Assembly (NCBI GenBank): GCA_018662925.1
Contig: JABJFC010000086.1
Span: 50-64,049, forward strand
Direction of reading: 5' to 3'
Source: Alphaproteobacteria bacterium
GTDB lineage: Bacteria > Pseudomonadota > Alphaproteobacteria > 16-39-46 > JABJFC01
DNA length: 64,000 bases
Part shown: one piece after another, positions 1 through 64,000 of the stretch
Layout: each line of letters opens with the position of its first letter
Numbering within the stretch: position 1 is the stretch's first letter
The notes under the pieces: generated by a model
What the model was told of the DNA's origin: nothing
The model's database searches: none
What the model saw: the letters and a program-made list of their open reading frames with translations, nothing else
Position numbers and translations under genes: made by a program

Positions 1-122
1 TTGGATATTATGCAAAGCAAAATCCAATGAATTTGAGAAAATGAAAAGAATTTTATGCGCTACTTCGCATAATTACTTTCTTCGCATAACAACTTGGCGG
101 CCTAATTAAAAAATCTGGACTC

Positions 123-299
123 ATGGATGCATTTGTCATTGAGGCAGGTGAAGATTTGCAAGCCTATGAGTCTTTGCACAAGGCTGCAAAGTTACTGGGC
201 TTCTTAAGTGATTCCATGGAAACAAAAACCTTCAATGAATCCTCCCTGGCATATTGGCAAAGAGTCGGTGAACGACATCTAAAATCCAAAGCTTTCTGA
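123..299 (+). CDS. small hypothetical protein (58 aa), not in the ORF track (below 60 aa)
   Basis: ATG at 123 in an open frame ending TGA at 297-299; in-frame TAA upstream caps its length; hydrophilic, no recognisable motif. Confidence 0.2.
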   Translation: MDAFVIEAGEDLQAYESLHKAAKLLGFLSDSMETKTFNESSLAYWQRVGERHLKSKAF

Positions 300-444
300 A
301 ATATGTTGAAAGGGTAGTATCGTTAATAAGCTCTGTATTCAGTTAATGAGTTTTAAAATATAACATAAGTATAATATTCAGTATTTTCACCTGCCGTATT
401 TACGTGACGATTAAATCAAATCCTGCTACAATTGCTGACGAAGG

Positions 445-1386
445 GTGTGGAGGGATTTAATGAGTTATTTCTCGATAAACGGGCTAATAGGTTTTTTTGA
501 TCTTAGAAATATAATCATTGAAAACTCATTAGATCGTCGTGCTTGTATTTTGGAGAAAGAGCTTCCTTATGGCATAAAGTTTTCATTCTTCAATAATTGT
601 TATTATTTTTTTGACTTTTCAGAAGCAGACTTTGCCAAGCCTTTTCTTGATCTAAAAAATCTTGATGAATTCAAAAATGCTAAGAACTCCGTCACATTGC
701 ATCTGCAAAAAGAAATGATTAATGCATTTAATGCATACTTGTATATAAACTACAGAGAACTCAATAAAAGCATCCATTACTCTAGTTCTGTTACGCGTTC
801 ACAACTCCCGAATGATATTGATCAATTTTTTATACCTAATTCAATTTCAAAAGTAACATTACCGTTATCTTATTATTTAGATAGCTGTGCTATTTTCTCA
901 AGCGAGGCATATAAAATTGCCTCTAAAGCGGTCTACAGTCAAAATCCACATAATAACCGAAAATTCAGCAAAAAATTAATTAGTAAAAGTGTGGGAATGC
1001 TTTCTTCGATTTCAGAACATAATCAGATAGATCCATACAACCAAGCTTTCTTTTATATATTAGCACAACTATGGAAAGCAGTTTATTTTAAAAATCATGA
1101 CCTAAGAATAGAAGCAACAATATTTGCTCGTTGTATTTTTGAATTATTAGTTCAAAGAAAATTTGGCCTTAAGAATAAAGGGTTAACTAAGGCACGTTTT
1201 AATAAATATTGCGAATCTAAAGAAGTAAGTTCATTTTTTAAAGATTTTTATGAAACATTAAGAAATCCTTCTGCACACGAACTTAGAATTCCTGAAAAAC
1301 CTGATGAAATTAATCAGTACCTTAAGTATTTGATCGAATTTTTCAAACGTGATTCAGGCATAGATATTAAGAATATCTTGAGGTGA
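445..1386 (+). CDS. hypothetical protein with C-terminal HEPN-type R-x4-H motif (LRNPSAHE); possible Abi_2 (AbiD/AbiF-like) abortive-infection protein
   Basis: 313-aa ORF, markedly AT-rich, next to IS elements; motif RNPSAH near the C-terminus matches the Rx4-6H HEPN signature typical of the Abi_2 family; no other conserved catalytic motif. Confidence 0.35.
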   Translation: MWRDLMSYFSINGLIGFFDLRNIIIENSLDRRACILEKELPYGIKFSFFNNCYYFFDFSEADFAKPFLDLKNLDEFKNAKNSVTLHLQKEMINAFNAYLYINYRELNKSIHYSSSVTRSQLPNDIDQFFIPNSISKVTLPLSYYLDSCAIFSSEAYKIASKAVYSQNPHNNRKFSKKLISKSVGMLSSISEHNQIDPYNQAFFYILAQLWKAVYFKNHDLRIEATIFARCIFELLVQRKFGLKNKGLTKARFNKYCESKEVSSFFKDFYETLRNPSAHELRIPEKPDEINQYLKYLIEFFKRDSGIDIKNILR

Positions 1387-2379
1387 TAAATGGGTATATT
1401 TCAATGGAAAGAAATAATCTCTTATGCACATTTGACGTCTTTATGATTATGATGATTGTTATTACTCCGGAAGTAAAACAGTTGTCGAATGTTTGTGACG
1501 AAACTAGCATCTCTCAAGGAAATTCTAATTTAGAAAGCTAACTGTTTGCTAGCCGGAGTAATATCCTATTTTTTGGTGGCACTTTTTCTCTAATTTTTTG
1601 GTTCTTTAAAAAAACTAGAACGATTGGTCTAATCGAATATAGTACTGTATTATTTTCTATTTTTTCTGGCTCAATTTTAGGTTATTTATCCACTAATAAC
1701 AGAGCTCCATTAAATACTGTAATTTTAATAACTTTCATTTTTACTTCCATACCTTTTTTTACTCATAAGTTAGTACATAATTCCAATAAAAAAACTCTTA
1801 TGTTAATAAACACGAGTATGGCGTTATTATTTTTCCTATTTTATAGCATTGTAGGTGCAGAGATTAGACAGTCTGAAAAAGAGTTATGCAGCACGATAAA
1901 TGATTCATCCAAAGGAACTAATATTGGTAAAGATAAATCTCCTAGTAAACCCTCCCCGATGAATATTAAATTTCCACATCTACCCCAGGATTCATATTTT
2001 TTGGAAGAGTAAAGAGTAAAATATATATTAAACTCATTAACTGGACAGTGTCCATTGGATATTTTTACGTGTTGCTGATTACCTCTGCCTCAATATAAAA
2101 GAGCAACCTCACTCGTTATTTTTGGCAGTTGGTTGAAATGTAAGAAGAAACAGTTCAAAATTTAAGACTCAGTTCATGCAAAGAAGTAATTTCAAAATAA
2201 TTCACCTAGGACTTTCTCACTCAAAAGTTATCATAACCCTTTTCGATTAACCCCCCAAGCACACTACTCTTCATCTTTTGAAAAAATATCGGGCAGTGTG
2301 ATTAGGATGTATATAATGGTGAATTTGGCACCGTCAAGTTAATTGGTTAGGCTTATAAAAATCCCATATCCTCTATATT

Positions 2380-2624
2380 TTAGGCACAGATAATTCCATA
2401 ATCTGCCTCATCCCAGATGGATTTGGCAACTGTGAAATTTGCTCTCTGAGATGGTGCTTTCTTTGAATATTTGCCTACCTCTGCTGAGAAAATGTTTCTT
2501 ACTTTTCCCATGAGAGATAAGGTTCTTTGTACTCCTTGTGGGGATTTGAATTTAATAAGACATTTCTCTTTTTTACGGGTAGGCTAATGGGCGTTTTCAA
2601 CACGATTATTTAACCCCTTATGAG
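2380..2624 (-). pseudogene. IS6-family transposase C-terminal fragment (internal stop, separated from N-terminal part by IS21)
   Basis: Translated minus strand matches the IS26 Tnp C-terminus pattern NN.IE..H.K.K....GFKS....TL.G.E.R; in-frame TAG. Confidence 0.5.
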
Positions 2625-2724
2625 TGTCAATGGTCCTGTAAAATCCCCAGGTAAAGTCCCTCAAAAATCCCCCCCCTAAAAGAGGAGGTAGGAGAGGATA
2701 CTGAGTTCCATGATGTAAAATATT

Positions 2725-4164
2725 ATGGAACAGACAATGATAGGATTAGCGATGCATACAACAATATTAACTTTATGGAAGCAAGGGAACAGTAAGAATG
2801 AGATTGCCCGAGTCACAGGCAAAGATCGTAAAACAGTTCGACGGATAATAAAGAAGTACGAAGGCACGAAAGAAGAAATACCAGCCATAGTGCAAAAAGC
2901 CAGTGCACTACAGGCATACCATACAGAGATCATTTCTTTTCTAGAGTCAGGATTGAGCGCTGTAAGAGTCCATGAGAAGCTGCAAGATCTGGGATGTCCC
3001 ATTGGGTATTCGGGGGTAAAAAAATATGTTGCCAAGATAAAGCTTCATTCGAACATTTGTGTCAGATTTCACAGTGAACCAGGAGAAGAAGCCCAGGTAG
3101 ATTTTGGATACGTAGGACTCATACCAGACCCCAAGAGGGGTGCTGGAAGGAAGAAAGCCTGGGTTTTTAATATGCGTTTGAGTTATTCCCGACTTGATTA
3201 TTATGAAGTTGTTTTAGATCAAAAGGTAGAGACATTCATTCGGTGTCACGAAAATGCTTTTCGGTCATTTGGAGGTATTCCCAAAGTGGTCAAAATAGAT
3301 AATCTTAAGGCAGCGATACTGGAGGCCCATTTTTATGAGCCCCTCTACCAAAGGCTCTACAAGCAGTTTGCAGATCATTGTGGTTTTTATCCCTTGCCCT
3401 GTCGAGTGAGACAACCGCAAGAAAAAGGAAAGGTTGAATCAGGGATAAAATACATAAAGAACAATTTTTTTGCTGGACGCTCGTTTAAGAGCTTTGAGGA
3501 TCTCTGTACTCAACTAAGGCAGTGGATGGATGACTATTGTCAGGAAAGGGTTCATGGAACGACAAAAGAAAAGCCTCGTGTGTTATTTGAGACAAAAGAA
3601 CAAGAGGTGTTGAAGAGGATTCCCCTCAATCCTTTTTACATGGGTACCAGGGGGCAAAGAAAAGTCCAGAAAGACTGTCATGTCGTTGTGGATCATAATT
3701 TTTACTCTGTGCCCTTTGAGCATGTGGGGAAGGTCGTTGAAGTACAGGAAGACTCGAGAGAAGTGAAGATTTTTTATGAAGACAAACAAGTGGCCCTCCA
3801 TATCCGACAAAATGGCAAGGGCAGGTTCTCGACCCAAACATCCCATTACCCTAGGTATAAATATTACACTCCTGACTCCCCCGAGTATCTTTCCCTTTAT
3901 CAGAACAAAATGACCTCCCTTGGAAAAGAGACAGAAGATCTGTTCTCTCTCATTGTTCAAGAACATCCCCGGGATTGGTACAGGATTGTAAAAGGCATTT
4001 TAGGTCTCCGAAAGCACTACAGCGATGAGGTCATCAATTTAGCCAGCAAAAGAGCTATGGCCTTTGGGATCACCCAGTACAAAAAGATAAAAAGGATCTG
4101 TGAGAGTGGATGTTATAGATTGCCCTTGTCTTCAAAAGGCCAGGAGGTCACATGGAAAGCATAA
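2725..4164 (+). CDS. istA: IS21-family transposase IstA
   Basis: 479 aa; N-terminal HTH then a DDE integrase core (architecture typical of IstA); overlaps istB by 13 nt as in IS21. Confidence 0.85.
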   Translation: MEQTMIGLAMHTTILTLWKQGNSKNEIARVTGKDRKTVRRIIKKYEGTKEEIPAIVQKASALQAYHTEIISFLESGLSAVRVHEKLQDLGCPIGYSGVKKYVAKIKLHSNICVRFHSEPGEEAQVDFGYVGLIPDPKRGAGRKKAWVFNMRLSYSRLDYYEVVLDQKVETFIRCHENAFRSFGGIPKVVKIDNLKAAILEAHFYEPLYQRLYKQFADHCGFYPLPCRVRQPQEKGKVESGIKYIKNNFFAGRSFKSFEDLCTQLRQWMDDYCQERVHGTTKEKPRVLFETKEQEVLKRIPLNPFYMGTRGQRKVQKDCHVVVDHNFYSVPFEHVGKVVEVQEDSREVKIFYEDKQVALHIRQNGKGRFSTQTSHYPRYKYYTPDSPEYLSLYQNKMTSLGKETEDLFSLIVQEHPRDWYRIVKGILGLRKHYSDEVINLASKRAMAFGITQYKKIKRICESGCYRLPLSSKGQEVTWKA

Positions 4165-4898
4165 AGCAAACCCTGAGAGAGTTTAAGCTGGCAGGAATGC
4201 TTATGTCTCTGGAGGAAAGGATTGTGTATGCTAATGAGAAGCAGCTTTCCTATCAACAGTTCTTGGGGCTTTTATGTGAAGATGAAGCTAACAACCGACG
4301 GGACAACAGCTATAAAAAGAGATACGTAAAAGCAAAACTTCCCAATCATAAAACAGTAGAAGACTTTGATTTTGCGTTCCAACCTTCTCTGCCTAAAAAG
4401 CAAATTAATGACGCTTTAACGTGCCAGTTTATAAAAGAGAAACGGAATTTAATTTTTGTTGGAAATCCTGGCACAGGAAAAACGCATTTATCAACAGCTA
4501 TTGCCTTAAGGGCCCTATCTAAAGAATTTAAGGTTCTGTTTACGACCGTTTCTGAAATGCTGTATCAATTGCATGTGGCAAAGGCCGACAACTCTTATTA
4601 CAAAAAGTTGGGAGAATACCTATCCCCTGATTTATTGGTTCTTGATGAGTTAGGGTTTAAGAAATTCCCTCAGTACTCTGTAGATGATTTTTTTGAGGTA
4701 ATATCCAAACGTTATGAAAAGGGCTCTTTAATTATTACAACTAATAAGCCTTTTGAGCAGTGGAGCAACATCTTTGGAGATAACACTTTAGCTGAGGCCA
4801 TCCTTGATAGGGTCGTCCATCATTCCATGGTTTTTACTATTAAAGGTCCTAGTTATCGGAGTAAATCTGTTAGAAAAAAGGAGGCGGAAATGACGTAA
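4152..4898 (+). CDS. istB: IS21-family helper ATPase IstB
   Basis: 248 aa; Walker A GNPGTGKTHL, Walker B LLVLDELG; IstB/DnaC-like. Confidence 0.85.
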   Translation: MESIKQTLREFKLAGMLMSLEERIVYANEKQLSYQQFLGLLCEDEANNRRDNSYKKRYVKAKLPNHKTVEDFDFAFQPSLPKKQINDALTCQFIKEKRNLIFVGNPGTGKTHLSTAIALRALSKEFKVLFTTVSEMLYQLHVAKADNSYYKKLGEYLSPDLLVLDELGFKKFPQYSVDDFFEVISKRYEKGSLIITTNKPFEQWSNIFGDNTLAEAILDRVVHHSMVFTIKGPSYRSKSVRKKEAEMT

Positions 4899-4973
4899 AA
4901 ATAATTCCCTAGGGGGGGGATTTTTGAGGGACTTTACCTGGGGATTTTACAGGGCCATTGACATGAGAACGAT

Positions 4974-5251
4974 GATCCGTATTCCGAGTCATATAACGTA
5001 TGGGCTTGGTATAATTTTTTAGCTTCACGTGGCTCTGGATAAGCTCCTAATAAACGGCTTAGAAAACGAATTTCGGCTTTCTTATTTCGGCGTTTTTGGA
5101 GAAATATATCCAGTTCATGCCCCTCAGAATCGACCGTTCTCCACAGAATGAAGTGAACATCATTGAGTTTGATGGTCACTTCATCAAGATGCCATCTGTT
5201 CTTGAATATCACGGTAGCTGTGATTGAATCGGTGGTAAAGCCATACGGCAT
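4974..5251 (-). pseudogene. IS6-family transposase N/central fragment (DDE region), truncated by IS21
   Basis: ORF 4934..5251; the residues matching IS26 Tnp (WHLDE...DSEGHELDIFLQKRRNKKAEIRFL) lie outside the IS21 inverted repeat; the last about 13 codons read into the IS21 repeat. Confidence 0.55.
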
Positions 5252-5464
5252 GACTGATAATGGAAATTGGAAAACGATGACATCGAGATGCTATTAATAA
5301 GGACATGGTGATTACCTTCATATTAAAATTCGAACATAACACAAATCCATATTAACTTGACGATGCCTATCCCCTCAAATTACTCTTCTAAGTCTTAAAA
5401 AACTTCTCTTCCATTCTGCCTTTGATTTATTCAGACCTCTCTATGAAATAAATGCCATTTACGA

Positions 5465-6421
5465 TTAAACTGCACGAACCATTTCAACTTTTTCTGGAAG
5501 ATCATATTTTGAATGATCCAGTTTTGCTACATTGATATTGTGATCTTTAAATTGGGAGATTATATTTGAAAACAGTTGAGTTTTTATCATATCTCTACCC
5601 TCTGTAATATTAGAAAGCCAAAATGTTAGGCTAAGAGCAACAGCATCATAGTGTACATTTTTGATATATGCTGAAGGAGAAGGTGTTTCTAACACAAGTT
5701 GATGCTCAAGAGCGCTGTTTTTCATTAATAAAAGAGCGTCTTCTGTATTAGATTCATAATCTATTTTAATCTCAATATTTAATGCTGCTTTTGTATCAGA
5801 GTAGGTCCAGTTGATAACACGGTTGGCTAAAAGCTCATCATTTGGAATAATGACCTCAATACCAGTCTCTGTTCGTAGCAAGGTATACCTTGCACCTGTA
5901 TATCGCACATATCCCATGGTACCATCTGAAAGCTCTATTAAATCATTACCTTCAATTGATTTTTCAGAAAGCAAAATTAGGCCGCTAATGAAATTCGAAG
6001 CTACTTTTTGAAGACCGAAACCAATTCCAATTCCAATGGCACCGCTAAAAATAGTGAACGTAGCAAGGTCCAAACTTAATATGTCTAAAGATACAATAAA
6101 AACTATGGTGTAAGTTAAGATTTGCACACCCTTTATAATGAGGGTCTTTTTTGAGTTGTTTATATAGTTCGTTGAATTTATTTTTGTTTCTACTTTTTCT
6201 AAAAATATGGACGCCAAAGATAAAAGCGTTATAAACGTTATTATGCCCTTTAATAAGAACCATATAGATATTTTCACACCAGCAACATTAAAAGTTAAAT
6301 TCTGAAGGTTATTAAAAAGATCTGAGTACTGAGAGCCAAAAAGTAAAAAAATTAAGGCTGCGGAAACAAGTGCAACTAAAAATAATTTTGAAACATAAGA
6401 GATTTGTTTTCTATTGAGCAT
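5465..6421 (-). CDS. mechanosensitive ion channel, MscS family
   Basis: 318 aa; N-terminal TM helices; pore-helix-like segment AIGIGIGFGLQKVASNFISGLILL then a beta-domain; MscS architecture. Confidence 0.7.
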   Translation of the reverse strand: MLNRKQISYVSKLFLVALVSAALIFLLFGSQYSDLFNNLQNLTFNVAGVKISIWFLLKGIITFITLLSLASIFLEKVETKINSTNYINNSKKTLIIKGVQILTYTIVFIVSLDILSLDLATFTIFSGAIGIGIGFGLQKVASNFISGLILLSEKSIEGNDLIELSDGTMGYVRYTGARYTLLRTETGIEVIIPNDELLANRVINWTYSDTKAALNIEIKIDYESNTEDALLLMKNSALEHQLVLETPSPSAYIKNVHYDAVALSLTFWLSNITEGRDMIKTQLFSNIISQFKDHNINVAKLDHSKYDLPEKVEMVRAV

Positions 6422-7254
6422 TAAAAAGGCTTTTCATTTATTAATCTTAATGATTTACCTTTACTCTACCTAAAGTGGTTTTGAAAGTTAAAAACTAGTT
6501 TTTTCATCTAAATATCTTGAAAAATAGGAGCGAGCAATTTACACTTAATGAATTAAGAAACAAAATTCTGTTTCAGAGACTGAACGCGAACTTTTAGAAA
6601 ACTTAGAAACGCATCGTATCTTCTCAGAAAACATTCAAGAATAGCTGATCGCTTCAGTCTCTTTGATGGTAGTTGGAAATTTATTATTCTTCTTTTTGCA
6701 TTTCTTCGTGGTTTGATGTTTTTAAATTTTTAGTATCTTACTCCAAGATTAAACCTCTTACTCTTATATTCTTTTGAAGCCTGCTTTATCTTGAGTGTCT
6801 CACCTTACAGGCCCAAATTATTATGGGTCAAAATCGATTCTCTGATCGAAGTTGAATTCGAGCAGAAAATTATTATTAAATAAACCTAAAATCCGAATCA
6901 CAGACCCGCCAGCTTAATAAATTTATAGCCTAGGAATTAGCACAACTTATAAAAATTCGAAATTAAATAAATACTATAAGAGATAATTACAATGTGCCAT
7001 ATCACAAGAGCGATCGAGCAGCTTTCTCTTTCATTATGCAACCAAGCATTTTGACGAAGCACTTTCTGAAAGCAATCTAGAAGAAAAACCTGGTTCAAGT
7101 GAACATAGAATTATACCTCTGAGGCTCTTGCGGATTATACCAATGAGTGAAAAAATGCACCTACCTGACACCATATTCACATTGATTCCAACCATCAAAT
7201 GTATATCAAATCTTTTGGTGAAGAGGGGAGCGTCATTAGAAAGAGTTTTTAAAG

Positions 7255-8508
7255 CTATTCATCCGACCGTGGATCAAGTTCTGACGCAATAGGTGTTGTG
7301 CCTGGAAGAACAACAAAATCTTGATGATCTTCTACAGCCGATGGTATACGGGTACTGACTCGGTATATTAAATAAGCTGCTAATCCTACCGAGATAAAGA
7401 TAAAATATATAAACAACCCTCCGCTTCCAAAAAAACTCATAAATACAGAAGCAAATATAGGGCCAAAAATTGCCCCTATCCCATAAGCCAACATGAGCCC
7501 TTGCGTGGCAGAAACAATGTCAGCATGTTCAAGAACATCACATGTATGGCTTATGCTGACAGGGTATAAAGCAAAAGAGGCGCCGCCAAAAATGAAGATC
7601 AGGATATTGATACTTTGTACAGATTGATTTGATATCGTTATAATGAAAAGCTCAATTGCTAATAATAAAAAGCAAAGAAAAATTAACATTTTTCTTCTAT
7701 CAACCAAATCAGACAAACGCCCAATTGGATACTGTAAAGCGGTGCCACCAGCAATAAGTAAAAACATAATTAAGGCTGTTACAGAGACATCATTAAGCAT
7801 TGTTTGAGTATATAAAGGAAGCAACCCTAACACTGATCCTAATAAAAGCCCCGAACATGTACATGATACAATGCCGGTGGGCGATAATTTATAGAGTTGA
7901 ATTAAAGTCAAAGCTGACGGTTCTTCAATGGTTGGGTTCCCAACTTTGGTAATTGCAAGGGGTATAACTGAAAGAATTACAAAAATTGTGGCAATCGAAA
8001 AAGGAGTTAAACTATCTATATTAAAAACATTTAACAAAAATTGCCCAGAAGCAGAGGCACCGTAAAGCGCAATCATATATAAAGCTAGAAATTGACCGCG
8101 CGTCTTTACTGTACTATGCCCCAACAGCCAGCTTTCTACTACAATATATAGACCAGCTAGGCAATACCCACTAATGGCACGTAATAATATCCAATACCAT
8201 AAAGAATAAAACAGCCCCTGAGAAAGCATAACAACAGCTGTAAGAGAAGCAAAAGCAGCATAAGCACGAATATGACCAACCCTTAAAATAAAATTTGCAT
8301 TTTTAAAGGCACCAAGTGCCATACCCGTATAGTATGCGGATGTGATGAGGCCAATATTCAAAGAAGAAACGCTTTCCATTTCTAAGCGAATAGGAATAAA
8401 CGTACCAAAAAGACCAACGCCATTCATTAAAAAAAACATACTTAAAAGAGGCGGAATAACGGAACAAAATATTTTAGGTGTCATGATTAACGTTCCACTT
8501 TTATACAA
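7255..8508 (-). CDS. MFS transporter
   Basis: 417 aa, about 12 predicted TM helices, MFS-like loop 2-3 motif. Confidence 0.6.
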   Translation of the reverse strand: MYKSGTLIMTPKIFCSVIPPLLSMFFLMNGVGLFGTFIPIRLEMESVSSLNIGLITSAYYTGMALGAFKNANFILRVGHIRAYAAFASLTAVVMLSQGLFYSLWYWILLRAISGYCLAGLYIVVESWLLGHSTVKTRGQFLALYMIALYGASASGQFLLNVFNIDSLTPFSIATIFVILSVIPLAITKVGNPTIEEPSALTLIQLYKLSPTGIVSCTCSGLLLGSVLGLLPLYTQTMLNDVSVTALIMFLLIAGGTALQYPIGRLSDLVDRRKMLIFLCFLLLAIELFIITISNQSVQSINILIFIFGGASFALYPVSISHTCDVLEHADIVSATQGLMLAYGIGAIFGPIFASVFMSFFGSGGLFIYFIFISVGLAAYLIYRVSTRIPSAVEDHQDFVVLPGTTPIASELDPRSDE

Positions 8509-8661
8509 TGTTGATATCCTCTTCTAATCCTTTCATCATAAGGAAGGAGCAGATAAGTTTCGTACCTTTATCATGGATCTAAAATAGTTAATACTTATTA
8601 AATTCTGAGGCCAGCTAATACACTTAAATTGTAAAATATCAGACACTTAATTTTTCAATGC

Positions 8662-9696
8662 ATGCTCCTATCATTTTTAGATGTGATCATTTGGAATATT
8701 CAACAGTTTGATGATGCCAATACTAATTTTCTTTCAAAGCCTACCTATGGTAAAAATATTCAGTTCTTAAAAAAATCTACACTCTTTCCTTTTACATCTA
8801 TAATTTTTAAGGCTACACTGTTCAAATGTGAGAAAGAATATAGCAGGGGGATCTTGATGCCAAATAATAAATTTCTAGAATTGCAAAACGTAATAATAAA
8901 AACTTACGGCGATTTTTATGATCAAGTTCTAGAATATATCCCACAAATTTTTCTTGCAATTTTCTTATTTTTGTTTGGTTTGATGTTCGCACATTTGTTG
9001 CGAATAATTACTAGAAAATTTTTAAAGGGTTTTGACTCTCTTATAAAGAGGTTAGCACTTTTTTTTGGCTTAAAGTCACTAAACTCCAAGCATTCATATG
9101 AAATCCTTATTAGTAAATTTGTATTCTGGTTGGTATTAATCTTCTTTATTGCTTCAAGTGCTAATGTGCTTGGCTGGAAAATTATTACAAAACTTGTTGA
9201 TAGTTTTATGATGGTGTTACCAAATTTAGTTACTTTTTTTCTAATTGTTATGGTTGGCTTTTTACTAAGTATGGGAGTAAGAACAACAGCTCAAAAACTA
9301 TTATATTCTGCTGGCTTTGCAAAAAGTGAAATTATTGCTCAATTAATCCAAGCGCTTGTCTTATTCACCGCAATAATAATAGGAGTCGAACAAATAGGGC
9401 TCCATGTTCAGTTTCTAACGATGATAATAATTGCAATAATTTCTATAGTTTTTGCGGGTGTAAGTCTTGCTTTTGGACTTGGGGCGAAAACCTTTGTCTC
9501 TAATATTATTTCCGCACAATATATAAATAAGCACTGTGATATAGATGATTTTGTGCAAGTTGGAGAAGTGGAAGGAAAGCTCATAGAAATTACTCAAACT
9601 TTCTTAATCTTAGAAACACAAAAAGGTAGAACAATGGTTCCAGCAAAATATTTTCATGAAAATGTCAGTACTTTTTATAGAAAAGATACAATTTAA
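8662..9696 (+). CDS. MscS-family mechanosensitive channel-like protein
   Basis: 344 aa; multiple TM helices; segment AGVSLAFGLGAKTFVSNIISAQYI resembles MscS TM3; C-terminal beta domain. Confidence 0.5.
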   Translation: MLLSFLDVIIWNIQQFDDANTNFLSKPTYGKNIQFLKKSTLFPFTSIIFKATLFKCEKEYSRGILMPNNKFLELQNVIIKTYGDFYDQVLEYIPQIFLAIFLFLFGLMFAHLLRIITRKFLKGFDSLIKRLALFFGLKSLNSKHSYEILISKFVFWLVLIFFIASSANVLGWKIITKLVDSFMMVLPNLVTFFLIVMVGFLLSMGVRTTAQKLLYSAGFAKSEIIAQLIQALVLFTAIIIGVEQIGLHVQFLTMIIIAIISIVFAGVSLAFGLGAKTFVSNIISAQYINKHCDIDDFVQVGEVEGKLIEITQTFLILETQKGRTMVPAKYFHENVSTFYRKDTI

Positions 9697-9720
9697 AATG
9701 TTTTCTAAAGTGCTTTAAAT

Positions 9721-10569
9721 ATGCCTAACAATAAGAAAGATTTTGCTCTTACTTTTACACAATCACACCCTGACATAGTGGCAAAGGAGTTAGAAAAAAT
9801 GCCTCCATATAAGGTGGCTTCTTTTTTAAAAAGTATTCCTATTTCCGTAGCCCCTCAAGTTATAGAAAAAATGCTTTCAAAGAAAGTTGCCGAAATATGC
9901 AATATATTAGAACCTGAAAAAACAACTAAATTTCTAACTCTTATGGAGATTCACTCAGTTATATCAGTATTAAGACATCTAGATCCTGAAAGGCGTCGTT
10001 CCATTCTTGCACACTTACCCTCTAAGCTCAGATTATGCTGTAAAATCCTTTTGCGATATTCAGATAATAGTGTTGGTGCTTGGGCTTATCCACAACCAAA
10101 TATCATTCCATTTGATTACACTGTCGCTGAAGCACTTCAGTTAATTAAAAACACACAAAATAGAATACCTTCCAATATTATTTTTATCGTTAATCGCTAT
10201 AAAGCCTTTATAGGATTCGTGGATACATATAAATTACTTCAATCACCACCGGATGCTTTAATTGAAGCTCTCACGAAAGAAAGTGAATATTGTTTGTACG
10301 GAACTATGAAGCTTGATTCTATCCTTAATCATCCAGGATGGGAGTATTTCGATGTTCTTCCCGTATTAACCAGTGATCAAAAAATTATTGGGGAATTACC
10401 ATACCGAACCCTCAGAAAAGCTCTAGAAACTTCTAATGAACAAAGAGAAGCTATATTTACCGAGGACATGATTGCTCCAGTTTGGAAGATATATAGTTCA
10501 ATATCGTTTTCTTTTATAAATTTACTGAGTTCATTCCTTGAGCAAAAAAATGAATTTTCCAAGAAATAG
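9721..10569 (+). CDS. stand-alone MgtE N-domain plus CBS-pair protein (cytosolic sensor part of MgtE, no TM domain)
   Basis: 282 aa; helical MgtE_N-like N-terminus followed by a CBS-like pair; no hydrophobic segments; directly upstream of full-length mgtE. Confidence 0.45.
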   Translation: MPNNKKDFALTFTQSHPDIVAKELEKMPPYKVASFLKSIPISVAPQVIEKMLSKKVAEICNILEPEKTTKFLTLMEIHSVISVLRHLDPERRRSILAHLPSKLRLCCKILLRYSDNSVGAWAYPQPNIIPFDYTVAEALQLIKNTQNRIPSNIIFIVNRYKAFIGFVDTYKLLQSPPDALIEALTKESEYCLYGTMKLDSILNHPGWEYFDVLPVLTSDQKIIGELPYRTLRKALETSNEQREAIFTEDMIAPVWKIYSSISFSFINLLSSFLEQKNEFSKK

Positions 10570-10578
10570 GTGTTTTAG

Positions 10579-11892
10579 ATGCCACAACCAAACCTAAAAG
10601 TAACTATAGAAAAGCTCAATAAGATTTTTATAACCAGCTATCCTATTGAAGCAGCTAGAAAATTTGAAACCATGACTCCCTCAGCTGCTGCAAACATCCT
10701 TAGTAAGCATCCTATCTGTGATGTTAGTTGCGTTTTTTCTTTTATTACTCCTGGTATAGGAAAATTAATTCTGCTGCTTTTGCCAAAAACTATGGCTTGC
10801 GAGCTATTAATGCACTTAGAACCAAATTATGTAGCAATACTTCTAAGGCTTTTGAATAAAAAACAGCAAGATGCCTATCTTAGAAACTTAGATCAAAGCA
10901 TTTCACGGGAAATAAAGGAAATTTTAGGATACCCACAAAACACGGCAGGAGCAATGATGGAAGCGAGCTTCGTCGGATTTAATAAGAATGCCTCTGTGAA
11001 AGATATTTTGTTATTTTTCCAACAACAAAAATTAGACAAAGTTGATCATATTCTTCTTCTTAATGATCAGCTTGAATTAGTGGGAAAAATTAATGTCGGT
11101 CGTCTAGTATTAGCAGACAAGAATCTAAAATTATTTTCACTTTCTGAGCCAGTTAGCGTTTCTTTTTCTGCACTTGATTCTAGAGAAAAAGTCATAAAAG
11201 TATTTGAAAAAACAAAATTAGATTTTGTACCAGTTTTAGATGCAAATAATAGGGTTATAGGCGTTATACAATCATACATGCTCATAGAAGCTATAAAAGA
11301 AGATATTGTTTCTGATATTCAAACCATGGTAGGTGCAAATAAAGAGGAAAGCGCTCTATCTAGTAGCTTCTTCTCTGTTAGGAAAAGATTACCATGGATG
11401 GAGATTAATTTACTTACCGCCTTTCTTGCAGCAGCAGTAGTGGGTATTTTTGAAGAAACGATCGCAAAATATACGGCCTTAGCTGTTCTTTTACCTGTTG
11501 TAGCAGGGCAGTCTGGTAATGCGGGTGCTCAAGCATTAGCTATTACTATGCGTAGTCTTATTTTAAGAGAAATCACTACAAACCAGTGGCTCAAAATAGC
11601 ACTAAAAGAATTTAATACTGGCCTTATGAATGGCATATTAATAGCCTTAACTTGCGCAGTTGCAGTTTTTATTTGGAGTAAAAATATTGGCCTTTCTTTA
11701 GTAATCACTCTTTCCATGATAGTTTCCATGATTATTGCAAGCGTTGCAGGAGCGCTTGTTCCTATAGTTTTAAAAAAACTAAGACAAGATCCAGCTCAAT
11801 CATCTTCTATCATACTAACTACTATTACAGATGTAGCAGGGTTTATGTCCTTCCTTGGAATCGCAACAAGCCTGCATAGGTTTCTTTTATAA
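10579..11892 (+). CDS. mgtE: magnesium transporter MgtE
   Basis: 437 aa; N-domain, CBS pair, and C-terminal 5-TM MgtE domain (PVVAGQSGNAGAQALAITMRSL). Confidence 0.8.
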   Translation: MPQPNLKVTIEKLNKIFITSYPIEAARKFETMTPSAAANILSKHPICDVSCVFSFITPGIGKLILLLLPKTMACELLMHLEPNYVAILLRLLNKKQQDAYLRNLDQSISREIKEILGYPQNTAGAMMEASFVGFNKNASVKDILLFFQQQKLDKVDHILLLNDQLELVGKINVGRLVLADKNLKLFSLSEPVSVSFSALDSREKVIKVFEKTKLDFVPVLDANNRVIGVIQSYMLIEAIKEDIVSDIQTMVGANKEESALSSSFFSVRKRLPWMEINLLTAFLAAAVVGIFEETIAKYTALAVLLPVVAGQSGNAGAQALAITMRSLILREITTNQWLKIALKEFNTGLMNGILIALTCAVAVFIWSKNIGLSLVITLSMIVSMIIASVAGALVPIVLKKLRQDPAQSSSIILTTITDVAGFMSFLGIATSLHRFLL

Positions 11893-11999
11893 ATAATTGG
11901 ACACTTCGATAAACTACTTGAAAAAGGAATGTTATGTGATTGAATTGTGAAAGGAAATAAAACTTTGGGGAGAAGAATGTACTTGCAACCAAATTGTTT

Positions 12000-12515
12000 A
12001 GACCTAGCAAATAGAGGGCACCTCTATTAACCTCTCTACATGGTTTAACCATTTGATACAATGCGATAGTTGCATTTTTGTTGAGCCTTTATAAATATCA
12101 CAGCCCGTTTTTTCTCAAGAAATCCATTAACAATAACGAGCTTCCAGCAAATGTTCCTATAGACAAGAGTAGCAACGACATGACAGTTTTGAAATACATC
12201 AACAATGGATCGAACAAAGAACAGTAGATAGAAATTCGCCAAAACAAACACCTAAACAACATGATTGAGTATTATCATCGGTTTATAAAAAAAGAACGAG
12301 GTTTATGCTTTGATGCCAAGCTATCCGCCTTTCAAAACTTTACGACTCTTATGGCCTAATGTATCTGAAAAATAGAAATCTGCTAACCTCTCCTCGACTC
12401 TGCGCCACAAACGCGACAGAACCCATTTATAAAACCTCCTATAGAAACCAGCTATCCCATTGTATCAAATGGTTAAGCCATGTCTAAAGGTTAATAGATG
12501 GGCCCATTTGCTTTG
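12000..12515. mobile_element. degenerate IS6-like remnant or MITE-like element bounded by about 50-bp imperfect inverted repeats
   Basis: 12007-12061 is the imperfect reverse complement of 12458-12515 (cattgtatcaaatggttaa.ccatgt...aggttaatag...atttgct); an internal frame encodes an IS6 Tnp C-terminal fragment. Confidence 0.45.
12228..12359 (+). pseudogene. IS6-family transposase C-terminal fragment
   Basis: Translation IEIRQNKHLNNMIEYYHRFIKKERGLCFDAKLSAFQNFTTLMA matches the IS26 Tnp C-terminus (VEHRQIKYRNNVIECDHGKLKRIIGATLGFKSMKTAYATIKG); upstream in-frame stop. Confidence 0.5.
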
Positions 12516-12596
12516 CGAATTTTCTTCTACTGCTTCCGATATGCTTCCGGATTTTTTATCTGGATTTTTCAAAAACTCTGTATGTCGCTTCAAATA

Positions 12597-12672
<76 letters not shown>

Positions 12673-12887
12673 ACATGGTGCACTAAGGCACCCTATGCTC
12701 GAAGCTTTAGCAAATCTCTTTTAGAAATGCTAGGGTGAAATGAACATTCTTCATTTCATTTATGGGAACTTATCCTCCAAAAAAATAGGAGCATAAATTT
12801 ATATGGGTTAAATTTTAAATCTTGCCCCTTCCCTATTTCCATTTTTTCAATTACCAATACCTCCTGAGAACATCAGGAGAAATTATA

Positions 12888-13304
12888 ATGACATCCCTCT
12901 CAGAAATTGAACAAAAATCCCTTATAGAAGCCTCAGAAACTGTTGCAAAGAATGCCTATGCACCCCATTCACGGTTTCACGTTGGCGCGGCTATCCTTTC
13001 AGAAAATGGGAACATATACACTGGCTGCAATGTGGAAAATGCTTCCTATGGGTTAACCGTATGTGGTGAACGAAACGCCATTTGCCATGGCGTCTCAAAA
13101 GAAGGCGCAACCCTTAAAATTAAGGCCATTGCCATAAGCACAATACCACGTATAGAAGCGTCACCATGTGGCGCCTGTCGACAAGTTATTTCTGAATTTG
13201 GAAAAGACATAAAGGTTTTTATTCCACAGAAAGGTGGTCACAGAGAAACCACAATCGAGGCGTTACTCCCCGGTCAATTCGAATTCGATCAGCCCATAGA
13301 GTAA
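12888..13304 (+). CDS. cdd: cytidine deaminase
   Basis: CxE zinc-ligand motif CGERNAI and PCGACRQ; RBS aggag before the ATG at 12888 (the ORF track starts earlier, at 12822). Confidence 0.75.
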   Translation: MTSLSEIEQKSLIEASETVAKNAYAPHSRFHVGAAILSENGNIYTGCNVENASYGLTVCGERNAICHGVSKEGATLKIKAIAISTIPRIEASPCGACRQVISEFGKDIKVFIPQKGGHRETTIEALLPGQFEFDQPIE

Positions 13305-13306
13305 GC

Positions 13307-13678
13307 TTATTCCACTGGTACCAACATTGGCCCCAGATGGCGCCCCGCAAATATATGCATGTGAAAATGAGGGACTTCTTGGCCCGCATGTTGACCATGA
13401 TTAGCCAAAATTCGATAACCACCCTTTAAGAGATTTAACTCTTCAGCAATTTTCCCAACCGATTGGAAAAAATTGTAGATCTCTTCAGGAGACCCGTTGG
13501 CACTAAAGTCCGCAAATGAAACGTAGGAGCCCTTTGGGATCACGACTACATGAACCGGAGCCCGAGGGTTAATGTCGTGGAACGCGAGGGTAAACTCATC
13601 CTCATAGACTTTTTCGCAGGGAATATCTCCTCGGATAATCTTTGCAAAGACATTCTCGACATTATAAACCATGTCCAC
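13307..13678 (-). CDS. HIT-family (histidine triad) hydrolase
   Basis: 123 aa; histidine-triad motif HFHMHI. Confidence 0.75.
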   Translation of the reverse strand: MDMVYNVENVFAKIIRGDIPCEKVYEDEFTLAFHDINPRAPVHVVVIPKGSYVSFADFSANGSPEEIYNFFQSVGKIAEELNLLKGGYRILANHGQHAGQEVPHFHMHIFAGRHLGPMLVPVE

Positions 13679-13772
13679 GATAAATTGGCCTCTCTGTATT
13701 TTTATCTTTCGTTTTTCCGAATCTTACTATAGATAATTCTTGAAACTTCTGCAACGACTGAGGTGAAACGCA

Positions 13773-14324
13773 ATGTCAACTAAACAAGCTGATTCCTTTG
13801 CATGGCACGGAACAACTATTTTATCGGTCCGAAAAAATAATAAAGTCGTCATTGCTGGTGACGGACAAGTTACCCAAGGCCCCATCGTTATTAAAAATTC
13901 TGCCCGTAAAGTGCGACGACTGGGAGATGGTTCTGTCATTGCAGGATTTGCCGGCGCTACGGCAGATGCAATGACACTGTTTGAACGCTTAGAAGGAAAA
14001 CTGGAACAATACCCAGGACAATTGCCAAGAGCCTGTGTGGAACTAGCTAAAGATTGGCGTACCGATCGGTATTTAAGAAAACTAGAAGCCATGATGGCAG
14101 TAGCCGACAAGAAAAACTCTCTCATTTTAACTGGCACCGGAGACGTCCTGGAACCCGACGATGGCCTCATTGGAATAGGATCAGGGGGCGCCTATGCTTT
14201 GTCAGCAGCCCGCGCTCTAATGGATCAAAAGTTGGAATCCATTGATATTGCCAAAAAAGCCATGACCATCGCCTCAGAGCTTTGCATCTATACCAATTCA
14301 AATTTTACCATTGAAAGCATTTAA
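13773..14324 (+). CDS. hslV: ATP-dependent protease subunit HslV
   Basis: 183 aa; N-terminal TTIL... (Thr nucleophile after Met removal); GDGQVT and GSGG motifs. Confidence 0.9.
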
Positions 14325-14338
14325 GCGAGTATTTCAAA

Positions 14339-15649
14339 ATGACGTCCTTTACCCCCAGAGAAATTGTTTCTGAATTAGACCGATTTATTGTTGGTCAAGA
14401 CGATGCAAAAAAAGCCGTTGCGATTGCGTTAAGAAATAGATGGCGCCGCCTTCAACTCTCCGATGATCTCCGCGAAGAAGTCCTTCCAAAAAACATTCTC
14501 ATGATCGGACCTACGGGTGTTGGCAAGACCGAGATTGCCCGTCGACTGGCTCGATTGGCACAAGCCCCGTTTCTAAAGGTGGAAGCCACCAAGTTTACAG
14601 AAGTGGGCTATGTGGGTCGTGACGTTGAGCAAATCATCCGAGATCTTATTGAAATCTCTATAGCAACGACGCGAGAACGCTTGCGAAAGGAAGTCCAAGC
14701 AAAAGCAAAAAACCATGCCCATGATCGTATTCTAGATGTTCTCGTTGGCGAAAAATCCAGTGAAGAAACACGCCAAAAATTCAGGCTTATGCTTGAAAAT
14801 AACGAGATGGATGATAAAGAAATTGAAATAGATGTTTCTGATACTTCTGGCTTACAGCTCCCCACTTTTGATGTTCCAGGAATGCCCGGCGCCCAAATGG
14901 GCATGCTCAACTTGGGCGATATTTTAGGAAAATCCATGGGAGGAGAACGCACTAAAAAGCGCCGCGTTAGGATTGCAGAAGCCCTAGAAATTCTCACCGC
15001 CGAAGAAAGTGATAAATTACTCGATCAAGAAATGGTTATGAAAGAGGCTATCGATTCTGTTGAACAAAATGGCATCGTCTTCATCGACGAAATTGACAAG
15101 ATTTGTGGCCGCGAACGCTCCTCTGGTGAGGTTAGTCGTGAAGGAGTCCAGCGGGATTTACTGCCCCTTATTGAAGGGACAACAGTAGCCACAAAACATG
15201 GCCCCGTAAAAACGAACCATATTCTATTTATCGGATCAGGAGCATTTCATACTGTAAAACCCTCAGACCTTTTACCTGAATTACAGGGACGCCTCCCAAT
15301 TCGTGTCGAACTAACTGCCCTTTCTAAAAAGGATTTTGTAAGAATACTTCAAGAACCAGAAGCTAGCCTTGTTAAGCAATACTGCGCTCTTTTAAAAACT
15401 GAAGGCGTCAAATTGAAGTTTTTGGAAAGTGGTGTTGAAGAAATTGCCTCCCTTGCCGCTACAGTGAATAAAAATGTGGAAAATATTGGTGCGAGACGCC
15501 TCCACACTATGATGGAAAAATTACTTGAAGAAATCAGTTTCACAGCTCCTGATACCCCGGGCAAGAGTTATACGATCGACGAAAAACTAGTAAAAAAGAC
15601 TTTGGAAGGATTCACCCATGATACAGACCTTTCAAAATTTATCTTGTAG
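14339..15649 (+). CDS. hslU: ATP-dependent protease ATPase subunit HslU
   Basis: 436 aa; Walker A GPTGVGKT; typical HslU I-domain; immediately downstream of hslV. Confidence 0.9.
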
Positions 15650-15749
15650 TGATCTGAGCTCATCTCAGTAAATATTACGGTATGTAATTTCAACCTAACT
15701 CCATTATATTCTGACCTTATAGAGTATAAATTCGAAACGTGATTAGTTT

Positions 15750-16613
15750 GTGATCACACGAAGGGGTAGTATGGCTAACAGGAAAGATTCAGCCACCAGA
15801 TACACTGTTAATTCTGCGAAAACCGTAGAGGAAGTGTGCGAACCTCTTTTCGAAAACTTCAACATCAGCTATTTCTCCTATGTGAAATTTCTACCTGATA
15901 ACAAGTATTTATACTTAGGGACTGACGAAGAATGGTTGCAGTGCTATTTCAAGAATTTCGATTACAGCAATAAGGTCCACCAAGAAGTCCAGGATGCTTT
16001 TGAAGGTAAATCATTTTACAGCTTACGAATCGGCAATCAAAAATCCATAAAAGAGCCTGTTCTAAATGCCATGTACGAACATGACATATGGAACGCTATA
16101 AATTTGTACACCAGCCACGAGTCGGAAGTTGAAAAGTTCTGCTTTGCCTCTAACCGAGAAGACGTCGACAATATGAATTTTTATCTCAATAATCTCGACG
16201 TTCTGAAAAGATTCATTGTTTATTTCAAAAACAGTTGTGACTCCCTCATCGATGCCTCAGATGAAAGTAAGTTAGCCCTCGTGCAAAACAGAGAGCCTTG
16301 CATCATTGGCAAACAAGCCCCCAAAAACCCTAATAATAGCCAATTATTAGAGAAAACGAAGTTAAAGAAGTATTCGTTTAATGTAGAGTGCCAACCAACC
16401 ATTTTATCTGCTCAAGAATTCCAATGCCTCCAATACTTCACACGCGGAAAGACCATGAAAGAAATTGGCATTATCTTGAATATTTCGCACAGAACAGTTG
16501 AATCATATATCAATAATATTCGCCGGAAAATTGGCTATAAATCACGATCCGAACTCGCAACGATTTTTGCTAAAAATGTGGGGCCTAGCCTTCTTAAGGC
16601 TTCAGGGATTTAA
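15750..16613 (+). CDS. LuxR-family transcriptional regulator (C-terminal GerE/LuxR HTH, divergent N-terminal domain)
   Basis: C-terminal LSAQEFQCLQYFTRGKTMKEIGIILNISHRTVESYINNIRRKIG is a LuxR-type HTH; the N-terminal roughly 200 aa are not obviously an autoinducer-binding domain. Confidence 0.6.
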   Translation: MITRRGSMANRKDSATRYTVNSAKTVEEVCEPLFENFNISYFSYVKFLPDNKYLYLGTDEEWLQCYFKNFDYSNKVHQEVQDAFEGKSFYSLRIGNQKSIKEPVLNAMYEHDIWNAINLYTSHESEVEKFCFASNREDVDNMNFYLNNLDVLKRFIVYFKNSCDSLIDASDESKLALVQNREPCIIGKQAPKNPNNSQLLEKTKLKKYSFNVECQPTILSAQEFQCLQYFTRGKTMKEIGIILNISHRTVESYINNIRRKIGYKSRSELATIFAKNVGPSLLKASGI

Positions 16614-16639
16614 TATTCTCTTAAATCTCTGAGGTGCTT

Positions 16640-17089
16640 TTAGTCCGTTGTGTCATTCACAGTTATGATTTTGATGGTCACCTCATCTTGACCATAGGCC
16701 AAAGCTGACATCCATACCTCCCCATCACCAATCATGACGCCCTGATAATTGCAAAAGAGATCCTTAAATTTCTGCTTTTGAACAACCTCTTTCACTTCAG
16801 CAGTAAAGATTTTTTCATAGTTTTGTATAAAATCTTCTTTGGTTTTAATTCCAATTGGCTGCCTAAGTGGAAAACTTATCATGTTTGCCAAAGTTTCTAT
16901 ATCATCGTTTGAAAGTGCTTTTTGCAAGTCAGCCAAAAACGCTTTAAGGGGCTCCATTGATTTAATCCCTGCCACTCTTAAATCACAATGAGACCCAATT
17001 TTCGTAGATATTGGTGATATGGGGGGCTCTTCCTCTTTACAACTCGTAAGTGAAAGAAAACCTAAAAGAGCAATTTTATAGGGACGCAT
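16640..17089 (-). CDS. hypothetical lipoprotein
   Basis: Signal peptide with lipobox LTSC. Confidence 0.45.
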   Translation of the reverse strand: MRPYKIALLGFLSLTSCKEEEPPISPISTKIGSHCDLRVAGIKSMEPLKAFLADLQKALSNDDIETLANMISFPLRQPIGIKTKEDFIQNYEKIFTAEVKEVVQKQKFKDLFCNYQGVMIGDGEVWMSALAYGQDEVTIKIITVNDTTD

Positions 17090-17180
17090 GTTTTCTCCTT
17101 AGTGTTTATGGCCCTTAGAAATACTGGAAACTTTTTAACATGAAATTGAATAGGAAGCTACAGGGTTGAGACAGCCCATC

Positions 17181-17207
17181 CACGCTCTCCCAACTGAGCT
17201 ATGGCCC
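17181..17207 (-). other. tRNA 5-prime fragment (acceptor plus D arm only), possible relic of an integration site
   Basis: Reverse complement GGGCCATAGCTCAGTTGGGAGAGCGTG is a canonical tRNA 5-prime half; the downstream sequence does not complete a cloverleaf. Confidence 0.3.
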
Positions 17208-17224
17208 ATCTCATGCAGCCAAAA

Positions 17225-18532
17225 CTATCTTTGCCACATCATCTGATTGCCCTCAAATACTGCTTCATCCAAAGCTTGCTTTACAGATTTTTTGCCCGAA
17301 AGGGCTTCTTCCAATTTATCCAAAATGCGCTCACGAACTTTGATGAAATTGGTGAGGCGAATGCCCTTGGTATGCGGTTTTGGGGAACGATCCAAAACGG
17401 ATCGCACTGCAATATACGCCGCAGGATGGGTTTCGTAAAAACCAGACTCTTCGGTCATTGTGAAAGCGGCTTTTGTGATAGGTAAATAGCTGGTTGCCTG
17501 ATGCCATTCCGCTTGGATATCTGACCGGGATAAGAAATCCAAAAAAGCGGCAATGACTTTGTATTCCTCTTCACTATGTCCCGCCATAACCCACAAAGAA
17601 GACCCTCCAATGATCGTATTCTGAGGGGCTGTCTTTACATCACTATAAAAAGGCAAGTAACCAACGCCTACCTCAAAAGGGGCATTTTTTAGGGAAAACT
17701 CCCGATTTGCCCCCTGTAAAAATATGCCACATTCCCCCTTCTTAAACAGATCCTCACTATCGTTAAATCTGCCTTCATACTTGTATAACTTCGCTTCTTG
17801 CCACCGGACAAGATTCTCCACATGCCTTATATATAGGGGCGCATTAATGACAAGCTCAGCCCTTGTTGATTCGAACCCATTCCCATGGGTCGCAAAAGGT
17901 TCGCCATGCCACGCCCCAAATTGTTCGAAAGTATACGCTGCTGGCCAAGCCGTCGAAAATCCATACTTCACAGCCCCTGACCTGACCAACACACTACAAA
18001 CTTTCTCCATTTCTTCCCATGTCTGAGGTGGCTTGTCCGGATCTAAACCAGCTTTCTTAAACGCTTCCTTATTATAAAATAAAATTCCCGTAGAAGCATT
18101 CAAAGGAAGTGACAGCATTTTCCCGTCTGAAAGCGTATAAAAGTCTCTTACCGCTGGAATGTACTCGCTCGGATTAAAAGGATGGTCAAGGTGGCGCATC
18201 ACATCAGAAAGGGAAACGAATAAGTCTAAATGTTCTAAGGCCTCAGTCGTTGCCACTTCAAAGACTTGCAATATATGGGGTGGCTTCCCCGCCTTCCCCT
18301 TCTCTATTCCTTCCTCAAAACACGATGTATAGCTATCTGATTTATTGATGGGGGTAATCTGATAATCAGATTGTGTTTTATTAAACCGATCTGCGAATTC
18401 TTTTAACTTACCCTCAATAGGCCCGCCCAAAGCGTGCCAAAGGGTAATCTCTTGAGCAGCCCAAGAAAAACTTTGCATTTGAAGCACAATAATAGTACAA
18501 AGGATTGCTAAAGTTAATCGCTTAATGGTCAT
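17225..18532 (-). CDS. ABC transporter periplasmic solute-binding protein (sugar or glycerol-3-phosphate type), orphan
   Basis: 435 aa; signal peptide; family-1 extracellular SBP features; no permease or ATPase genes adjacent. Confidence 0.55.
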   Translation of the reverse strand: MTIKRLTLAILCTIIVLQMQSFSWAAQEITLWHALGGPIEGKLKEFADRFNKTQSDYQITPINKSDSYTSCFEEGIEKGKAGKPPHILQVFEVATTEALEHLDLFVSLSDVMRHLDHPFNPSEYIPAVRDFYTLSDGKMLSLPLNASTGILFYNKEAFKKAGLDPDKPPQTWEEMEKVCSVLVRSGAVKYGFSTAWPAAYTFEQFGAWHGEPFATHGNGFESTRAELVINAPLYIRHVENLVRWQEAKLYKYEGRFNDSEDLFKKGECGIFLQGANREFSLKNAPFEVGVGYLPFYSDVKTAPQNTIIGGSSLWVMAGHSEEEYKVIAAFLDFLSRSDIQAEWHQATSYLPITKAAFTMTEESGFYETHPAAYIAVRSVLDRSPKPHTKGIRLTNFIKVRERILDKLEEALSGKKSVKQALDEAVFEGNQMMWQR

Positions 18533-18594
18533 AATTTCTCACACTAAATATAGGGTGAGAAATTATTATATTTTTATTTGTTTGGCAAGAAAAC

Positions 18595-21435
18595 ATGATT
18601 TCATCCATTTCTATTCGCGGTGCACGAGAGCACAACTTAAAAGATCTCAATGTGGAAATCCCCAAGAACCAACTTGTGGTCATTACGGGCCTCAGTGGAT
18701 CCGGAAAATCCTCCCTAGCATTTGATACGATCTATGCCGAAGGTCAGCGCCGCTATGTGGAAAGCCTGTCTGCCTATGCCCGTCAATTCTTGGAACTCAT
18801 GCAAAAACCCGATATAGATTCCATTGAGGGTCTATCACCGGCCATTGCCATCGAACAAAAGACTACCTCCAAAAATCCTCGATCTACAGTCGGAACCATT
18901 ACGGAAATTTATGATTACCTGCGGCTTTTGTTCGCACGAATAGGTGTCCCCTATTCACCTGCCACAGGACTCCCCATCGAAAGCCAATCTGTTTCTCAAA
19001 TGGTGGATCGTCTTATGGCACTCCCAGAAGGAACAAAGCTTTATCTCTTGGCGCCCATCGTGCGCGGCCGCAAAGGAGAATATCGGAAAGAACTGCTAGA
19101 GCTCCAGCGCAAAGGATTCCAGCGTGTGAAAATAGACGGAGAACTATACGAAATCGATGAAGCACCTGCGCTAAATAAAAAAGTAAAACACGATATCGAT
19201 GTGGTGGTCGATCGACTCGCGGTGAAAGAGACGGTGAAACAGCGCCTCGCAGATACGCTTGAAACAGCCCTATCCATCGCAGATGGCTTGGCCGCGGCAG
19301 AGTTAGCCGATACGGGAGAACGCATTACTTTTTCCGAAAAGTTTGCCTGTCCCGTCTCGGGATTCACCCTGGAAGAAATAGAACCTCGCCTCTTTTCCTT
19401 TAATAACCCTTTCGGAGCCTGTCCAACTTGTGATGGATTGGGCGTTAAAATGGAATTTGACGAGGACCTGGTTGTTCCCAACAAGTCCCTCTCTCTTTTG
19501 AAAGGCGCCATTGCGCCCTGGGCAAATTCCTCAAGCGAATACTATATCCAAACCCTGGAAGGCATTGCACGGCATTACAAAGTCAAGCTTAACGCCCCCT
19601 TCGAGATATTACCTCAAAAAGTTCAAGAGACCATTCTCCATGGTTCTGGGCGAGAAAAAATCGATATCACATATCGGGATGCAAAACGCACCTACACAGT
19701 GTCCAAAGCATTTGAAGGTGTCATTCCCAATATGACACGCCGTTTCCTAGAAACGGAAAGTAGCTGGGTCCGCGAAGAAATGGGTAAATACCAAATGGTC
19801 CATACCTGTGATAGCTGTGAAGCTTTTCGGTTAAAGCCAGAAGCGCTGTGCGTTAAAATTGATGAACTGCACATTGCTGAAGTCACAAACAAGTCCATCG
19901 AAGAGGCCGCTGTCTGGTTTGAAAATCTGCCCTCAAAACTGGACACGCAAAATCAAGAAATTGGCCGGCGGATTCTTAAGGAAATTCAAGAACGCTTGGG
20001 ATTTTTGGTCAGCGTTGGTTTGGGATACCTCACCCTCTCCCGAGGTTCAGGCACGCTATCTGGAGGAGAAAGCCAGCGCATTCGACTGGCCTCTCAAATC
20101 GGATCAGGACTCACCGGTGTTCTTTACGTTCTAGATGAACCCTCTATCGGACTCCATCAACGAGATAACAATCGCCTTTTGGAGACCCTTGTTCGTTTGC
20201 GAGATCTAGGCAACTCCGTCATCGTTGTTGAGCACGATGAAGATGCCATCCGAACTGCCGATCATGTCATTGATATGGGCCCCAGAGCTGGGATTCACGG
20301 TGGAGAAATAATTGCGCAAGGAACGCCAGCAGATATTCTAGCCTCTGAAAAAAGCCTCACAGGACAATACCTGAGTGGGAAGCGAGAAATCCCCATACCT
20401 CAAAGGCGGCGCAAAGGAAAAAGTGATCTGAAAATTATAGGCGCGCAAGCCAACAATCTTCAAAACATAGATGCGACCATTCCTCTCGGCACCTTTACCT
20501 GTGTGACAGGAGTCTCAGGTGGCGGAAAATCATCTCTCATTGTTGAAACGCTTTATAAGGGCTTATCCCGCCTCCTTAATAATTCAAGAATCATTCCAGG
20601 CACCCACAAGAAAATTAGCGGTGCTTATGAATTGGACAAGATTGTTGATATCAATCAATCTCCTATTGGACGGACCCCGCGGTCTAATCCCGCCACCTAT
20701 ACAGGCTGTTTCACGCCCATCCGCGAATGGTTTGCGGGCCTTCCCGAAGCCAAAGCCAGAGGCTATAAGCCAGGACGCTTTTCCTTTAACGTCAAAGGGG
20801 GGCGCTGTGAATCCTGTCAAGGAGATGGGCTTATAAAGATTGAAATGCATTTTCTGCCCGACGTTTATGTCACCTGCGATCAATGTAAGGGTCGTCGTTA
20901 TAACAGAGAAACTTTGGAAATCACATACAAAGGCAAATCCATCGCAGATGTTCTTGATATGACCGTCGATGAGGCAGCAGATTTTTTCGAAGCCCATCCC
21001 AGTCTCAAAGATAAGCTAGCTGTTTTAAACAAGGTTGGGCTTTCGTATATCCATTTGGGCCAATCTGCCACTACCCTTTCAGGAGGTGAAGCACAGCGGG
21101 TTAAATTAGCCAAGGAACTCTCCCGACGCGCCACAGGAAAGACTTTATATATTCTGGATGAGCCAACGACAGGCCTCCACTTTGAAGACACTCGGAAACT
21201 CTTAGAAGTTCTCCAGGCCCTAGTAGACCAGGGCAACTCTGTCCTCGTTATAGAACATAACCTAGACGTGATTAAAACAGCCGACTGGATCATCGATTTG
21301 GGCCCCGAGGGTGGTTCAGGTGGCGGACATATTGTGGCCGCAGGCACGCCTGAAGATATCGTTCATGTTAAAGAAAGCTACACGGGGCATTATCTCAAAC
21401 CACATTTGAAAGGCTACGACGAGAAGGCCGCTTAA
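18595..21435 (+). CDS. uvrA: excinuclease ABC subunit A
   Basis: 946 aa; two ABC modules ([20 protein letters not shown]), zinc fingers, LSGGE signatures. Confidence 0.95.
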
Positions 21436-21617
21436 AACACTACGTCTTCGTTCATATTTTTATGTGATTGTACTATTCAGTTTTCTCTTGAGAGTTACAT
21501 AACCTGGATCCCAAATCACTTTAAGGATCAATGTCTTAAGATACCGATTGATCCAAGGTTCTTCTGTTCAGAAATGGTGACGTTCACTTGCAGAAACAAC
21601 AGTTAACTATAGCAGTC

Positions 21618-24479
21618 CTAATACCCAATTACCGTAACAGGTACACCAATCGCAGTACTTGAGAAATTGCCATTGCCGTGATCGAAGTAGGGCTGGAGTT
21701 CAGAGGGTGCATCGTAAAATTCGTCCTTTCCCCTCTTTTCGTAGCCCGTAAAACCATTGTCGTTTGCAGAAGGCATAATACCTTTACCCATGGCAAGGGT
21801 TTTTAATACATATTGCATCCTATTCGCATGAAAAGCATCACTTTCAGCTTCTAATTTCTTCTGCATATATTCAGACAGATCTACCACCACAGAATCCCCC
21901 TTAGGTTGAACTGGCACTTGAGAAGCGGACGGAAAAAATACACTTGGCGGACGCAAATCTGAAACAGCCCCATCAACGTTTTCTTCTTCAGTGTCTGAAC
22001 CATCGGAGGCGTCATGAAAAACGAGATCCTTATCCTGCTCTTCTTCTTCATCTGCATTTTTCCCTTCAAGTTGATCAAGTCCAACTTCTTCCTCCTCTTC
22101 AAGGAGTGCATATTGAACACTAGTGCTGTCCAAGTCCTCAACTCTACCAACGTTCAATCCACCGCCCGAAAACCCTTCGCCACCTCCAGAATAGTCCTCC
22201 ATCTCCCTGTCATCTGCTGCGCGTTTCTCCTTCGTTTTTTTCTCCTTCTTAACTAGAACTCTGATTTCTTTAATGAACTTATGCACCTCTTCTACCTCTG
22301 TCATAGTGCCCCTTTTGACAGTGAATTGGAAAATATCTTCCACAAACTGCATGAGATCATGTTTATGCAATCCAACGAAATCAGGATACTTGAAAAAAGT
22401 TTTCCTGACCTGACGGATGAACCAACTTGACCAAGTCTCTATGGGGTTTACAGAATACTCTTCCTCAACGCCAAATCCACATTTCTTTAGCACAGGCTTT
22501 ATACCCTGTAGATTACTAAAACTGCGCCAGCCCCAATGAGACAGTAATTCTTCATCAGGTGATGATTGTAAATCATCCTCATTGATGATACGGCCACTAA
22601 CTTCCCAAACTGTTCTTGAAAGCTTCACGAAACCTTGCCTGATACCCGTTAATAAACGGCGAGTCCTTAGGGCGATTATTGAGCCAGATCTCTTTAGTTG
22701 AGCAGCTGCAAATGGTGTTAAGTTGAGAGACAGTCCCGCTGTCGTAATTAAAACGTAACCATTATAAAGAATGCTCAGGGGATCTCGTGTAATTAAAGAA
22801 TAAACACTGGGCACGCCCATAGCTGTCAGGTACACAACGGCAAAGGGAACTGTTTGCAGAGTTCCCCACGCCAAACTATCCAACCAATGTCCTACCCCCA
22901 AAATCCGGCTCACACGTCCCGTTGAAGGATTGTCTCGGGTTCCCTCTCTAATATAATGCATCCAGGCATACAAGCTATTAAACCAGCCAAAGGCTGCGAC
23001 AGGTGCACTTAACAAACCCAATGTCGTTAGACGAAAAGGATCCTCTATAATCGTACTAAACGAGTAGCCAAATGGATCATACAAAAGTCTGTGAAAGACG
23101 TACATTGACAGAACAGTTAGACCAGGCAAACCAACCGTAGCCGCCAACAGTGAAAATAAGCGTTTATTTATTTCAGGATCCTTTACCTGTCGAAAGATTC
23201 TTTGCCATCTGTTGAGTGTCTCTTTTCGAGATTCTTCTGTATCATCATGGAGTAGACTTTGCTCCAAAGAGCTTTCTTCTACTAAAAGTTCTCCTTCAAG
23301 AACTGCTATAAAATTTTTGATATCAATAAAATTTTCCACACCTGCATCTTTGCTACTACCTGAAGTAGATCGTGTAATAAGATTCCAAATTTGATGAAAC
23401 CTCTGGGGATCCGTCTTTATAGTAAGCCATAGTCTCAGAATTTCCTGAGGGTCCTCCATATCACGGATAAGACGCTTATAATCTCGCTTCTTCTGCTGTA
23501 ACGCAAGCATAGTATTTGCAAAGGATCCTTCTTTCTCTTCTCTCAATATCGTCTTTCTGAAAAACTCCCTGCTCTTTGCAAAAGTCCAGCGTAAATCACT
23601 TTGCAGAGCACTTACGCGCTCTGTAAGAGTTGCAAATTCAAATATAAATCCACCGAACATCTCTGTTGCTACAAGCCACAAGGGAGCATTTTCAGAAATA
23701 CTCAGATAAAACAAAGGAAGCGCCAGTGAAAGGACTGCAGCAGGAACGTCTAGTAATCTCCTACCAATAGTATGAATATAATCATTCAGTCGCTCGGCAC
23801 GAAACATATGGTTTGGAGCACGGGACAACATGCTTTCAAAAAATCTAGCTGCATCAACAGAGGTTACAGAATTTCGCAGATAAAAAGTAAGAGAAATGGC
23901 ATCCGTAAGAACATCCGTAGGATTTTTTGAAACGGTATCCTCTTGATCTAAATTAAGGATTTCAAGCCATCTATATAAAAAATATCCAAATAAAGCACCT
24001 CTTACAACATGCCCACCAGCAGAAACAATCACTCCAATCGCTCCCCAAGGCTCCCTCAAATGGGGCAGTATTCTGCGCGGAAAGTAGTGAAAAATCTGAT
24101 CTCGATCATCTGGTCGAACTTGCTGCATATAGTTCATAATACGGTCAAATTCTTCTCTAAGCGTCAAGGTATCCAGAATCTTTAGTCTTGAATATTTGTC
24201 ATCACCCAAACAGTTTACAGTGGGTTGCTGAAGCACCATGTACTCTGCTAGTGAATTATCCATATTCCTTATGACGGATGGAATACGATTCCTACTGTAC
24301 TCTTCCGAAGTCTCTCCATCTTTGCCTTTTGCAAAAGAACAATCGCAATTTAGTGAAGTACAAAACACAAAAACTAAAAGTAGGAAGGCATATTTTATAG
24401 CACACATCAAACAGAGGCTTTCGTAGTAATACTGAAATATAAAAATCTTTAGAGATGATAGTAAAAAACACCAATACAT
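21618..24479 (-). CDS. large hypothetical polytopic membrane protein with Glu/Asp-rich disordered C-terminal region
   Basis: 953-aa ORF; N-terminal signal-like segment (a more likely start is MCAIKYAFLLLVFVF...); at least 6 hydrophobic helices; C-terminal low-complexity SGGGEGFSGGG and EEEEE(V)...EEEEQD tracts. Confidence 0.5.
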   Translation of the reverse strand: MYWCFLLSSLKIFIFQYYYESLCLMCAIKYAFLLLVFVFCTSLNCDCSFAKGKDGETSEEYSRNRIPSVIRNMDNSLAEYMVLQQPTVNCLGDDKYSRLKILDTLTLREEFDRIMNYMQQVRPDDRDQIFHYFPRRILPHLREPWGAIGVIVSAGGHVVRGALFGYFLYRWLEILNLDQEDTVSKNPTDVLTDAISLTFYLRNSVTSVDAARFFESMLSRAPNHMFRAERLNDYIHTIGRRLLDVPAAVLSLALPLFYLSISENAPLWLVATEMFGGFIFEFATLTERVSALQSDLRWTFAKSREFFRKTILREEKEGSFANTMLALQQKKRDYKRLIRDMEDPQEILRLWLTIKTDPQRFHQIWNLITRSTSGSSKDAGVENFIDIKNFIAVLEGELLVEESSLEQSLLHDDTEESRKETLNRWQRIFRQVKDPEINKRLFSLLAATVGLPGLTVLSMYVFHRLLYDPFGYSFSTIIEDPFRLTTLGLLSAPVAAFGWFNSLYAWMHYIREGTRDNPSTGRVSRILGVGHWLDSLAWGTLQTVPFAVVYLTAMGVPSVYSLITRDPLSILYNGYVLITTAGLSLNLTPFAAAQLKRSGSIIALRTRRLLTGIRQGFVKLSRTVWEVSGRIINEDDLQSSPDEELLSHWGWRSFSNLQGIKPVLKKCGFGVEEEYSVNPIETWSSWFIRQVRKTFFKYPDFVGLHKHDLMQFVEDIFQFTVKRGTMTEVEEVHKFIKEIRVLVKKEKKTKEKRAADDREMEDYSGGGEGFSGGGLNVGRVEDLDSTSVQYALLEEEEEVGLDQLEGKNADEEEEQDKDLVFHDASDGSDTEEENVDGAVSDLRPPSVFFPSASQVPVQPKGDSVVVDLSEYMQKKLEAESDAFHANRMQYVLKTLAMGKGIMPSANDNGFTGYEKRGKDEFYDAPSELQPYFDHGNGNFSSTAIGVPVTVIGY

Positions 24480-24511
24480 ACAAGTATATTGTATGCATAC
24501 TTAAAATAAAC

Positions 24512-24557
24512 CGCCAAAAAATCCGGGAAGCACAACTATCTTTATTCTCCTTCCCGG
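24512..24557 (-). terminator. Rho-independent terminator downstream of the lipoprotein gene
   Basis: Minus-strand hairpin ccgggaag-N19-cttcccgg followed by a U-tract (ATTTTTTGG). Confidence 0.5.
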
Positions 24558-24621
24558 ACTAACGTGCTTTTCTATTTATTGATCATCGCCACCTGGGATT
24601 TATTGAACCTAATGCAGAAAC

Positions 24622-25164
24622 CTATTTTCCAGACTTTAAGTGGCTCTTGAGCCCATCTACTAAAAACACAACACGATCTCGACATTTTTGCTTTGCAAAA
24701 TCCTGTAGGGAAACACGATTTCCCTCTATAAGTGCATTATCATCAGCCAATAATGTCGCGACAAAGGTAATGCTATCGCTATTCACGTCTCCTACCTCTT
24801 TGATGGAAATCAAGAGGATTGCATCCTCGCCTTTTTTATTTACAAAAGACAGAAAATTATGGGGTTTTTCGGAAATATAACCGTCTTTATTTTTTGGCAA
24901 ACTGTTTAAAGCCTGGCCCAGTTCTTCCAAAGATACAAGCTGAGCGCCTCCCTTATGACCAATCGTCGGAAATGCATTAATAGATTTTCCATCCTTGATC
25001 CCTTTTAAGGTTAGTTTCATTGTGCCATTGGTATCAATATCCGAAATTTCAAAATTATCGGCACGAATATGATAGTCGTATTCTGAAACTTTTTGCTCTT
25101 CTGAACAGCCCACTAAACCGAAGGCAAGAAAAACTACACTATACAAAAAACCTGACTTTTTCAT
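24622..25164 (-). CDS. hypothetical lipoprotein
   Basis: 180 aa; signal peptide plus lipobox LVGCSEE. Confidence 0.45.
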   Translation of the reverse strand: MKKSGFLYSVVFLAFGLVGCSEEQKVSEYDYHIRADNFEISDIDTNGTMKLTLKGIKDGKSINAFPTIGHKGGAQLVSLEELGQALNSLPKNKDGYISEKPHNFLSFVNKKGEDAILLISIKEVGDVNSDSITFVATLLADDNALIEGNRVSLQDFAKQKCRDRVVFLVDGLKSHLKSGK

Positions 25165-25299
25165 GATATCACCTTGTTATTTTTGCTCTTTAGAGTATTG
25201 AGTGTATCATACGAGCACCTCATTTCAATGATATAAAATTTATGTACTTTCTGGATGGATCTCAGGAATAGTCTTATAATTCAAGGAAATAAAAAGGTC

Positions 25300-25998
25300 C
25301 TACTCGGATAATTTAAAGTGCTTCTCAGGGATAGTGCCGCCGACCATAAAATTCTCCAAGATCACATGGGTAATATTTCCTTGAGCATCTATCACCTTCC
25401 ATTGAGTTAGCTGTAGCGGTTTTTCCTGAAAACCAAGGACAAGCTGACCCCAATCTGAATCATCATCTTTGCTTAAGGTGATGAAGATATGATTCTTCTG
25501 CTGCTCCACACGATCAACGGAAATGTCCTTTTTAAAATTTACACGCTCTCGAAGGATAAACTCTGCTGGTGTCGAGGAAAGCGGCACATAGCTAATCTCA
25601 TCCAGTTGTTTATCCTGGTACGATACCCAGCTGCCATCGGAGATAATAAGTAAAGGAGACGGCGGATTGTATTCAAGGCGTACACGTCCAGGCCGGGACA
25701 AATAAAGAGTGCCATGGGTCACATTTCCTTGGGCGTCTTTTTGATGAAAATTAGCTTTTACCGTTTTGAGACCGTTGAGATATCCTTCCACATCCTTTAA
25801 GAGACGTTGCGGATTGGAAACCCCTTTGGTCGTTACCGTTTTTTTCGGAGTTTTTGCTCTCAAATAGGAAGCCTTCTGACTTTTCACAACATGTTTATTG
25901 GAATCAGGATGCGCTTTTTTGGACGCTCCCATTGCAGGATCAAAAGCCGAAACAGACAGTCCTCCCATGAGGACAACCAGAAAGAAAATTTTGCGCAT
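25300..25998 (-). CDS. lolA: outer-membrane lipoprotein carrier protein LolA
   Basis: 232 aa; signal peptide; LolA-like beta-barrel length and motifs; conserved ftsK-lolA adjacency. Confidence 0.65.
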   Translation of the reverse strand: MRKIFFLVVLMGGLSVSAFDPAMGASKKAHPDSNKHVVKSQKASYLRAKTPKKTVTTKGVSNPQRLLKDVEGYLNGLKTVKANFHQKDAQGNVTHGTLYLSRPGRVRLEYNPPSPLLIISDGSWVSYQDKQLDEISYVPLSSTPAEFILRERVNFKKDISVDRVEQQKNHIFITLSKDDDSDWGQLVLGFQEKPLQLTQWKVIDAQGNITHVILENFMVGGTIPEKHFKLSE

Positions 25999-26027
25999 CC
26001 TATCCTAACTCCACTCATTCGTTCCCA

Positions 26028-28349
26028 TTATTGACTTCCGGCCAACACCTCACGCCGGCCAGCATGGTTGGCAGCAGAAATAACGCCCTCTGCCTCCATC
26101 TGTTCAACAATGCGTGCTGCTCTATTGTAACCGATTTGTAAGTGCCGCTGAACAAAACTTGTCGAGGCTTTCTGTTCACGGCAAACAATACTGACGGCTT
26201 GATCATAGAGGGGATCATGGTCGCGACTGGATTCACCACTCACGCCCCCTTCTTCATCTTCCTCGGTCACATCTTCCACATAGGTGGGCGACCCCTGGGT
26301 TTTCAAGAACGCCACCACTTTATCTACTTCTTCATCAGACACAAAAGGACCATGGACGCGCGTAACCCGTCCACCAGCCGCCATGTACAACATGTCTCCT
26401 TGCCCCAAAAGCTGCTCTGCTCCTGCCTCTCCTAAAATTGTACGACTATCAATTTTGGAGGTGACCTGAAAACTAATGCGCGTTGGAAAGTTTGCTTTAA
26501 TAGTTCCTGTTATTACATCCACCGAAGGTCTCTGTGTTGCCATGATTAAGTGGATTCCCGCTGCACGAGCCATTTGCGCCAAGCGCTGAATAACGACTTC
26601 GATATCCTTTCCCGCCACCAACATTAAGTCAGCCATCTCATCGACAACAATGACGATGTAAGGCATTGGCGTCATATCTAGCGGCTGTTCTTCGTAAATA
26701 GCTTTTCCTGTTTCTGGATCGAAGCCAGTTTGAACCTTGCGTTTGATGACTTCTTCCCGTTCCTTAGCCTCTTTAAGGCGCAAATTGTACCCGTCAATAT
26801 TTCGCACCCCAAGGCGCGACATGGCCCGATAACGGTTTTCCATCTCTTTAACCGCCCACTTTAGGGCCACAACTGCCTTTTTCGGATCCGTCACAACTGG
26901 CGTAAGCAAGTGAGGAATATCTTCGTATACGGATAATTCCAACATTTTGGGATCGATCATGATGAACTTACATCGATCTGGCGGCAATCTGTATAGAAGG
27001 GACAGAATCATTGTATTTACAGAAACAGATTTACCAGAGCCAGTCGTTCCCGCCACCAACAAGTGGGGCATACGGGCCAAATCAACGATAATGGGCTCTC
27101 CACCGATGTCTTTCCCAAGAATCAGAGCCAGCCGCCCAGCTGTTCGTTCAAAGGCCTCATGTCCCAACTGTTCCCGGAGCATCACCACATCTCGCTTTTG
27201 GTTGGGTAATTCGATGCCAATAACATTTTGGCCAGCTACCACAGAAACACGAGCCGAAACGGCACTCATAGATCGTGCAATATCACTGGATAATCCAATG
27301 ACTCGAGAAGATTTTAATCCTGGCGCTGGACAAAGTTCGTAAAGAGTTACCACAGGCCCTGGGCGAACTTTAACAATCTCTCCGCGAACACCAAAATCCT
27401 TCAGTACGTTCTCTAGAGAGGCAGCCTTTTTTTCTAAGATATCGTCGCTTTCTTCTTTAAGACCTTTGTCCTTCTTTGGCTTTGCCAACAAGTCATGTGG
27501 TGGCAAACGATAATTCTCGTCAGATACAAGCTCTAGAGGCTTGTACAAAGCAGTTTCATCTGTTCTGTCTAAAGTAACTTTTTCCTTAGTTTTACGCGAT
27601 ACCATCTTCTTCTCAGAAAGAGTTGGCTCCGCAGATTTGGATAATGGAAGTGGTTCCGGAGATTCTTCCACATTTCTTAATTGAATGCGAAGGCCATCCG
27701 GACGTTTCCTCACCAAAAAAAGGAAACCCTTAAAAATGAGATTTGTACTCTTTCCCGTATGCTTCAGAATCTGCTTCCACAGGCGCCAAGGAACCCCCAA
27801 AATATAAAGGAACAAAAGCACCGCGAGAATACCTGAGATAAGAGCCAGAGGAAGATTTCCAATGGCTAGGGTTGAATACAAAGCGATTGTCTTCAGCAGC
27901 TCAAGTCCTAAATATCCCAAGCTCCCTCCCAAAAAACCCCACTCCTTAGGAAGAGGCAAGGCTGTCCAAAATATGGCCCAAAGAACAAGGACGCTGGGCA
28001 ATATCAAAAGCTTCAACCACGGATAGGTTGGGGGACGATGTAATAAAACACGCACCCCCCAAACAACGAGAAGCGGAACAAGAACCCAGCCTGCTATTCC
28101 CATAAGTTGTTGAAAAAGATCCGCCAAAACGGCACCAAAAGGACCCACAAAGTTCCTCACAATATGGGCATCCACGGCAACATTCCATGAGGGATCGGTC
28201 CGATCGTAAGACAAAAGGCTCAATCCCAAAACAATTCCCGAAATAACGAGAACAAAACCCAGACCTTCTGTAGCTCGCAGTTTAAAAAAGGATTTAAAGA
28301 TTGGTGGAAAAAGAGTTCTCTTTGAAACAGTATTTCGCATTCGTGGCAT
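26028..28349 (-). CDS. ftsK: DNA translocase FtsK
   Basis: 773 aa; N-terminal 4-TM domain, Pro-rich linker, RecA-like motor (GTTGSGKS), C-terminal gamma winged helix. Confidence 0.9.
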   Translation of the reverse strand: MPRMRNTVSKRTLFPPIFKSFFKLRATEGLGFVLVISGIVLGLSLLSYDRTDPSWNVAVDAHIVRNFVGPFGAVLADLFQQLMGIAGWVLVPLLVVWGVRVLLHRPPTYPWLKLLILPSVLVLWAIFWTALPLPKEWGFLGGSLGYLGLELLKTIALYSTLAIGNLPLALISGILAVLLFLYILGVPWRLWKQILKHTGKSTNLIFKGFLFLVRKRPDGLRIQLRNVEESPEPLPLSKSAEPTLSEKKMVSRKTKEKVTLDRTDETALYKPLELVSDENYRLPPHDLLAKPKKDKGLKEESDDILEKKAASLENVLKDFGVRGEIVKVRPGPVVTLYELCPAPGLKSSRVIGLSSDIARSMSAVSARVSVVAGQNVIGIELPNQKRDVVMLREQLGHEAFERTAGRLALILGKDIGGEPIIVDLARMPHLLVAGTTGSGKSVSVNTMILSLLYRLPPDRCKFIMIDPKMLELSVYEDIPHLLTPVVTDPKKAVVALKWAVKEMENRYRAMSRLGVRNIDGYNLRLKEAKEREEVIKRKVQTGFDPETGKAIYEEQPLDMTPMPYIVIVVDEMADLMLVAGKDIEVVIQRLAQMARAAGIHLIMATQRPSVDVITGTIKANFPTRISFQVTSKIDSRTILGEAGAEQLLGQGDMLYMAAGGRVTRVHGPFVSDEEVDKVVAFLKTQGSPTYVEDVTEEDEEGGVSGESSRDHDPLYDQAVSIVCREQKASTSFVQRHLQIGYNRAARIVEQMEAEGVISAANHAGRREVLAGSQ

Positions 28350-28436
28350 TTTCTATCACTTTAATAATTTTATTTCCGGAAATCCCGAAACAACCTAATT
28401 CTTGGGATAAATCAATTCCCTTAACAAATCAACTCC

Positions 28437-28513
28437 TGGTCAGAGTGAAAGGATTCGCACCTCCGGCTCCTACCTCCCGAAGGCAGTACTCTACCAGGCT
28501 GAGCTACACTCCG
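28437..28513 (-). tRNA. tRNA-Pro (CGG), CCA encoded
   Basis: Manual fold: acceptor CGGAGTG/CACTCTG, anticodon loop UUCGGGA; T loop is non-canonical (G at position 55). Confidence 0.65.
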
Positions 28514-28569
28514 AGTACTATTGATTTTATAGCGTTATACCAGTCAACAGTGCAAGGAAAAGCAGAAAA

Positions 28570-31500
28570 TTATGCTACTTTTAGTCGAGAGTACAGAGAG
28601 CTGTTTTTGACAGATGTGTAAATAACAGGAATGACGAAGAGTGTTAAAACAGTCCCCAAGAGCAGCCCACCTACGAGGACGCAACCTATGGCAAAACGAG
28701 CCTCACTCCCTGCCCCACTGGATATTAAGAGTGGAATCGTTCCAAAGACCATGGCCCCTGTCGTCATTAAGATCGGACGAAAGCGAAGTACGGATGCTTC
28801 GCGAATGGCTTCTGAAGCTTGTTTTCCTTCGTTACACAATTGATTCGCAAAGGTAACCAAAAGAATCCCATGTTTGGTGATAAGCCCCACAAGAGTGATT
28901 AATCCAATCTGGGTAAAAATGTTCAGACTCTGCCCAAAGAGCCATAAGGTTAAGAGAGCGCCACAACACGCCAGCGGTACTGTAAACATTATCATTAGAG
29001 GATCGGTAAAACTTTCGAATTGTATGGCCAAAATAGAATAGATGAAGATAAGGGCAATCCCGAAAAGGATCATCATTTCAACAAAAGACTCCTGATACTT
29101 TTCGGCCGCTCCCGTAAAGGCAACCGAGTACCCAGATGGAAAAGTTGAGTCGACTTTCTTTTTCAAATAGTCCACAGCTGCAGCAAAATCTTGGCCGGGC
29201 TTAAGCGTAGCACTAAAGGTTGTGGATCGCATTTGGTTCACATGCTCTAAAGACTGGGGCAAACCAACTTCCTCTAAAGTCGCAAATGATGCCAGTGAAA
29301 CACGAGCGCCCTCTTTATTAGAAACATATACTTCGCTCAAATCTTGAGGGCTATCTTGCCCCGTGAGTCGAACATCATATTTCTGACCTTCTTTGTAAAA
29401 CGACGTGGACTTGGCACGATCAAGAAAAATTTCCAGCGCTTTAGAGATATCTTCTGGTTCAAAGTCAGCTTTGGCCATTTTCTGACGATCAATCACACAA
29501 TTGTACCCCGGTTCTCCTAGCTTCAATCTATGATATACGCTTTTAAAAACACCATCATCACGGCATTCTTTCGTAAATTTTTCGATACGATTTAAGAGTT
29601 CTTCATAGGTCCCAACGGTTAAGACGTAGAGAGTAATATCTGAATCCTCTCCCATCCCTTCCAGCCCAGGAAGACCGCTATCCCAATTCCAAACATGTGT
29701 TGAAACCGTCGGAATGACCCTAACTTTTTCTCGCAAATCTTCCGTAATCTGTCCAGCAGACCGCCCTCTATCTGACCAACTCTTCAACGGAAGAACAACA
29801 TTCCCACCCCAATCTCCGATAAAAGTTAGATTTTGCTTTGCTTCAGGAACATCTTTAACGAGAGTTTCAGCCTTTTTAACGTACTCGTCCATAACTTCTT
29901 TAGAACTTGCCGTAAGCGGTTCCATAAAGACTCCCAGAACCCCACGATCTTCTTTAGGCGCCAATTCTCCTGGCAGAATCTTAAAAAAGACGACGCATAA
30001 CGCTAAAAGAAGGCAAGCTCCCCCCATAATCCACCTGGGATATAACATCACACGGCCAAGTAAATTCTTATAGTTGTCTGTCAGTCTTTGGATGAAATTG
30101 GAGATGGATGGGAGAACTTCTCCATTATGTGCCCTCAGAATGTTGGAGCACATCATAGGAGACAGTGTTAGTGCAACCACTCCAGAAACTAGAACAGCTC
30201 CGGCCAGCGCCACAGCGAACTCAACAAAAATTTGACCCATAGCTCCCTGCATGAACGCAATGGGGGCATATACACTTGCTAGAGTGCCTGTCATAGCCAC
30301 GATAGCGAAGCTAATCTCCTTGCTGCCCTTCTTAGCCGCCTCCTGTGGAGACATCCCCGCCTCCACATGACGGAATATATTTTCCAACACCACAATGGCA
30401 TCATCAACTACCAGGCCAATTGCCAAAACAAGTGCCAACAACGTTATGGTATTTATGGAGAATCCGAAAAGGGAAAGAATCGCAAATGTTCCCAAAACGG
30501 ACACAGGAATGGTCACAAGAGGAATCAATGAGGCTCTTAGATTCCGTAAGAAAAGGAAAATAATAAGCAGCACCAAAACAACGGCTTCAATCAAAGAATT
30601 TTTGATGCTGCTCAGAGAGGCTCTGATAAAATCAGCATCATCTTTCACGATTTCAGCATAGACACCTTCAGAAAGATTTTTTTGAAGCCCAGGCAGAATC
30701 TCACGAACATCCCGTGAGATTTCCAGCGGATTCCCGTCTCCTGCCCTTTTGATGCCTAACAAAATACCCGGGTTGCCATTCACCCGAATTCGCCAAGAAT
30801 CGTCATCTTTAAGTCGGATATCAGCAACATCTCTAAGAAAGACAACATCTCCATCCTTTTGTTTCACAACAATGGACCCAAAATCCTCATCGGACTTCGC
30901 TTTTAAATCCATTGTAACGGGAATTTCCCCAGCAAGCTTTCCAGAGGGAAGTGCCACGTTATGGTCTTCCAAGGCTTTGGATATCCCTTTTGGGGTTACG
31001 CCGAAAGAGAACATTTTTAGACGATCCAAAGCAATTTCCATGACATAGGGACGCCCTATGACATCCACGGAAGCCACCCCAGAGAGGCTTCTAAAAGCAT
31101 TTTTGAGGTGCAAGTTTGCCAGGTGAGTTAAGTCCGAAGATTCAAGATGATCACTGGTGAGAGAAACATATATGAGCGCCTGAGTCTCATTTGCTTCTTG
31201 TCGAATCTTTGGATCTTGAACATCTTTGGGCAAATCACTCTTTATCTGTGCAAGAGATTCACGGACTTTAGAAAGGACAGAGTTGACGGAAGTGCCCTCT
31301 TTAAATTTGAGACGAACTTCCGATTCCCCTTCTTTAGAAGAAGAGGCCATCAACGAAAGATTCGGGACTTCAGCAAGGGCATCCTCAACAAGAAACGTCA
31401 CTTCAGACTCAATGACCTGTGGGCTTGCATTGGGATAAGAGATACGAACAGTTAAAGAAGGGGTAGATACCTCCGGGTATTCACGTACCGTCAGGCTACG

Positions 31501-31587
31501 ATATGACAAAAGCCCAACCACGATGAATAACACATTCAACACAATGGCAAAAATTGGTCGCTTAATGAAAAACTCTGAAATCGTCAT
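28570..31587 (-). CDS. RND efflux transporter, AcrB/HAE1 family
   Basis: 1005 aa; 12-TM RND architecture with two large periplasmic loops. Confidence 0.85.
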   Translation of the reverse strand: MTISEFFIKRPIFAIVLNVLFIVVGLLSYRSLTVREYPEVSTPSLTVRISYPNASPQVIESEVTFLVEDALAEVPNLSLMASSSKEGESEVRLKFKEGTSVNSVLSKVRESLAQIKSDLPKDVQDPKIRQEANETQALIYVSLTSDHLESSDLTHLANLHLKNAFRSLSGVASVDVIGRPYVMEIALDRLKMFSFGVTPKGISKALEDHNVALPSGKLAGEIPVTMDLKAKSDEDFGSIVVKQKDGDVVFLRDVADIRLKDDDSWRIRVNGNPGILLGIKRAGDGNPLEISRDVREILPGLQKNLSEGVYAEIVKDDADFIRASLSSIKNSLIEAVVLVLLIIFLFLRNLRASLIPLVTIPVSVLGTFAILSLFGFSINTITLLALVLAIGLVVDDAIVVLENIFRHVEAGMSPQEAAKKGSKEISFAIVAMTGTLASVYAPIAFMQGAMGQIFVEFAVALAGAVLVSGVVALTLSPMMCSNILRAHNGEVLPSISNFIQRLTDNYKNLLGRVMLYPRWIMGGACLLLALCVVFFKILPGELAPKEDRGVLGVFMEPLTASSKEVMDEYVKKAETLVKDVPEAKQNLTFIGDWGGNVVLPLKSWSDRGRSAGQITEDLREKVRVIPTVSTHVWNWDSGLPGLEGMGEDSDITLYVLTVGTYEELLNRIEKFTKECRDDGVFKSVYHRLKLGEPGYNCVIDRQKMAKADFEPEDISKALEIFLDRAKSTSFYKEGQKYDVRLTGQDSPQDLSEVYVSNKEGARVSLASFATLEEVGLPQSLEHVNQMRSTTFSATLKPGQDFAAAVDYLKKKVDSTFPSGYSVAFTGAAEKYQESFVEMMILFGIALIFIYSILAIQFESFTDPLMIMFTVPLACCGALLTLWLFGQSLNIFTQIGLITLVGLITKHGILLVTFANQLCNEGKQASEAIREASVLRFRPILMTTGAMVFGTIPLLISSGAGSEARFAIGCVLVGGLLLGTVLTLFVIPVIYTSVKNSSLYSRLKVA

Positions 31588-31590
31588 GGG

Positions 31591-32619
31591 TTACACTTCG
31601 CTGGTATAAATCTTTACAGGCTGGGTATCATGGAGGCTTCTCTGGCCTCTAAGAATTACCTGCTCTCCTTCTGACAAGCCTTCTATTACCTCTACCGAGT
31701 CTTGCGTTTGCAGACCCAATTTCACGGGAAGAAGCACTGCCTTTTCTTCCCTTACTGAATACACATGGGACGTTCCATTATTCAAAAAGACAGCTTCTTT
31801 TGGCAAAACAAGGACATCATGCTTTGTCTGAAGTTCCACTTCCATAGTAGTCGCCGCACCCATAATCGAGGGGAAAGACACTAAGTTTGCCTTGCCAGCC
31901 CCCATATGGGTCTTTGTATCTAGAACCATTTGGAACGAAGCAATACTCCCTTCAACAGCACCAACATGTACTTTCTGGCCTACGGAAAGTTGAGATAAAA
32001 TAGATTCTGGTGCTTCGAACTCCACCACACAGTCTTTGGGATCATAGACTGTGACAATCTCATCGCCTTCCTTTACATAGGCCCCTTCTGCCACTTTAAA
32101 AACACCACAGATGCCATCAAAACTGGCCCTAAACTCTGATTTTCTCAAAGCACCCTTTGAGTCTTCCAATGCTACCTGTGCCTGCAGCAAATCCTTCTTT
32201 CTCTCTTCCACCGCGCGCTCAGAAATATTTCCAGCTTCATACAGTGTTCGCATCCGGTCATAATGCTTTTGCGCGAGACCTTCTGCCGACAGGGCTAACT
32301 CATATTTTCTGGAAAGATCACCATTCCTTAAACTCCCAAGCACCGCACCCTTTTTCACAGACTCACCCTCCTGGGCATACATCATGTATAGAGTGCCATC
32401 CTTTTTTGCTTTCAGAGTCGTTCTCTTCTTGGCCTGAATCGTCCCTAACATCCTTCCCGTAAGCGTGATGGATCCTAAGCTTACCTTCACCACTTCTATG
32501 GTTTTAGGCTTCTCCTTAGTATCCTTTCCCCCGCCAAAAAAAGTAGGGAGGACAAAAGCACAAAAAGCCACACCCAAGCATGATAAAATCAGAATAGATC
32601 TTAATTTAATTTTCGACAT
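31591..32619 (-). CDS. RND efflux membrane fusion protein (periplasmic adaptor)
   Basis: 342 aa; signal/TM anchor, coiled-coil hairpin, lipoyl and beta-barrel domains; 4 nt upstream of the RND pump. Confidence 0.8.
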   Translation of the reverse strand: MSKIKLRSILILSCLGVAFCAFVLPTFFGGGKDTKEKPKTIEVVKVSLGSITLTGRMLGTIQAKKRTTLKAKKDGTLYMMYAQEGESVKKGAVLGSLRNGDLSRKYELALSAEGLAQKHYDRMRTLYEAGNISERAVEERKKDLLQAQVALEDSKGALRKSEFRASFDGICGVFKVAEGAYVKEGDEIVTVYDPKDCVVEFEAPESILSQLSVGQKVHVGAVEGSIASFQMVLDTKTHMGAGKANLVSFPSIMGAATTMEVELQTKHDVLVLPKEAVFLNNGTSHVYSVREEKAVLLPVKLGLQTQDSVEVIEGLSEGEQVILRGQRSLHDTQPVKIYTSEV

Positions 32620-32768
32620 CGACTACTTTTCCTAATACTAGCCGCGCAGACTAACAGAAAAGGGATGCTGATCAAAGTTTTTTATTTGTGGTGCAGAATG
32701 TGGGAGGGAATATGGTTGAGCATGCGAAGAGAGTTCGGTGTTATGTAAATCTGAAAACCTTTCATTTT

Positions 32769-32955
32769 TACATTGAAATCTCGGCTAGCGTCACCGAGAT
32801 TTCAATGTAATCAATATTTTATATATTTATCAAAAGATTATATTTGAAATTGTGATCATCTTTAACAAATTATGTAACTAAAATCACAAATTATCCCACT
32901 TTTTTAAATATTCTTCCTTGAAAATTCGGTGGACACCACCGAGATTTCAATGTAA
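32769..32955. repeat. perfect 16-bp-arm palindrome plus a direct-repeat copy 127 bp downstream (operator or MITE-like element)
   Basis: tacattgaaatctcgg-ctagcgtca-ccgagatttcaatgta at 32769-32809; 19-bp caccgagatttcaatgtaa repeated at 32937-32955, ending 10 bp before the start codon of the DUF4143 ATPase. Confidence 0.7.
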
Positions 32956-32964
32956 ACTTGATAA

Positions 32965-34131
32965 ATGGAAAGAAAACAATATATTGAACGCATATCAAAA
33001 TATTTTAAATCCCATCAAATAGTAGGGCTTTTGGGACCGAGACAGTGTGGGAAAACGACCCTTGCACGTAAATATGCAAATATCCAGAATTCAGCAAATA
33101 GAGAAAATTACTTCGATTTGGAGGATGCTCGAGATTACGAAAGGTTGCAAAAACCTCAGCTGGTGTTAGAAAAATTAGAAGGATTAGTCATCATTGATGA
33201 AATTCAATTGATGCCAAGTTTATTTGCAACTCTGCGTGTTCTTGTTGATCGTGAAGATTCTAAGGCTCGTTTTCTAATTTTAGGAAGCGCTTCACGAGAG
33301 CTTATAAATAAGTCAGCCGAGACCTTAGCCGGACGAATTGCCTACATTGAATTACCGCCCTTTTCCTACCTGGAAACACATAATTTAGATAAGTTATGGC
33401 TCCGCGGTGGCTTCCCTAGATCCTATTTGGCTCCAAATATAGAGGAAAGCAATGATTGGAGAGAATTTTATATAACAACTTTTCTGGAACAAGATATTCC
33501 TAATCTAGGAATCCAGATCCCTGCTGTATCATTGAGACGCTTTTGGACAATGTTGGCCCATTATCATGGAAATATATTTAATGCCTCCGAATTTGGACGT
33601 TCCTTCGGAAGTGCAGATACCACTATTCGCAAATATCTCGACATCCTTACGGGCACCTTTATGGTTCGGCAGCTGCAGCCCTGGCAAGAAAACATTAAAA
33701 AACGACAAGTGAAGGCGCCGAAAATTTATTTTCGTGATAGCGGATTATTACATACGTTGTTAAATATTTTTAGTGAGTATGACCTTCAAACTAATCCAAA
33801 GCTTGGAGCCTCATGGGAAGGATTTGCCTTAGAAGAAGTTGTTCGGGTTCGCCAAGTAAAACCTCACCACTGTTACTTTTGGGCCACTCATACGGGTGCG
33901 GAAATCGACTTGCTGATTTTTGAGGGAAATAACAAGAAAGGATTTGAGTTCAAATACACAGACGCTCCTAAAATGACCAAGTCCATGAGGATTACTAGTG
34001 CAGACTTAGCCCTTGATGAAATGACGGTTATTTATCCTGGAGCCGTGGATTATCAGCTGGACGACAAAATATATGTCAAAGGGCTTAAGCAGTATCTAGA
34101 AGAAAATTCCACGCTAAATTTGCACGCTTAG
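32965..34131 (+). CDS. AAA-family ATPase (AAA_14 plus DUF4143-type)
   Basis: 388 aa; Walker A GPRQCGKT, Walker B VIIDEIQ; domain layout typical of AAA_14/DUF4143 ATPases. Confidence 0.7.
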   Translation: MERKQYIERISKYFKSHQIVGLLGPRQCGKTTLARKYANIQNSANRENYFDLEDARDYERLQKPQLVLEKLEGLVIIDEIQLMPSLFATLRVLVDREDSKARFLILGSASRELINKSAETLAGRIAYIELPPFSYLETHNLDKLWLRGGFPRSYLAPNIEESNDWREFYITTFLEQDIPNLGIQIPAVSLRRFWTMLAHYHGNIFNASEFGRSFGSADTTIRKYLDILTGTFMVRQLQPWQENIKKRQVKAPKIYFRDSGLLHTLLNIFSEYDLQTNPKLGASWEGFALEEVVRVRQVKPHHCYFWATHTGAEIDLLIFEGNNKKGFEFKYTDAPKMTKSMRITSADLALDEMTVIYPGAVDYQLDDKIYVKGLKQYLEENSTLNLHA

Positions 34132-34305
34132 CACTCAATTTCACCATAGCCCCCTCTGGAAAGTGTTGCCCCTTCTCTTTGAATTCGATATTGTTTTCAC
34201 AAACTGAGGGGGGCATTAAATAAAACCTTTGCAAAAGTTGCTAAAGGTGGGTATACCCTTTTGAATAGAGTTTAAAGGCCTTAAACCCAAGTATGAGAGT
34301 CAAAT

Positions 34306-34887
34306 ATGTTTGCAATTATTCGAACGGGCGGAAAACAGTACAAAGTTCAAGCCAATGATAAGATTACCGTTGAAAAATTATCAGCGACACAAGGTGCTAC
34401 TGTTTCCTTAGATCACGTGCTAATGATCGGTGATGGCTCAAAGACCACTGTCGGCACCCCACGTATTGAAGGTGCAAGAGTCCAGGCCGTTGTTGAAGAA
34501 CAGGGCCGCGCAAAAAAGATTATTGTCTTTAAAAAGAAGCGCCGCCATAACTATCGCCGGAAAAAAGGGCACCGCCAGGATCAAACAGTGCTAAGGATTG
34601 TTGAAGTATTGGCTCCCGGAGCAACTGCGAAAAAGACGACAGCCGCTCCAAAGCCCAAGACTGAATCAAAGGAATCCAGCGTGGCAAAAACAGCAGCGAC
34701 GAAAGCCACTGCAACAAAGGCACCCGCAAAAGCACCAGCCAAAACGGCAACGAGTGCACCTACTAAGGCCACGACGAAGGCGCCAGCTAAAAAAGCAGCC
34801 CCCACTAAGAAGTCTGAGACCACAACCGCTAAGAAGCCCGCAGCCAAAAAGCCTGCTGCTAAAGCTTCTCCGGCGAAGAAAAAGTAG
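34306..34887 (+). CDS. rplU: 50S ribosomal protein bL21 with roughly 90-aa Ala/Lys/Thr/Pro-rich C-terminal extension
   Basis: N-terminal 103 aa is canonical L21 ([14 protein letters not shown]...); the C-terminus is AKP-rich and low-complexity, histone H1-like. Confidence 0.9.
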
Positions 34888-34911
34888 TTTATTCGAAAAG
34901 GAGTTTGAAAG

Positions 34912-35169
34912 ATGGCACATAAGAAAGCTGGCGGTAGTTCCAGGAACGGTCGCGATTCAGCAGGTCGCCGCCTCGGCATCAAAAAGTACGGTGGTGAATC
35001 CGTTCTTGCTGGCAATATTATTGCCCGCCAGCGTGGAACCAAATACTACCCAGGACAGAATGTCGGCATGGGGAAAGATCACACCTTATTTGCTCTCACA
35101 GAGGGTAAGGTTAAATTTTTGCACAAAGCTCAGGGCCGAACCTACGTTGCCATTGAATCTGCAAACTAA
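34912..35169 (+). CDS. rpmA: 50S ribosomal protein bL27
   Basis: 85 aa; [16 protein letters not shown] signature. Confidence 0.95.
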
Positions 35170-35194
35170 CGGTTAAGTTTATAAGTAATACCCA

Positions 35195-35226
35195 GGGGGA
35201 ATGGCATGCTGTTCCCCCTTTTGTTT
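35195..35226 (+). terminator. Rho-independent terminator after rpmA
   Basis: gggggaa-tggcatgctg-ttccccc followed by ttttgtttg. Confidence 0.6.
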
Positions 35227-35257
35227 GTCTCCATATAGTTTACTTTTTATATAGTAA

Positions 35258-36274
<1,017 letters not shown>

Positions 36275-36294
36275 TGATTATTCACATAACAAAG

Positions 36295-36600
36295 CAGACA
36301 ATTGAGTCCACGCGTCAGATCCCCTGAAGCATTAATCTTGGCCACACTGCAACGTATGAGGCTGAGTTCTGGCTTCCAGCTGATGCCTGGATCCCGCGCT
36401 CATAAGAAATCCTAAGGCGCGCCTCCGGCTTGCCAAATATTTCTAATGGCCGGGAAGACGATAAAAACGCCGTCTTCCCGGAGCCTAGGAACTCTAGACG
36501 AACCGGCGTCTTAAGCCGGTGAGTCCTAGAGTGAGTTGGCATCGCGGGATCCATAAAATCAGAGGGAAAAGAACGGATTTCAGAGAACTGAAAAACGCCT
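36295..36600. ncRNA. GC-rich structured intergenic element (candidate ncRNA or palindromic repeat element); identity unresolved
   Basis: Perfect 10-bp long-range inverted repeat ggatcccgcg/cgcgggatcc (36378-36387, 36541-36550) enclosing nested hairpins (ccgggaagacg/cgtcttcccgg; ccggc/gccgg); roughly 55-60% GC in a roughly 40% GC background. Confidence 0.3.
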
Positions 36601-36631
36601 TGTATCAACCATTAAATCTGATCTCTGATAG

Positions 36632-36663
36632 AAAAACCCCCAAGATCACTCTCGGGGGTCTTT
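36632..36663. terminator. bidirectional Rho-independent terminator (serves pal on the minus strand and the obgE/ncRNA side on the plus strand)
   Basis: aaaaa-cccccaaga-tcac-tctcggggg-tcttt: GC hairpin flanked by an A-tract and a T-tract. Confidence 0.6.
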
Positions 36664-36693
36664 CATGTCCATCATCATGTGATAACGGAGAGA

Positions 36694-37176
36694 TTATTGA
36701 TCCAACGTTATGATAGTCGTACGATTCTGTGCATAAGCAGCCTCAGTTGATCCCTCAACTATGGGGCGCTCCTTACCATAACTAATTGTTTCTATGCGTC
36801 TAGGATCGATACCAAGCGCTACCAAGTAATTCTTGTGAGAATCAGCTCGACGCTGTCCTAATGCTAGGTTGTATTCCTGTGTGCCGCGTTCGTCACAATG
36901 ACCCGAGATACTAAGATCCACATCATCATATGCCTTAAGCCATTCAGCCTGACGCTCAATAGTTTCCTGAGATTCTGCATTCAAATTATACATATCAAAT
37001 GCATAAAATGCGCGATCTCCAGCCTCAATAGCAAAGTCCGCCTGACTCCCTGGAAGAACTTCTTCCTCAAAAGCCATATAAGGAGCATCCCATTCGCCCC
37101 TATCTTCATCATCTGATCCACAAGCAGCTATAGCTACTGCTAGTAATGAAACTGAAGCGATTTTCTTTAAATCCAT
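36694..37176 (-). CDS. pal: peptidoglycan-associated lipoprotein Pal (OmpA family)
   Basis: 160 aa; lipobox IAACGS; OmpA-like C-domain; downstream of tolB. Confidence 0.85.
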   Translation of the reverse strand: MDLKKIASVSLLAVAIAACGSDDEDRGEWDAPYMAFEEEVLPGSQADFAIEAGDRAFYAFDMYNLNAESQETIERQAEWLKAYDDVDLSISGHCDERGTQEYNLALGQRRADSHKNYLVALGIDPRRIETISYGKERPIVEGSTEAAYAQNRTTIITLDQ

Positions 37177-37299
37177 TCTTCTTATCCCTTTCTTAATTCC
37201 TTACTTTTCCGAGCCGTCCCCATCAGCATTCTGGTGATCAATGGATGCTCCATTCCCTAACTATAATCCCAATTTCCTTTTGAATCAACAAGGTTTTCA

Positions 37300-38643
37300 C
37301 TAAACCTTATTTAGAAATGACCACGCTGGTGCCGATCCATGGGTTGGTGTCGCTATGATCCTTTCATTGCGGCCTGTTATATCAATGGAATACAGCTTAC
37401 TATTACCACCTCTTCCCCTTCGATCGGAGGGCGTCTGACGGGTATAAACGATAACGCGCCCATTTGGTGCCCATGTTGGACCTTCTACAATGAATCCTGA
37501 CGTTAATAAGCGCTCTCCGCTCCCATCAGGTTTCATAACACCTATATAAAACTGTTTATTATGAATCTTTGTGAATGCAATTAAATCACCTCTAGGAGAC
37601 CAGACAGGCGTTGCATAGCGCCCCTCTCCTTTGCTGATTCGCTGAATTCCTCGTCCATTTGAACCCATAACATAGATGTGATATCTCCCACCTCGGTCCG
37701 AATTAAAAGCAATTTTGGATCCATCCGGAGAATACGAAGGCGACGTATCGATTCCCGGAGAGTTCGTGAGTTTCACGACCTTATTTGTTTTTAAATCAAT
37801 GGTATAGATAGATGAAAGCCCTTTGAGAGACTGGCTCATGATAACTTTTTTCCCATCGGGAGAAAATCGAGGGGCAAATGTCATCCCAGGAAAATCACCC
37901 AAAAGTTTCTTTTGTTGGGTATTTAGATCCATCAAATAGACACGCGGAGTATTTTTGGCATAGGACATATAGGTTATCAGCCGATCCGTTGTTGAAAAAC
38001 GTGGCGTCAAAGTAAGATGGTCTCCTGGCGTAAGAAATTGGTGATTCGCGCCATCCTGATCCATAATAGCTAAACGACGCGTATTCTTTTTCTTGTTAGG
38101 TGCCGTTTCAGAAACATAGACAAGCTGCGTATCAAAATAGCCATCTTCCCCAGTAAGTCTCTTATATATGGCATCTGAAATCCGGTGGGCTATCCGGCGC
38201 CATCCGTCCTTACTTGAGGTGTAGGCAATGCCCTCTATCTGACGTTGGGAAAATACATCCCAAAGTCGGAATTCCACACGCATCTTACCGGGGCCCATTC
38301 CAATCACCCTCCCCGTCACAAGCGCCTGGGCCTTTATAAGACGCCAATCAGGAAACCTAGGCATCTCTTTAATTTTCTGAGGATCTTCAATAAAGGATCT
38401 ATGATCAATAGCATGAAAAAGACCCGAGTTTTCCATATCATCTGATACAATTTTGGAGATCTCCTTCCCCATGCCTTTCCAGTTTGAGTCTTCCTGAAAG
38501 TTGGGAATCGCAATGGGAAGCGGGTCTACATTTCCTTGCGTAACCTCAACAATAAGCTCGGCCTTTGCAGGAGAGACCAAGAGTTCCCCTTGTCCCAAAA
38601 GAAGCCCCACAAAAATTAAAATCTGAAAAAGTTTTCGAATCAT
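37300..38643 (-). CDS. tolB: Tol-Pal system beta-propeller protein TolB
   Basis: 447 aa; signal peptide, N-domain, repeated propeller blades (SP.FSPDG, SP.YSPDG, TP.WSP). Confidence 0.9.
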
Positions 38644-38829
38644 TCCTTTATCCCATACATGTACTCACCTGTTATTTAGTGGTACGGGGAAAGTCCTCCC
38701 AAGACAAGACCGTTTCATCATTTTTTAACTCTATGGGATCATGGCGGGAAAAAGGCACTCAAAACAATGGGCTAAGTTGCCAAAGTATGTTATAAGTATA
38801 GGTAACAGGGATAAAAAATAGGCAATTTT

Positions 38830-39684
38830 ATGTATGGGAGATTATCTCTTGCCCTGAAATGGGTAAGCCTCATAGTTTATGCTACACTGATCCAGCTACA
38901 CACAGCCCAGAGTGCTCCCAAAGTGGCGGCACTTTGCCATACCCCAATTGCAAAATGGGAGTCACAATCGGGAATCCCTGCCCAACTCCTTCTCTCCATA
39001 GGAATTGCTGAATCAGGCAAGTACACGAAAGGAAAGGTTGTTGTCTGGCCTTGGACTATCGGTACAAAGAAAGCGGGGTACTATCTGTCTAGCAAGGACG
39101 AAGCCATTAAAAAAGTGAAAGCACTACAAGCCCAGGGAGTCAAAAGCATTGATGTGGGATGTATGCAAATCAATCTTAAATATCATCCAACAGCCTTTCA
39201 GAATCTGGATGAGGCCTTCGATCCAAAGTCAAACGTGGCCTATGCCGCCTCATTTCTGACAGATCTTCATACAGACCTCAAATCCTGGAAAATGGCTGTT
39301 GCCCACTATCACTCTAGCATTAGAAAACATCACGAGAAGTATCGCAACAGAGTCTATGATATATGGTCCACACGACGCCAATCTAAAGAGAATAAAATAT
39401 TCGATAGAAGCTTCTTCAAGCAAGCCGTCTTCCGGGGCAATAGAGTTGACCAGGTTCGCGCCACCAATACACATGCTCAAACACTTGTGATGTACACCTC
39501 TAATATTTCAACTCACCCTTTAAGAAACGTCGTAGTTCGTCCTATTTCCGAAGTTCCTCCGAAACCTAAGTTACAAAAAGCCAACTTTAAGAAAAAAACT
39601 TTGCCGCCCCTCCATGCAAAAACACTCTTTGGAGAAACAAAGACGGGATACAAGGCCGCATACTTCTATCTAGGAGCACGATAG
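38830..39684 (+). CDS. lytic transglycosylase (SLT domain) protein
   Basis: 284 aa; signal peptide; AESGK catalytic Glu motif and GCMQIN (SLT family GLMQ-type motif). Confidence 0.55.
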   Translation: MYGRLSLALKWVSLIVYATLIQLHTAQSAPKVAALCHTPIAKWESQSGIPAQLLLSIGIAESGKYTKGKVVVWPWTIGTKKAGYYLSSKDEAIKKVKALQAQGVKSIDVGCMQINLKYHPTAFQNLDEAFDPKSNVAYAASFLTDLHTDLKSWKMAVAHYHSSIRKHHEKYRNRVYDIWSTRRQSKENKIFDRSFFKQAVFRGNRVDQVRATNTHAQTLVMYTSNISTHPLRNVVVRPISEVPPKPKLQKANFKKKTLPPLHAKTLFGETKTGYKAAYFYLGAR

Positions 39685-39691
39685 ACCAATA

Positions 39692-40849
39692 TCACTTCCC
39701 CTGCTTCTTGGACATGGCCTCTGGCAGACTCTCCACATAAATGGACTGACTGGGGAAAGCAAATTTAACCCCGTCTCCTTCCACAATCCCCTTTATGGCA
39801 AGCAGGCAATCTTCTTGTACCTGCATGAATTCCGCCCGTTTGACTGTTTTTATGAAAAAACTAATACGGATGTCTAAACTGCTTGCCGCAAATCCCTGGA
39901 AGTTGATGATGGTCAACACCCCCTCTGTTCTAACATCTGGATTACTAAACAAATACTTTCGAATCTTTTTGATGATTGTTTCTATTTGCTTTTTGGTGGT
40001 CCCATACTCCACTCCAATGGTTGTATTAACACGTCGGCAAGGCATCTTAGACCAATTTGTTATGGTATCATTTGCAACTACACTATTTGGAACCGTCACT
40101 AATGCTTTATCAAAAGTCCTAATTTTCGTGGATCTCATACCAACAAACTCGACAATACCTTCTGTTCCAGAAGTCTTTATCCAATCACCCTTCTTATAAG
40201 TCCTATCTAAATAGATCACGAGGGATCCAAAATAGTTTGAAACCGTATCTTTAGCAGCCAAGGCAACGGCTGCACCAGCAATCCCTAATGAAGCAACAAA
40301 AGCCGTTACGTTATAATCCCAAACATCCAAAATTAGGATAAGACCTACAATTACAATGAAGCTCTTCCAAATATGAAAAAATAGGGACTTCAAATCGAAT
40401 AAACTGCTCTTATCAAAAAGATTGCTGTGCTTGTCTAATAAATCCAAAACTGGCTTTGGCAACCGAAATAAAGCCCAAAAAAAGGTAAAGGCCGTTAACG
40501 TAACAATGCCTCGATTATCAAGTTTCACAAAAAGTCCTTGAAGCTTCATAAGCTCAAGAAAACAAAACAACCCGATAATAACGAACAAAAATTTCAACGG
40601 TGCTTCTAAAGCTCTAACCAAATCATCAACGCCCTCAAGATTCAGTTTGTGAATTTTTCTACGAAGCAATTTAAGAACAACAACTGCGAACAATTTCCTA
40701 AGTAATATAAAAAAGGAGAATACAAGGAGCGGAAGTACGATCCCCATAATATCTATTCCAAAAAAATAAAATGAATGAGACTGCATCCATTCTCCAATGT
40801 GTTGAATAACCTTTTCCATTCTCACTCCACTAACTAAATCGAATTCCAT
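39692..40849 (-). CDS. mechanosensitive ion channel, MscS family
   Basis: 385 aa; TM helices plus GIAGAAVALAAKDTVSNYFGSL pore-helix-like segment and beta domain. Confidence 0.7.
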   Translation of the reverse strand: MEFDLVSGVRMEKVIQHIGEWMQSHSFYFFGIDIMGIVLPLLVFSFFILLRKLFAVVVLKLLRRKIHKLNLEGVDDLVRALEAPLKFLFVIIGLFCFLELMKLQGLFVKLDNRGIVTLTAFTFFWALFRLPKPVLDLLDKHSNLFDKSSLFDLKSLFFHIWKSFIVIVGLILILDVWDYNVTAFVASLGIAGAAVALAAKDTVSNYFGSLVIYLDRTYKKGDWIKTSGTEGIVEFVGMRSTKIRTFDKALVTVPNSVVANDTITNWSKMPCRRVNTTIGVEYGTTKKQIETIIKKIRKYLFSNPDVRTEGVLTIINFQGFAASSLDIRISFFIKTVKRAEFMQVQEDCLLAIKGIVEGDGVKFAFPSQSIYVESLPEAMSKKQGK

Positions 40850-40917
40850 AAACTCTCATCACAATTTATATGAAAATCTAAATTTTCACCATAGCTATTA
40901 AAAAAACTCGTGTTCTA

Positions 40918-42192
40918 ATGGTACATCATGTTAGATATTCTTTACTGAGAGGGAAAATGACGAACACAACCAAAACACATGACGTTCTCATTATCGGAAG
41001 CGGACCCACTGGAGGCACACTGGCATGTGCTCTGGCCCAAGAAGGTCTCTCGGTATGTTTAGTAGATCACATTGCACCAGAAACTTTTCTCAAAGCAAGT
41101 TCGGATGGTCGCGTCTATGCTCTTTCACATGGATCGTATAACTTACTAAAATCATTAAATATTTGGAACAGCATATCAGAAAAAGCAACCCCTATTACAG
41201 ATATCAAAGTCTGTGAGGGCACCTCGGGTCCCACACTCCACTATGATCATCAATTGGTACACAAACCGTTAGGCTATATGGTTGAAGCCCCTCTTCTTCG
41301 AAAAGCTATTGTGGAAGCCATAAATTCACAACAGGCAATCCAATTTCGAGCGCCTGATCAAATTCTCTCCCTTGAGAAATCATCGACGGGCGTAATTGCG
41401 ACCCTTAAGAGTGGGCACACAATCCGTACGTCATTGGTTATTGCCGCCGATGGTCGTAATTCTAAGATTCGAGAAAAGGCCGGAATTGAATTCACAGAAA
41501 TTCCATACAATCAACACGCCTTAGTGTGCGTCGTTCATCATGAGCACCCACACAATGGGCTTGCTTATGAAAAGTTTTATGGAACAGGTCCTTTCGCTGC
41601 CCTCCCCATGAATGATGTAGAAAATAGTAAATCCAAGTTTTCCCATCGTAGCTCTATTGTCTGGTCAGATCAGCCAGAAACAATTAAGGCCTTGATGAAC
41701 TTAGATGAAAATACTCTTTCCACTCTTCTCAAAGAACGCATGGGATCATATTACGGAAATGCGCAACTGTCTGGAAAACGTTGGTCGTATCCCCTCATCA
41801 TGGGCATGACCAAATCTAGCATTGCCCAGCGGCTAGTGCTGTTAGGAGATGCTGCCCACGCCATGCATCCTGTGGCAGGCCAAGGCCTTAATCTGGGTCT
41901 TCGAGATGTGGCTGCTTTGGCAGAAACCCTTCTTGATGCCCACAAACTTGGCACAGATTTGGGAAGCTCTCTCCTTCTGGAGAAGTACGAACAATGGCGC
42001 AAAGTAGATGTCCATACACTAACGGCTTCAACCGATGGCATCGTTCGCTTTTTTTCGAATGATAGTAAGCTGCTGAAGGCTCTGGGCAGCTTTGGTTTCG
42101 GGTTGATCGACAAAATGCCTTCTCTCAAAAAGCCGCTCATGAAACACGCCATGGGTGTTATGGGAGATTTGCCCCGATCCTTAAAAGGATGA
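40918..42192 (+). CDS. FAD-dependent ubiquinone biosynthesis hydroxylase, UbiH/UbiF/VisC/Coq6 family
   Basis: N-terminal GxGxxG (DVLIIGSGPTGG); DG.NS and GDAAH..HP.AGQG motifs; likely true start at MTNTT (about 40957). Confidence 0.8.
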   Translation: MVHHVRYSLLRGKMTNTTKTHDVLIIGSGPTGGTLACALAQEGLSVCLVDHIAPETFLKASSDGRVYALSHGSYNLLKSLNIWNSISEKATPITDIKVCEGTSGPTLHYDHQLVHKPLGYMVEAPLLRKAIVEAINSQQAIQFRAPDQILSLEKSSTGVIATLKSGHTIRTSLVIAADGRNSKIREKAGIEFTEIPYNQHALVCVVHHEHPHNGLAYEKFYGTGPFAALPMNDVENSKSKFSHRSSIVWSDQPETIKALMNLDENTLSTLLKERMGSYYGNAQLSGKRWSYPLIMGMTKSSIAQRLVLLGDAAHAMHPVAGQGLNLGLRDVAALAETLLDAHKLGTDLGSSLLLEKYEQWRKVDVHTLTASTDGIVRFFSNDSKLLKALGSFGFGLIDKMPSLKKPLMKHAMGVMGDLPRSLKG

Positions 42193-42221
42193 ATTATTTC
42201 CTTTCAAACCCAGCCCCCCAA

Positions 42222-43403
42222 CTAGTGATGACTAGGAACATGCCCCATATACTTGTGAAGAATATCTAACCACTCTTCAGAATAGGACATGTTGAAAACA
42301 GCCTTGTTCAGCGCTAAACGAAGAAGACTATTTTTGGATGTAATCAGGACATAATACTGAGAGGTAAAAGAGTTAGGAAGAACCTTGAGGGTTTTGGCAT
42401 AGTTTTTCTTCACTTGGTATCTCAAAACTGGCTCCGAAAAAACAATGGCTTTTAACTTTCCAGATTCTAAGCTATCGAGCGCAGCTGGTACGGTCTTAAA
42501 AGTTTGATAATTTAGGTGCCTCTTGTCTAAATATTTTGCGCCAATACCTCCCGCTATCGTCCCAACTTCCACTCTTGATAAGTCCGATGGGCCGTAAACT
42601 TCTGGACGAAGAGCATGAGTAGTAAGAGCCCCGGCAACAGTCCCGACAAGGCTGGAAAGGATAACAACCGTACTAATCATCCATGCAACTGCTATTAATC
42701 GTCCATAAATGGTTTTGGGAGCTTCGTCTCCAATAGTAACCATTGTCACAAATGTCCACCAAAGCCCTTCACCAATACCTCTAAGGCTGCCTCCTTGAAA
42801 TGACGGATTAGCTTTTCGTTCTACTGCCCATAGCAACAAACTAAAACAAAGACATAACACAAACAACAATCCCAAAGGCTCCATGAACTTTTTAGATACA
42901 AGATGATCCTTAAGAACTGAATAAAATTTCTCATCCACCTTAGAAACGGCGATGCTTAACCCGGTCACAAAATATGGAATGGTATAATCGGAGATCAAAA
43001 GTTCCTGACGAAGGGGCGTATCACCCGCTATTATATCAAATTTTCCTGAATCTACCTCCTTCAACCCTTCCGATTCGGTCGTTTTTTCAAGAATATATTC
43101 ATATCCAAGATCTTTGCTGATGTGATCTATCAGCTCAATAGACAACCCTTCCCAATCTCCTTGCTCCGACATCATTGCAAAGGGAGCTCCTTCTACAACA
43201 CCCACTTTAAGAACTGTGGATTTCGACAATGAATTAGGCACCGCACCAGAAGACGCTGAACCAACCGTTGTTTGATCGTGCTGAATGACAGTGGAAGTTG
43301 GCTCTGTCTGGTCAGCAAAAGATGATTGGAAGCTCGCTACAAAGAATATAATTGCGAATAGTAAAAAATAAAAAGAGCGATGATTAGCCACAATTATATT
43401 CAT
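42222..43403 (-). CDS. ionotropic-glutamate-receptor-like ligand-gated channel (solute-binding lobe 1, TM-pore loop-TM, lobe 2)
   Basis: 393 aa; signal peptide; SBP-like halves interrupted by two TM helices flanking a pore-loop-like WWTFVTMVTIGDEAP; GluR0-like topology. Confidence 0.5.
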   Translation of the reverse strand: MNIIVANHRSFYFLLFAIIFFVASFQSSFADQTEPTSTVIQHDQTTVGSASSGAVPNSLSKSTVLKVGVVEGAPFAMMSEQGDWEGLSIELIDHISKDLGYEYILEKTTESEGLKEVDSGKFDIIAGDTPLRQELLISDYTIPYFVTGLSIAVSKVDEKFYSVLKDHLVSKKFMEPLGLLFVLCLCFSLLLWAVERKANPSFQGGSLRGIGEGLWWTFVTMVTIGDEAPKTIYGRLIAVAWMISTVVILSSLVGTVAGALTTHALRPEVYGPSDLSRVEVGTIAGGIGAKYLDKRHLNYQTFKTVPAALDSLESGKLKAIVFSEPVLRYQVKKNYAKTLKVLPNSFTSQYYVLITSKNSLLRLALNKAVFNMSYSEEWLDILHKYMGHVPSHH

Positions 43404-43579
43404 GCTCTTCCCCTTTGTCTCTTTTCTTTTTGAGGTCCATACGTGTGATTCTAGCAGAATTACAGAGCCATTTCATCCATGTTGTTCAGTCTGAGTGTTT
43501 AAGAATTTAATATACAGTGCCTCAAGATTCGCGTTGATGAAAATAAAACAACAAGCGAAAGTGGGAAGTTATTGTGTGA

Positions 43580-44326
43580 TCATTTCACGCACTGCTCAGG
43601 TTTTTGACATAAAACAAATATCGACACTCCAAAAGGGGGCCTTATAACTTGTGCTGACCATATATCCACAGAAAAAATACAAGTTAATATCTTATTTAAT
43701 AGAGGAGAATTGACTTGATTTTCACTCTCAATATTCACGTTTAGCCATTTTATCAAAAGACGCCCAAACCATATTGGAAAAAAAAGCATATAATTAAAGT
43801 AGAAACTCTTTTGTACTTTAAATCCAGCCTGCTCTAATAATTTCACTAGAGATTTTAAGCGATAACGACGTTTGTGCAATGAAACATCGTCTTGCTTCCC
43901 CCATAAAAAATTAAAGGCCGGAACAGTCAATAAAAGCTGTCCTCCTGACACGAGAATCCTCATGATCTCTCTCAGAGCCCGCGTATCATCCTCAATGTGC
44001 TCGAGAATATCTGTCGCAAAAATAAACTCAAATTCATCTGCCTCATAAGGAGCTTTACATATATTCCCAAGCCTCACAGGTCCAAGTCCCTTCTCTTCAC
44101 AAAAACGAATTGCGTCATTGCTCATAGCCAAACCCTCAAATCTTGTGAAGCCCTGATCCTTGAGAAGACGCAAATTTGTTCCCGTACTAGAACCAACATC
44201 TAAAACCCTCGAAGAACGTGGGAGGGAAAGCTTTTGCAAAACATTATTAAATAAATTCCGACGACCCACGAACCACCAATGGGAATCTTCCACTGAATTT
44301 TCAATAAGATAAGCTTCCTGTTTCAT
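43580..44326 (-). CDS. class I SAM-dependent methyltransferase
   Basis: 248 aa; motif I VLDVGSSTG, acidic motif II and motif III; Methyltransf_11/23-like. Confidence 0.7.
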   Translation of the reverse strand: MKQEAYLIENSVEDSHWWFVGRRNLFNNVLQKLSLPRSSRVLDVGSSTGTNLRLLKDQGFTRFEGLAMSNDAIRFCEEKGLGPVRLGNICKAPYEADEFEFIFATDILEHIEDDTRALREIMRILVSGGQLLLTVPAFNFLWGKQDDVSLHKRRYRLKSLVKLLEQAGFKVQKSFYFNYMLFFPIWFGRLLIKWLNVNIESENQVNSPLLNKILTCIFSVDIWSAQVIRPPFGVSIFVLCQKPEQCVK

Positions 44327-44497
44327 TTCCTACGACTCTTTCGAACCAACTTCCCAACAATGATATATAAACAGGTAGCATACCCTGCAACACATATTAC
44401 AGTCCTATTTCTGCTAATTCCGTAAAAGCGGCTAGATCCTTGCCCCTACCCACAAAAGATTCTTGACCTATATGTGAATTCGGGTAATGTGCCCCAG

Positions 44498-44574
44498 GGG
44501 CCTGTAGTTCAGTTGGTTAGAACGCACCGCTCATAACGGTGTTGTCGCAGGTTCGAGTCCTGCCGGGCCCACCA
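44498..44574 (+). tRNA. tRNA with CAU anticodon (Met elongator or Ile2-lysidine type), CCA encoded
   Basis: GGGCCTGTAGTTCAGTTGGTTAGAACGCACCGCTCATAACGGTG...TTCGAGTCCTGCCGGGCCCACCA folds as a cloverleaf with anticodon loop CUCAUAA. Confidence 0.8.
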
Positions 44575-44605
44575 GTATTAATGTTTTTGAAAAGATTGGA
44601 TATCC

Positions 44606-46288
44606 ATGTCAGCACCTCAATATGTGTACGTGATGAAAGACCTTCAGAAAGTATTTCCTGGTGGTCGTGAGATTATGAAAAATGTTTGGCTTTCTTTTTT
44701 GCCCGGGGCAAAAATTGGCATCATTGGAATCAATGGATCGGGTAAGACCACTTTGCTCCGGATCATGGCTGGCATAGATAAGGAATTCAATGGAGAAGCT
44801 TGGGCAGCAAAAGGGATGCGCGTTGGCTATCTCTCGCAAGAACCAGAACTCGATCCGGCCAAGGACGTCAAAGGCAACATCATGGATGGACTCGCCGAAA
44901 CTCAAGCCATCTTAGATAAATTCAATGCCGTCAGCGCGCGCTTTGCAGAAGAGCTAAGTGATGATGAGATGACGGCTCTTTTGGATGAGCAAGCAGCCCT
45001 TCAGGAACAAATTGATGCCGTAGATGGCTGGGAAATTGAACGAACTGCTGAAATTGCCCGTGATGCCCTCCGTTGCCCACCCGGAGATTCGGATATTTCC
45101 AAACTCTCAGGTGGTGAAAAACGCAGAGTAGCCCTTTGTCGACTCTTGTTACAACATCCCGATATTCTTCTCTTGGATGAACCTACTAACCACCTGGATG
45201 CAGAATCTATTGCCTGGCTTGAGCGTCACTTACAGGAATACACTGGCACTGTCGTTCTGGTGACCCATGATCGTTACTTCTTAGACAATATTACCCAATG
45301 GATTCTCGAAATAGACCGTGGCGAATGTATCCCCTATGAAGGCAACTATTCTGCCTGGATTGAAGCTAAGCAAAAACGCCTCTCTGTTGAAAACCAACAG
45401 CAAGCCGCCCAAAAGAAAGCTCTAGACCGAGAACTAGACTGGATCCGCCAATCACCGAAGGGGCGCCAAACCAAGAGCAAAGCCCGTGTTTCTGCCTATG
45501 ATACACTGTTGGCAGAATCTAAGAATATTTCGACGAAAGAAGCCCAAATTGTTATCCCGGCAGGACCTCGTTTAGGAAGCATGGTCATAGAGGCCAAAAA
45601 CATTTCCAAAGGATTTGACGGAACATCTCTTATAAATGACCTTAGCTTTCGCCTTCCCCCAGGCGGTATCGTGGGTGTGATAGGCCCCAATGGTGCTGGA
45701 AAAACGACTCTCTTTAAAATGATTACAGATCAAGAAAAACCTGATGGGGGATCCTTTGATGTGGGAGACACAGTCCAATTAGGCTACGTGGATCAGTCAA
45801 GAGATACCCTGTCTGCTGATAAATCCATTTGGGAAGAGCTGTCCAATGGCCTAGATGAAATTGAGTTGGGAAAACAGTCAGTTTCCAGTCGTGCTTACTG
45901 TTCTTGGTTTAACTTCAGAGGACCCGACCAGCAGAAAAAAGTCGGTTCCCTATCAGGGGGGGAGCGCAATCGGGTTCACTTGGCCAAGATTCTTAAGTCT
46001 GGCGCAAATTTACTATTATTCGATGAACCCACTAATGACTTGGACGTAGAAACACTTCGCGCCCTTGAAGAAGCCCTTCTCAAGTTTGCCGGTTGTGCTG
46101 TCGTTATCAGCCATGATCGGTTCTTCCTTGATCGTGTAGCCACACATATATTGGCATTTGAAGGTGACGGCCACGTTGAATGGTTCGAAGGCAACTTTGC
46201 AAGCTATGAAGAAGATAAGAAGCGACGCCTAGGAATCACTGATGAAGATCTTCGACAGGGCAAATATAAACGCCTTAAGCGTGCTTAG
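44606..46288 (+). CDS. ettA: ABC-F translational throttle EttA
   Basis: 560 aa; two ABC domains (GINGSGKTTL, GPNGAGKTTL) with an arm/linker; soluble, no TM; length and N-terminus match EttA. Confidence 0.85.
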   Translation: MSAPQYVYVMKDLQKVFPGGREIMKNVWLSFLPGAKIGIIGINGSGKTTLLRIMAGIDKEFNGEAWAAKGMRVGYLSQEPELDPAKDVKGNIMDGLAETQAILDKFNAVSARFAEELSDDEMTALLDEQAALQEQIDAVDGWEIERTAEIARDALRCPPGDSDISKLSGGEKRRVALCRLLLQHPDILLLDEPTNHLDAESIAWLERHLQEYTGTVVLVTHDRYFLDNITQWILEIDRGECIPYEGNYSAWIEAKQKRLSVENQQQAAQKKALDRELDWIRQSPKGRQTKSKARVSAYDTLLAESKNISTKEAQIVIPAGPRLGSMVIEAKNISKGFDGTSLINDLSFRLPPGGIVGVIGPNGAGKTTLFKMITDQEKPDGGSFDVGDTVQLGYVDQSRDTLSADKSIWEELSNGLDEIELGKQSVSSRAYCSWFNFRGPDQQKKVGSLSGGERNRVHLAKILKSGANLLLFDEPTNDLDVETLRALEEALLKFAGCAVVISHDRFFLDRVATHILAFEGDGHVEWFEGNFASYEEDKKRRLGITDEDLRQGKYKRLKRA

Positions 46289-46350
46289 GGGAAAATCAAT
46301 CTTGTCCTTTCTTGTGTTTCACGATAGCTTTATCGAGGAGTTTTGCAGTT

Positions 46351-46426
<76 letters not shown>

Positions 46427-46555
46427 CCCGGTCCAGGGTCCATACCGGAGAGAAAGGTAAAAGATTATACCGAAGACATGGGTAACTCATTTTCCACCAG
46501 GCTTTTGAAAAGTTTTTTCTTTCCTTTTTAGGGAATCCTGGTAAATGTTAGAACC

Positions 46556-47125
46556 ATGATTAAGTCACTATATCTTTACCTTCTGGGCCTATCTCCCTTT
46601 TTGAAAGGAACATACATCGGAGGGCTTTTCTTAGGCGCTCCTCTAATGGGGATGCCCATTACGGGATTGGTGTATTTGTCAGCTCTCTTTTTTAGCTTTT
46701 GGACTGGCTTGGCAGTGGCCTTCCTTGGATATTTTGCTAGCACTATCCTCTATTACGAGATGGCTCAGAAAATATCTAAAATTAAGTTTGTCGAAGCCAG
46801 GTTAGAGAGAATAATCAATCGTCTCCCAAAAATGATTAAAAATCCCGATACGGTTACCATTGCGCTGTCAGCCATGATTTTTCCCTTCTTGTTTATGGTG
46901 CTCAGCCTTGGGCTCATGAAACAAGACCGATTGAAAGCCTATACAGGGATTTATCTTGGAGGTCTTCCCGCCTTTATTATTGCCTATCAAGCAGGTGCCA
47001 TCGGTCAAAATTTTGTTCTAGAATATAACCAAACTCGATTGATTCTTTCCGGTATTCTCATTACGGTATGCCTTGCTGTACATTTCCTTTTCGTACGACG
47101 TGCAAAGAGAAAGTTCAATGTTTAG
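46556..47125 (+). CDS. small polytopic membrane protein (4-5 TM), putative lipid-linked sugar flippase-like partner of the downstream GT2
   Basis: 189 aa, hydrophobic; stop overlaps the GT2 start by 8 nt (ATGTTTAG), implying translational coupling. Confidence 0.35.
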   Translation: MIKSLYLYLLGLSPFLKGTYIGGLFLGAPLMGMPITGLVYLSALFFSFWTGLAVAFLGYFASTILYYEMAQKISKIKFVEARLERIINRLPKMIKNPDTVTIALSAMIFPFLFMVLSLGLMKQDRLKAYTGIYLGGLPAFIIAYQAGAIGQNFVLEYNQTRLILSGILITVCLAVHFLFVRRAKRKFNV

Positions 47126-47861
47126 AAAAATTTACTTCCTCCTTCCCGTTTACAATGAATCCAAAAGCATCCATGACCTGCTCCTTAATATTGATGCTTT
47201 TTCTCAAACCATTTCCCCTTCAGTGGAAAGCATCGTGATCGACGACTGCAGCAAAGACGATTCCAAAAAATGGATTCAGAAAGCAAAAAATAATTTGAAA
47301 AATATCACCCTTACAGAAATTTTTCATACTGAAAATCAAGGACTTAGAGGCGCCCTAAATTCAGGGTTCGCTCATCTTTCAAATCAAGTCTCTCACGATA
47401 CAGCGGTGATTACGATGGATGGGGATAACACCCACAACCCATATTTGGTCCGGGAAATGATAGAGAGACTAGAGCAAGGGGCCGACATGGCTATTGCATC
47501 TCGGTACTGCCCTCAATCGCGCATTAGTGGTCTTCCCAAACACCGTATATTCCTCAGCCAGGGAGCCCGACTTTTGTACAAAATATTTTGGCGAATTCCC
47601 GGTGTGAAGGACTATACCTGCCTGTTCCGTGCTCATTCAGGAGAGCTCCTGAAAAAGTTCTATAAATGTACACCTGCACCTTACTTGGAAGAAAAAAGTT
47701 TTGCCTGTACCACAGAATTGCTAGCCAAGTTAAATAAGGCTGCCCCCACCATTGTGGAGGTCCCCATGATTCTCAAATACGGGAACAAGTTTTCTGCCTC
47801 TAACGTGCAACTGGGAAGAACCATTTTGTCCTCCCTCCAAATTCTGACGCGTAAAGCTTAA
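47118..47861 (+). CDS. GT2 glycosyltransferase (polyprenyl-phosphate sugar synthase type, DPM1/GtrB/ArnC-like)
   Basis: Motifs PVYNES, IVIDDCSKDDS, DGD; about 247 aa from the ATG at 47118 (the ORF track starts earlier, at 47073). Confidence 0.75.
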   Translation: MFRKIYFLLPVYNESKSIHDLLLNIDAFSQTISPSVESIVIDDCSKDDSKKWIQKAKNNLKNITLTEIFHTENQGLRGALNSGFAHLSNQVSHDTAVITMDGDNTHNPYLVREMIERLEQGADMAIASRYCPQSRISGLPKHRIFLSQGARLLYKIFWRIPGVKDYTCLFRAHSGELLKKFYKCTPAPYLEEKSFACTTELLAKLNKAAPTIVEVPMILKYGNKFSASNVQLGRTILSSLQILTRKA

Positions 47862-47863
47862 CC

Positions 47864-48979
47864 ATGAAAATTTTGACAGTTTTTGGCACGCGGCCTGAAG
47901 CCATTAAACTCGCACCAGTGATTCATCAGCTTCAAGCAACCCCTGGCATCCAAAATGTGACTTGCAATACAGGGCAGCACACCACCATGGTAGATCAAGT
48001 CATTCAGATTTTTGGACTACGTTTGGATTACGATTTGCAACTCATGCAACCCAATCAGACTCTCCCTCAACTTTCCCAACGGGTTTTAGAAAAATTCACC
48101 CCTATTCTAAAAAAAGAAAAGCCTGATTACATCCTAGTCCAAGGAGATACGACAACGGTATTTATAACCAGTTTAGCTGCTTTTTATGAACAAATACCCG
48201 TTGCCCATTTAGAAGCCGGACTTCGCTCAGGAGACCTCTATTCTCCCTGGCCTGAAGAAGCTAACCGCGCCCTTACATCTGTCTTAGCAAAAGTTCATTT
48301 TGCCCCGACAGAACCCGCTCGTGAAAATCTGCTTAAAGAGAATGTCCCAGCAGATACAGTCCTCGTAACCGGAAATACGGTTGTAGATGCGCTCCTCTTT
48401 ACAAGTAAAAAAATAGATATGGATTCTGTTCTACGGCAGAAATTAGAACAAATGCTGCCTCCCATAAATCCCAAAAAGAGAACAATCTTAGTCACCTTAC
48501 ATCGTCGGGAAAGCCATAGTGGTGGCATAGAAAACGTATGTAATGCCCTCAAAGAATTGTGCCGACGCCCAGATGTGGAAATTATCTTTTCAGTGCATCC
48601 CAACCCCAATGTTCAAAAAACAGTGGAAGAAACATTGGGTGGGCTTTCAGCTGTCAAACTCATACAACCACCACACTACGAAGCCTTTGTATATCTTATG
48701 AAGCACGCCTATTTGATTTTAACTGATTCGGGAGGCATTCAAGAAGAGGCTCCCTCATTAGAAAAACCGGTCCTCGTTGCCCGAGAAAAAACAGAACGGC
48801 CTGAAGGGATAAAGGCTGGCTGCAGCATTCTTGTCGGCACAGAAACCCAGAACGTGTTGGAAATGATCCAACGCTTTCTAGACGACAAAGAATATTACAC
48901 CCAATTCGCAAAAAGTAAAAATCCCTATGGCGACGGGAATGCCTCTAGTCGAATTGCAAAATTCTTCGCACAATCATGA
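47864..48979 (+). CDS. wecB: UDP-N-acetylglucosamine 2-epimerase (non-hydrolysing)
   Basis: 371 aa; MKILTVFGTRPEAIK, HLEAGLRS and DSGG motifs characteristic of WecB/MnaA. Confidence 0.85.
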   Translation: MKILTVFGTRPEAIKLAPVIHQLQATPGIQNVTCNTGQHTTMVDQVIQIFGLRLDYDLQLMQPNQTLPQLSQRVLEKFTPILKKEKPDYILVQGDTTTVFITSLAAFYEQIPVAHLEAGLRSGDLYSPWPEEANRALTSVLAKVHFAPTEPARENLLKENVPADTVLVTGNTVVDALLFTSKKIDMDSVLRQKLEQMLPPINPKKRTILVTLHRRESHSGGIENVCNALKELCRRPDVEIIFSVHPNPNVQKTVEETLGGLSAVKLIQPPHYEAFVYLMKHAYLILTDSGGIQEEAPSLEKPVLVAREKTERPEGIKAGCSILVGTETQNVLEMIQRFLDDKEYYTQFAKSKNPYGDGNASSRIAKFFAQS

Positions 48980-50970
48980 CTGAAAAATTATTCTCATTTA
49001 CCTTTTATCTCACTGTTCTAATGCTCATTTTGGGCTTGCCAATTGACACGTGGTGGAAGTTCTCTGTCCTTGCCACGGGCCTTTCCGCAGCCCTGATATT
49101 TGGGCTTCATCTATCACAAAAGAAAATCCTGTACGCATTAGGAATCTTGATGTTGCTCACTATGGGAAAGTGGGCTCTTCCCATAAGCTATCTGGATCAA
49201 GGAGGCAACGTCTACATTCCAGAAGCACCTTTTGCTAAGTCACTTCCCCAAGCAGTTGAGGAATTTTCGACTCAAGAATTTCAGAGGCTCTACCCAACAC
49301 ACAACATTTCATCAGATGGATGGACCGATGCTTTTCTCGTTGAAAAATTCCATAAAGATTCGCCCTTGTCTCGCCGTATTCAATCTATTGATTTTTCCAA
49401 TCGGCATGAGCTTCGCTTTGGCGCTTTCAATAAGAATATTTACAATACCTACCATGATATGATTCCAAAACGGGAATTCCTCCCCTACGTCTTGCATATT
49501 CAACTCCCAAAAAACCTTGCCCAAAGCCCCAGTACAAAAATCTGCTGGAAAGGAATTCTCTACCTCCCCACGAAAGATGGAAACCTTGAACAAACGACGT
49601 CCTTGGAAAACAAATGCATTTCGACTCACAATCCTCAGATAACATCCTTCTATGCCGTAGATATTGATCCAGAAACTCCTCTTGCGCTCCACATTCAAAA
49701 GCCCTTCTCCCATGCCATATGGGATTGGGCTGAGTTGGCTTTGATCATTCTCGCTACTTGCGTCCTGTGTGGGATCCTCATACCAATTGGAACCCCTCTA
49801 CACTCTCTCCGATCAGACACCAATTATCGTCGAAAAACGATCATTTTGGGACTTTCTTTTCTACTTTCCATAGGCGTAGCCTTTCTCTATCGACCCCTTT
49901 TTCAAACAGGTTTTCTCCTCTTAGAGGGAGGAAATGACGGACTTAGCTATTCTACTGCAGCGCGCTATATCCTAGAGTCACTCTATACCTTCCATTGGCA
50001 GGGAGTGTTCCAGGGATCCGAAAACATATATGATCTCATGCCCTGGCATCGTTATTTCTACGCTTTAAATCTTTACCTATTTGGCGAAACACACTTGGGT
50101 TACTTTCTTATTATCTGTTTCTTTCCATTTGTCATTTTCGGACTTTTGGAGAAGATACTCTCCCCCAAATGGAGCTTTTGGCTTACCTTAGCCTTTCTAA
50201 TCGCCCCGATTTTCGAATCCTTTGGGTTTGCCCAATTCTATATGGTTCGACTCTGTATGCGTGGATTTTCAGAACCCCTTAGCTATTTTTTCTTCCTAAG
50301 CGCAGTCTCTTTGAGCCTTCCCCTCTTAAAAAAGCTCCCAGAAAAAGATATACTTTCCCCGTTGTTTTTTACTGGACTCCTCTTTGCTTTCTCCGTTGGA
50401 ATTCGCCCCAATCTTGCCGTTGGTGCCGGTGTATATATATCTCTTCTGGGACTAATTTTACTTTTGAAACAAAGGGTTGCAGATATCTTAAGCCTAGCCG
50501 CAGGATTTAGCCCCATTCTCTTGATCCCAATTCACAATTATGTCTTTGGCAATCAACTCGTGCTATTTACCATTGCCGCACAGAAGGTAGAAAATTTAGC
50601 CATACAGCCCAAAGATTATATAACCCTCATTAAAGTACTCATGGATGGCCATTGGCCTGGACAAGAGTTGTTTAAAATATGGCATCACCTAACAAGTGAG
50701 GTTCCCTTCTCCCGTTTTTGGCTCTATTTTGCCCTCTTGATAAATGGATATATTTTGTTTTGGAAACGTATGCCCTATTACGCAAAAGTTATCAGCGCGA
50801 GTGGACTCGCTCAATTTGCCATAACCTTTTTTTACCGGACAAATGGACGGTATAGCTATCTCCATTGGACACTTTTGTTATTAGGAATTTTTCTGTTTGT
50901 GAAGGAAGTGAAGCTTCATCATCGGTTTGACTGGCGCCGAAAGTCCAAAAAAGTCTCAGCGCGTCTTTAA
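48976..50970 (+). CDS. large polytopic membrane protein, putative GT-C-type lipid-linked sugar transferase or polymerase
   Basis: 664 aa; more than 12 hydrophobic helices with an approximately 170-aa hydrophilic loop; start overlaps the wecB stop (ATGA); no clear family motif. Confidence 0.35.
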   Translation: MTEKLFSFTFYLTVLMLILGLPIDTWWKFSVLATGLSAALIFGLHLSQKKILYALGILMLLTMGKWALPISYLDQGGNVYIPEAPFAKSLPQAVEEFSTQEFQRLYPTHNISSDGWTDAFLVEKFHKDSPLSRRIQSIDFSNRHELRFGAFNKNIYNTYHDMIPKREFLPYVLHIQLPKNLAQSPSTKICWKGILYLPTKDGNLEQTTSLENKCISTHNPQITSFYAVDIDPETPLALHIQKPFSHAIWDWAELALIILATCVLCGILIPIGTPLHSLRSDTNYRRKTIILGLSFLLSIGVAFLYRPLFQTGFLLLEGGNDGLSYSTAARYILESLYTFHWQGVFQGSENIYDLMPWHRYFYALNLYLFGETHLGYFLIICFFPFVIFGLLEKILSPKWSFWLTLAFLIAPIFESFGFAQFYMVRLCMRGFSEPLSYFFFLSAVSLSLPLLKKLPEKDILSPLFFTGLLFAFSVGIRPNLAVGAGVYISLLGLILLLKQRVADILSLAAGFSPILLIPIHNYVFGNQLVLFTIAAQKVENLAIQPKDYITLIKVLMDGHWPGQELFKIWHHLTSEVPFSRFWLYFALLINGYILFWKRMPYYAKVISASGLAQFAITFFYRTNGRYSYLHWTLLLLGIFLFVKEVKLHHRFDWRRKSKKVSARL

Positions 50971-52200
50971 AACCAAACAATCGTGATGATTCGAGGTTAA
51001 AATTTTACAAGCCCTATTTGCGCGTTCTTGATGCAGACCAACCAATCGCGCTCGATATAATGTTCCTTTCTTTCCTTTCAAAGTGGTCACATATATTTGG
51101 GACTCTTTCAAATGTGTATTGTAGCTTTTCAACATTTTTTTTGCCTGACCTTTGGCAGCAGAATGCTTCGAATAAACTCCCACTTGTACAGCCCAATTTC
51201 GAGAACCAGTGCTCTCCGCTGCATGGGCCGTTGATATGATGCTAGGCAATTTAAAGGAAGAAGCCTCCCTTGGCTTTAAGCGTGGAGACGGTAAATTCTG
51301 TACAGAGGCTATACGATAAGGATCAGAGTGAGGTTTTTTCTTGAATCCTAACTTAAACAAATTTCTGATTTTTTTATCCCGTGCCGATTTCGTGTGCTCC
51401 CCCATAACCACGACAATAAGCCTCGTATCTCCTCTTAAAGCAGATGCAGCAAGATTAAAACCTGCGGCATTGGTAAAACCTGTTTTAATGCCATCTAGTC
51501 CTTGAATCTTTCCCAAGAGCCTGTTGTGATTTTTATGATGAGTACCTTTATACTTGAAGGCACGGGTCGCAAACCATTTGTAATAGTTGGGATGAGTGTG
51601 AATCAGTGACTTTGAAAGACGTGCCATATCTCTTGCTGTAGACTTTTGCCGCGAATTGGGAAGTCCAGATGCATTCCTGTAGTTGGTTCGATTCATCCCC
51701 AGTTGCCGAGCCTTATGATTCATCATCATGGCAAACTTTCCTTCAGTTTTCCCCAAATGCTCAGCAATTACGACAGCCACATCATTGGCAGATTTTGTAA
51801 TGAGTCCCATGACGGCATCACGAACTGAAAGACTGCTACCTACCCTGAGACCAAATTTAGAAGGTGGACGATTTGCAGCATATCTAGACACTTTTAATTT
51901 GGTGTTTAGTGATAATTTTCCAGCTTTAAGGGCATCGAATACAAGATAGAGAGTCATCATCTTAGTCATGGAGGCCGGGTGGCGTTGAAGATCTGATCTC
52001 TGCTGATGAATAACGCGTCCTGATCTAGCGTCCATGACAATAGATGCCGAAGGCAGGTTCGCCAAGACATTTTGTGGAAGCACTGCAAAAAGCATACCAA
52101 CACATAAAAATGAACAAATAAGATTCTTAACCAGTCTTCCCCCCATCGAAAACACCCTACCCCTGTCAGTTTTTCGAGTATATACAAATAAAGTGGTCAA
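50956..52200 (-). CDS. D-alanyl-D-alanine carboxypeptidase (S11, PBP5-like) with C-terminal SPOR domain
   Basis: SxxK (ASMTKMMT), SxN (KSANDVA) and KTG (IKTGFT) motifs; C-terminal SPOR-like WAVQVGVYS...LYRARLVGL. Confidence 0.8.
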   Translation of the reverse strand: MTTLFVYTRKTDRGRVFSMGGRLVKNLICSFLCVGMLFAVLPQNVLANLPSASIVMDARSGRVIHQQRSDLQRHPASMTKMMTLYLVFDALKAGKLSLNTKLKVSRYAANRPPSKFGLRVGSSLSVRDAVMGLITKSANDVAVVIAEHLGKTEGKFAMMMNHKARQLGMNRTNYRNASGLPNSRQKSTARDMARLSKSLIHTHPNYYKWFATRAFKYKGTHHKNHNRLLGKIQGLDGIKTGFTNAAGFNLAASALRGDTRLIVVVMGEHTKSARDKKIRNLFKLGFKKKPHSDPYRIASVQNLPSPRLKPREASSFKLPSIISTAHAAESTGSRNWAVQVGVYSKHSAAKGQAKKMLKSYNTHLKESQIYVTTLKGKKGTLYRARLVGLHQERANRACKILTSNHHDCLVLKTR

Positions 52201-52333
52201 TTTCTTATTATCCTTAACCTACATGATACCAAAAAATAAGCATTTTGTCACGAATCAGTCACCTATTCTGATATCCTAAAATCTACAAAAAAATCAATAC
52301 GAATTGCCAGATATTGGCATAAAAACTGTTTAA

Positions 52334-53242
52334 TCAAGCTAACCCTTCAAAAATAGAGTCATTTTTCATGGCCAACTGAAGCTTATGAAAAGCTCCAACT
52401 TCAATTTGACGAACACGTTCTCGAGATACACCCAACTTTTTAGACAAGATCTCTAAGGTTTCTGGTGGATCCTTAAGACGTCGACACTTTAACACCTCAG
52501 ATTCCCTCGGTGTTAGTCCCTCAAGTGCACGAGTTAAAAGGGCATATCGCTTTTGGTGCTCATCTTCATGAAGCAATTTTGTTTCTTGGTTTTCCCTCTC
52601 GTCTACGAGCCAATCTTGCCACTCCTCCGTGCCATCTTCTCCATGGCTTTTTATGGGAACATTTAGAGACACGTCTGGCTGCAAAAGTCGTCGATTCATG
52701 CCTAAGACTTCTTCTTCTCTAATACCCATATTTTTAGCAATTTTCTTAGCTTCTGCAGGCGTTAAATCCCCCTCATCTGCCGCTTTGATCTCCCGCTTTA
52801 GGCGTTTAAGACTAAAAAAGAGACGTTTTTGACTGCTTGAACTGCTTACTTTGACCAAAGACCATGATTTTAGGATATATTCCTGGATAGTAGCTCGAAT
52901 CCACCATACGGCATATGTTGAGAGGCGGAATCCTTTTTCAGGCGCAAATCGTTTGACGGCATGCATCAAGCCAATATTACCCTCAGCGATCATTTCTCCC
53001 ATGGGCAGACCATACCCCCGATAACCTCCAGCAATTTTGGCCACAAGCCTCAAATGACTTGTGACAAGCTCGTGGGCTGCTTTCTTGTCCTGATGTTCAA
53101 TCCAGCGCCTAGCAAGAGTATACTCTTCATCACGCTCTAACATGGGGAATTTCTTAATTTCCCGCAGATAATGTGATAACGAGCCTTCACTGGCTACACT
53201 GGGAACTTCAAACGATTTATCCATGACCCGAACTCTATACAA
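52334..53242 (-). CDS. rpoH: RNA polymerase sigma-32 factor RpoH
   Basis: 302 aa; sigma-70 regions 2 and 4; RpoH box QKRLFFSLKRLK. Confidence 0.85.
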   Translation of the reverse strand: MYRVRVMDKSFEVPSVASEGSLSHYLREIKKFPMLERDEEYTLARRWIEHQDKKAAHELVTSHLRLVAKIAGGYRGYGLPMGEMIAEGNIGLMHAVKRFAPEKGFRLSTYAVWWIRATIQEYILKSWSLVKVSSSSSQKRLFFSLKRLKREIKAADEGDLTPAEAKKIAKNMGIREEEVLGMNRRLLQPDVSLNVPIKSHGEDGTEEWQDWLVDERENQETKLLHEDEHQKRYALLTRALEGLTPRESEVLKCRRLKDPPETLEILSKKLGVSRERVRQIEVGAFHKLQLAMKNDSIFEGLA

Positions 53243-53268
53243 AACTATTCTCTAAGTATAGGAAAACT

Positions 53269-53565
53269 TCAGTGCTTAAGGCCTTTCAAAAAGATCCTTT
53301 TCACATCGGAGAAGTTACTTTGATCAATGATTATAATGGATTGTTGCCCATCTGTTTTCTCGCTCACCCGCAAGAAAATCTTTTTATCAGAAGTCTGCAT
53401 CTCTAAAATGTGGCTTTCTTCGGGCAAAAGCACAACTGTTTCTTTAGCTTCAGAGGTGTCAATTGTCGAGACTTCTAACTTTTTGTAGAGTAATATCCCA
53501 AGACCAGTCGTTCCAAAGAGAATAAGGATCCCCATGCCTATGACTAAAAGTTTTAACGCCTTCAC
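53269..53565 (-). CDS. small membrane-anchored hypothetical protein
   Basis: 98 aa; single N-terminal TM. Confidence 0.3.
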   Translation of the reverse strand: MKALKLLVIGMGILILFGTTGLGILLYKKLEVSTIDTSEAKETVVLLPEESHILEMQTSDKKIFLRVSEKTDGQQSIIIIDQSNFSDVKRIFLKGLKH

Positions 53566-53580
53566 TATTGAGTCTCCTTA

Positions 53581-54567
53581 ATGGCCACTGCCGACATTCG
53601 TACCTACATCATTCCCGAAGAGTTTGCGGGTAAGAGGCTGGATCAAGTCTTAGCAAAAGCTTGGCCTGATCTATCTCGCACACGCCTAAAGGCCCTCATA
53701 CTGGCTGGACAACTTCAGAAAGACAAAGGCATCATAGGGGACCCATCCCATAGGGTCAAATGCAGAGAACATTTTGAAATTCATATTCCACCACCTGAAG
53801 ATCCTATTCCCAAGCCAGAAGCCATTGAACTTGATGTGATATTTGAAGATGACCAACTTCTTGTCATAAACAAACCCGCTGGTTTAGTGGTTCATCCCGC
53901 CCCAGGCAACCCCAATCGGACCCTTGTCAATGCTCTTCTAGCCCATTGTGGCGACTCTCTCTCAGGCATCTCAGGCGTCAAACGCCCCGGTATCGTTCAT
54001 CGACTGGATAAAGAAACAAGTGGCCTAATGGTGGTTGCTAAAACAAACGAAGCTCACCACTTCCTTTCTGCCCAATTTGCCAACCGAGAACTTAGTCGCA
54101 CGTACCAAGCCCTTGCCTGGGGCATCCCAAGAACCCTCAAAGGGACCGTGGAAGGCAATATTGGGCGTCATCCTCGAAACCGAAAAAAAATGACCGTTCT
54201 GACACGAAGTGGTAAATCCGCCATAACCCATTATAAAACGACCAAAAAACTTGGGCAATTGGCCTGTCTAATAGAGTGTAAACTGGAAACAGGCCGCACC
54301 CATCAGATTCGTGTCCATCTATCCCATATAGGTCATCCGATCATTGGCGATCCTCTCTATGGCAAGCGACCCCAAACTTCTCCTGTCACTAAATTGCTGC
54401 TAGCTATAGACTGGCCAAAAGACCGCCAAGCCTTGCATGCCACGCACCTTAAGTTTATCCATCCAACAACCAAAGAAGAAGTGGCATTTTCCTGTCCTCT
54501 GCCCAAAGATATGGAAAACTTACTCAAAGAACTATCCTGCATTTCAGATGAGAAAAAAAGCCGCTAA
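53581..54567 (+). CDS. rluD: 23S rRNA pseudouridine synthase RluD (RluA family)
   Basis: 328 aa; S4 domain then catalytic HRLDKETSG motif. Confidence 0.8.
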   Translation: MATADIRTYIIPEEFAGKRLDQVLAKAWPDLSRTRLKALILAGQLQKDKGIIGDPSHRVKCREHFEIHIPPPEDPIPKPEAIELDVIFEDDQLLVINKPAGLVVHPAPGNPNRTLVNALLAHCGDSLSGISGVKRPGIVHRLDKETSGLMVVAKTNEAHHFLSAQFANRELSRTYQALAWGIPRTLKGTVEGNIGRHPRNRKKMTVLTRSGKSAITHYKTTKKLGQLACLIECKLETGRTHQIRVHLSHIGHPIIGDPLYGKRPQTSPVTKLLLAIDWPKDRQALHATHLKFIHPTTKEEVAFSCPLPKDMENLLKELSCISDEKKSR

Positions 54568-54726
54568 ACCCTATGGTAAACGTTTTTCAGTAGGTCATCA
54601 TTAAAATTTGACACAAACAATGGCCACATAAATGGCAGCATAACGGCAACATATGATATACTGAGATTTTGGGGAACTGGCCTCAGAGCCAGTGTTACAG
54701 GATAGATTTTATATGGAGGGATTAAA

Positions 54727-54942
54727 ATGTTGTACAAAAGCTTATTAACAGTCGCATCACTCATGATTTTGGGTGCTTTTTGGCCTTCAAGTGGAGCTAT
54801 GGCTTACGAGAAAAAAGAAGATTTAACTTCACTCGATAAATACATGTTAAAATCGGCAGCGGAAATGGGAATGGGAATGAAGGGAGAGGGAATGGAAGTA
54901 GGAGAGGAAATGGAATCGTCTGAATCTTCCGCAGAAGAATGA
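54727..54942 (+). CDS. small secreted Met/Gly/Glu-rich peptide
   Basis: 71 aa; signal peptide ending AMA; mature region contains MGMGMKGEGMEVGEEME (M-x-M motifs) and an acidic tail. Confidence 0.35.
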   Translation: MLYKSLLTVASLMILGAFWPSSGAMAYEKKEDLTSLDKYMLKSAAEMGMGMKGEGMEVGEEMESSESSAEE

Positions 54943-55151
54943 GAATTCCATCTTGACTCCTAAGGAAGGATTCTAGGATCGTAAGTGGCCAATTGGGCCA
55001 TGACGGTGTGATTTCGTGACAAACGCGAGTTACGCGTGCAGTAGATAAAGCAAAAAAATTGCCCAATCCTGCGCAGTCCGAGTAATTCTTCAAAATTTAA
55101 ACAACAAAATGTTGCATTTAAACTAGTAATCTTCCCAGAAATCTCCTAAAA

Positions 55152-58100
55152 TTGGAGTGTAGAAAAGCGCATAAACTCACAGGGAAAAAAATGATTTCTA
55201 CAGTAAAAAAGTCACCGCTAGATGAAGTTGCTTTGTTGCTTCCCAAGAAAAGTGGAAAAAAACAAAAGTCCCTGGTGGATTTTATGTACCAGTTATTAGA
55301 AAATACCAGTCATGGTGATTTAGAGCAATTAGGCACAAAAACCCTGGCATCGTTAGCCGATGATTTTTATCACTTTGCTCAACAACGAAAAGCAGGAGAA
55401 GAAAAAGTTAAGGCCTTTATTCCTGATGCCAAGAGGTTCCCTAATTTAGCTAACAGTACTGTTATTGAAGTCGTCCATGATGACATGCCTTTTCTCGTAG
55501 ATTCTTTGACCAGTGAGCTGCAAAGGCATGATCTTACGATCCGACTCACCATCCACCCCGTCATAAAAATCGAGAGAACCGCTGGGGGAGCAGTCCAAAA
55601 AATTCTAGATCGCAGAAATGCTTTAGAAAAAGATCATTTCGAATCTTGCATCGTTATTGTATTGGCCGAAACTCTTTCCAATAAAAAATTAGACGACATT
55701 AAATCAAATATTGTGAAGGTTCTTAAAGATGTTCAGAAAAGCGTCCGAGACTGGGCCGCCATGCGCTCTCGTGTTCTAGAAGCCGAATATATGGTTGAAC
55801 AGAATGCCCTACTGAATTCAGATAAGGATAGAGACGAAGTGGTCGAATTTCTACGCTGGCTGAGCAATGACCATTTTACGTTTCTGGGCTATCGCGACTA
55901 CACTTTTTCAAAAGCTAAAGCAGATCCAGATCTTATCTCAAGTTTGGGTTTCTTATCTGACACTCATCGTAGACTCTTCAAAGGCAATAGCGACTTTCTG
56001 AGCCCTCAATGCCAAATAGGAAAAAAGTGCACTCTCTCAGATGTTTTGATGATTACTAAAACCATCTGTCGTTCTACCGTTCACCGAAACGCCCCCATGG
56101 ACGTTATCCGACTTAAAAAATTCGATGAAAGTGGAAATGTTATTGGTGAAATCCAGTTCGTTGGACTATTTACCTCAACAGCTTACAATAGAAGTCCGAG
56201 AGACATTCCGCTCTTGCGACGTAAGGTACGTCAAGTCCTGAAGAAATCAAGTTTCTCCCCCCAATGGCACGATGGAAAAGCGTTAATACATATCTTGGAA
56301 TCCTTGCCCCGGGATGAACTTTTTCAGATGACCAACGAGAATTTGTACGAAGTAAGCATAGCTATTCTTCACTTGCAAGAGCGACAACGCCTCTCCCTTT
56401 TTGTGAGAGAAGACCCCTTTGAGCATTTTATTTCCTGTCTCATTTATGTCCCTCAAGACCGCTATAACTCCGAACTTAGAGAGAAAATGCAGGAAATTCT
56501 CGAGGCGGCTTTCCAAGGTCCCATTAGCTTTTGGCAGTCCCAACTGGGAGATCTCCCTTATGCACGCGTACACTTCATTATTACACTCTCGCCGGGAGCT
56601 CTCCCTAAGTACGATACAAAAGAACTTGAACAAAAACTATTTCAAGCTTCCCTGTCCTGGAAAGATCTCCTAAAAGAGCAGTTTATTGAAACATTTAGCG
56701 CTGGAACTGGTCGTGAATATTTTCGACACTTTGCCAAAGCGTTTCCAGTTCCATATCAATCTAGATATGGAGCACAAACTGCTACAGAAGATGCTTTACG
56801 GATTGACGAAATCTCTGCAGATGCCCCTCTCTCGATAAAATTAGTCAGCCCCAGTGAAGCCACTAAACCAGAACTTCATGCTAAGCTATATCATCATGAT
56901 CAGGCCTTACCACTAGCCGCAGTCCTACCTCTTTTTGAGAGTATGGGGCTCAAAGTTCTGAATGAGACTTCTTTTAAGATACTGCCCAAAGAAAGATTAT
57001 CCCCCGTCTGGATTCACGACTTTGAAATTTCTCTAGAGAGACTTGAACTCAAAGACACTCTAAAGGTTAGTGCCCTTTTTGAAGACTGTTTTCTTAAAAT
57101 ACATCAAGGAGTTGTCGAAAATGACCAGTTCAATGCTCTGGTTTTTAAAAGTGAATCGCCCTGGCATAATATCGTCATCTTGCGAGCGTATGCCAAATAC
57201 TTGCGCCAATTAGGGGTTCCTTATAGTCAAAGCTACATTGAAGAAGCGCTTATTCATCAACCTAACATCGTAAAAAAACTGGTTGATCTCTTTTATCTCC
57301 GATTTGACCCTGAAATGCAGAAGATCAAAACGAGAGAATCTAAAGAAAAAAATCTTGTTTCGTCCATAACGAAAGCGCTCGATGAGGTCAAAAGTCTTGA
57401 TGAAGACCGGATTTTAAGAAGCTACCTGAACCTTATTACATCAACACTTCGTACAAATTATTTCCAGCGAAAAATAGAAGAACAAAAAGAGAATGTCCTT
57501 TCATTCAAAATTCATGCAGCCAAAATTTTTGACATGCCAGAACCACGCCCAGAATACGAAATCTTTATGTACTCCCCACGAATGGAAGCTGTCCATTTAC
57601 GGGGTGGCAAAATTGCCCGAGGAGGCATCCGCTGGTCAGATCGTCGTGAAGACTTCAGAACCGAAATCTTGGGGCTCATGAAAGCCCAGATGGTTAAAAA
57701 TACAGTTATCGTGCCCACGGGTGCTAAGGGCGGCTTTATCGTAAAAACGACCAAAAATGGGAAAACACGAGACGAATTTCTCCAGGAAGGGATCGCCTGT
57801 TATCAACAGATGATTCGAGGAATCCTAGATATCACTGATAACATTAAGAGTGGCAAAGCGGTCCCTCCCCAAAAAGTAGTGATATATGATGAAGATGATC
57901 CGTATCTTGTGGTCGCGGCAGACAAAGGAACTGCTACTTTCTCTGACATAGCCAACGAAATTTCTGCCGAATATAACTTCTGGCTCGGGGATGCTTTTGC
58001 TTCTGGCGGAACTTCTGGATACGATCATAAAAATATGGGGATAACAGCCCGGGGAGCGTGGGAGTCGGTCAAGCGCCATTTTCAAGAATTGAATACCAAT

Positions 58101-60050
58101 ATAGAAACGACTGATTTCGCGGTAGTGGGCATTGGTGACATGGCTGGCGATGTTTTTGGCAATGGTATGCTTTGTTCTTCTCACATTAAGTTGATCGGTG
58201 CATTTAATCACCAACATATTTTTCTGGACCCAAATCCAGATGCCTCAAAGAGTTTTGCAGAAAGACAGAGACTTTTTAAGCTCCCTCGATCCAGTTGGGA
58301 AGATTATAATTCGAAGCTAATTTCTAAAGGCGGGGGTGTCTTTAGTCGTCAAGCAAAAGCAATAAAACTTTCTAAAGAAACGAAGGCGCTTCTGGGTATA
58401 GCCCATGACTCTCTCTCTCCAAATGAGCTTATTAAAGCCCTTTTAAAAGCGTCCTATGACCTTCTTTGGTTTGGAGGCATTGGGACCTTCATAAAAAGCT
58501 CTGACGAAAAAAATTCTGACGCTGGAGATCGATCCAATGATGGGCTCCGTGTAAATGCTAAAGACTTAAATTGCCGTATTATTGGAGAAGGCGCCAATTT
58601 AGGCATTACTCAAAAGGGCCGCATCGAATTCGCTCTAGCCGGCGGAAAAATAAACACTGATTTTATAGATAACTCAGCCGGTGTCGACTGCTCTGATCAT
58701 GAAGTAAATCTTAAAATTTTTATGAAACAGTTAATTGATCAAAAAGTTTTAAGCCCCGCTAAAAGAAATACTTTGTTGGCACAAATAGAACCAAATGTTG
58801 CTTCCCTGGTGTTGCGAGACAACTACCTACAAACACAAATTATCAGTATCATTGAATCCCAAGGCATAAAGATTCTTGGCCAACAAGCCAGGTTTATGAG
58901 AAACCTTGAGCGCATGCAGATACTTAACCGAGAGCTAGAGTTTCTCCCAAATGACGATATTATCGCCGAACGTTTCGCTCATGGAATCGGTTTCACTCGC
59001 CCTGAGATCGCTGTCTTACTCTCTTACAGTAAAATATCACTGAAAATAAAACTTATGGAATCTTCTAGTACTGAAGATTCGCATTTTCTGAGCAATTTAT
59101 ATGACTACTTTCCGAAAAAGATCCAAGAAAAATATAAAAAGCAAATGATGAATCACCCTCTAAAAAGGGAAATAATTTTGACCCAAGTGATCAATGAAAT
59201 GGTGAATAGGACTGGTTTTGCCTTCGTCACAGACATGGTTGAACAATCCGGTGCAAAAATTAGAGATGTCCTAAAATCCTATACAATCGTGTGCAGTATC
59301 TTCGATCTTAATAGTCACTGGGAATCAATTGAAAAATTGGACAATAAAGTAAACGCTGAAACTCAAACACAAATGCAAATGGAAGTCGTCCACTTTCTCA
59401 GGCTCTCTGTTTTATGGTTTTTAAGACACAAACGTTTCAATATTCAGGATGAAATTAAAGCATTTTCTGAAGGAATCATGTCCTTAAGTTCTAATATGAC
59501 CAAATATGTGACGAAGTCAGATTATGAGTTAAATCTGGAGGAATCCAAAAACTATATTTCTTGTAGTGTTCCAAAGCAACTTGCTCAAAAAATAGCCTTC
59601 ATGAATTTTCTTCCATTTAGTCTTTATATTGTCCAGATATCAAAGGAATGTACTATTTCCATTGAATCTATTGCCCGTACATATTTTTATGTGGGAGAAT
59701 TCTTTGGATTTAATTGGCTTCGAGATGAAGCCGACAACCTTATTTCTGAAAACTATTGGCAAAAAATCTCCATAAGTGCCCTTGTCGACGAACTTTCCAA
59801 ATGTCAGAGCAAACTTACGAAGGCTATTCTCCAGTACTGTCAAAAATCCCAGAAAGGATGTCCAAATATTAACAAGCCTGAAGTGGTTGTAGATCACTGG
59901 GTACAAAATCATTCCAACATTTATACTCAATTGGATCAGCTTTTAAATGATTTCAAAACCCATAACGTCGATATATCGATGCTTTTTGTCGCTGTTCGTC
60001 AACTAAATGAGTTTTTAAAACTACCGACAACTTATCCACGAAATCCGTGA
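55152..60050 (+). CDS. gdhZ: NAD-specific glutamate dehydrogenase, large (about 180 kDa) GdhZ/GdhB type
   Basis: 1632 aa; catalytic core GGIRWSDRREDF...VPTGAKGGF typical of the large NAD-GDH family. Confidence 0.9.
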   Translation: MECRKAHKLTGKKMISTVKKSPLDEVALLLPKKSGKKQKSLVDFMYQLLENTSHGDLEQLGTKTLASLADDFYHFAQQRKAGEEKVKAFIPDAKRFPNLANSTVIEVVHDDMPFLVDSLTSELQRHDLTIRLTIHPVIKIERTAGGAVQKILDRRNALEKDHFESCIVIVLAETLSNKKLDDIKSNIVKVLKDVQKSVRDWAAMRSRVLEAEYMVEQNALLNSDKDRDEVVEFLRWLSNDHFTFLGYRDYTFSKAKADPDLISSLGFLSDTHRRLFKGNSDFLSPQCQIGKKCTLSDVLMITKTICRSTVHRNAPMDVIRLKKFDESGNVIGEIQFVGLFTSTAYNRSPRDIPLLRRKVRQVLKKSSFSPQWHDGKALIHILESLPRDELFQMTNENLYEVSIAILHLQERQRLSLFVREDPFEHFISCLIYVPQDRYNSELREKMQEILEAAFQGPISFWQSQLGDLPYARVHFIITLSPGALPKYDTKELEQKLFQASLSWKDLLKEQFIETFSAGTGREYFRHFAKAFPVPYQSRYGAQTATEDALRIDEISADAPLSIKLVSPSEATKPELHAKLYHHDQALPLAAVLPLFESMGLKVLNETSFKILPKERLSPVWIHDFEISLERLELKDTLKVSALFEDCFLKIHQGVVENDQFNALVFKSESPWHNIVILRAYAKYLRQLGVPYSQSYIEEALIHQPNIVKKLVDLFYLRFDPEMQKIKTRESKEKNLVSSITKALDEVKSLDEDRILRSYLNLITSTLRTNYFQRKIEEQKENVLSFKIHAAKIFDMPEPRPEYEIFMYSPRMEAVHLRGGKIARGGIRWSDRREDFRTEILGLMKAQMVKNTVIVPTGAKGGFIVKTTKNGKTRDEFLQEGIACYQQMIRGILDITDNIKSGKAVPPQKVVIYDEDDPYLVVAADKGTATFSDIANEISAEYNFWLGDAFASGGTSGYDHKNMGITARGAWESVKRHFQELNTNIETTDFAVVGIGDMAGDVFGNGMLCSSHIKLIGAFNHQHIFLDPNPDASKSFAERQRLFKLPRSSWEDYNSKLISKGGGVFSRQAKAIKLSKETKALLGIAHDSLSPNELIKALLKASYDLLWFGGIGTFIKSSDEKNSDAGDRSNDGLRVNAKDLNCRIIGEGANLGITQKGRIEFALAGGKINTDFIDNSAGVDCSDHEVNLKIFMKQLIDQKVLSPAKRNTLLAQIEPNVASLVLRDNYLQTQIISIIESQGIKILGQQARFMRNLERMQILNRELEFLPNDDIIAERFAHGIGFTRPEIAVLLSYSKISLKIKLMESSSTEDSHFLSNLYDYFPKKIQEKYKKQMMNHPLKREIILTQVINEMVNRTGFAFVTDMVEQSGAKIRDVLKSYTIVCSIFDLNSHWESIEKLDNKVNAETQTQMQMEVVHFLRLSVLWFLRHKRFNIQDEIKAFSEGIMSLSSNMTKYVTKSDYELNLEESKNYISCSVPKQLAQKIAFMNFLPFSLYIVQISKECTISIESIARTYFYVGEFFGFNWLRDEADNLISENYWQKISISALVDELSKCQSKLTKAILQYCQKSQKGCPNINKPEVVVDHWVQNHSNIYTQLDQLLNDFKTHNVDISMLFVAVRQLNEFLKLPTTYPRNP

Positions 60051-60359
60051 ATAAGCCTGTGGATAAGCACTGAATAATTCGTCTATCTTAAGCTCTAGAA
60101 AGACTTTTTTCCTGATTGACTCCTTTTTGAGCAACTCTAAAAATATATATTTAACTTGTTGTTTTGTAAGTATATTTTTTATTGATGATATTTTTCAAAT
60201 TTAAAATGTAGCTTCAGTTTGTCAACAAGTATTTGGGGGAAATTCCCCCTCAATTCCCCTTGTGAATATTTTTAATGGTTTAGAGTAAGTCTAAAGTGTT
60301 TTCTAAATGAAAAAGAAAAAGCTGATTAATAAACTTGGCTCCCAACATCTACAAGAAAC

Positions 60360-60614
60360 TTAAACCATCCCCAGTGCATTTCGATAAAGGTCTAAAAGCT
60401 CCTCTTGTTCGGCCAAGTCTTCCTTATCCATTTTCCTAAGTTTGACAATTTGTCTCATGATTTTGGCGTCAAAACCCACTGATTTTGCTTCCGCATATAC
60501 CTCTCGCAGATCCTGTGCCATATTTGATTTATCTTCTTCCAGTTTTTCGATCCGATCAATAAAACTTCTAAGTCTATCGGTCCCAACACTTAATACTTCA
60601 GCCATAATTAACAC
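60360..60614 (-). CDS. gapR: DUF2312/GapR-like nucleoid-associated protein
   Basis: 84 aa; LRSFIDRIEKLEEDK...EVYAEAKSVGFD...LDLYRNALGMV closely resembles alphaproteobacterial GapR. Confidence 0.7.
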   Translation of the reverse strand: MLIMAEVLSVGTDRLRSFIDRIEKLEEDKSNMAQDLREVYAEAKSVGFDAKIMRQIVKLRKMDKEDLAEQEELLDLYRNALGMV

Positions 60615-60748
60615 TCCTACATATGTGGATGTGAACTTTAGCTTTCCAGCTTTTCTATGACAAGGGACAAAAATTCTTTCATTGCGTAATTTTTGCTTTC
60701 ATTCTCCCATGAAGCTGAGGATAATGAGATTAATTATAGGGAATTTTT

Positions 60749-62167
60749 ATGCCACATACACCTCATGCTAAAATTGTTGCCACTCTAGGCCCTGCTAGCG
60801 CCTCAGAGCAAGTCATTGAAGAGCTCTATGAGAGAGGCGTAGATGTCTTTCGGTTGAACTTCTCCCACGGGACCCATGAGGATCATAAGGCATCCTTTGA
60901 CATTATTCGAAAGCTAGAACGAAAAGTAGAACGTCCCATTGGCGTCCTTATGGACCTTCAAGGTCCGAAACTCAGGATTAGTAACTTTAAGGATGGATCT
61001 ATCCAGCTAAAGCCTGGAGATACCTTCCGTCTGGACTCGGATTCCAGCAAAGGAGACACTTCACGTATCTACCTCCCTCACCCTGAGATTTTCCATGTTA
61101 TCTCCAAAAGCATGAGTCTTTTGCTAGACGATGGAAAAATTCACCTGAAAGTTCTTCATCATGCAAAAGATTACATCGACACCCAGGTTATTGTGGGAGG
61201 AACCCTATCGAACCATAAAGGTGTCAATATTCCGGATGTAAAACTACCTATTTCTGCTCTTACGGAAAAAGATAAGAAGGATCTTGCATACGGATTAAAA
61301 CTGGGGGTGGATTGGGTTGCTCTTTCCTTTGTCCAACGCCCAAAAGATATTTTAGAAGCACAAAAGCTGATAAAAGGAAATGCTGGCCTTATTTCTAAAC
61401 TTGAAAAACCATCTGCCATAGAGCATTTAAATGAAATTGTTGAGCTTTCCGACGCTATTATGGTTGCCCGAGGAGACCTGGGAGTTGAAATGCCGCCTGA
61501 AGAAGTTCCTATCATCCAAAAGCGCATCATTAAGGCCTGTAGGAAAGCGGGAAAACCAGTAATTATTGCCACACAGATGCTGGATTCTATGATTCACTCT
61601 CCCACGCCTACCCGCGCAGAAGCCTCCGACGTTGCAACAGCCATATATGATGGTGTGGATGCCGTTATGCTGTCAGCCGAATCGGCCTCTGGACACTTTC
61701 CTGTAGAAACCGTTGATATGATGGACAGAATTATTAGGCGGGTTGAAGAAGATCCTCTATATAGAAAGCTGCTAGAAGTCAGTCGCCCTGACCCACAAGA
61801 AACAGTTGAGGATGCTATTACTGCTGCAGCAAGAAAAGTAGCTCAAACCCTTCCCATTTCTGCAATTGTTGCCTTCACCGAAACGGGGGCAACTCCTTGC
61901 CGAGAAGCCCGAGAGCGCCCAGAATCTCATATTCTCGCCCTAACACCAAAGCTTGAAACAGCACGGAGGCTTTCTCTAGTATGGGGAATCTATCCCATTG
62001 TTATAGAACGAGAAATTGAAAGAACCAAGCAGATGGTTGAAACGGCCTGCTTCCATGCTTTGCATAAAAAATTTGCCAATAAAGGGGATCTGCTCGTCAT
62101 TACGGCAGGCATCCCCCTTCGAACCCCGGGGACTTCTAACTTCCTTCGTATTGTTAAGGTGCAATAG
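60749..62167 (+). CDS. pyk: pyruvate kinase
   Basis: 472 aa; KIVATLGPAS, MVARGDLG motifs. Confidence 0.95.
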   Translation: MPHTPHAKIVATLGPASASEQVIEELYERGVDVFRLNFSHGTHEDHKASFDIIRKLERKVERPIGVLMDLQGPKLRISNFKDGSIQLKPGDTFRLDSDSSKGDTSRIYLPHPEIFHVISKSMSLLLDDGKIHLKVLHHAKDYIDTQVIVGGTLSNHKGVNIPDVKLPISALTEKDKKDLAYGLKLGVDWVALSFVQRPKDILEAQKLIKGNAGLISKLEKPSAIEHLNEIVELSDAIMVARGDLGVEMPPEEVPIIQKRIIKACRKAGKPVIIATQMLDSMIHSPTPTRAEASDVATAIYDGVDAVMLSAESASGHFPVETVDMMDRIIRRVEEDPLYRKLLEVSRPDPQETVEDAITAAARKVAQTLPISAIVAFTETGATPCREARERPESHILALTPKLETARRLSLVWGIYPIVIEREIERTKQMVETACFHALHKKFANKGDLLVITAGIPLRTPGTSNFLRIVKVQ

Positions 62168-62247
62168 CTTAGAAGCTCACCTTGAAAAATTTAGAAACAC
62201 CTCTTAAGCTGCATGAATATTAATTAGATAGAGGACTGCATAAAACC

Positions 62248-62448
62248 ATGTCACAAACCCTCACCATTTTTCTTTTCATTGCGATGGGTGCTGCATTTGT
62301 CGCGCTTCTGGTAGGACTTTTCACCTTCTTTAAAGGCGGAGAGTTCAACAAGAAACATGGGAATCAGTTTATGCGCTGGCGTATTCTCCTTCAAGGATTA
62401 GCGCTCATTTTATTTACCTTCCTTTTACTCTACGCTCAAAGGGGATAA
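62248..62448 (+). CDS. twin-transmembrane-helix small protein (HIG1-domain family)
   Basis: 66 aa; two TM helices separated by a short loop; typical alphaproteobacterial HIG1-like protein. Confidence 0.55.
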   Translation: MSQTLTIFLFIAMGAAFVALLVGLFTFFKGGEFNKKHGNQFMRWRILLQGLALILFTFLLLYAQRG

Positions 62449-62450
62449 AA

Positions 62451-63017
62451 GTGGTTAGGTTGACCAAAATCTACACTCGTGGAGGGGATAAGGGGAAAAC
62501 ATCCTTAGGAGATGGAACACGCGTCTGTAAATCTGACCCAAGAATTATAGCTCTTTGCGCTATTGACGAAGCCAATGCAACCATTGGTTTAGTACGCCTT
62601 GATCTATCCGGACATCTAGAACAGATGATTAGACGCATTCAAAATGATCTTTTCGATCTAGGAGCTGATATTTGTCTTCCCGTAAAAACAAAACGGGAAA
62701 ATCCCTTACGCCTCTCTGAGGAACAGGTGAAACGCCTCGAAAAAGAGATCGATACTTTAAATAAGGATTTGTCTCCCTTAACTTCTTTTGTCCTTCCTGG
62801 AGGCACAAAAGCATCTACCCACCTTCACCTCGCTCGTACTGTAACACGGCGTGCAGAATGTGCGATGATCAGCCTTAATAAAAAGTCCCCCGTCAACCCA
62901 CTTGCCATCCAATACATTAACCGCCTTTCAGATCTCTTATTCGTTCTAGCACGCACCTTAAATGATCATGGAAATCGAGATGTTTTATGGGTACCAGGAG
63001 AGCATCACTCACTCTAA
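62451..63017 (+). CDS. ATP:cob(I)alamin adenosyltransferase, PduO/MMAB type
   Basis: 188 aa; N-terminal KIYTRGGDKGKTSL motif diagnostic of PduO-type adenosyltransferases. Confidence 0.8.
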   Translation: MVRLTKIYTRGGDKGKTSLGDGTRVCKSDPRIIALCAIDEANATIGLVRLDLSGHLEQMIRRIQNDLFDLGADICLPVKTKRENPLRLSEEQVKRLEKEIDTLNKDLSPLTSFVLPGGTKASTHLHLARTVTRRAECAMISLNKKSPVNPLAIQYINRLSDLLFVLARTLNDHGNRDVLWVPGEHHSL

Positions 63018-63165
63018 AAAAAAATTAATCATTTCCAATGACTTCTGATGACATTTTGCTAACTACATAAAAAAAAAGAATTAAAAAGCGTTGCGAGCCT
63101 CATTTAAAGCAGCTAGACTGGACTTCATCCTTTAAAATAAAAATAAGAAATATGGGGAGAATATA

Positions 63166-63459
63166 ATGGCACTGGGTTCTTTTACGAATAATCCTTTTTT
63201 CAAGAAATTTCTGGTTTTTCCAGGAACAGATAAAGGTTCGGACTCAAAACAATCTTTAAAGTTAAAGCAATATGACATGTCTAAGAGATGGCTAGAAAGC
63301 CTTTCACCTGTCAACGACAATGAAGAAATTCGTCTTGAAGATATCGACACAAATGATTTGTTCGAAGCTCTAGGCTTTCCACACTTGAAAGATAAAACAG
63401 CCTCAAATGGGCCGTCTGATCTTTTATTCTGGAAAAGCAGGGACGAATTCTACAACTAA
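63166..63459 (+). CDS. hypothetical protein
   Basis: 97-aa ORF, no recognisable motif. Confidence 0.25.
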   Translation: MALGSFTNNPFFKKFLVFPGTDKGSDSKQSLKLKQYDMSKRWLESLSPVNDNEEIRLEDIDTNDLFEALGFPHLKDKTASNGPSDLLFWKSRDEFYN

Positions 63460-63696
63460 ACATCTGTCCAAAATCCTTTACAAGTGAAGTTACCTTCGCT
63501 TGTAAGGAGTTTGGGCTGATTTAGTTTCCATTGTTGACAATATCATCAATCAGACTCCTTGCCCGCCTGATGGATTTTTATTGAAAAACTTAATTTTTTC
63601 TTAATACTCCCAACTTACTCATATACTTTACTAGCTTAATATGCTTAACCTTGTGGCATCTTTGAACACATAGCATATTAAATATTGATTTGAAAA

Positions 63697-64000
63697 ATGA
63701 GTAAACGTCGCATTCTTCTGGCTGGTACCCTTGGAAACGCTCTAGAGTTTTACGACTTCACCCTCTTCGGTGCCTTTGCGTCAACTCTAGCAAATGTGTT
63801 TTTTCCATCGGAAGATCCCATGATCTCCCTCCTTTCTGGTTGGATTGTATTTGCAGTTGGATTTTTAATGCGCCCTTTCGGCGCCGCACTTTTCGGATAT
63901 ATTGGTGATAAGTATGGGCGCAAAAAATCTCTCACACTGTCTCTCTTACTTATGTCCATTCCAACCTTGATTATTGGCACCATGCCTGGCCATGCGTCTG
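63697..64000 (+). CDS. MFS metabolite:H+ symporter (ProP/KgtP-like), 5-prime partial at the window edge
   Basis: Manual translation MSKRRILLAGTLGNALEFYDFTLFGAFAS...MRPFGAALFGYIGDKYGRKKSL matches the MFS family N-terminus; not in the ORF track because it runs off the window. Confidence 0.7.
   Translation, partial: MSKRRILLAGTLGNALEFYDFTLFGAFASTLANVFFPSEDPMISLLSGWIVFAVGFLMRPFGAALFGYIGDKYGRKKSLTLSLLLMSIPTLIIGTMPGHAS

Follow-up and report, generated by a model that had tools for sequence, protein, structure and literature searches.

A rare, mobile protein family with a predicted C-terminal HEPN domain and a family-specific N-terminal domain

A gene located near nested insertion sequences in the window (the 64,000-nucleotide stretch of alphaproteobacterial DNA that is analyzed here) codes for a protein that belongs to a very rare and mobile family, undescribed so far. 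HEPN RNases are the killing or growth-arresting module of many bacterial immune and toxin systems, including Cas13, Csm6, Abi proteins and MNT-HEPN. The reading that we favor, with a probability of about 0.5 for the whole chain of claims, is that the protein is a self-contained HEPN endoribonuclease that is gated by a family-specific N-terminal domain and, once triggered, would function as a toxin that arrests growth. It is considerably more doubtful that the protein functions specifically in phage defense.

The gene and its AT-rich surroundings

The original prediction described an open reading frame at 445..1386 (plus strand; GTG start, 313 amino acids). The frame is real, but the GTG at 445 is not favored as the start codon: judging from the N-termini of homologs, the spacing of the ribosome-binding site and public gene calls, translation almost certainly begins at ATG 460. 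The coding sequence, stop codon included, then spans 460..1386 (plus strand) and the protein consists of 308 amino acids, which is also its length in the public gene calls. The sequence MSYFSINGLI opens the close homologs P0002, P0005 and the protein of Facilibium subflavum at the methionine that corresponds to ATG 460, and a start at GTG 445 would add 5 residues that are missing from the homologs. The ribosome-binding site GGAGGG (449..454, plus strand), read from the sequence, is located 5 nt 5' of ATG 460. Farther upstream (404..432, plus strand), there is a sigma-70-like promoter match, GTGACG-17-TACAAT with an upstream TG, which is a consensus match only, of a type that is not more common here than in shuffled sequences. 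Residue numbers throughout refer to the 308-residue protein.

The insertion sequences (IS) are nested, as originally described. An IS21-type element (2625..4963, plus strand; istA at 2725-4164 and istB at 4152-4898), with 54-nt inverted repeats (2625-2678 and 4910-4963) that are 98% complementary and a TGAG duplication on both flanks, is inserted into an IS6/IS240-type element (2327..5367; 17-nt inverted repeats at 2327-2343 and 5351-5367), the transposase gene of which is split into minus-strand fragments at 4934-5342 and about 2340-2620. The gene was thought to lie directly beside this cluster, but the cluster begins 940 bp past the stop codon, so that the gene is near it without abutting it. 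The 940 bp 3' of the gene contain only short ORFs and one start-less open frame. This frame (1545-2012, ~155 codons) has a hydrophobic, membrane protein-like translation and no start codon before ATG 1800, and may be what remains of a gene that was truncated close to the IS6-type element. A hairpin downstream of the gene (1460-1563) folds no better than shuffled sequences (z=-1.1), and a search for RNA antitoxins and repeats yielded the tRNA alone from Rfam and no meaningful tandem repeat.

With a GC content of 30.0% (GC3 of 24%), the gene is indeed, as first noticed, richer in AT than the window (41.5% GC) and the IS21 genes (38-42.5% GC), but the entire first ~12.6 kb are AT-rich (e.g., 32% GC for an MscS gene, 30% for the ORF at 8662-9696 and 34-35% for the MgtE genes). 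Positions 1-12672 of the window contain 30-37% GC outside the IS elements. This segment is bounded by a tRNA-Asn gene (12597-12672, minus strand), the 3' end of which faces the AT-rich side; past it are core genes at ~44% GC (hslVU, uvrA, ftsK, acrB, NAD-GDH and pyk). The cargo includes two MscS-type channels, an MFS transporter and two MgtE-type genes, and no integrase is visible within 1-12672. The segment looks like a genomic island, and the gene is solo cargo of this AT-rich, IS-ridden segment that ends at tRNA-Asn. Directly adjoining the tRNA gene, a pair of 81-nt inverted repeats (12016-12505; 79% complementary) around 328 nt resembles a MITE-like or IS-remnant element. Among the core genes, a 953-aa ORF is located between uvrA and ftsK (21618-24479, minus strand), with no Pfam match at E<=1e-5.

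Family membership and domain architecture

A word-indexed search of 5.8 billion proteins retrieves four clusters of this family, and an exhaustive HMMER profile search of 1.84 billion representatives retrieves 21, to which a later profile search added 2. The identical protein is encoded on at least ten contigs from several metagenomes and also in an NCBI MAG labelled Alphaproteobacteria bacterium (locus tag HON43_00465). All members that bear an organism name come from Alpha- or Gammaproteobacteria, several of these being uncultured MAGs. The family consists of two subfamilies, a close one, 39-49% identical to the window protein, and a distant one, 18-24% identical. The close subfamily includes two more metagenomic lineages, an alphaproteobacterial MAG and Facilibium subflavum, a member of the Gammaproteobacteria (Fastidiosibacteraceae). 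P0002, P0005 and the Facilibium protein are the nearest relatives of the window protein (43-49% identity); they are 62-84% identical to one another and make up a clade whose sister is the window protein.

In agreement with the original prediction, no housekeeping homolog is apparent: searches of Pfam, NCBIfam, PHROGs, PADLOC and PDB sequences produce no significant match (for the window protein, no match at all in NCBIfam or among PDB sequences, and nothing useful in PHROGs). The suggested link to Abi_2, for which a Pfam search had been proposed, is not supported, PF07751 giving no match to the window protein at E<=10 or to the 17 full-length members at E<=1. The sub-threshold Pfam and PADLOC matches fall on HEPN families. 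Hypoth_Ymh (PF09509) aligns with residues 230-289 of the window protein (235-294 of the 313-aa translation) with E=0.017 (15.4 bits, cut-off 25), DUF4145 (PF13643) with residues 201-255 of P0017 with E=0.0011 (19.4 bits, cut-off 23.1), and the HEPN half of the PADLOC model CARF_HEPN with residues 75-185 of P0023 with E=9.5e-5; Hypoth_Ymh is matched by 1 and DUF4145 by 2 of the 17 members. Ymh and DUF4145 are HEPN families linked to restriction-modification and Abi contexts (PMC3710099). A PADLOC match of the window protein to REase_II (E=0.0024) was dropped given that no other member reproduces it. The profile of the C-terminal domain alone, run against 5.8 billion proteins and PDB sequences, brought nothing new, and its PDB matches (a dioxygenase and a designed TPR) are taken as chance.

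The sequence LRNPSAHE, on which the original prediction was built, is present near the C-terminus, where R268-N-P-S-A-H273 (1261..1278, plus strand) constitutes an R-x4-H motif. By itself, such a motif is not beyond chance, R-x4-H being found in 25% and R-x4-6-H in 57% of shuffles of the window protein; its significance stems from conservation across homologs. In the alignment of the 17 full-length members, which are 18-49% identical to the window protein with a mean column identity of 31%, only five columns are invariant, namely, E85, S147, Y151, R268 and H273. Both R268 and H273 are retained in 20 of the 21 full-length sequences examined, the exception being P0025, with K instead of H273 and without E228.

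The AlphaFold2 model built from the 17-sequence alignment (pLDDT 82.6, pTM 0.86; a run with 4 sequences was unusable, with pLDDT 56.7) predicts a HEPN-fold domain at residues ~194-300 (1039..1359, plus strand). It contains the all-alpha, four-helix up-down core of the HEPN superfamily, with core helices at 197-212, 216-234, 254-273 and 281-299 and a short helical insert (244-251) between helices 2 and 3. R268 and H273 are located at the end of helix 254-273 (core helix 3), which is followed by a loop and helix 281-299. In structure comparisons, the top scores belong to AF0298 (9.7), Csm6 (9.6 and 8.9) and Csx1 (9.5), followed by the HEPN proteins and toxins 4nqf, 8xdj, 7ae2 and 5yep (8.6-9.4), TTHA0636, HI0074, TT1696, YutE and ST0689 (8.2-9.1), AbiV (8.9), AbiA and the sacsin HEPN domain (8.5 each) and Las1 (7.1); unrelated helical bundles score about 6. 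A Foldseek search of PDB and BFVD yields no significant match, with Csm6, Las1, AbiV and AF0298 in the top list. The fold check that had been proposed for this protein thus comes out as HEPN-like and not as an unrelated fold.

In HEPN domains, the R-x4-6-H motif is located at the end of helix-3, the residue following R is usually N, D or H, helix-2 bears a second conserved acidic residue, often within E-x3-[KR], and inserts between helices 2 and 3 are frequent (PMC3710099). All four features are present in the family of the window protein. Immediately following R268, 14 of the 17 members have N, H, D or E (N269 in the window protein), and core helix 2 includes E228-LLVQ-R233 (1141..1158, plus strand), where the E228 column is E/D in 16 of the 17 and K/R occupies the +4 position in 11; in the window protein, this position is Q, and R follows at +5. 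The C-terminal domain is most probably homologous to HEPN. A putative catalytic set consisting of R268, H273 and E228 appears to be intact within the C-terminal ~110 residues, and the domain is fairly likely to be catalytically competent.

The N-terminal alpha/beta domain (residues 1-165; 460..954, plus strand) is predicted to form a four-strand beta meander (strands at 9-13, 29-35, 39-44 and 48-52) accompanied by helices, which in the model extend up to residue 186. In the exhaustive profile search of 1.84 billion representatives, neither domain was found without the other except in short fragments, and the N-terminal domain appears to be specific to this family and to always accompany the HEPN domain. 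Conserved polar residues of this domain are D14, D52, E85, D121, S147 and Y151, of which E85, S147 and Y151 are invariant. Positions 83 and 88, in the long N-terminal helix around E85 (residues 83-88, 706-723 in the window), switch together, from R-x-E-x-x-H in the distant subfamily to Q-K-E-x-x-N in the subfamily of the window protein (Q83 and N88 in the window protein itself); the version in the distant subfamily is another R-x4-H. Judging from the alignment, the polar residues resemble a second functional site, present in a 'softened' version in the subfamily to which the window protein belongs. Two known identities of the N-terminal domain were considered and rejected: CARF, given that the meander is contiguous and not built of beta-alpha-beta units, and nucleotidyltransferase, given the absence of the G[GS]...DxD signature and the beta meander at the start.

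Genomic contexts and possible functions

Genomic contexts were compared for the window, P0002, Facilibium, P0005, P0010, P0007, P0012 and P0021 (P0017, P0024 and P0025 were left out). There is no position conserved family-wide, and positions differ in nearly every lineage; the loci are not syntenic, and no core position across relatives was found. The window copy is a solo gene in the AT-rich, IS-bearing segment beside tRNA-Asn, where tblastn detects no degraded GNAT, NUDIX or 235-aa partner. In the alphaproteobacterial MAG that encodes P0002, the gene order is NUDIX, the family gene, GNAT, a P-loop protein, His_Phos, GNAT and glyoxalase, and the family gene overlaps the GNAT gene by 4 nt. In F. 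subflavum, the order is GNAT/DUF4440, the family gene, GNAT, YhcG nuclease, GNAT and GNAT, with 4-nt overlaps on both sides of the family gene. On the P0005 contigs, it occupies the third position in an operon of eight overlapping genes (MarR, AAC(6')-like GNAT/DUF4440, the family gene, GNAT, GNAT, APH, APH, CPT) within a larger island that contains GNAT, APH and ABC-exporter genes and a weak HEPN_AbiU2-like gene. On the Facilibium-like metagenomic contigs L030 (1-20924), L031 and L032, the large island has at least 8 GNAT genes and 4 APH-type kinases, in addition to NUDIX and MarR genes, three ABC exporters and a CPT-like gene; there, the weak HEPN_AbiU2-like gene (L030 19290-19850, minus strand) lies between a GNAT and an APH gene, with overlapping boundaries. 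The linkage to GNAT is limited to the P0002/P0005/Facilibium clade, where the GNATs encoded downstream at the alphaproteobacterial and gammaproteobacterial loci share 51% identity.

Among the other relatives, P0010 is encoded, together with a 235-aa ORF, between pdxJ and secG, and P0007 between secF and an RF-1-domain gene, whereas P0012 adjoins a transposase, ParA/RHH and AbiEi/AbiEii, and P0021 is flanked by a PemK/RHH pair on one side and an AbiEii pair on the other, a GNAT being located farther out. The 235-aa ORF (L017 445-1152, L018 81-788), which matches no Pfam or NCBIfam family, precedes P0010 in 3 of the 4 contigs that carry it and may be a partner gene of P0010's distant subfamily. 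Association with defense islands, which the original prediction singled out as informative, is seen for two distant relatives found in toxin-antitoxin (TA)/AbiE clusters, but not for the closest ones, which reside in GNAT/APH/CPT operons. Profiles of both subfamilies detect no member in viral contigs, tblastn with three members detects none in phage and plasmid collections, and no antitoxin, partner gene or RNA repeat conserved family-wide was found. Taken together, the contexts fit an accessory gene that spreads horizontally and is found sometimes amid TA/Abi clusters and sometimes in operons of the drug-modifying type.

A variable N-terminal domain followed by a C-terminal HEPN domain is a recurrent plan of Abi-type HEPN proteins (PMC3710099). 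By analogy with other HEPN enzymes, we infer that the HEPN domains of two subunits would pair their R-x4-H motifs in a dimer to form a metal-independent endoribonuclease site. The N-terminal domain would keep the site inactive as long as no trigger (e.g., infection, stress or a small molecule) is sensed; the ensuing RNA cleavage would cause growth arrest, making the protein a single-polypeptide toxin of the abortive-infection kind. As for the initial proposal of an Abi-type defense gene, the HEPN motif and fold stand, membership in the Abi_2 family does not, and the defense role is only plausible. What weighs against the toxin or defense reading is that translational coupling ties the closest relatives, under a MarR gene, to GNAT, APH and CPT genes and not to defense genes, and that P0010 and P0007 are flanked by housekeeping genes. 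The same holds for the searches that yielded no family-wide antitoxin, partner gene or RNA repeat and no member among phages, plasmids and viral contigs, and for the lack of H273 and E228 in P0025.

These operons can be interpreted otherwise, such that the family is part of xenobiotic or antibiotic response, co-expressed with acetyl- and phosphotransferases, and not a phage-defense toxin. The protein then would be either a stress-induced RNase that slows translation, a role proposed for integron-cassette HEPN genes (PMC3710099), or a small-molecule-binding protein, comparable to the HEPN-like C-terminal domain with which aminoglycoside nucleotidyltransferases bind their substrate, the window copy being a stray, uncoupled member. 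We regard this main rival as unlikely, though deserving consideration: the GNAT link exists only in a clade with 62-84% identity that has the window protein as its sister, the window retains no GNAT remnant, and adjacency to GNATs is weak evidence on its own given that these genes are very abundant in the islands concerned. A purely binding role is disfavored because R-x4-H is invariant here, whereas the nucleotidyltransferase-fused, substrate-binding HEPN domains have lost it (PMC3710099); moreover, the N-terminal meander lacks the G[GS]...DxD signature of nucleotidyltransferases. A quite speculative elaboration of the gated RNase postulates two centers, the HEPN site and an N-terminal polar site (D14, D52, R/Q83, E85, H/N88, D121, S147 and Y151) that would sense a small molecule or itself be catalytic; in the sister clade, the HEPN protein and the translationally coupled GNAT would form a dedicated two-gene module in MarR-controlled drug-modifying operons. 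If so, cells that sense antibiotics or xenobiotics would cleave RNA and become dormant; alternatively, acetylation might be the antidote of the HEPN toxin, in analogy to what MNT does by AMPylation. The titles and abstracts retrieved in a literature search contain no description of a HEPN-GNAT pair or module.

The remaining readings, in which the protein is an addiction toxin, a relic or an effector directed at eukaryotes, appear less likely than the gated toxin. An addiction-module toxin would stabilize its mobile segment by post-segregational killing, with a so far unrecognized partner, i.e., the coupled GNAT in the sister clade and some other factor, or its own N-terminal domain, in the window. 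This is rather improbable because the members do not share a conserved partner, the upstream gene being a 58-aa ORF, NUDIX, GNAT/DUF4440 or the 235-aa protein, because an MNT gene is adjacent at none of the loci, and because RNA repeats were not found. That the window copy is a functionless relic, orphaned in a decaying, IS-bombarded island, is suggested by the lack of intact genes other than short ORFs in the 940 bp downstream, by the insertion of one IS within another and by the absence of the sister clade's GNAT partner; nevertheless, the intact frame with a strong ribosome-binding site, the retention of every family-invariant residue and the identical protein on at least ten contigs of several metagenomes make this very unlikely. 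Least probable is that host-associated bacteria use the protein as an effector that they deliver into the cells of eukaryotic hosts: the sole support obtained, which is circumstantial, is an LRR-SopA_C protein encoded nearby in the P0010 genome, against which stand the lack of a secretion signal or secretion-system linkage at any locus and the presence of members also in plasmid-like TA clusters.

Any newly recognized HEPN family that brings a regulatory domain of its own is a candidate for a new trigger-sensing mechanism and possibly a tool, and the present family is invisible to all curated profile libraries tried. The location of the closest relatives inside operons of antibiotic-modifying-type enzymes is an association for which we found no description. 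Should this link be functional, drug sensing would be tied to growth arrest at the RNA level; otherwise, the family is one more entry, of an ordinary kind, in the list of HEPN toxins. The value of the finding lies in cataloguing and possibly in the drug-operon link, and it is not surprising in kind.

Comparison with known systems

The nearest structures are those of AF0298-type or MNT-partnered HEPN toxins, the HEPN domains of Csm6 and Csx1, and AbiV. Compared with the HEPN superfamily at large, no curated HEPN family model reaches its threshold for this protein, and this family has no MNT, CARF or CRISPR partner and possesses a 165-residue alpha/beta N-terminal domain of its own. Identity with CARF-HEPN proteins (Csm6/Csx1) was rejected given that the meander is not Rossmann-like and a single weak CARF match (E=0.025) is found in 1 of the 17 members; no cas genes are present at any locus examined. 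A type II/VII MNT-HEPN TA pair was likewise rejected, with no nucleotidyltransferase gene adjacent in the window or at any locus examined.

AbiD/AbiF constitute Pfam Abi_2 (PF07751). Like AbiJ, AbiD/AbiF, AbiU2 and AbiV, the proteins described here combine a family-specific N-terminal domain with a C-terminal HEPN domain in ~300 amino acids and are patchily distributed and mobile, but they show no sequence match to Abi_2 or any Pfam or PADLOC Abi model, and their closest relatives are found in GNAT/APH operons. Hypoth_Ymh and DUF4145 are the best sequence matches, sub-threshold ones that cover helix 2 through the R-x4-H region, but their N-terminal domains differ from that of this family. ANT(4'), ANT(6) and LinB are similar in length and in the two-domain layout with a C-terminal HEPN-like bundle, a likeness that extends to the AAC-, APH- and CPT-like genes next to members of this family; however, their KNTase_C helical domains lack the R-x4-H motif that is present here, whereas the N-terminal domain of this family lacks the NTase motif, the beta-alpha-beta pattern and G[GS]...DxD. 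The family is not a member of Abi_2, Ymh, DUF4145, CARF-HEPN, MNT-HEPN or ANT, all testable defining features of which failed. By fold and motif, it belongs to the HEPN superfamily, in which it represents a new family distinguished by a novel N-terminal domain.

What the first reader, a model, noticed from the sequence alone, without database searches (positions are those of the whole stretch)
21618..24479. 953-aa polytopic membrane protein with Glu-rich disordered C-terminus: candidate secreted or host-interaction effector
This is the largest orphan in the window. It has a signal-like N-terminus and at least 6 hydrophobic helices. Its C-terminal roughly 250 residues contain Gly-rich and long acidic tracts (EEEEEVGLDQLEGKNADEEEEQD, SDGSDTEEENVD). 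Acidic E-block-like C-terminal regions are a known feature of type IV secretion (Dot/Icm) substrates. Polytopic proteins with disordered tails resemble inclusion or vacuole-membrane effectors of intracellular bacteria. It lies between uvrA and a lipoprotein/lolA, not in an operon with recognisable partners.
Basis: inference. Interest (0 to 1): 0.6.

Follow-up and report, generated by a model that had tools for sequence, protein, structure and literature searches.

The report
Orphan membrane protein with FFAT-like tail
This is a real gene found in only one uncultured marine alphaproteobacterium, encoding a many-pass membrane protein with a long acidic floppy tail; it most likely sits in the bacterium's own inner membrane beside a partner lipoprotein, but the tail carries a near-perfect copy of a eukaryotic ER-docking (FFAT) motif, so a host-targeting role stays possible.

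Summary
The 953-aa ORF (21618-24479, minus strand) is real and matches the description: an N-terminal signal-like segment, 7 clear plus 2 weak hydrophobic segments, and a Gly-rich, acidic tail (net charge -25 over residues 751-850). Pfam, NCBIfam, PDB, PADLOC, PHROGs, plasmid and phage searches found nothing significant. An exhaustive HMMER scan of 1.84 billion proteins found one relative, a 358-aa paralogue in the same four MAGs. Both copies follow a lipoprotein (55% identical between copies), so this is a duplicated two-gene cassette.

The acidic runs lie 120-155 residues from the C-terminus, and the last 30 residues hold one E. No secretion-system gene lies in the window. UvrA resembles that of free-living Rhodospirillales-type bacteria.

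Two new observations keep the effector idea open. The tail has an FFAT core (DEFYDAPS, 7/8 identical to human ORP1's DEFYDALS) and a second FFAT-like core inside the acidic tract. The internal membrane segments are also less hydrophobic than those of known inner-membrane proteins in the window.

Best reading (about 0.5): a lineage-specific inner-membrane protein working with its lipoprotein. Rival (about 0.28): a translocated effector that mimics FFAT. The genome could not be surveyed for secretion systems.

The parts
21618..24479 (-). Full ORF, 953 aa from the first ATG. The likely CDS starts at M25 (nt 24407, 929 aa). PGAP called M73 (881 aa).
24330..24407 (-). Residues 25-50, MCAIKYAFLLLVFVFCTSLNCDCSFA. 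This is a Sec-type signal peptide or signal anchor, with a possible SFA|K cleavage site. An equivalent segment is present in the paralogue.
   Evidence: the cleavage site is inferred by eye
23547..24233 (-). Residues 83-311, the only module conserved with paralogue P0006. It comprises a predicted periplasmic juxtamembrane stretch (TLRE..RPD..H..P.R..P.L..G) plus the first three internal hydrophobic segments.
22698..24050 (-). Residues 144-594, the membrane region. Hydrophobic segments start at about 144 (weak), 242, 265, 441, 484, 543 and 574. They form three closely spaced pairs: a 2-residue loop at 263-264, a 22-residue loop at 462-483, and a 10-residue loop at 564-573.
22230..22697 (-). Residues 595-750, a basic, helix-predicted region following the last TM segment (net charge +8). 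LKRSGSIIALRTRRL follows the last TM directly, which places this side in the cytoplasm by the positive-inside rule.
21930..22229 (-). Residues 751-850, a Gly-rich and acidic tract predicted as coil (net charge -25). It holds the EEEEE, DEEEE and EEE runs.
22002..22022 (-). Residues 820-826, VFHDASD. This is a relaxed FFAT-like core inside the acidic tract. ADEEEEQDKDL lies upstream, and GSDTEEE with S/T-x-x-E (CK2-type) sites lies downstream.
21702..21722 (-). Residues 920-926, EFYDAPS. This is a strict FFAT core (consensus E-F/Y-F/Y-D-A-x-E). With the preceding D it reads DEFYDAPS, 7/8 identical to the ORP1 FFAT DEFYDALS. The upstream six residues, EKRGKD, are not acidic.
21627..21650 (-). Residues 944-951, IGVPVTVI, at the extreme C-terminus. 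The paralogue's C-terminus has IKVPISVI. This may be a shared terminal motif.
   Evidence: 15 of 20,000 random tails score as well; noticed post hoc
24622..25164 (-). Upstream partner: a 180-aa lipoprotein with lipobox LVGC. It is 55% identical to the lipoprotein that precedes the paralogue.
24515..24558 (-). Intrinsic-terminator-like hairpin (9-bp G+C-rich stem) plus a T run, between the lipoprotein gene and the target.
   Evidence: (-27.2 kcal/mol, z -5.5)
24488..24517 (-). Sigma-70-like promoter match, TTGGCG-18-TACAAT, just upstream of the ORF. It is a consensus match only and no more frequent than in shuffles.

Best explanation
The gene encodes a lineage-specific protein of the bacterium's own inner membrane, and it works with the lipoprotein encoded just upstream.

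Proposed mechanism. Translation starts at M25. The N-terminal signal sends the protein to Sec/YidC. A domain of about 95 residues stays in the periplasm. Seven or eight helices cross the membrane. The last ~360 residues stay in the cytoplasm: a basic helical region, an acidic floppy linker of about 100 residues, and a small C-terminal domain. The periplasmic domain plus the first three helices form the conserved core shared with a short paralogue, and this is the likely contact for the periplasmic lipoprotein. The long copy adds a cytoplasmic tail that would recruit or hold partners, acting as a membrane-anchored scaffold or signalling adaptor of the cell envelope.

Shown: the gene is real; the hydrophobic segments exist; a paralogue exists; the lipoprotein pairing is conserved; the family is restricted to one lineage.

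Inferred: the topology, the contact with the lipoprotein, and the scaffold role.
For: 1. Restricted family with one paralogue. An exhaustive phmmer scan found only a self fragment and P0006, a 358-aa protein (E 6e-14; BLASTP 7e-23 over residues 83-311).

2. The two copies sit in the same genome. P0006 and the target share locus-tag prefixes or adjacent accession ranges in four MAGs: HOK20_02900 and HOK20_04900, MBT5390171 and MBT5390556, MBT4879624 and MBT4879453, MBT5654409 and MBT5654338.

3. Conserved lipoprotein pairing. Both copies directly follow a lipoprotein, and the two lipoproteins are 55% identical. The genes further upstream differ: lolA-ftsK for the target, pnp-NMO for the paralogue.

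4. Sec-type entry. Both copies open with a signal-peptide-like segment.

5. Membrane segments and orientation. There are 7 'certain' TM segments. Flanking K+R counts are 19 on the side holding the C-terminal tail and 9 on the other side.

6. Genomic setting. The neighbourhood is housekeeping and envelope genes: uvrA, lolA, ftsK, an RND pump, tolB-pal. GC3 is 0.356, inside the window's range (median 0.386). There is no secretion-system gene in 64 kb.

7. Taxonomy. UvrA is 73-75% identical to UvrA of many free-living Rhodospirillales-type genera and shows no Rickettsiales or Holosporales signal.
Against: - A strong terminator-like hairpin separates the two genes in this cassette, so they may not be co-transcribed.
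- The internal TM segments are less hydrophobic than those of 55 TM segments of known inner-membrane proteins in the same window (GES median 1.53 vs 1.91, p 0.012; Kyte-Doolittle mean 1.38 vs 1.94, p 0.003).
- The tail carries FFAT-type motifs, which have no known use inside a bacterium.
Confidence: 0.5

Rival explanations
1. The protein is a translocated transmembrane effector that mimics FFAT motifs. It would first be inserted in the bacterial inner membrane with its tail in the cytoplasm. A type IV (or other) secretion system would then extract and deliver it into a host-derived membrane of a protist. There the paired hydrophobic segments would anchor it, and the acidic tail would bind the ER protein VAP through its two FFAT-like cores, tethering the ER to the bacterial compartment as Chlamydia IncV does.
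For: - Strict FFAT core. EFYDAPS lies at residues 920-926. With the preceding D it is 7/8 identical to the VAP-binding ORP1 peptide core DEFYDALS.
- Second FFAT-like core. VFHDASD at 820-826 has F at position 2 and sits inside an acidic tract, followed by S/T-x-x-E sites.
- Rarity. The strict core is expected 0.002 times per 953 aa. It appears in 0.14% of shuffles of the tail. There are none in the other 16,604 residues of the window.
- Both cores lie in a region predicted as coil.
- The TM segments are less hydrophobic than those of resident inner-membrane proteins, as reported for a subset of TMD-effectors (PMC11602083).
- A two-step route through an inner-membrane intermediate is documented for Legionella TMD-effectors (PMC11602083).
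- The residue at position -3 is hydrophobic (Ile), a known Dot/Icm substrate feature (PMC3052360).
- The distribution is orphan, and the two paralogues are far more divergent (24-27% identity) than their lipoprotein partners (55%).
- Bacterial FFAT mimics are known: IncV, XopM and HopN1.
Against: - The motif was noticed after the fact. About 1.4 strict cores are expected by chance per 600,000-residue proteome.
- The six residues before the strict core are EKRGKD, which is not an acidic tract.
- There are no orthologues, so motif conservation cannot be tested.
- There is no E-block in the last 30 residues.
- No secretion-system or eukaryote-like gene lies in the window.
- The N-terminus looks like a Sec signal, and the protein has a periplasmic lipoprotein partner. 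Neither is typical of T3SS or T4SS effectors.
- The short paralogue has no such tail.
- UvrA is not fast-evolving, and its nearest named neighbours are free-living genera.
Confidence: 0.28
2. Some other role uses the same architecture. One possibility is reversed topology, with the tail in the periplasm and the lipoprotein binding it. Another is a membrane-shaping hairpin protein, or a competition or immunity module in which the lipoprotein protects against the membrane protein.
For: - The orientation call rests on a modest charge bias.
- The three tight hydrophobic pairs, one with only a 2-residue loop, could be re-entrant hairpins rather than full crossings.
- A shared C-terminal I-x-V-P-x-S/T-V-I motif in both paralogues hints at a terminal recognition element.
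- The cassette was duplicated as a unit.
Against: - The strongly basic stretch directly after the last hydrophobic segment favours a cytoplasmic tail.
- There is no toxin, immunity or defence family match (PADLOC, PHROGs and Pfam).
- Nothing positive supports any one of these variants.
Confidence: 0.15
3. The ORF is not a functional gene: a chance ORF, a pseudogene or an assembly artefact.
For: - Three pipelines disagree on the start codon.
- No close orthologues exist.
Against: - The frame is open for 2.86 kb in AT-rich DNA.
- The nucleotide sequence is identical on 7 contigs from independent metagenomes.
- A paralogue shows significant similarity.
Confidence: 0.02

Closest known systems
Chlamydia trachomatis IncV (inclusion-membrane tether that binds VAP through two FFAT motifs)
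   Same: - Membrane anchoring by closely paired hydrophobic segments.
- A long unstructured tail with two FFAT-type cores, one close to consensus and one degenerate.
- CK2-type S/T-x-x-D/E sites near the cores (PMC9286742, PMC6083021).
   Different: - No sequence homology.
- 953 aa with three hydrophobic pairs, against one bilobed domain in the 363-residue IncV (PMC9286742).
- A Sec-like signal at the N-terminus instead of a type III signal.
- Genetically encoded acidic tracts, which in IncV blocked type III export (PMC9286742).
- Alphaproteobacterial host organism with no known secretion system.
- The motifs lie about 100 residues apart rather than about 24.
Legionella Dot/Icm transmembrane effectors (SidF, LegC2/LegC3, Ceg4)
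   Same: - Helical TM segments plus a cytoplasm-facing C-terminal tail.
- A hydrophobic residue at position -3.
- The reduced TM hydrophobicity seen here matches a subset of these effectors.
- A route through an inner-membrane intermediate is documented (PMC11602083, PMC3052360).
   Different: - There is no E-block in the last 30 residues.
- No Dot/Icm genes were seen.
- No homology to these effectors.
- The organism is not a known intracellular bacterium.
Human ORP1L and OSBP FFAT motifs
   Same: The target's DEFYDAPS compares with ORP1's DEFYDALS (PMC7705450). OSBP's core EFFDAPE also has Pro at position 6 (my own knowledge).
   Different: The eukaryotic motifs follow a clearly acidic stretch (SILSED in ORP1). 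The target's strict core follows EKRGKD. Only the second, degenerate core sits in an acidic tract.
Pairs of an envelope lipoprotein with a polytopic inner-membrane protein, such as RcsF-IgaA (analogy from my own knowledge; not tested here)
   Same: A small lipoprotein is encoded or acts with a multi-pass inner-membrane protein that has periplasmic and cytoplasmic parts.
   Different: - No homology to RcsF or IgaA.
- The resemblance is one of architecture only.

Membership tests
Dot/Icm (type IVB) substrates | E-block (run of Glu) within the C-terminal 20-30 residues (PMC11602083) | tested here: not met
   The last 30 residues, APSELQPYFDHGNGNFSSTAIGVPVTVIGY, hold 1 E and 1 D. The acidic runs end 120, 139 and 155 residues from the C-terminus.
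Dot/Icm (type IVB) substrates | Hydrophobic residue at position -3 or -4 (PMC3052360) | tested here: met
   The protein ends ...V-I-G-Y, so -3 is Ile and -4 is Val. This feature is weakly specific.
Dot/Icm (type IVB) substrates | A Dot/Icm or other type IV secretion system in the same genome | not testable with these tools
   None is present among the 42 ORFs of the window. The other contigs of the MAGs could not be fetched. The genome-contig scans found neither cassette.
Dot/Icm (type IVB) substrates | Secretion-system-dependent translocation into host cells | not testable with these tools
   This needs an experiment.
Chlamydial Inc proteins | Bilobed hydrophobic domain (two TM segments separated by a short loop) | tested here: met
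   There are three such pairs: 242-262/265-285, 441-461/484-504 and 543-563/574-594. This is a resemblance of form only.
Chlamydial Inc proteins | Chlamydial origin with a type III secretion signal, and homology to an Inc family | tested here: not met
   The source records label the MAGs Alphaproteobacteria, and UvrA supports that. The N-terminus looks like a Sec signal. There is no Pfam Inc match.
FFAT-motif VAP-binding proteins (functional class, includes the bacterial mimics IncV, XopM and HopN1) | Seven-residue core E-(F/Y)-(F/Y)-D-A-x-E with F or Y at position 2 | tested here: met
   EFYDAPS at 920-926 matches positions 1-5 exactly and has S at position 7, as ORP1 does. VFHDASD at 820-826 has F2, D4, A5 and D7.
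FFAT-motif VAP-binding proteins (functional class, includes the bacterial mimics IncV, XopM and HopN1) | Acidic (or phosphorylatable) tract directly upstream of the core | tested here: inconclusive
   The strict core is preceded by EKRGKD (2 acidic, 3 basic). The relaxed core is preceded by ADEEEEQDKDL. The published position-weight matrix was not available, so no FFAT score is given.
FFAT-motif VAP-binding proteins (functional class, includes the bacterial mimics IncV, XopM and HopN1) | Motif in an unstructured region, exposed to eukaryotic cytosol, and conserved across species (PMC8306308) | not testable with these tools
   The region is modelled as coil, but the whole model has low confidence. 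Exposure to a host would need translocation. No orthologues exist against which to test conservation.
FFAT-motif VAP-binding proteins (functional class, includes the bacterial mimics IncV, XopM and HopN1) | Direct binding to the VAP MSP domain | not testable with these tools
   This needs an experiment.
Bacterial lipoproteins (the upstream partner, 24622-25164) | Signal peptide ending in a lipobox [LVI][ASTVI][GAS]C | tested here: met
   The partner has ...FGLVGC|SEE, and the paralogous partner has ...AFLVGC|GEE.
HIV/SIV Nef (PF00469) | Significant match to the Nef core, with the PxxPxR SH3-binding motif kept | tested here: not met
   Pfam gives E 0.053 and 13.6 bits against a cut-off of 27. 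PDB gives E 0.045-0.06. The aligned stretch reads SQVPVQ where Nef has PQVPLR.

The most novel reading that the evidence does not exclude
A marine alphaproteobacterium known only from oxygen-minimum-zone-type metagenomes lives in or on a protist. It delivers this polytopic protein into a host-derived membrane. There the protein's two FFAT-like cores (EFYDAPS and VFHDASD in an acidic tract) bind host VAP and tether the ER to the bacterial compartment. This would be an independently evolved, much larger analogue of Chlamydia IncV, and to my knowledge the first from an environmental alphaproteobacterium.
Probability: 0.22. Interest if true: 0.8.

Novelty: new variant of a known kind. Interest (0 to 1): 0.42.

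Why it matters
Under the ordinary reading, this is one more lineage-specific envelope protein. Its main value is as a worked example of an orphan that has a hidden paralogue and a conserved lipoprotein partner.

Under the FFAT reading, VAP hijacking by motif mimicry would extend beyond its current range. So far it is known from Chlamydia, two plant pathogens and some viruses. This would add an uncultured marine alphaproteobacterium and mark that organism as host-associated. It would also give a simple test: peptide binding to a VAP MSP domain, for a lineage that cannot be grown.

It would also be a case where a genetically encoded acidic tract coexists with export. IncV avoids this because acidic tracts block type III secretion.

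Tried and rejected
**Sequence and family searches that found nothing useful**
- Pfam, NCBIfam, PADLOC and PHROGs scans of the target, the paralogue and the lipoprotein gave only sub-threshold noise: LMP2, Nef, PD-Lambda-5_A, and signal-peptide-only hits to BamJ and RDF.
- PDB sequence searches with the single protein and with the two-sequence profile found nothing significant.
- tblastn against plasmids and phages found no match.
- Two genome-contig scans (target profile, lipoprotein profile) found nothing. The lineage, or at least these genes, is therefore absent from the GTDB representative set.
- The metagenome scan with the lipoprotein profile only re-found cassette 2.

**Structure**
- AF2 of the full protein from a single sequence was unusable (pLDDT 36).
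- The afdb50 library was unavailable.

**Other tests**
- A positional-orthologue search around uvrA in the two nearest UvrA relatives found no conserved synteny.
- There are no internal repeats (self-BLASTP).
- Selection analysis was impossible: the gene is identical at nucleotide level on 7 contigs, with one R339C variant.
- Compositional foreignness is rejected, because GC3 is within the window's range.
- The Nef similarity is rejected as chance-level at database scale.
- The published FFAT scoring matrix could not be obtained, so I used explicit patterns and shuffles instead.
- A literature search for the MAG accession found nothing.
Full report
**1. The observation**

The minus strand of 21618-24479 carries a 953-aa ORF. 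The quoted sequences are there. Residues 751-850 hold 32 acidic and 7 basic residues, with a GGGEGFSGGG stretch. The acidic runs are EEEEE (794-798), DEEEE (810-814) and EEE (831-833).

It gives 7 'certain' hydrophobic segments, starting at residues 25, 242, 265, 441, 484, 543 and 574, and 2 'putative' ones at 144 and 933. The same code finds 12, 12, 4 and 5 segments in the window's MFS, AcrB, FtsK and MgtE proteins, so it behaves sensibly.

The neighbours are as described: uvrA is convergent downstream, and a 180-aa lipoprotein, lolA and ftsK lie upstream.

The start codon is uncertain. Public gene calls use M1, M25 or M73, and none has a convincing ribosome-binding site. I favour M25. The paralogue described below also opens with a signal-peptide-like segment that aligns with residues 25-50.

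**2. How isolated the protein is**

Pfam, NCBIfam, PADLOC, PHROGs and the PDB sequence library give nothing significant. The word-indexed search of 5.8 billion clusters found only the protein itself. An exhaustive phmmer pass over 1.84 billion representatives found two hits: a 52-aa fragment of the protein itself, and P0006, a 358-aa protein (E 6e-14). P0006 aligns with residues 83-311 of the target (BLASTP 7e-23, 24% identity). tblastn against plasmids and phages found nothing.

The gene is identical at nucleotide level on seven contigs from different metagenomes, always in the same gene order. One variant, R339C, exists. NCBI labels the source MAGs only as 'Alphaproteobacteria bacterium'.

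**3. A duplicated two-gene cassette**

P0006 lies directly after a 184-aa lipoprotein that is 55% identical to the lipoprotein upstream of the target. Locus tags and accession ranges show that both cassettes occur in the same four MAGs. Examples are HOK20_02900 with HOK20_04900, and MBT5390171 with MBT5390556. They are therefore paralogues, not orthologues.

Genes further upstream differ: lolA-ftsK for the target, and rpsO-pnp-NMO for the paralogue. So the lipoprotein and the membrane protein were duplicated, or kept together, as a unit.

The membrane proteins have diverged much more than the lipoproteins. The short copy lacks everything between the third internal hydrophobic segment and the extreme C-terminus.

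The two C-termini share I-x-V-P-[VI]-[ST]-V-I. Only 15 of 20,000 random tail pairs score as well, but I noticed this after the fact.

In the target's cassette, a strong hairpin followed by a T run sits between the two genes (-27.2 kcal/mol, z -5.5). A promoter-like site follows it. The target may therefore have its own transcript.

**4. Anatomy and likely topology**

Proposed layout:
- signal or anchor, residues 25-50;
- soluble stretch 51-143, containing the best-conserved motif shared with the paralogue (TLRE..RPD..H..P.R..P.L..G);
- a weak hydrophobic segment at 144-170;
- three tight hydrophobic pairs: 242-262/265-285, 441-461/484-504 and 543-563/574-594;
- a charged helical insert, 286-440;
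- a basic helical region, 595-750;
- an acidic coil, 751-850;
- a small predicted hairpin plus two helices at about 857-897;
- a Gly/Asn-rich end.

Counting K+R in the 15 residues flanking each segment gives 19 on the side that holds the C-terminal tail and 9 on the other side. By the positive-inside rule the tail is cytoplasmic and residues 51-143 are periplasmic. This is an inference from crude scales, not a trained predictor.

**5.

E-block motifs are scored within the last 20-30 residues of Dot/Icm substrates (PMC11602083). Here the last 30 residues contain one Glu and one Asp, and the acidic runs end 120-155 residues upstream. That feature is not met. A hydrophobic residue at -3 (PMC3052360) is present, but this is weakly specific.

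None of the 42 ORFs of the window belongs to a secretion system. I could not reach the other contigs of the MAGs. Both genome-contig scans came back empty.

UvrA is 73-75% identical to UvrA of many Rhodospirillales-type genera (Zavarzinia, Telmatospirillum, Oceanibaculum, Ca. Terasakiella). No Rickettsiales or Holosporales appear among the named proteins in the 120 listed hits, most of which are unnamed. This does not suggest a derived obligate endosymbiont, but it does not settle lifestyle either.

GC3 of the target (0.356) is inside the window's range.

**6. Two new points in favour of a host-directed role**

First, reading the tail shows DEFYDAPS at 919-926. The FFAT consensus is E-(F/Y)-(F/Y)-D-A-x-E, with F or Y obligatory at position 2 (PMC11631713, PMC6083021). 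The ORP1 peptide used as the standard VAP ligand is SILSEDEFYDALSDSES (PMC7705450). So 7 of 8 residues match.

A second, looser core, VFHDASD, lies at 820-826. It is preceded by ADEEEEQDKDL and followed by GSDTEEE.

Chance estimates for the strict five-residue core:
- expected 0.002 times in a protein of this size;
- appears in 0.14% of shuffles of the tail;
- absent from the other 16,604 residues of the window;
- strict core plus a second relaxed core appears in 0.0015% of shuffles.

Against this:
- about 1.4 strict cores are expected per proteome by chance;
- I defined the patterns after seeing them;
- the strict core's upstream residues (EKRGKD) are not acidic;
- there are no orthologues to test conservation.

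Second, the six internal 'certain' TM segments are less hydrophobic than 55 TM segments of known inner-membrane proteins in the same window (GES median 1.53 vs 1.91, p 0.012; Kyte-Doolittle mean 1.38 vs 1.94, p 0.003). Reduced hydrophobicity is reported for a subset of secreted TMD-effectors. Legionella can also extract more hydrophobic effectors from an inner-membrane intermediate (PMC11602083).

Bacterial FFAT mimics exist. IncV has two motifs, and XopM has two motifs. HopN1, which binds plant VAP12, appeared in the same search, but I did not read that paper.

**7. Weighing the readings**

For an ordinary envelope protein:
- base rates;
- the Sec-type signal conserved in both paralogues;
- the conserved periplasmic lipoprotein partner;
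- housekeeping surroundings for both cassettes;
- absence of any secretion gene in 64 kb;
- a normal-looking UvrA.

For a translocated FFAT-mimicking effector:
- the motif pair;
- the softer TM segments;
- the single-lineage distribution;
- the fast divergence of the membrane protein relative to its partner.

Its specific evidence fails, but the idea survives on different evidence.

**8. Comparison with known families, and novelty**

The protein belongs to no described family. It resembles IncV and Legionella TMD-effectors in form only. The defining features that could be tested are either not met (E-block, Inc homology and taxon) or met only at motif level (FFAT core).

It is best filed as an unclassified, lineage-restricted membrane-protein family of familiar architecture, with one unusual and testable feature. 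Interest is moderate. It would be high only if VAP binding and host association are shown.

Noticed in passing
L008 4236-4309; L009 and L010 3' ends; 78-kb JGI contig of sample 3300072015: Every contig that carries the paralogous cassette ends about 65-75 nt after the stop codon of P0006, at the same sequence (...AAAAAGTCCATGATTGATCTTCGAAAT). A convergent ORF fragment (...MDFFEITWPKISHDMVDRINDDFQLLKSAL*) overlaps the end of P0006. This suggests a repeat, perhaps a mobile element, that breaks all assemblies there. The sequence is not present in the window.
   Followed up: partly
window 445-11892, next to IS21 istA/istB at 2725-4898: This is a block of genes with much lower GC3 (0.25-0.28, against a window median of 0.39). 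It holds an orphan with a weak restriction-enzyme hit, two MscS-type channels, an MFS transporter, and an MgtE_N protein plus MgtE. It flanks an IS21 element and looks like an acquired island.
   Followed up: partly
window 21801-21944 (-), residues 846-893: There is a weak similarity to the HIV-1 Nef core: FPsasQVPvqP......VDLSeymqkK...e...H..R.Q..L, 17/46 identical. Pfam PF00469 gives E 0.053, PDB Nef chains give E 0.045-0.06, and the pairwise E is 4e-7. At database scale this is chance-level, and the PxxPxR motif is not kept.
   Followed up: yes
window 21627-21650 (-) and the C-terminus of P0006: The two paralogues share I-x-V-P-[VI]-[ST]-V-I at their extreme C-termini, although the short copy lacks the roughly 600 residues in between. 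15 of 20,000 random tail pairs score as well. Its meaning is unknown.
   Followed up: partly
window 24407, 24479 and 24263 (alternative starts): Three annotation pipelines give three different starts for this gene (953, 929 and 881 aa). The NCBI call (M73) removes the signal-like segment altogether.
   Followed up: partly
window 48976-50970 (+): This is a second orphan: 664 aa, 12 strongly hydrophobic segments, no Pfam, PADLOC or PHROGs match. It lies directly after a GT2 glycosyltransferase and UDP-GlcNAc 2-epimerase and overlaps the latter's stop codon. It is probably a polytopic glycan polymerase or glycosyltransferase of a surface-polysaccharide locus.
   Followed up: no
window 16640-17089 (-): This is another small orphan, 149 aa, with a lipoprotein-type signal (LTSC). 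It has no family match.
   Followed up: no
window 42222-43403 (-) and 55152-60050 (+): The first encodes a GluR0-type ligand-gated ion channel (SBP_bac_3 plus Lig_chan). The second encodes a 1632-aa NAD-specific glutamate dehydrogenase.
   Followed up: no
P0003 (MBT5540915.1), residue 339 of the target: The only sequence variant seen in any public copy of the protein is R339C. Otherwise the gene is identical at nucleotide level on seven contigs from different metagenomes, which indicates a near-clonal population.
   Followed up: yes

What the first reader, a model, noticed from the sequence alone, without database searches (positions are those of the whole stretch)
36295..36663. GC-rich, highly structured intergenic element between obgE and pal: candidate novel ncRNA or palindromic selfish element
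An approximately 300-bp stretch at roughly 55-60% GC is embedded in roughly 40% GC DNA. It contains a perfect 10-bp long-range inverted repeat (ggatcccgcg...cgcgggatcc) separated by about 155 nt. Inside are extended hairpins (ggccgggaagacg-AUAAAAA-cgccgtcttcccggagcc; accggc-gucuuaa-gccggu). It is followed by a bidirectional intrinsic terminator. It did not match tmRNA, RNase P, SRP or 6S hallmarks by eye. The two ORFs called here (36315-36608 minus, 36519-36713 plus) look spurious.
Basis: seen in the sequence. Interest (0 to 1): 0.5.

Follow-up and report, generated by a model that had tools for sequence, protein, structure and literature searches.

The report
Structured interspersed repeat, not an RNA gene
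The GC-rich, tightly folded stretch between obg and pal is one copy of a multi-copy, mosaic hairpin repeat in this uncultured marine alphaproteobacterium; it looks like an enlarged version of the repeats recently shown to be targets of small GIY-YIG single-strand DNA nucleases (Ssn), rather than a new RNA gene.

Summary
Window 36388-36553 is an 11-bp perfect inverted repeat enclosing three hairpins, predicted to fold as a four-way junction (z = -8.7). It is 55% GC in a 41.5% GC window and matches no Rfam family, tRNA or tmRNA.

It is not a single-copy RNA gene. Translating the spurious minus-strand ORF and searching protein databases found homologous DNA in other intergenic regions. These loci come from the same MAG species, up to three or four copies per 8 kb, and from related metagenome contigs. 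Copies are mosaic:
- a left module L and a right module R;
- a spacer between them of 10-189 nt;
- a tail;
- solo half-copies and tandem sub-repeats.

Four stem positions show compensatory changes.

On one contig a 97-aa GIY-YIG gene sits between an R end and an L start. It is 51% identical to the gonococcal homologue of SsnA. Ssn nucleases cut ssDNA beside NTS/SRM hairpin repeats that flank their genes (PMC11893778). Each module reads as an NTS-like unit, CGTC-TTCCCGG...CGCGGGAT-C-CA, whose loop is replaced by a structured insert. L plus R is an inverted doublet.

The published SRM pattern does not match, so I call this a new variant of a known kind. No transcription or nuclease data exist.

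The parts
36364..36387 (+). Leader, GAGTTCTGGCTTCCAGCTGATGCC. It pairs with the tail to extend the closing helix and is homologous to the leaders of other copies (consensus about GAGCTCTGTTCCCTGATT...).
   Evidence: Fold; leader comparison.
36388..36398 (+). Outer 5' arm, TGGATCCCGCG. On the minus strand it reads CGCGGGATCCA-G, which is the 3' half of an SRM/NTS-like unit.
   Evidence: inverted repeat I1; the SRM 3'-half pattern matches 36387-36400 on the minus strand.
36399..36447 (+). P1 hairpin, the structured insert in the 'loop' of the left unit. The stem is AGAAAT/ATTTCT here and AGGAAT/ATTCCT in other copies.
   Evidence: the pair at columns 26-62 changes on both sides.
36448..36460 (+). 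Inner arm of the left unit, GGCCGGGAAGACG (P2 5' arm). Its reverse complement is CGTCTTCCCGGCC, which is NTS-like (CGTC-TTCCCG).
   Evidence: invariant in all copies; compared with the NTS consensus quoted.
36461..36470 (+). Spacer between the two units (P2 loop), ATAAAAACGC. It is 10 nt here and 35-189 nt in other full copies. It is where inserts and tandem sub-repeats occur.
   Evidence: insert lengths 10, 35, 74, 90, 188, 189.
36471..36481 (+). Inner arm of the right unit, CGTCTTCCCGG (P2 3' arm). It is the NTS-like 5' half and keeps the GTC just upstream of the stem.
   Evidence: invariant; for the NTS features.
36482..36542 (+). P3 hairpin, the structured insert of the right unit. Its tip CCGGCGTCTTAAGCCGG is invariant. 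One stem pair appears as A-T, C-G, T-G and G-C in four full copies.
   Evidence: pair at columns 118-144; the pair at columns 103-160 is G-C or A-U.
36543..36553 (+). Outer 3' arm, CGCGGGATCCA. It is the SRM/NTS-like 3' half and keeps the C that follows the palindrome.
   Evidence: (3'-half pattern matches 36541-36554 on the plus strand).
36554..36632 (+). Tail module. It pairs with the leader over 36558-36574 and contains a small hairpin, TTTCAG-AGAA-CTGAAA, at 36578-36593. It is conserved at a lower level in several copies.
36632..36664 (-). Intrinsic terminator hairpin, CCCCC...GGGGG at 36637-36658. It has a T5 tract on the minus strand and ends pal. On the plus strand there is only a weak U-tract. 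It is not part of the repeat family.
   Evidence: Tails of other copies lack it.
21503..21582 (-). Decayed, AT-enriched R-type relic of the same family, between convergent genes 18595-21435 (+) and 21618-24479 (-). It keeps CGTCAC at the 5' end and GGATCCAGG at the 3' end.
   Evidence: nhmmer E = 0.013 with a single sequence and 3.1e-5 with the profile; sequence; ORFs.

Best explanation
The element is one copy of a lineage-specific, multi-copy, composite interspersed repeat. In the window the full unit spans about 36364-36632.

Each half (L and R) is an enlarged relative of the NTS/SRM hairpin repeats that are the ssDNA targets of Ssn-family GIY-YIG nucleases. Each half has the form CGTC-TTCCCGG, then a 50-60-nt structured insert, then CGCGGGAT-C-CA. 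L and R sit in inverted orientation. Their outer arms pair with each other (the closing stem) and so do their inner arms (P2). A single strand of DNA or RNA is therefore predicted to fold into a four-way junction.

Shown here:
- the structure and its stability;
- multi-copy and mosaic distribution in the same genome;
- compensatory changes in the stems;
- an Ssn-family gene bracketed by R and L modules on a related contig.

Inferred:
- A cognate Ssn nuclease recognises the units as ssDNA. The repeat family owes its spread or maintenance to that interaction, as proposed for NTS-ssnA-NTS and for REP/RAYT.
- In this locus the copy is carried passively in the obg read-through transcript. There its very stable fold could act as a 3' barrier or processing site.
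For: 1. Structure. z = -8.7 for the core, with perfect 11-bp closing and P2 stems.

2. Multi-copy in the same genome.
- The spurious-ORF search found P0122-P0125, which lead to loci L110-L122.
- nhmmer finds full and half copies at L118 133-323, 3980-4229 and 5107-5251, at L112/L117 3911-4318, and at L110 199-277, 637-888 and 981-1066.
- Protein accession numbers place Obg, P0123 and P0125 in the same MAGs.

3. More diverged copies occur in L123-L125.

4. The family is absent from 80 other alphaproteobacterial obg loci and from the phage and plasmid collections.

5. Mosaic build.
- The spacer between L and R ranges from 10 to 189 nt.
- L110 carries 20-nt tandem arrays of the CGTCTTCC half-motif.
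- Several contigs end inside copies (L110, L120).

6. Covariation among six full copies. 96.3% of cells are paired, against 32-45% for slid controls. Four pairs change on both sides, in 7 cells; no shuffle in 500 reaches 7 cells.

7. Ssn link.
- The 97-aa single-domain GIY-YIG ORF at L110 294-587 lies between an R end plus tail and an L start.
- It is 51% identical (E = 2e-35) to the 94-aa N. gonorrhoeae homologue.
- Homologues of it in L093 and L097, and in Neisseria, Azospirillum, Sinorhizobium and Aeromonas, are flanked on both sides by TGGAT..CCGC hairpin repeats. L093, L097, S. meliloti and L110 share the same order: CGCGGGATCCA-type end, then ORF, then TGGATCC-type start. The frameshifted L096 homologue has one such element about 146 nt from its 3' end.

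8. Literature.
- PMC11893778 shows that Ssn proteins cut ssDNA beside such repeats. The GTC upstream of the palindrome and the C after it matter most, and a hairpin split over two oligonucleotides still works.
- Both window modules keep the GTC and the C (3'-half pattern).
Against: - The published SRM search pattern gives no full match in the window or in any family locus. Positive controls give 9, 4, 1 and 2 matches. The loop is 50-60 nt instead of 0-5 nt, and the within-unit stem is only about 5 bp.
- The Ssn link rests on one locus, L110 (L111 is a duplicate). L110 is not proven to come from the window's genome. Tetranucleotide similarity of 0.86 is compatible with the same organism but does not discriminate.
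- No GIY-YIG gene lies in the 64-kb window.
- No empty site or target-site duplication was found, so mobility is not shown.
- The covariation is among paralogous copies, few in number, so relatedness inflates the statistics.
- Strand evidence is weak. There are 18 G-T cells against 4 A-C cells, but 11 of the 18 come from two near-invariant pairs.
- There are no transcription data.
Confidence: 0.6

Rival explanations
1. A classical MITE: a non-autonomous DNA transposon with the 11-bp terminal inverted repeats TGGATCCCGCG/CGCGGGATCCA (TG...CA ends). It would be mobilised in trans by a DDE transposase of an IS elsewhere in the genome. The GIY-YIG neighbour would be coincidental.
For: - Perfect 11-bp inverted repeat and strong secondary structure.
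- Size of 166-350 bp.
- Multi-copy, intergenic distribution.
- Weak reverse-complement similarity between L and R, as expected for an old long inverted repeat.
Against: - Conserved leader and tail sequences extend beyond the inverted repeat, so the repeat is not the element's end.
- No target-site duplication is visible.
- The element is GC-rich, not AT-rich.
- Solo L or R halves and tandem half-motif arrays are common.
- No IS with these ends occurs in the sequence held.
- Two different repeat families that share the 11-mer both sit next to homologous GIY-YIG genes. That is hard to call coincidence.
Confidence: 0.15
2. A family of functional structured small RNAs: a four-way-junction RNA with a tail, expressed from each copy or from some copies, and acting in trans.
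For: - Very stable fold, with compensatory changes in P1, P3 and the GCC/GGC helix.
- The plus-strand fold is more stable than the reverse strand in 5 of 6 copies.
- Variable-length insertion confined to one hairpin tip is typical of RNAs.
- A terminator follows the window copy and the L123 copy.
Against: - No Rfam match even at E <= 10.
- No promoter-like site upstream on the plus strand and no conserved upstream sequence beyond the leader.
- Truncated half-copies, internal duplications and tandem arrays.
- One full copy, L118b, lies antisense to both neighbouring genes.
- Both terminators also serve convergent genes, and their better T-tract is on the opposite strand.
- Hairpin conservation is equally expected for ssDNA recognition.
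Confidence: 0.1
3. A host-exapted cis element. Whatever its origin, this copy would be kept between the convergent obg and pal genes as an mRNA 3'-end stabiliser, an RNase III site or a transcriptional insulator, as reported for REP/BIME, ERIC, Correia and BOX repeats. This does not exclude the best explanation.
For: - It lies 90 nt after the obg stop with no terminator in between, so obg transcripts should run into it.
- Both the pristine copy and the relic in the window sit between convergent genes.
- Effects of this kind are documented for other repeats (PMC3049150).
Against: - Other copies sit in tandem, divergent and convergent intergenic regions alike.
- No orthologous obg-pal junction exists in relatives to test conservation.
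- Same-species contigs are near-identical over the whole 7 kb, so they carry no signal of selection.
Confidence: 0.15

Closest known systems
NTS / Ssn-related motifs (SRM) and their SsnA GIY-YIG ssDNA nucleases (Chenal et al. 2025, PMC11893778)
   Same: - Multi-copy intergenic hairpin repeats.
- Arm sequences nearly the same as NTS: CGTC(A)TTCCCG(C)G ... (C)GCGGGA(A)TCCAG.
- The critical GTC upstream and the C downstream are retained.
- A ~97-aa single-domain GIY-YIG gene is bracketed by the repeats. It is 51% identical to the gonococcal homologue.
- Units occur as inverted doublets.
   Different: - The 0-5-nt loop of each unit is replaced by a conserved 50-60-nt structured insert (P1, P3).
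- The within-unit stem is reduced to about 5 bp, while the between-unit arms pair perfectly over 11 bp each, giving a four-way junction.
- The published SRM pattern does not match.
- Extra leader, tail and X modules are present.
- Binding or cleavage by Ssn is untested.
Neisseria intergenic mosaic elements (NIME) and dRS3 repeats
   Same: Mosaic repeat units bounded by short inverted repeats of the ATTCCC..GGGAAT type. They are intergenic and clustered.
   Different: Different interior modules and a different host (marine alphaproteobacterium). The dRS3 20-mer itself is absent.
BOX elements of Streptococcus pneumoniae (PMC3049150)
   Same: - Composite A-B(n)-C build.
- The end modules pair with each other, and a variable number of internal sub-repeats folds independently.
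- Size range of roughly 70-640 bp.
- Spurious ORFs are called across them.
- They probably affect co-transcribed genes.
   Different: - No sequence similarity.
- BOX elements have terminal inverted repeats plus target-site duplications, and an IS transposase is their proposed mobiliser.
- Here no target-site duplication is seen and the candidate partner is a GIY-YIG nuclease.
REPIN / RAYT and BIME systems
   Same: An inverted doublet of hairpin repeats recognised as ssDNA. There is a single-copy nuclease/transposase gene flanked by its own repeats, and the repeats cluster as mosaics.
   Different: The partner enzyme class is a GIY-YIG nuclease, not an HUH/Y1 transposase. The units are much longer and branched.

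Membership tests
Ssn-related motif (SRM/NTS) repeats | Short hairpin matching HGTCWYN(0-2)YYVSBRHN(0-5)WNVSBRGN(0-2)RNCYNB | tested here: not met
   no full match in the window or in L110-L125. Positive controls matched: N. gonorrhoeae 9, Azospirillum 4, S. meliloti 1, Aeromonas 2. The loop here is 50-60 nt.
Ssn-related motif (SRM/NTS) repeats | Oriented non-palindromic flanks: GTC just upstream of the stem and C just after it (most critical for cleavage and binding) | tested here: met
   Sequence shows CGTC-TTCCCGG at 36471-36481 and, on the minus strand, across 36450-36460. CGCGGGAT-C is present at both outer arms. The 3'-half pattern matches 36541-36554 (+) and 36387-36400 (-). The 5'-half pattern has no match in the element; I counted one mismatch by hand for R.
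Ssn-related motif (SRM/NTS) repeats | Many copies per genome, almost always intergenic | tested here: met
   At least 5 full or partial copies in about 80 kb of this species (window, L117, L118), all intergenic. The genome-wide count is unknown.
Ssn-related motif (SRM/NTS) repeats | A cd10448-type single-domain GIY-YIG (Ssn) gene in the genome, flanked by the repeats | tested here: inconclusive
   Met on contig L110/L111: a 97-aa protein with only a Pfam GIY-YIG domain, 51% identical to the gonococcal 94-aa homologue, with an R end upstream and an L start 21 nt downstream. The origin of the contig in the window's genome is not proven. There is none in the window. The CDD assignment is not testable here.
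Ssn-related motif (SRM/NTS) repeats | Bound and cut as ssDNA, on one strand only, by the cognate Ssn | not testable with these tools
   Needs a biochemical assay.
MITE | Terminal inverted repeats | tested here: met
   11-bp perfect inverted repeat. However, conserved sequence continues outside it.
MITE | Target-site duplication | tested here: inconclusive
   No direct repeat is seen flanking the inverted repeat in 8 copies. No empty site is available for comparison.
MITE | AT-rich relative to the genome | tested here: not met
   Core 55.4% GC against 41.5% for the window.
Composite interspersed repeats (BOX/BIME/NIME type) | Built from several sub-sequences in variable arrangement and number | tested here: met
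   L, R, T, leader and X modules; 20-nt and ~50-nt sub-repeats; solo halves.
Known structured RNAs (6S, tmRNA, RNase P, SRP, riboswitches, other Rfam families) | Covariance-model match | tested here: not met
   No gathering-score hit in the region. At E <= 10 the only hits are chance matches, mostly at or beside the terminator, and none covers the 36388-36553 core. ARAGORN found nothing there.

The most novel reading that the evidence does not exclude
The family could be a self-propagating population of branched ssDNA hairpin elements, a REPIN analogue, copied or maintained by a GIY-YIG Ssn nuclease. In it the nuclease's recognition hairpin has been split open to carry structured cargo, and it works only when two inverted units pair into a four-way junction. 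That would be the first natural example of the 'split NTS' recognition so far shown only with synthetic oligonucleotides. It would also be the first case linking Ssn nucleases to the spread of composite repeats.
Probability: 0.25. Interest if true: 0.7.

Novelty: new variant of a known kind. Interest (0 to 1): 0.45.

Why it matters
Ssn nucleases and their hairpin targets were described only in 2025, and their role outside Neisseria is open. This family suggests that the target motif can tolerate, or has evolved around, a 50-60-nt structured insertion in its loop. It also suggests that two units can be read as a doublet folding into a four-way junction.

If the cognate Ssn acts on it, three things follow:
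- the known target space of these enzymes widens, which is relevant to their use as ssDNA tools;
- pattern-based SRM searches would be shown to miss whole families;
- there would be a tractable case for testing whether Ssn genes drive repeat expansion.

For genome annotation, it explains a set of spurious 'hypothetical proteins' (P0121-P0125, P0127-P0130) and contig breaks in these MAGs.

Tried and rejected
- Rfam at gathering score and at E <= 10, and ARAGORN: nothing in the element.
- Synteny route: Obg relatives in GTDB genomes and in the protein database are at most 72% identical, and none has pal next to obg or carries the element. P0001 looked close but is a chimeric or duplicated Obg assembly.
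- Population variation: six same-species contigs differ by at most one base, or one 6-nt indel, over 7 kb, so they are uninformative.
- Metagenome scan with the 11-mer arms: it returned chance hits in GC-rich DNA, long perfect palindromes, and a different repeat family. At first I set this aside as unrelated. It became useful only when its GIY-YIG neighbours turned out to be homologous to the L110 ORF.
- Viral contigs (two patterns), phage records and plasmid records: no copy of the element.
- Translating the plus-strand ORF as a second proxy query: no candidates.
- P0126, from the representative search, is an unrelated low-complexity repeat protein. P0128 is not on record.
- Retron, riboswitch, integron attC, and IS200/TnpB or IscB guide RNA readings were considered and dropped. 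There is no reverse transcriptase, no downstream co-oriented gene, no attC motifs, no adjacent nuclease gene in the window, and no Rfam hit.
- Literature searches by sequence string and by MAG accession found nothing.
- Tetranucleotide comparison to assign L110 to the window's organism was not discriminating.

Full report
**1. The observation**

The region lies between convergent genes. obg is at 35270-36274 on the plus strand. A 160-aa OmpA-family gene next to tolB, taken as pal, is at 36694-37176 on the minus strand.

The inverted repeat is 11 bp and perfect. TGGATCCCGCG is at 36388-36398 and CGCGGGATCCA is at 36543-36553, with 144 nt between the arms. It encloses three hairpins.

The 174-nt core folds at -87.8 kcal/mol, against -52.7 +/- 4.1 for shuffles (z = -8.7). 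The reverse strand gives z = -7.0. The predicted shape is a four-way junction. A leader/tail helix, 36366-36384 with 36558-36574, extends it.

The window is 41.5%. So 55-60% GC holds only for the core.

The hairpin at 36637-36658 has a T5 tract on the minus strand and only UCUUUC on the plus strand. It is mainly the pal terminator.

Rfam finds four tRNAs elsewhere in the window and nothing here. Even at E <= 10 only chance hits appear, mostly at or beside the terminator, and none covers the core. ARAGORN finds nothing.

**2. Finding relatives**

The organism is an isolated lineage.
- Contigs with the identical Obg are nearly identical over 7 kb.
- The next Obg relatives are at most 72% identical.
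- None of 80 genome loci has pal beside obg or any similarity to the element.

A collection scan with the two 11-mer arms returned 22 loci, none of them this element.

The productive step was to use the spurious minus-strand ORF (36315-36608) as a protein query. Only one frame is open across the conserved right half. Gene callers had occasionally called it elsewhere (P0122-P0125; P0127-P0130).

Fetching those contigs gave homologous DNA in unrelated intergenic contexts:
- downstream of accC, and twice more within the same 8 kb (L118);
- near a patatin gene (L112/L117);
- around a GIY-YIG ORF (L110);
- on small contigs (L123-L125).

Protein accession numbers show that Obg, P0123 and P0125 sit in the same MAGs. 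For example, MBT5540924 and MBT5540940 are 16 apart, and MBT4879462 and MBT4880281 are 819 apart. The copies in L112-L122 are therefore paralogues within the window's own species.

A profile search also picks up a decayed R-type relic in the window at 21503-21582 on the minus strand (E = 3e-5). It finds nothing in the other 100 loci held.

**3. Anatomy of the family**

Copies are built from modules:
- L: the outer arm TGGATCCCGCG, the P1 hairpin, and the inner arm GGCCGGGAAGACG.
- A spacer of 10 nt in the window, the shortest. It is 35, 74, 90, 188 and 189 nt in other full copies.
- R: the inner arm CGTCTTCCCGG, the P3 hairpin with the invariant tip CCGGCGTCTTAAGCCGG, and the outer arm CGCGGGATCCA.
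- A less conserved tail that pairs with a leader.

Other variation is common:
- Solo R or R+tail copies (L118a, L118c). One L copy (L110a) is followed by tandem sub-repeats at a contig end, so it may not be a true solo.
- Duplicated arms.
- An alternative X module, TGGATCCCGCGCTCATCCGTCT...
- 20-nt tandem arrays of the CGTCTTCC half-motif: 10 copies at the end of L110 and 5 inside a spacer.
- ~50-nt and ~199-nt arrays in L124 and L125.

L is weakly similar to the reverse complement of R.

Across six full copies, with spacers trimmed, mean column identity is 89%. For the named structure:
- 96.3% of cells are paired, against 32-45% when partners are slid.
- Four pairs change on both sides, in 7 cells. 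No shuffle in 500 reaches 7 cells.
- One P3 pair appears as A-U, C-G, U-G and G-C.

In the two truncated R copies that same position is mispaired (by eye).

G-T cells outnumber A-C cells 18 to 4, but 11 of the 18 come from two near-invariant pairs. The plus-strand fold is the more stable in 5 of 6 copies. The structure therefore seems to be read on the window's plus strand, weakly supported.

**4. The GIY-YIG link**

On L110 a 97-aa ORF with only a GIY-YIG domain lies between two modules. Upstream is an R end (CGCGGGATCCA) plus tail. An L start (TGGATCCCGCG) begins 21 nt after its stop.

tblastn of this protein against everything held hit L093, L096 and L097 at 51-56% identity. Those loci had been retrieved only because a different palindromic family, TGGATCCCGCGGNCAAGCCGCGGGAYGAC, shares the terminal 11-mer. 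In L093 and L097 the ORF is again bracketed in the same order: CGCGGGATCCA, then 14-35 nt, then the ORF, then 1-2 nt, then TGGATCCCGCG. The frameshifted L096 homologue has one such element about 146 nt past its 3' end.

Homologues in annotated genomes (46-58% identity) behave alike. Hairpin repeats of the general form CTGGATyCCcGC-loop-GCgGGrATGACG flank the ORF on both sides in:
- N. gonorrhoeae;
- Azospirillum lipoferum, where the gene is inserted between sufB and sufC;
- S. meliloti, between gltA and lpxB;
- Aeromonas caviae.

**5. What is known**

This association is published. Chenal et al. 2025 (PMC11893778) define NTS as CGTCATTCCCGCGMAVGCGGGAATCYRG, a subset of Neisseria dRS3, and the broader class as Ssn-related motifs (SRM). 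Their findings:
- 71% of ssnA homologues have an SRM nearby, and 42% have one on both sides.
- SsnA, a 94-aa cd10448 GIY-YIG protein, binds the hairpin only as ssDNA, on one strand. It cuts a few nucleotides upstream.
- The three bases upstream of the palindrome and the C after it are the most critical.
- Cleavage still occurs when the two halves of the NTS are on separate oligonucleotides.
- They note the resemblance of NTS-ssnA-NTS to an IS and to REP/RAYT.

The L110 protein is 51% identical (E = 2e-35) to the 94-aa gonococcal homologue.

**6. Reading the window element in that light**

R is CGTC-TTCCCGG, then P3, then CGCGGGAT-C-CA. Against the NTS halves CGTCATTCCCGCG and GCGGGAATCYRG, it differs by single-base deletions. 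It keeps the GTC and the C. L is the same on the other strand, with P1 as the insert.

Each unit is therefore an NTS-like hairpin whose 4-5-nt loop is replaced by a conserved 50-60-nt structured insert.

L plus R is an inverted doublet, the same arrangement as in the S. meliloti and metagenome composites. What I called the P2 loop is the spacer between units, which explains why it varies. Because the within-unit stem is only about 5 bp (TCCCG/CGGGA) and the between-unit arms are perfect 11-mers, a single strand prefers the four-way junction.

The published SRM pattern gives no full match here. Positive controls match 9, 4, 1 and 2 times. Its 3' half matches both outer arms in the right orientation. 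I therefore do not file the element as an SRM by the published definition. I file it as a long-loop, doublet variant of that kind.

**7. Function**

Shown: the fold, the multi-copy mosaic distribution, the compensatory changes, and the Ssn gene bracketed by the modules on one contig.

Inferred: recognition of the units as ssDNA by a cognate Ssn, with spread or maintenance of the family through that interaction.

At this locus there is no terminator between the obg stop and the element. obg transcripts should therefore include it and end at the pal terminator. A cis effect on 3'-end stability or processing is plausible by analogy with BIME, ERIC, Correia and BOX repeats (PMC3049150), but it is untested.

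Rivals are a DDE-mobilised MITE, an sRNA family, and an exapted cis element. They are weighed in their own sections.

**8. Verdict**

The 'selfish palindromic element' reading is right in kind, and the 'novel ncRNA gene' reading is unlikely.

The closest known system is NTS/SRM-Ssn. The element differs from it by its enlarged structured loops and its doublet four-way fold, and it fails the published motif. That makes it a new variant of a known kind.

Main uncertainties:
- whether the window's genome carries the ssn gene;
- the copy number per genome;
- any biochemical or transcript evidence.

Noticed in passing
L093, L095-L099, L101, L102, L104 (metagenome loci): A second, distinct composite repeat family in low-GC metagenome contigs: CTGGATCCCGCGGNCAAGCCGCGGGAYGAC, a 90-120-nt interior, and the inverse of the first part. 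It shares its terminal 11-mer with the window family. Some interiors are tandem arrays of GTCATCCCGCG units. In L093, L096 and L097 it adjoins Ssn-type GIY-YIG ORFs, on both sides in L093 and L097. The published SRM pattern matches L095 but not L093 or L097.
   Followed up: partly
L127 1198-1491 (Azospirillum lipoferum 4B plasmid AZO_p3): An Ssn-type GIY-YIG gene with SRM doublets on both sides is inserted between sufB and sufC of an otherwise contiguous suf operon. This looks like a mobile-element insertion.
   Followed up: no
L128 about 930-1200 (S. meliloti pSymB, upstream of the GIY-YIG ORF): The sequence upstream of the S. meliloti ssn homologue begins with a duplicate of the gene's own 3' end (…EKLNPDWRDLYFQLW*), followed by the same composite repeat. 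This suggests tandem duplication of the ssn-repeat unit.
   Followed up: no
L110 1-209 and 898-998: Tandem arrays with a 20-nt period (40-nt super-period, 95% matches) of units starting TCGTCTTCC, the NTS-like 5' half-motif. One lies at a contig end and one inside the spacer of a full element.
   Followed up: partly
L125 395-1027: Three ~199-nt tandem units, each holding only the 3' part of the R module, next to a 47-nt tandem repeat present three times. Locus GC is 50%, so it is probably a different organism.
   Followed up: no
window 34306-34887: Ribosomal protein L21 (rplU) is 193 aa, with a ~90-aa Ala/Lys/Thr/Pro-rich C-terminal extension. That stretch has strong AT skew (up to 0.74). One same-species contig (L003) has a 6-nt in-frame deletion at 34743-34748.
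   Followed up: partly
window 32965-34131: An AAA_14/DUF4143 ATPase gene (388 aa) sits between a czcB-like efflux gene and rplU-rpmA-obg. This family is often found in variable regions.
   Followed up: no
L087 (ENA ERZ22665968 k127_5599348): A 463-aa 'Obg' (P0001) carries an internal duplication of the GTPase domain. It is probably an assembly chimera of two strains. It topped the homologue list for that reason only.
   Followed up: yes
L090, L105, L108, L089 (metagenome loci): Near-perfect 150-170-nt palindromes, with fold energies down to -176 kcal/mol, bounded by the same 11-mer. They may be assembly fold-back artefacts or long-hairpin repeats.
   Followed up: no

Follow-up and report, generated by a model that had tools for sequence, protein, structure and literature searches.

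Four Overlapping or Closely Spaced Genes at the Locus

The window, a stretch of 64,000 nucleotides from an Alphaproteobacteria bacterium (GCA_018662925.1, JABJFC010000086.1:50-64049), carries four open reading frames on the + strand between positions 46,556 and 50,970, just where the first-pass annotation had placed them. They encode a small membrane protein (46556-47125, 189 aa), a GT2 glycosyltransferase (47118-47861, 247 aa counted from the ATG), WecB (47864-48979, 371 aa), and a polytopic membrane protein of 664 aa (48976-50970). All junctions had been described as overlapping, and this holds for two of the three. Read from the sequence, the stop of the small gene and the start of the GT2 gene share 8 nt (ATGTTTAG, 47118-47125) and wecB and the 664-aa gene share 4 nt (ATGA, 48976-48979), whereas the TAA of the GT2 gene (47859-47861) is separated from the wecB ATG at 47864 by 2 nt, with no overlap.

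ORF calling extends the GT2 gene to a TTG at 47073; its homologues begin M-x-x-x-IYFLLPVYNE. The start of the 664-aa ORF is supported by the conservation of residues 1-58 in homologues, and public annotations that begin at an internal ATG (606 aa, P0001) cut the protein short. Homologues lying in the same order elsewhere indicate that the four ORFs are real genes and not chance. Promoter and terminator scans at the locus returned signals at chance level, so it is only from the gene spacing that we infer co-transcription.

A WecB Epimerase and a GT2 Enzyme Free of Membrane Helices

As judged by its sequence, the 371-aa protein is an orthodox WecB, the non-hydrolysing UDP-GlcNAc 2-epimerase. It matches TIGR00236 with 467.6 bits (cut-off 210) and PF02350 with 389 bits, is 55% identical along 365 of its 371 residues to the WecB of E. 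coli K-12, and aligns with that protein through the motifs GDTTT, EAGLR, PWPEE, and HRRES.

The 247-aa protein belongs to GT2 (PF00535, 78 bits). Its best matches among PDB sequences are DPMS (5mlz, E = 4e-16), ArnC, and GtrB (5ekp, E = 2e-5, catalytic domain only), and these nearest solved relatives agree with the lipid-carrier glycosylation proposed in the first-pass annotation. ArnC, PgfS, PgaC, and PpgS are its best NCBIfam matches, all far under their equivalog cut-offs: 55.9 bits against 529 for the ArnC model NF007986, and 35 bits against 370 for PpgS. Identity to E. coli ArnC is 23% in the catalytic domain. We propose from these matches that the enzyme is a putative polyprenyl-phosphate HexNAc synthase. 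The 247 residues contain no hydrophobic segment or TM helix, and C-terminal membrane helices of the GtrB/ArnC type are absent.

The Small Membrane Protein Is Not GtrA

Hydropathy gives the 189-aa protein approximately four to five hydrophobic segments. As a candidate GtrA it was rejected, since neither it nor its orthologues match PF04138 and only sub-threshold matches to the VTT/DedA group were obtained. The lipid-carrier reading of the first-pass annotation, with its likeness to GtrA/GtrB/GtrC or ArnC/ArnT systems, is largely borne out; the identity of the small protein and the missing GT2 helices are departures from it. DUF2304 likewise gave no match at E ≤ 1.

The one Pfam domain found, VTT_dom (PF09335), was matched across the whole profile by the small protein and three orthologues, that is, by all four sequences scanned, as would be seen in DedA/VTT proteins (UptA-type undecaprenyl-phosphate flippases), but the scores of 18.4-25.1 bits (E = 3e-3 to 2.6e-5) remain below the cut-off of 33.9. 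Also unlike that family, the protein is shorter (189 aa versus 219 aa in E. coli DedA), and hhalign against E. coli DedA was negative (probability 0.25%). A search for relatives found nine clusters without precomputed Pfam assignments; a source is named for two of them, in both cases an Alphaproteobacteria MAG. The protein is therefore possibly a distant DedA/VTT-type protein. DedA proteins are reported to be C55-P flippases required in lipid-carrier-dependent envelope modification (PMC9876793, PMC12893004). We propose that the small protein acts either as a lipid-carrier flippase or as a membrane partner and activator of GT2; in the latter capacity it may be a functional analogue of GacJ/Rv3632, coupled to a TM-less GT2.

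The 664-aa Protein Is Modeled with a GT-C Fold

The first-pass annotation could name no family for the 664-aa protein, and we found none: there was no match in Pfam (to E ≤ 10), NCBIfam, or PDB sequences. Comparison with GT-C, polymerase, and ligase families, which that annotation had suggested, returned neither PMT_2 nor a Wzy/WaaL-type match; PMT_2 and PMT (GT39, GT83) gave nothing at gathering score or even at E ≤ 10. The fold was instead apparent from a structure model (pLDDT 96.3) with approximately 14 TM helices, which agree with the hydropathy peaks and with the 7-13 or more helices of GT-C enzymes. At the fold level the model resembles solved GT-C enzymes. The modeled protein thus has a GT-C fold, and we infer from it that the protein is active as a GT-C membrane glycosyltransferase. 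A GT-C fold would also be compatible with a scaffold or lipid-binding subunit that is no glycosyltransferase, as in PIG-U, the non-catalytic scaffold or lipid-binding subunit of GPI transamidase, or with transfer of something other than sugar, but we regard both as very unlikely.

Three substructures can be identified. The first (48976-49173, + strand) comprises three N-terminal TM helices (residues 2-19, 26-42, and 48-66 from the secondary structure of the model); this segment is conserved in homologues, including G20 and P22, and in the model it is an add-on ahead of the GT-C core. The second (residues 67-243; 49174-49704, + strand), supported by model strands and conservation, corresponds to the hydrophilic loop of approximately 170 aa remarked on previously, which the model resolves into an extracytoplasmic β-rich domain with strands at residues 73-79, 171-176, 188-198, 204-216, 224-229, and 237-241. 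P91, R133, N152, R166, P170, and G193 are near-invariant in alignments of 102 and 69 members, and Cys190 and Cys214 are invariant or at least 90% conserved among closer relatives. Foldseek returned weak matches of this domain to cupin, ApaG, and Ig-like sandwiches, and we propose that it is an acceptor-binding or CBM-like module.

The third substructure, the GT-C core (residues 244-664; 49705-50967, + strand), is supported by conservation, model topology, and hhalign. Its near-invariant residues in the same two alignments are G319, D321, P356, R359, Y360, F369, G370, R477, P478, N479, H520, N521, R625, and W631, which are predicted by helix counting on the model to lie in extracytoplasmic loops; the loops that this count puts on the cytoplasmic side, like the C-terminal tail, are rich in K and R. 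Asp321 (codon 49936-49938, + strand) lies in an EGGNDGL motif whose GG-x-DGL aspartate is at least 90% conserved in both alignments. With a single ArnT sequence as target, hhalign placed residues 320-506 onto residues 30-206 of E. coli ArnT (probability 50.6%, E = 1.6e-4), aligning D321 with D31 of the ArnT PDETRY motif and MPxxRYF with GLRYFEKP of ArnT. Asp321 corresponds to the conserved acidic residue that GT-C enzymes carry in their first extracytoplasmic loop, following core TM1, and is a candidate catalytic acid. Overall, the sequence ties the protein weakly to known GT-C families, and the protein itself matches no GT-C model.

A Large Family Adjoining Polyprenyl-Phosphate-Type GT2 Genes

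The family to which the 664-aa protein belongs is unannotated and, at 50% identity, comprises 639 clusters; where a source gives one a name, it is "hypothetical protein". Weak matches to PMT_2 occur in 2 of 69 members (best E = 5.3e-5) and to NF047440, the LA_3751/LA_3752 putative glycosyltransferase, in 8 of 69 (best E = 2e-6); the 664-aa protein itself does not match NF047440, which by these scores is at most a remote relative. In some members the protein is fused to a UbiA, PgpA, SGNH, or methyltransferase domain, as would fit glycan and lipid-carrier chemistry, and the UbiA or PgpA fusions hint at polyprenyl-phosphoribose-type donors in those members. Most likely, the protein represents a sizeable, undescribed, and so far unnamed GT-C family.

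The neighbors of one member (L015) include two Wzy_C genes and genes for a GT1, methyltransferases, and a formyltransferase. Such a setting speaks for a transporter, or for a diphosphate-glycan polymerase or ligase of the Wzy/WaaL/SEDS type in a conventional polysaccharide locus; the lack of any Wzy/WaaL-type match in the 664-aa protein speaks against it, and we give this reading almost no credence. Nor is the protein a transporter, the assignment on which the first-pass annotation had said its interpretation would fall.

Among the metagenomic loci whose flanks could both be read, 18 of 23 have a GT2 gene adjoining the family gene, and the pairing with a polyprenyl-phosphate-type GT2 is seen throughout the family. 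In 32 of 56 metagenomic loci (those with at least 300 nt downstream), a GT2 gene lies immediately downstream on the same strand and matches the GT2+GtrA fusion of locus L013, along almost all of it if the contig extends far enough. Pfam scans identified the L013 gene, which overlaps its family gene, as GT2+GtrA_DPMS_TM and confirmed the GtrA domain (PF04138) on the GT2 of L026; in the one marine locus scanned, the GT2 adjoining the family gene is such a fusion. A GT2+GtrA fusion is a typical polyprenyl-phosphate sugar synthase. A lipid-phosphate-linked sugar donor for the 664-aa family would fit this context.

A Proposed Pathway for Extracytoplasmic Glycosylation

We consider it probable that all four genes belong to a single operon, which would glycosylate an extracytoplasmic target by way of a lipid-monophosphate sugar donor. 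WecB, whose identity as an enzyme is secure, would serve the pathway by converting UDP-GlcNAc to UDP-ManNAc in the cytoplasm. By analogy with its relatives, the TM-less GT2 would load a HexNAc, most likely ManNAc, onto polyprenyl phosphate at the inner membrane face. The translationally coupled small protein would anchor and activate GT2 in the manner of GacJ/Rv3632 or, alternatively, flip the lipid-linked sugar or recycle the carrier in the manner of GtrA/DedA, a role that the GtrA domain fused to GT2 would fill in sister clades. On the periplasmic side, the 664-aa enzyme would transfer the sugar of the flipped donor to an envelope acceptor, using Asp321 and a ring of conserved Arg, His, and Tyr residues, while the β-rich domain probably helps to hold the acceptor.

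The choice of ManNAc as the transferred sugar derives solely from the presence of WecB. The same three-step scheme could instead use GlcNAc or another UDP-sugar, with WecB feeding a different ManNAc pathway or balancing UDP-HexNAc pools. The characterised polyprenyl-P-HexNAc synthases GacI and PpgS yield GlcNAc or GalNAc donors, we found no report of a polyprenyl-P-ManNAc donor in the literature searched, and most of the 664-aa family works without WecB, all of which would suit another sugar. However, wecB is wedged between the GT2 gene and the GT-C gene, at a 2-nt gap and a 4-nt overlap, and keeps this position in six divergent lineages (40-45% identity in the large protein) whose flanking genes all differ. 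The order small gene-GT2-WecB-large gene is kept at the source locus, L005, L011, L016/L092, and L091, and L006 has GT2-WecB-large gene without the small gene. Moreover, the GT2 enzymes found together with WecB form a subfamily apart: the sister clades, which are without WecB and have the GtrA domain fused to GT2, carry GT2 enzymes of a different subfamily at 23-30% identity. The joint occurrence of WecB and this subfamily fits a change of donor sugar. A sugar other than ManNAc appears unlikely.

A more ambitious version of the ManNAc pathway would combine three claims: that this is the first polyprenyl-P-ManNAc glycosylation pathway; that the 664-aa enzyme, with its three N-terminal TM helices and a disulfide-bonded β-rich domain, founds a new CAZy GT-C family, one spread widely among uncultured bacteria of sea and soil; and that the small protein is a divergent DedA/VTT flippase replacing the GtrA of the sister clades. 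We hold all three together to be possible, though on balance doubtful.

Comparison with Known Lipid-Carrier Glycosylation Systems

Encoded by phages and chromosomes of Shigella and Salmonella, the GtrA/GtrB/Gtr* (GtrC) systems glucosylate O-antigen: a cytoplasmic GT2, linked to a small membrane protein, makes the polyprenyl-P-sugar, whose sugar is passed on in the periplasm by a GT-C enzyme that differs with the serotype (PMC11127046). The module described here follows the same logic, and sister clades of the 664-aa family pair with a GT2+GtrA fusion. Unlike in Gtr systems, the small protein is not GtrA, GT2 has no membrane helices at its C terminus, an interposed gene encodes the epimerase WecB, and no Gtr family model matches the 664-aa enzyme, which has the additional N-terminal TM helices and β-rich domain.

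The ArnC/ArnT system, which with ArnE/F adds aminoarabinose to lipid A, differs in several ways. Homologues of ArnA/B/D and ArnE/F are absent from the locus, GT2 falls far below the ArnC cut-off, the 664-aa protein has no PMT_2 match, and its GT-C core, unlike ArnT, begins at TM5, after the added N-terminal module.

In GacI/GacJ of Streptococcus pyogenes (with GacK and GacL) and PpgS/Rv3632 of M. tuberculosis, where PpgS is a polyprenyl-P-GalNAc synthase, a polyprenyl-P-HexNAc GT2 annotated as cytoplasmic lies beside a small membrane activator, which binds it and raises its activity; the HexNAc is afterwards transferred by a GT-C enzyme on the outer side of the membrane (bioRxiv 10.1101/180810). 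These systems set a precedent for a TM-less GT2 with a small membrane partner and are, in function, the closest counterpart of the coupled small and GT2 genes. In contrast to the 189-aa protein with its weak VTT_dom match, GacJ and Rv3632 are DUF2304 proteins of approximately 113 aa with three TM helices; their modules use GlcNAc and GalNAc donors and contain no 2-epimerase, and their GT-C enzymes (Rv3779 in the case of PpgS/Rv3632) are unrelated in sequence to the 664-aa protein.

GT136, a recently founded GT-C family from three-component pentofuranose systems (Citrobacter youngae ORF12/13/15), was recognised by AlphaFold and not by sequence, and comes with a polyprenyl-P-sugar synthase, a flippase, auxiliary epimerases, and a β-rich carbohydrate-binding domain (PMC11127046). 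The 664-aa protein is similar in that its GT-C fold is seen from a model, its partner is a putative polyprenyl-P-sugar synthase, and it has a β-rich domain. By description, however, the CBM of GT136 is C-terminal and its first periplasmic domain (EL1) follows TM1 (PMC11127046), its flippase is of the MATE type, and its donor synthase is UbiA-type. The architecture of the 664-aa protein differs from this description. We regard the module as a variation on the established three-component scheme of lipid-carrier glycosylation, with a GT-C family not described before at its center.

Organization of the module and its surroundings

The module (46556–50970, forward strand) comprises four ORFs encoding a small protein of 189 aa, a GT2 glycosyltransferase of 247 aa, a WecB epimerase of 371 aa, and a large protein of 664 aa. 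The first-pass annotation described the genes as overlapping at their junctions, which is accurate for the small gene, whose stop overlaps the GT2 ATG (ATGTTTAG, 47118–47125), and for WecB, whose stop overlaps the start of the 664-aa gene as ATGA (48976–48979), but not for GT2 and WecB, which are separated by a 2-nt gap. The GT2 start was assigned to ATG 47118 because homologues begin at that position, and an alternative TTG at 47073 was dropped. Upstream, a tRNA-Thr(CGT) (46351–46426) lies 130 nt from the module. Downstream, a PBP5-type D,D-carboxypeptidase gene (Peptidase_S11, with a C-terminal SPOR domain; 50956–52200, reverse strand) is convergent with the 664-aa gene and overlaps its 3′ end by 15 nt, leaving no space for a terminator between the two. 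Promoter and terminator scans gave chance-level results only, and an Rfam scan returned two tRNAs and no riboswitch or leader. The four genes are presumably co-transcribed.

Several other features of the window were recorded. Positions 1–12700 are low in GC (0.31–0.40 versus 0.41–0.47 elsewhere), contain a Mu-type transposase/integrase (2725–4164) followed by an overlapping 248-aa ORF (4152–4898), and end near a tRNA-Asn (12597–12672, reverse strand); it probably represents a mobile element or a genomic island. Pfam gave no match at E≤1e-5 for a 953-aa ORF (21618–24479, reverse strand) that sits between uvrA (18595–21435) and a 232-aa ORF (25300–25998), the latter followed by ftsK (26028–28349). 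The protein encoded at 42222–43403 (reverse strand) is a GluR0-like prokaryotic ligand-gated channel in which an ion-channel pore (Lig_chan/Ion_trans_2) splits an SBP_bac_3 periplasmic-binding-protein fold. Beyond the module lies a giant NAD-specific glutamate dehydrogenase of 1632 aa, read from a TTG start (55152–60050, forward strand), whose Bac_GDH domains were found in L001, an identical locus.

WecB, GT2, and the small protein

WecB matches TIGR00236 over its full length (468 bits versus a cut-off of 210) and shares 55% identity with the E. coli enzyme, again over the full length. GT2 matches PF00535, shows no membrane helix by hydropathy, and has DPMS (E 4e-16), ArnC, and GtrB as its best solved relatives; it missed the cut-off of every NCBIfam equivalog by a wide margin. 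The small protein and three orthologues give whole-profile matches to VTT_dom of the DedA superfamily at 18–25 bits versus a cut-off of 33.9, and an hhalign comparison of the small protein with E. coli DedA was negative. Its family consists of nine clusters only, the two with a source name coming from Alphaproteobacteria metagenome-assembled genomes (MAGs). DedA proteins are reported to act as C55-P flippases (PMC9876793, PMC12893004).

Conservation of the whole module

The order small protein–GT2–WecB–GT-C is kept in the related loci L005/L010 and L009/L011 (both Alphaproteobacteria MAGs), L016/L092, and L091, while L006 retains GT2–WecB–GT-C with a Phd/PIN toxin–antitoxin pair (L006 5340–6001) upstream in place of the small gene. 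The large proteins of these WecB-containing loci share 40–45% identity; between L016 and the window, identity is 55% for GT2 and for WecB and 32% for the small protein. Each lineage has its own flanking genes, which indicates that conservation acts on the module as a unit. We rejected WecB as a chance neighbour, since its position is kept in six lineages with different flanks.

The transferred sugar could possibly be GlcNAc, with WecB serving another pathway. Against this, both the conserved position of WecB, wedged within the module, and the distinct GT2 subfamily that accompanies it point to a change of donor. Were the module an ordinary GlcNAc-type system, its description would be a useful annotation and no surprise.

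Some members of this clade carry interrupted genes: two ORFs (167 and 216 aa) make up WecB in L009/L011 (4876–5993), and the GT-C gene is broken into 487 and 150 aa in L092 (6001–8048). These breaks are due either to frameshifts in the assemblies or to the module decaying in certain lineages. L006 also encodes a TLC-type ATP/ADP translocase nearby (13623–15182), suggesting that part of the clade is intracellular or host-dependent.

The 664-aa protein represents a sizeable unannotated family

The 664-aa protein had been described as belonging to no nameable family, and this was borne out: Pfam and NCBIfam searches gave no match even at E≤10, and PDB sequence searches with 4- and 102-sequence profiles returned nothing meaningful. 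The reading frame is correct, as residues 1–58 are kept in homologues. Public gene calls (P0001) mostly begin at an internal ATG to give 606 aa, thereby omitting two conserved N-terminal TM helices (window 48976–49149); the complete 664 aa are present in one NCBI record, MBT4879474.1.

Among 5.8 billion proteins, a word-index search yielded four clusters only, at 40–45% identity, and no further clusters when given the 102-sequence profile. An exhaustive HMMER search of 1.84 billion representatives with the four-cluster profile recovered 639 clusters at E≤1e-3 and 229 clusters at E≤1e-30; the family is therefore real and sizeable. Neither Pfam nor NCBIfam has a model for it, its clusters are nearly all full-length (640–700 aa), and members with named sources are labelled “hypothetical protein” (Alphaproteobacteria, Bdellovibrionales, and Pseudomonadota MAGs). 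The scan of genome contigs used narrow patterns and returned two MAGs, so that the taxonomic range among genomes is under-sampled. Some members (P0114, P0133, P0079, P0111, P0021, and P0067) carry C-terminal fusions of four types: UbiA prenyltransferase, PgpA phosphatase, SGNH/GDSL hydrolase, and SAM methyltransferase. Fusion to UbiA and PgpA hints at the use of polyprenyl-phosphoribose-type donors by some members, as in GT136 pentofuranose systems.

A predicted GT-C fold with an added N-terminal module

Structure prediction had been proposed in the first-pass annotation as a check on this protein. AlphaFold2 with four sequences gave an unusable model (pLDDT 51.7), superseded by one based on a 102-sequence alignment (pLDDT 96.3, pTM 0.94) that displays a GT-C fold. 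The GT-C proteins listed beside this model include Pmt4 (19.0), AglB (18.1), ArnT (17.9), ALG3 (17.3), and ALG12 (17.1), together with PIG-M, AftA, ALG6, Pmt1/2, ALG9, AftB, STT3B, PIG-U, DPY19, and PimE, and, with lower figures, PglB (11.0) and AftD (10.9). The predicted fold places the family in the GT-C enzyme class.

In the model, three N-terminal TM helices (residues 2–19, 26–42, and 48–66) precede a beta-rich domain (residues 67–243), TM4 (244–268), and TM5 (282–305). The loop after TM5 bears the EGGNDGL motif and is followed by two short helices (321–337 and 341–346), which resemble the juxtamembrane helices of GT-C EL1, and by nine more TM helices. An hhalign comparison of the family profile with E. 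coli ArnT aligned residues 320–506 with ArnT 30–206 (probability 50.6%, E 1.6e-4), pairing Asp321 (D321) of EGGNDGL with D31 of the ArnT PDETRY motif and MPxxRYF with GLRYFEKP. This alignment implies that the GT-C core begins at TM5, and that the three N-terminal helices, the beta domain, and TM4 form an added module. PMT_2 and NF047440 (a Leptospira “putative glycosyltransferase” family) gave weak matches to 2 and 8 of 69 members, respectively.

Residues at least 90% conserved across the family are P22, P91, R133, N152, R166, P170, G193, G319, D321, G347, P356, R359, Y360, F369, G370, R477, P478, N479, H520, N521, G525, R625, and W631. C190 and C214 of the beta domain are conserved among closer relatives. 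Helix counting on the model, with the N terminus taken as inside, would place the beta domain, D321, R359/Y360, R477–N479, H520/N521, and R625 outside. The loops assigned as cytoplasmic, together with the C-terminal tail, are rich in Lys and Arg, which account for 13 of 48 residues there versus 5 of 32 in the short outer loops.

Polyprenyl-phosphate-type GT2 genes as neighbours of the family

Of the relatives looked up that lack WecB, the nearest is P0014 (31% identity), and an upstream GT2+GtrA_DPMS_TM fusion gene overlaps it. A metagenome scan with a 9-sequence alignment returned 73 loci, which were then searched by tblastn. A GT2 gene lies directly downstream on the same strand in 32 of the 56 loci having at least 300 nt of downstream sequence; these GT2s are 41–47% identical to the GT2+GtrA fusion of locus L013, save for two at 24–26%, and the matches span nearly the whole fusion where the contig allows. 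Both flanks could be read in 23 loci, and 18 of these have an adjacent GT2. The marine partner gene matched PF00535 and PF04138, a soil clade has its GT2 placed divergently upstream, and one member is clustered with two Wzy_C genes, a GT1, and methyltransferases. Such a context is what one would expect if the family supplies the periplasmic third component in lipid-carrier glycosylation, a scheme reviewed in PMC11127046. A GT-C fold can also be non-catalytic, as in PIG-U; such a role is unlikely here because of the conserved Asp and the partner genes.

Proposed mechanism and comparison with known systems

The analysis establishes the order of the genes, the identities of their domains, the GT-C fold, the conserved motif, and the link to GT2 genes of the polyprenyl-phosphate type. 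In the pathway we propose, WecB would make UDP-ManNAc, the likely source of the donor sugar, and GT2 would put HexNAc onto polyprenyl phosphate. The small protein would help in one of two ways: as a membrane anchor and activator of GT2, in the manner of GacJ or Rv3632, or as a flippase or carrier recycler, a role in which it would fill the place of the GtrA domain fused to GT2 in sister clades. The GT-C enzyme would then move the sugar to an envelope acceptor via D321 and conserved basic and aromatic residues, and the beta domain may help bind this acceptor.

GT-C enzymes decorate lipid A, O-antigens, teichoic acids, arabinogalactan, and proteins, and these decorations govern phage receptors, antibiotic resistance, and immune recognition. 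Here an enzyme class, a candidate catalytic residue open to testing, and a well-defined partner can be assigned to a family of more than 600 clusters, called “hypothetical protein” by every source that names it. The organisms are uncultured Alphaproteobacteria, and since one relative has an ATP/ADP translocase, the module may take part in modifying the envelope of host-associated lineages.

As read from its genes, the module would work like GtrABC, ArnC/ArnT, GacI/J/K/L, or PpgS/Rv3632 with its GT-C partner, although sequence membership tests failed for all four alike. One distinction is the GT-C family itself, which is unannotated and has an N-terminal module of unusual make-up; GT136 was compared through its published architecture (PMC11127046), which differs in having a C-terminal CBM and EL1 after TM1. 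A second distinction is the 2-epimerase within the module, implying a lipid-linked ManNAc donor; the papers searched made no mention of such a donor. The third is a possibly DedA-like protein instead of GtrA, which makes this clade a natural case for testing if proteins of the DedA type can function in lipid-linked sugar pathways.
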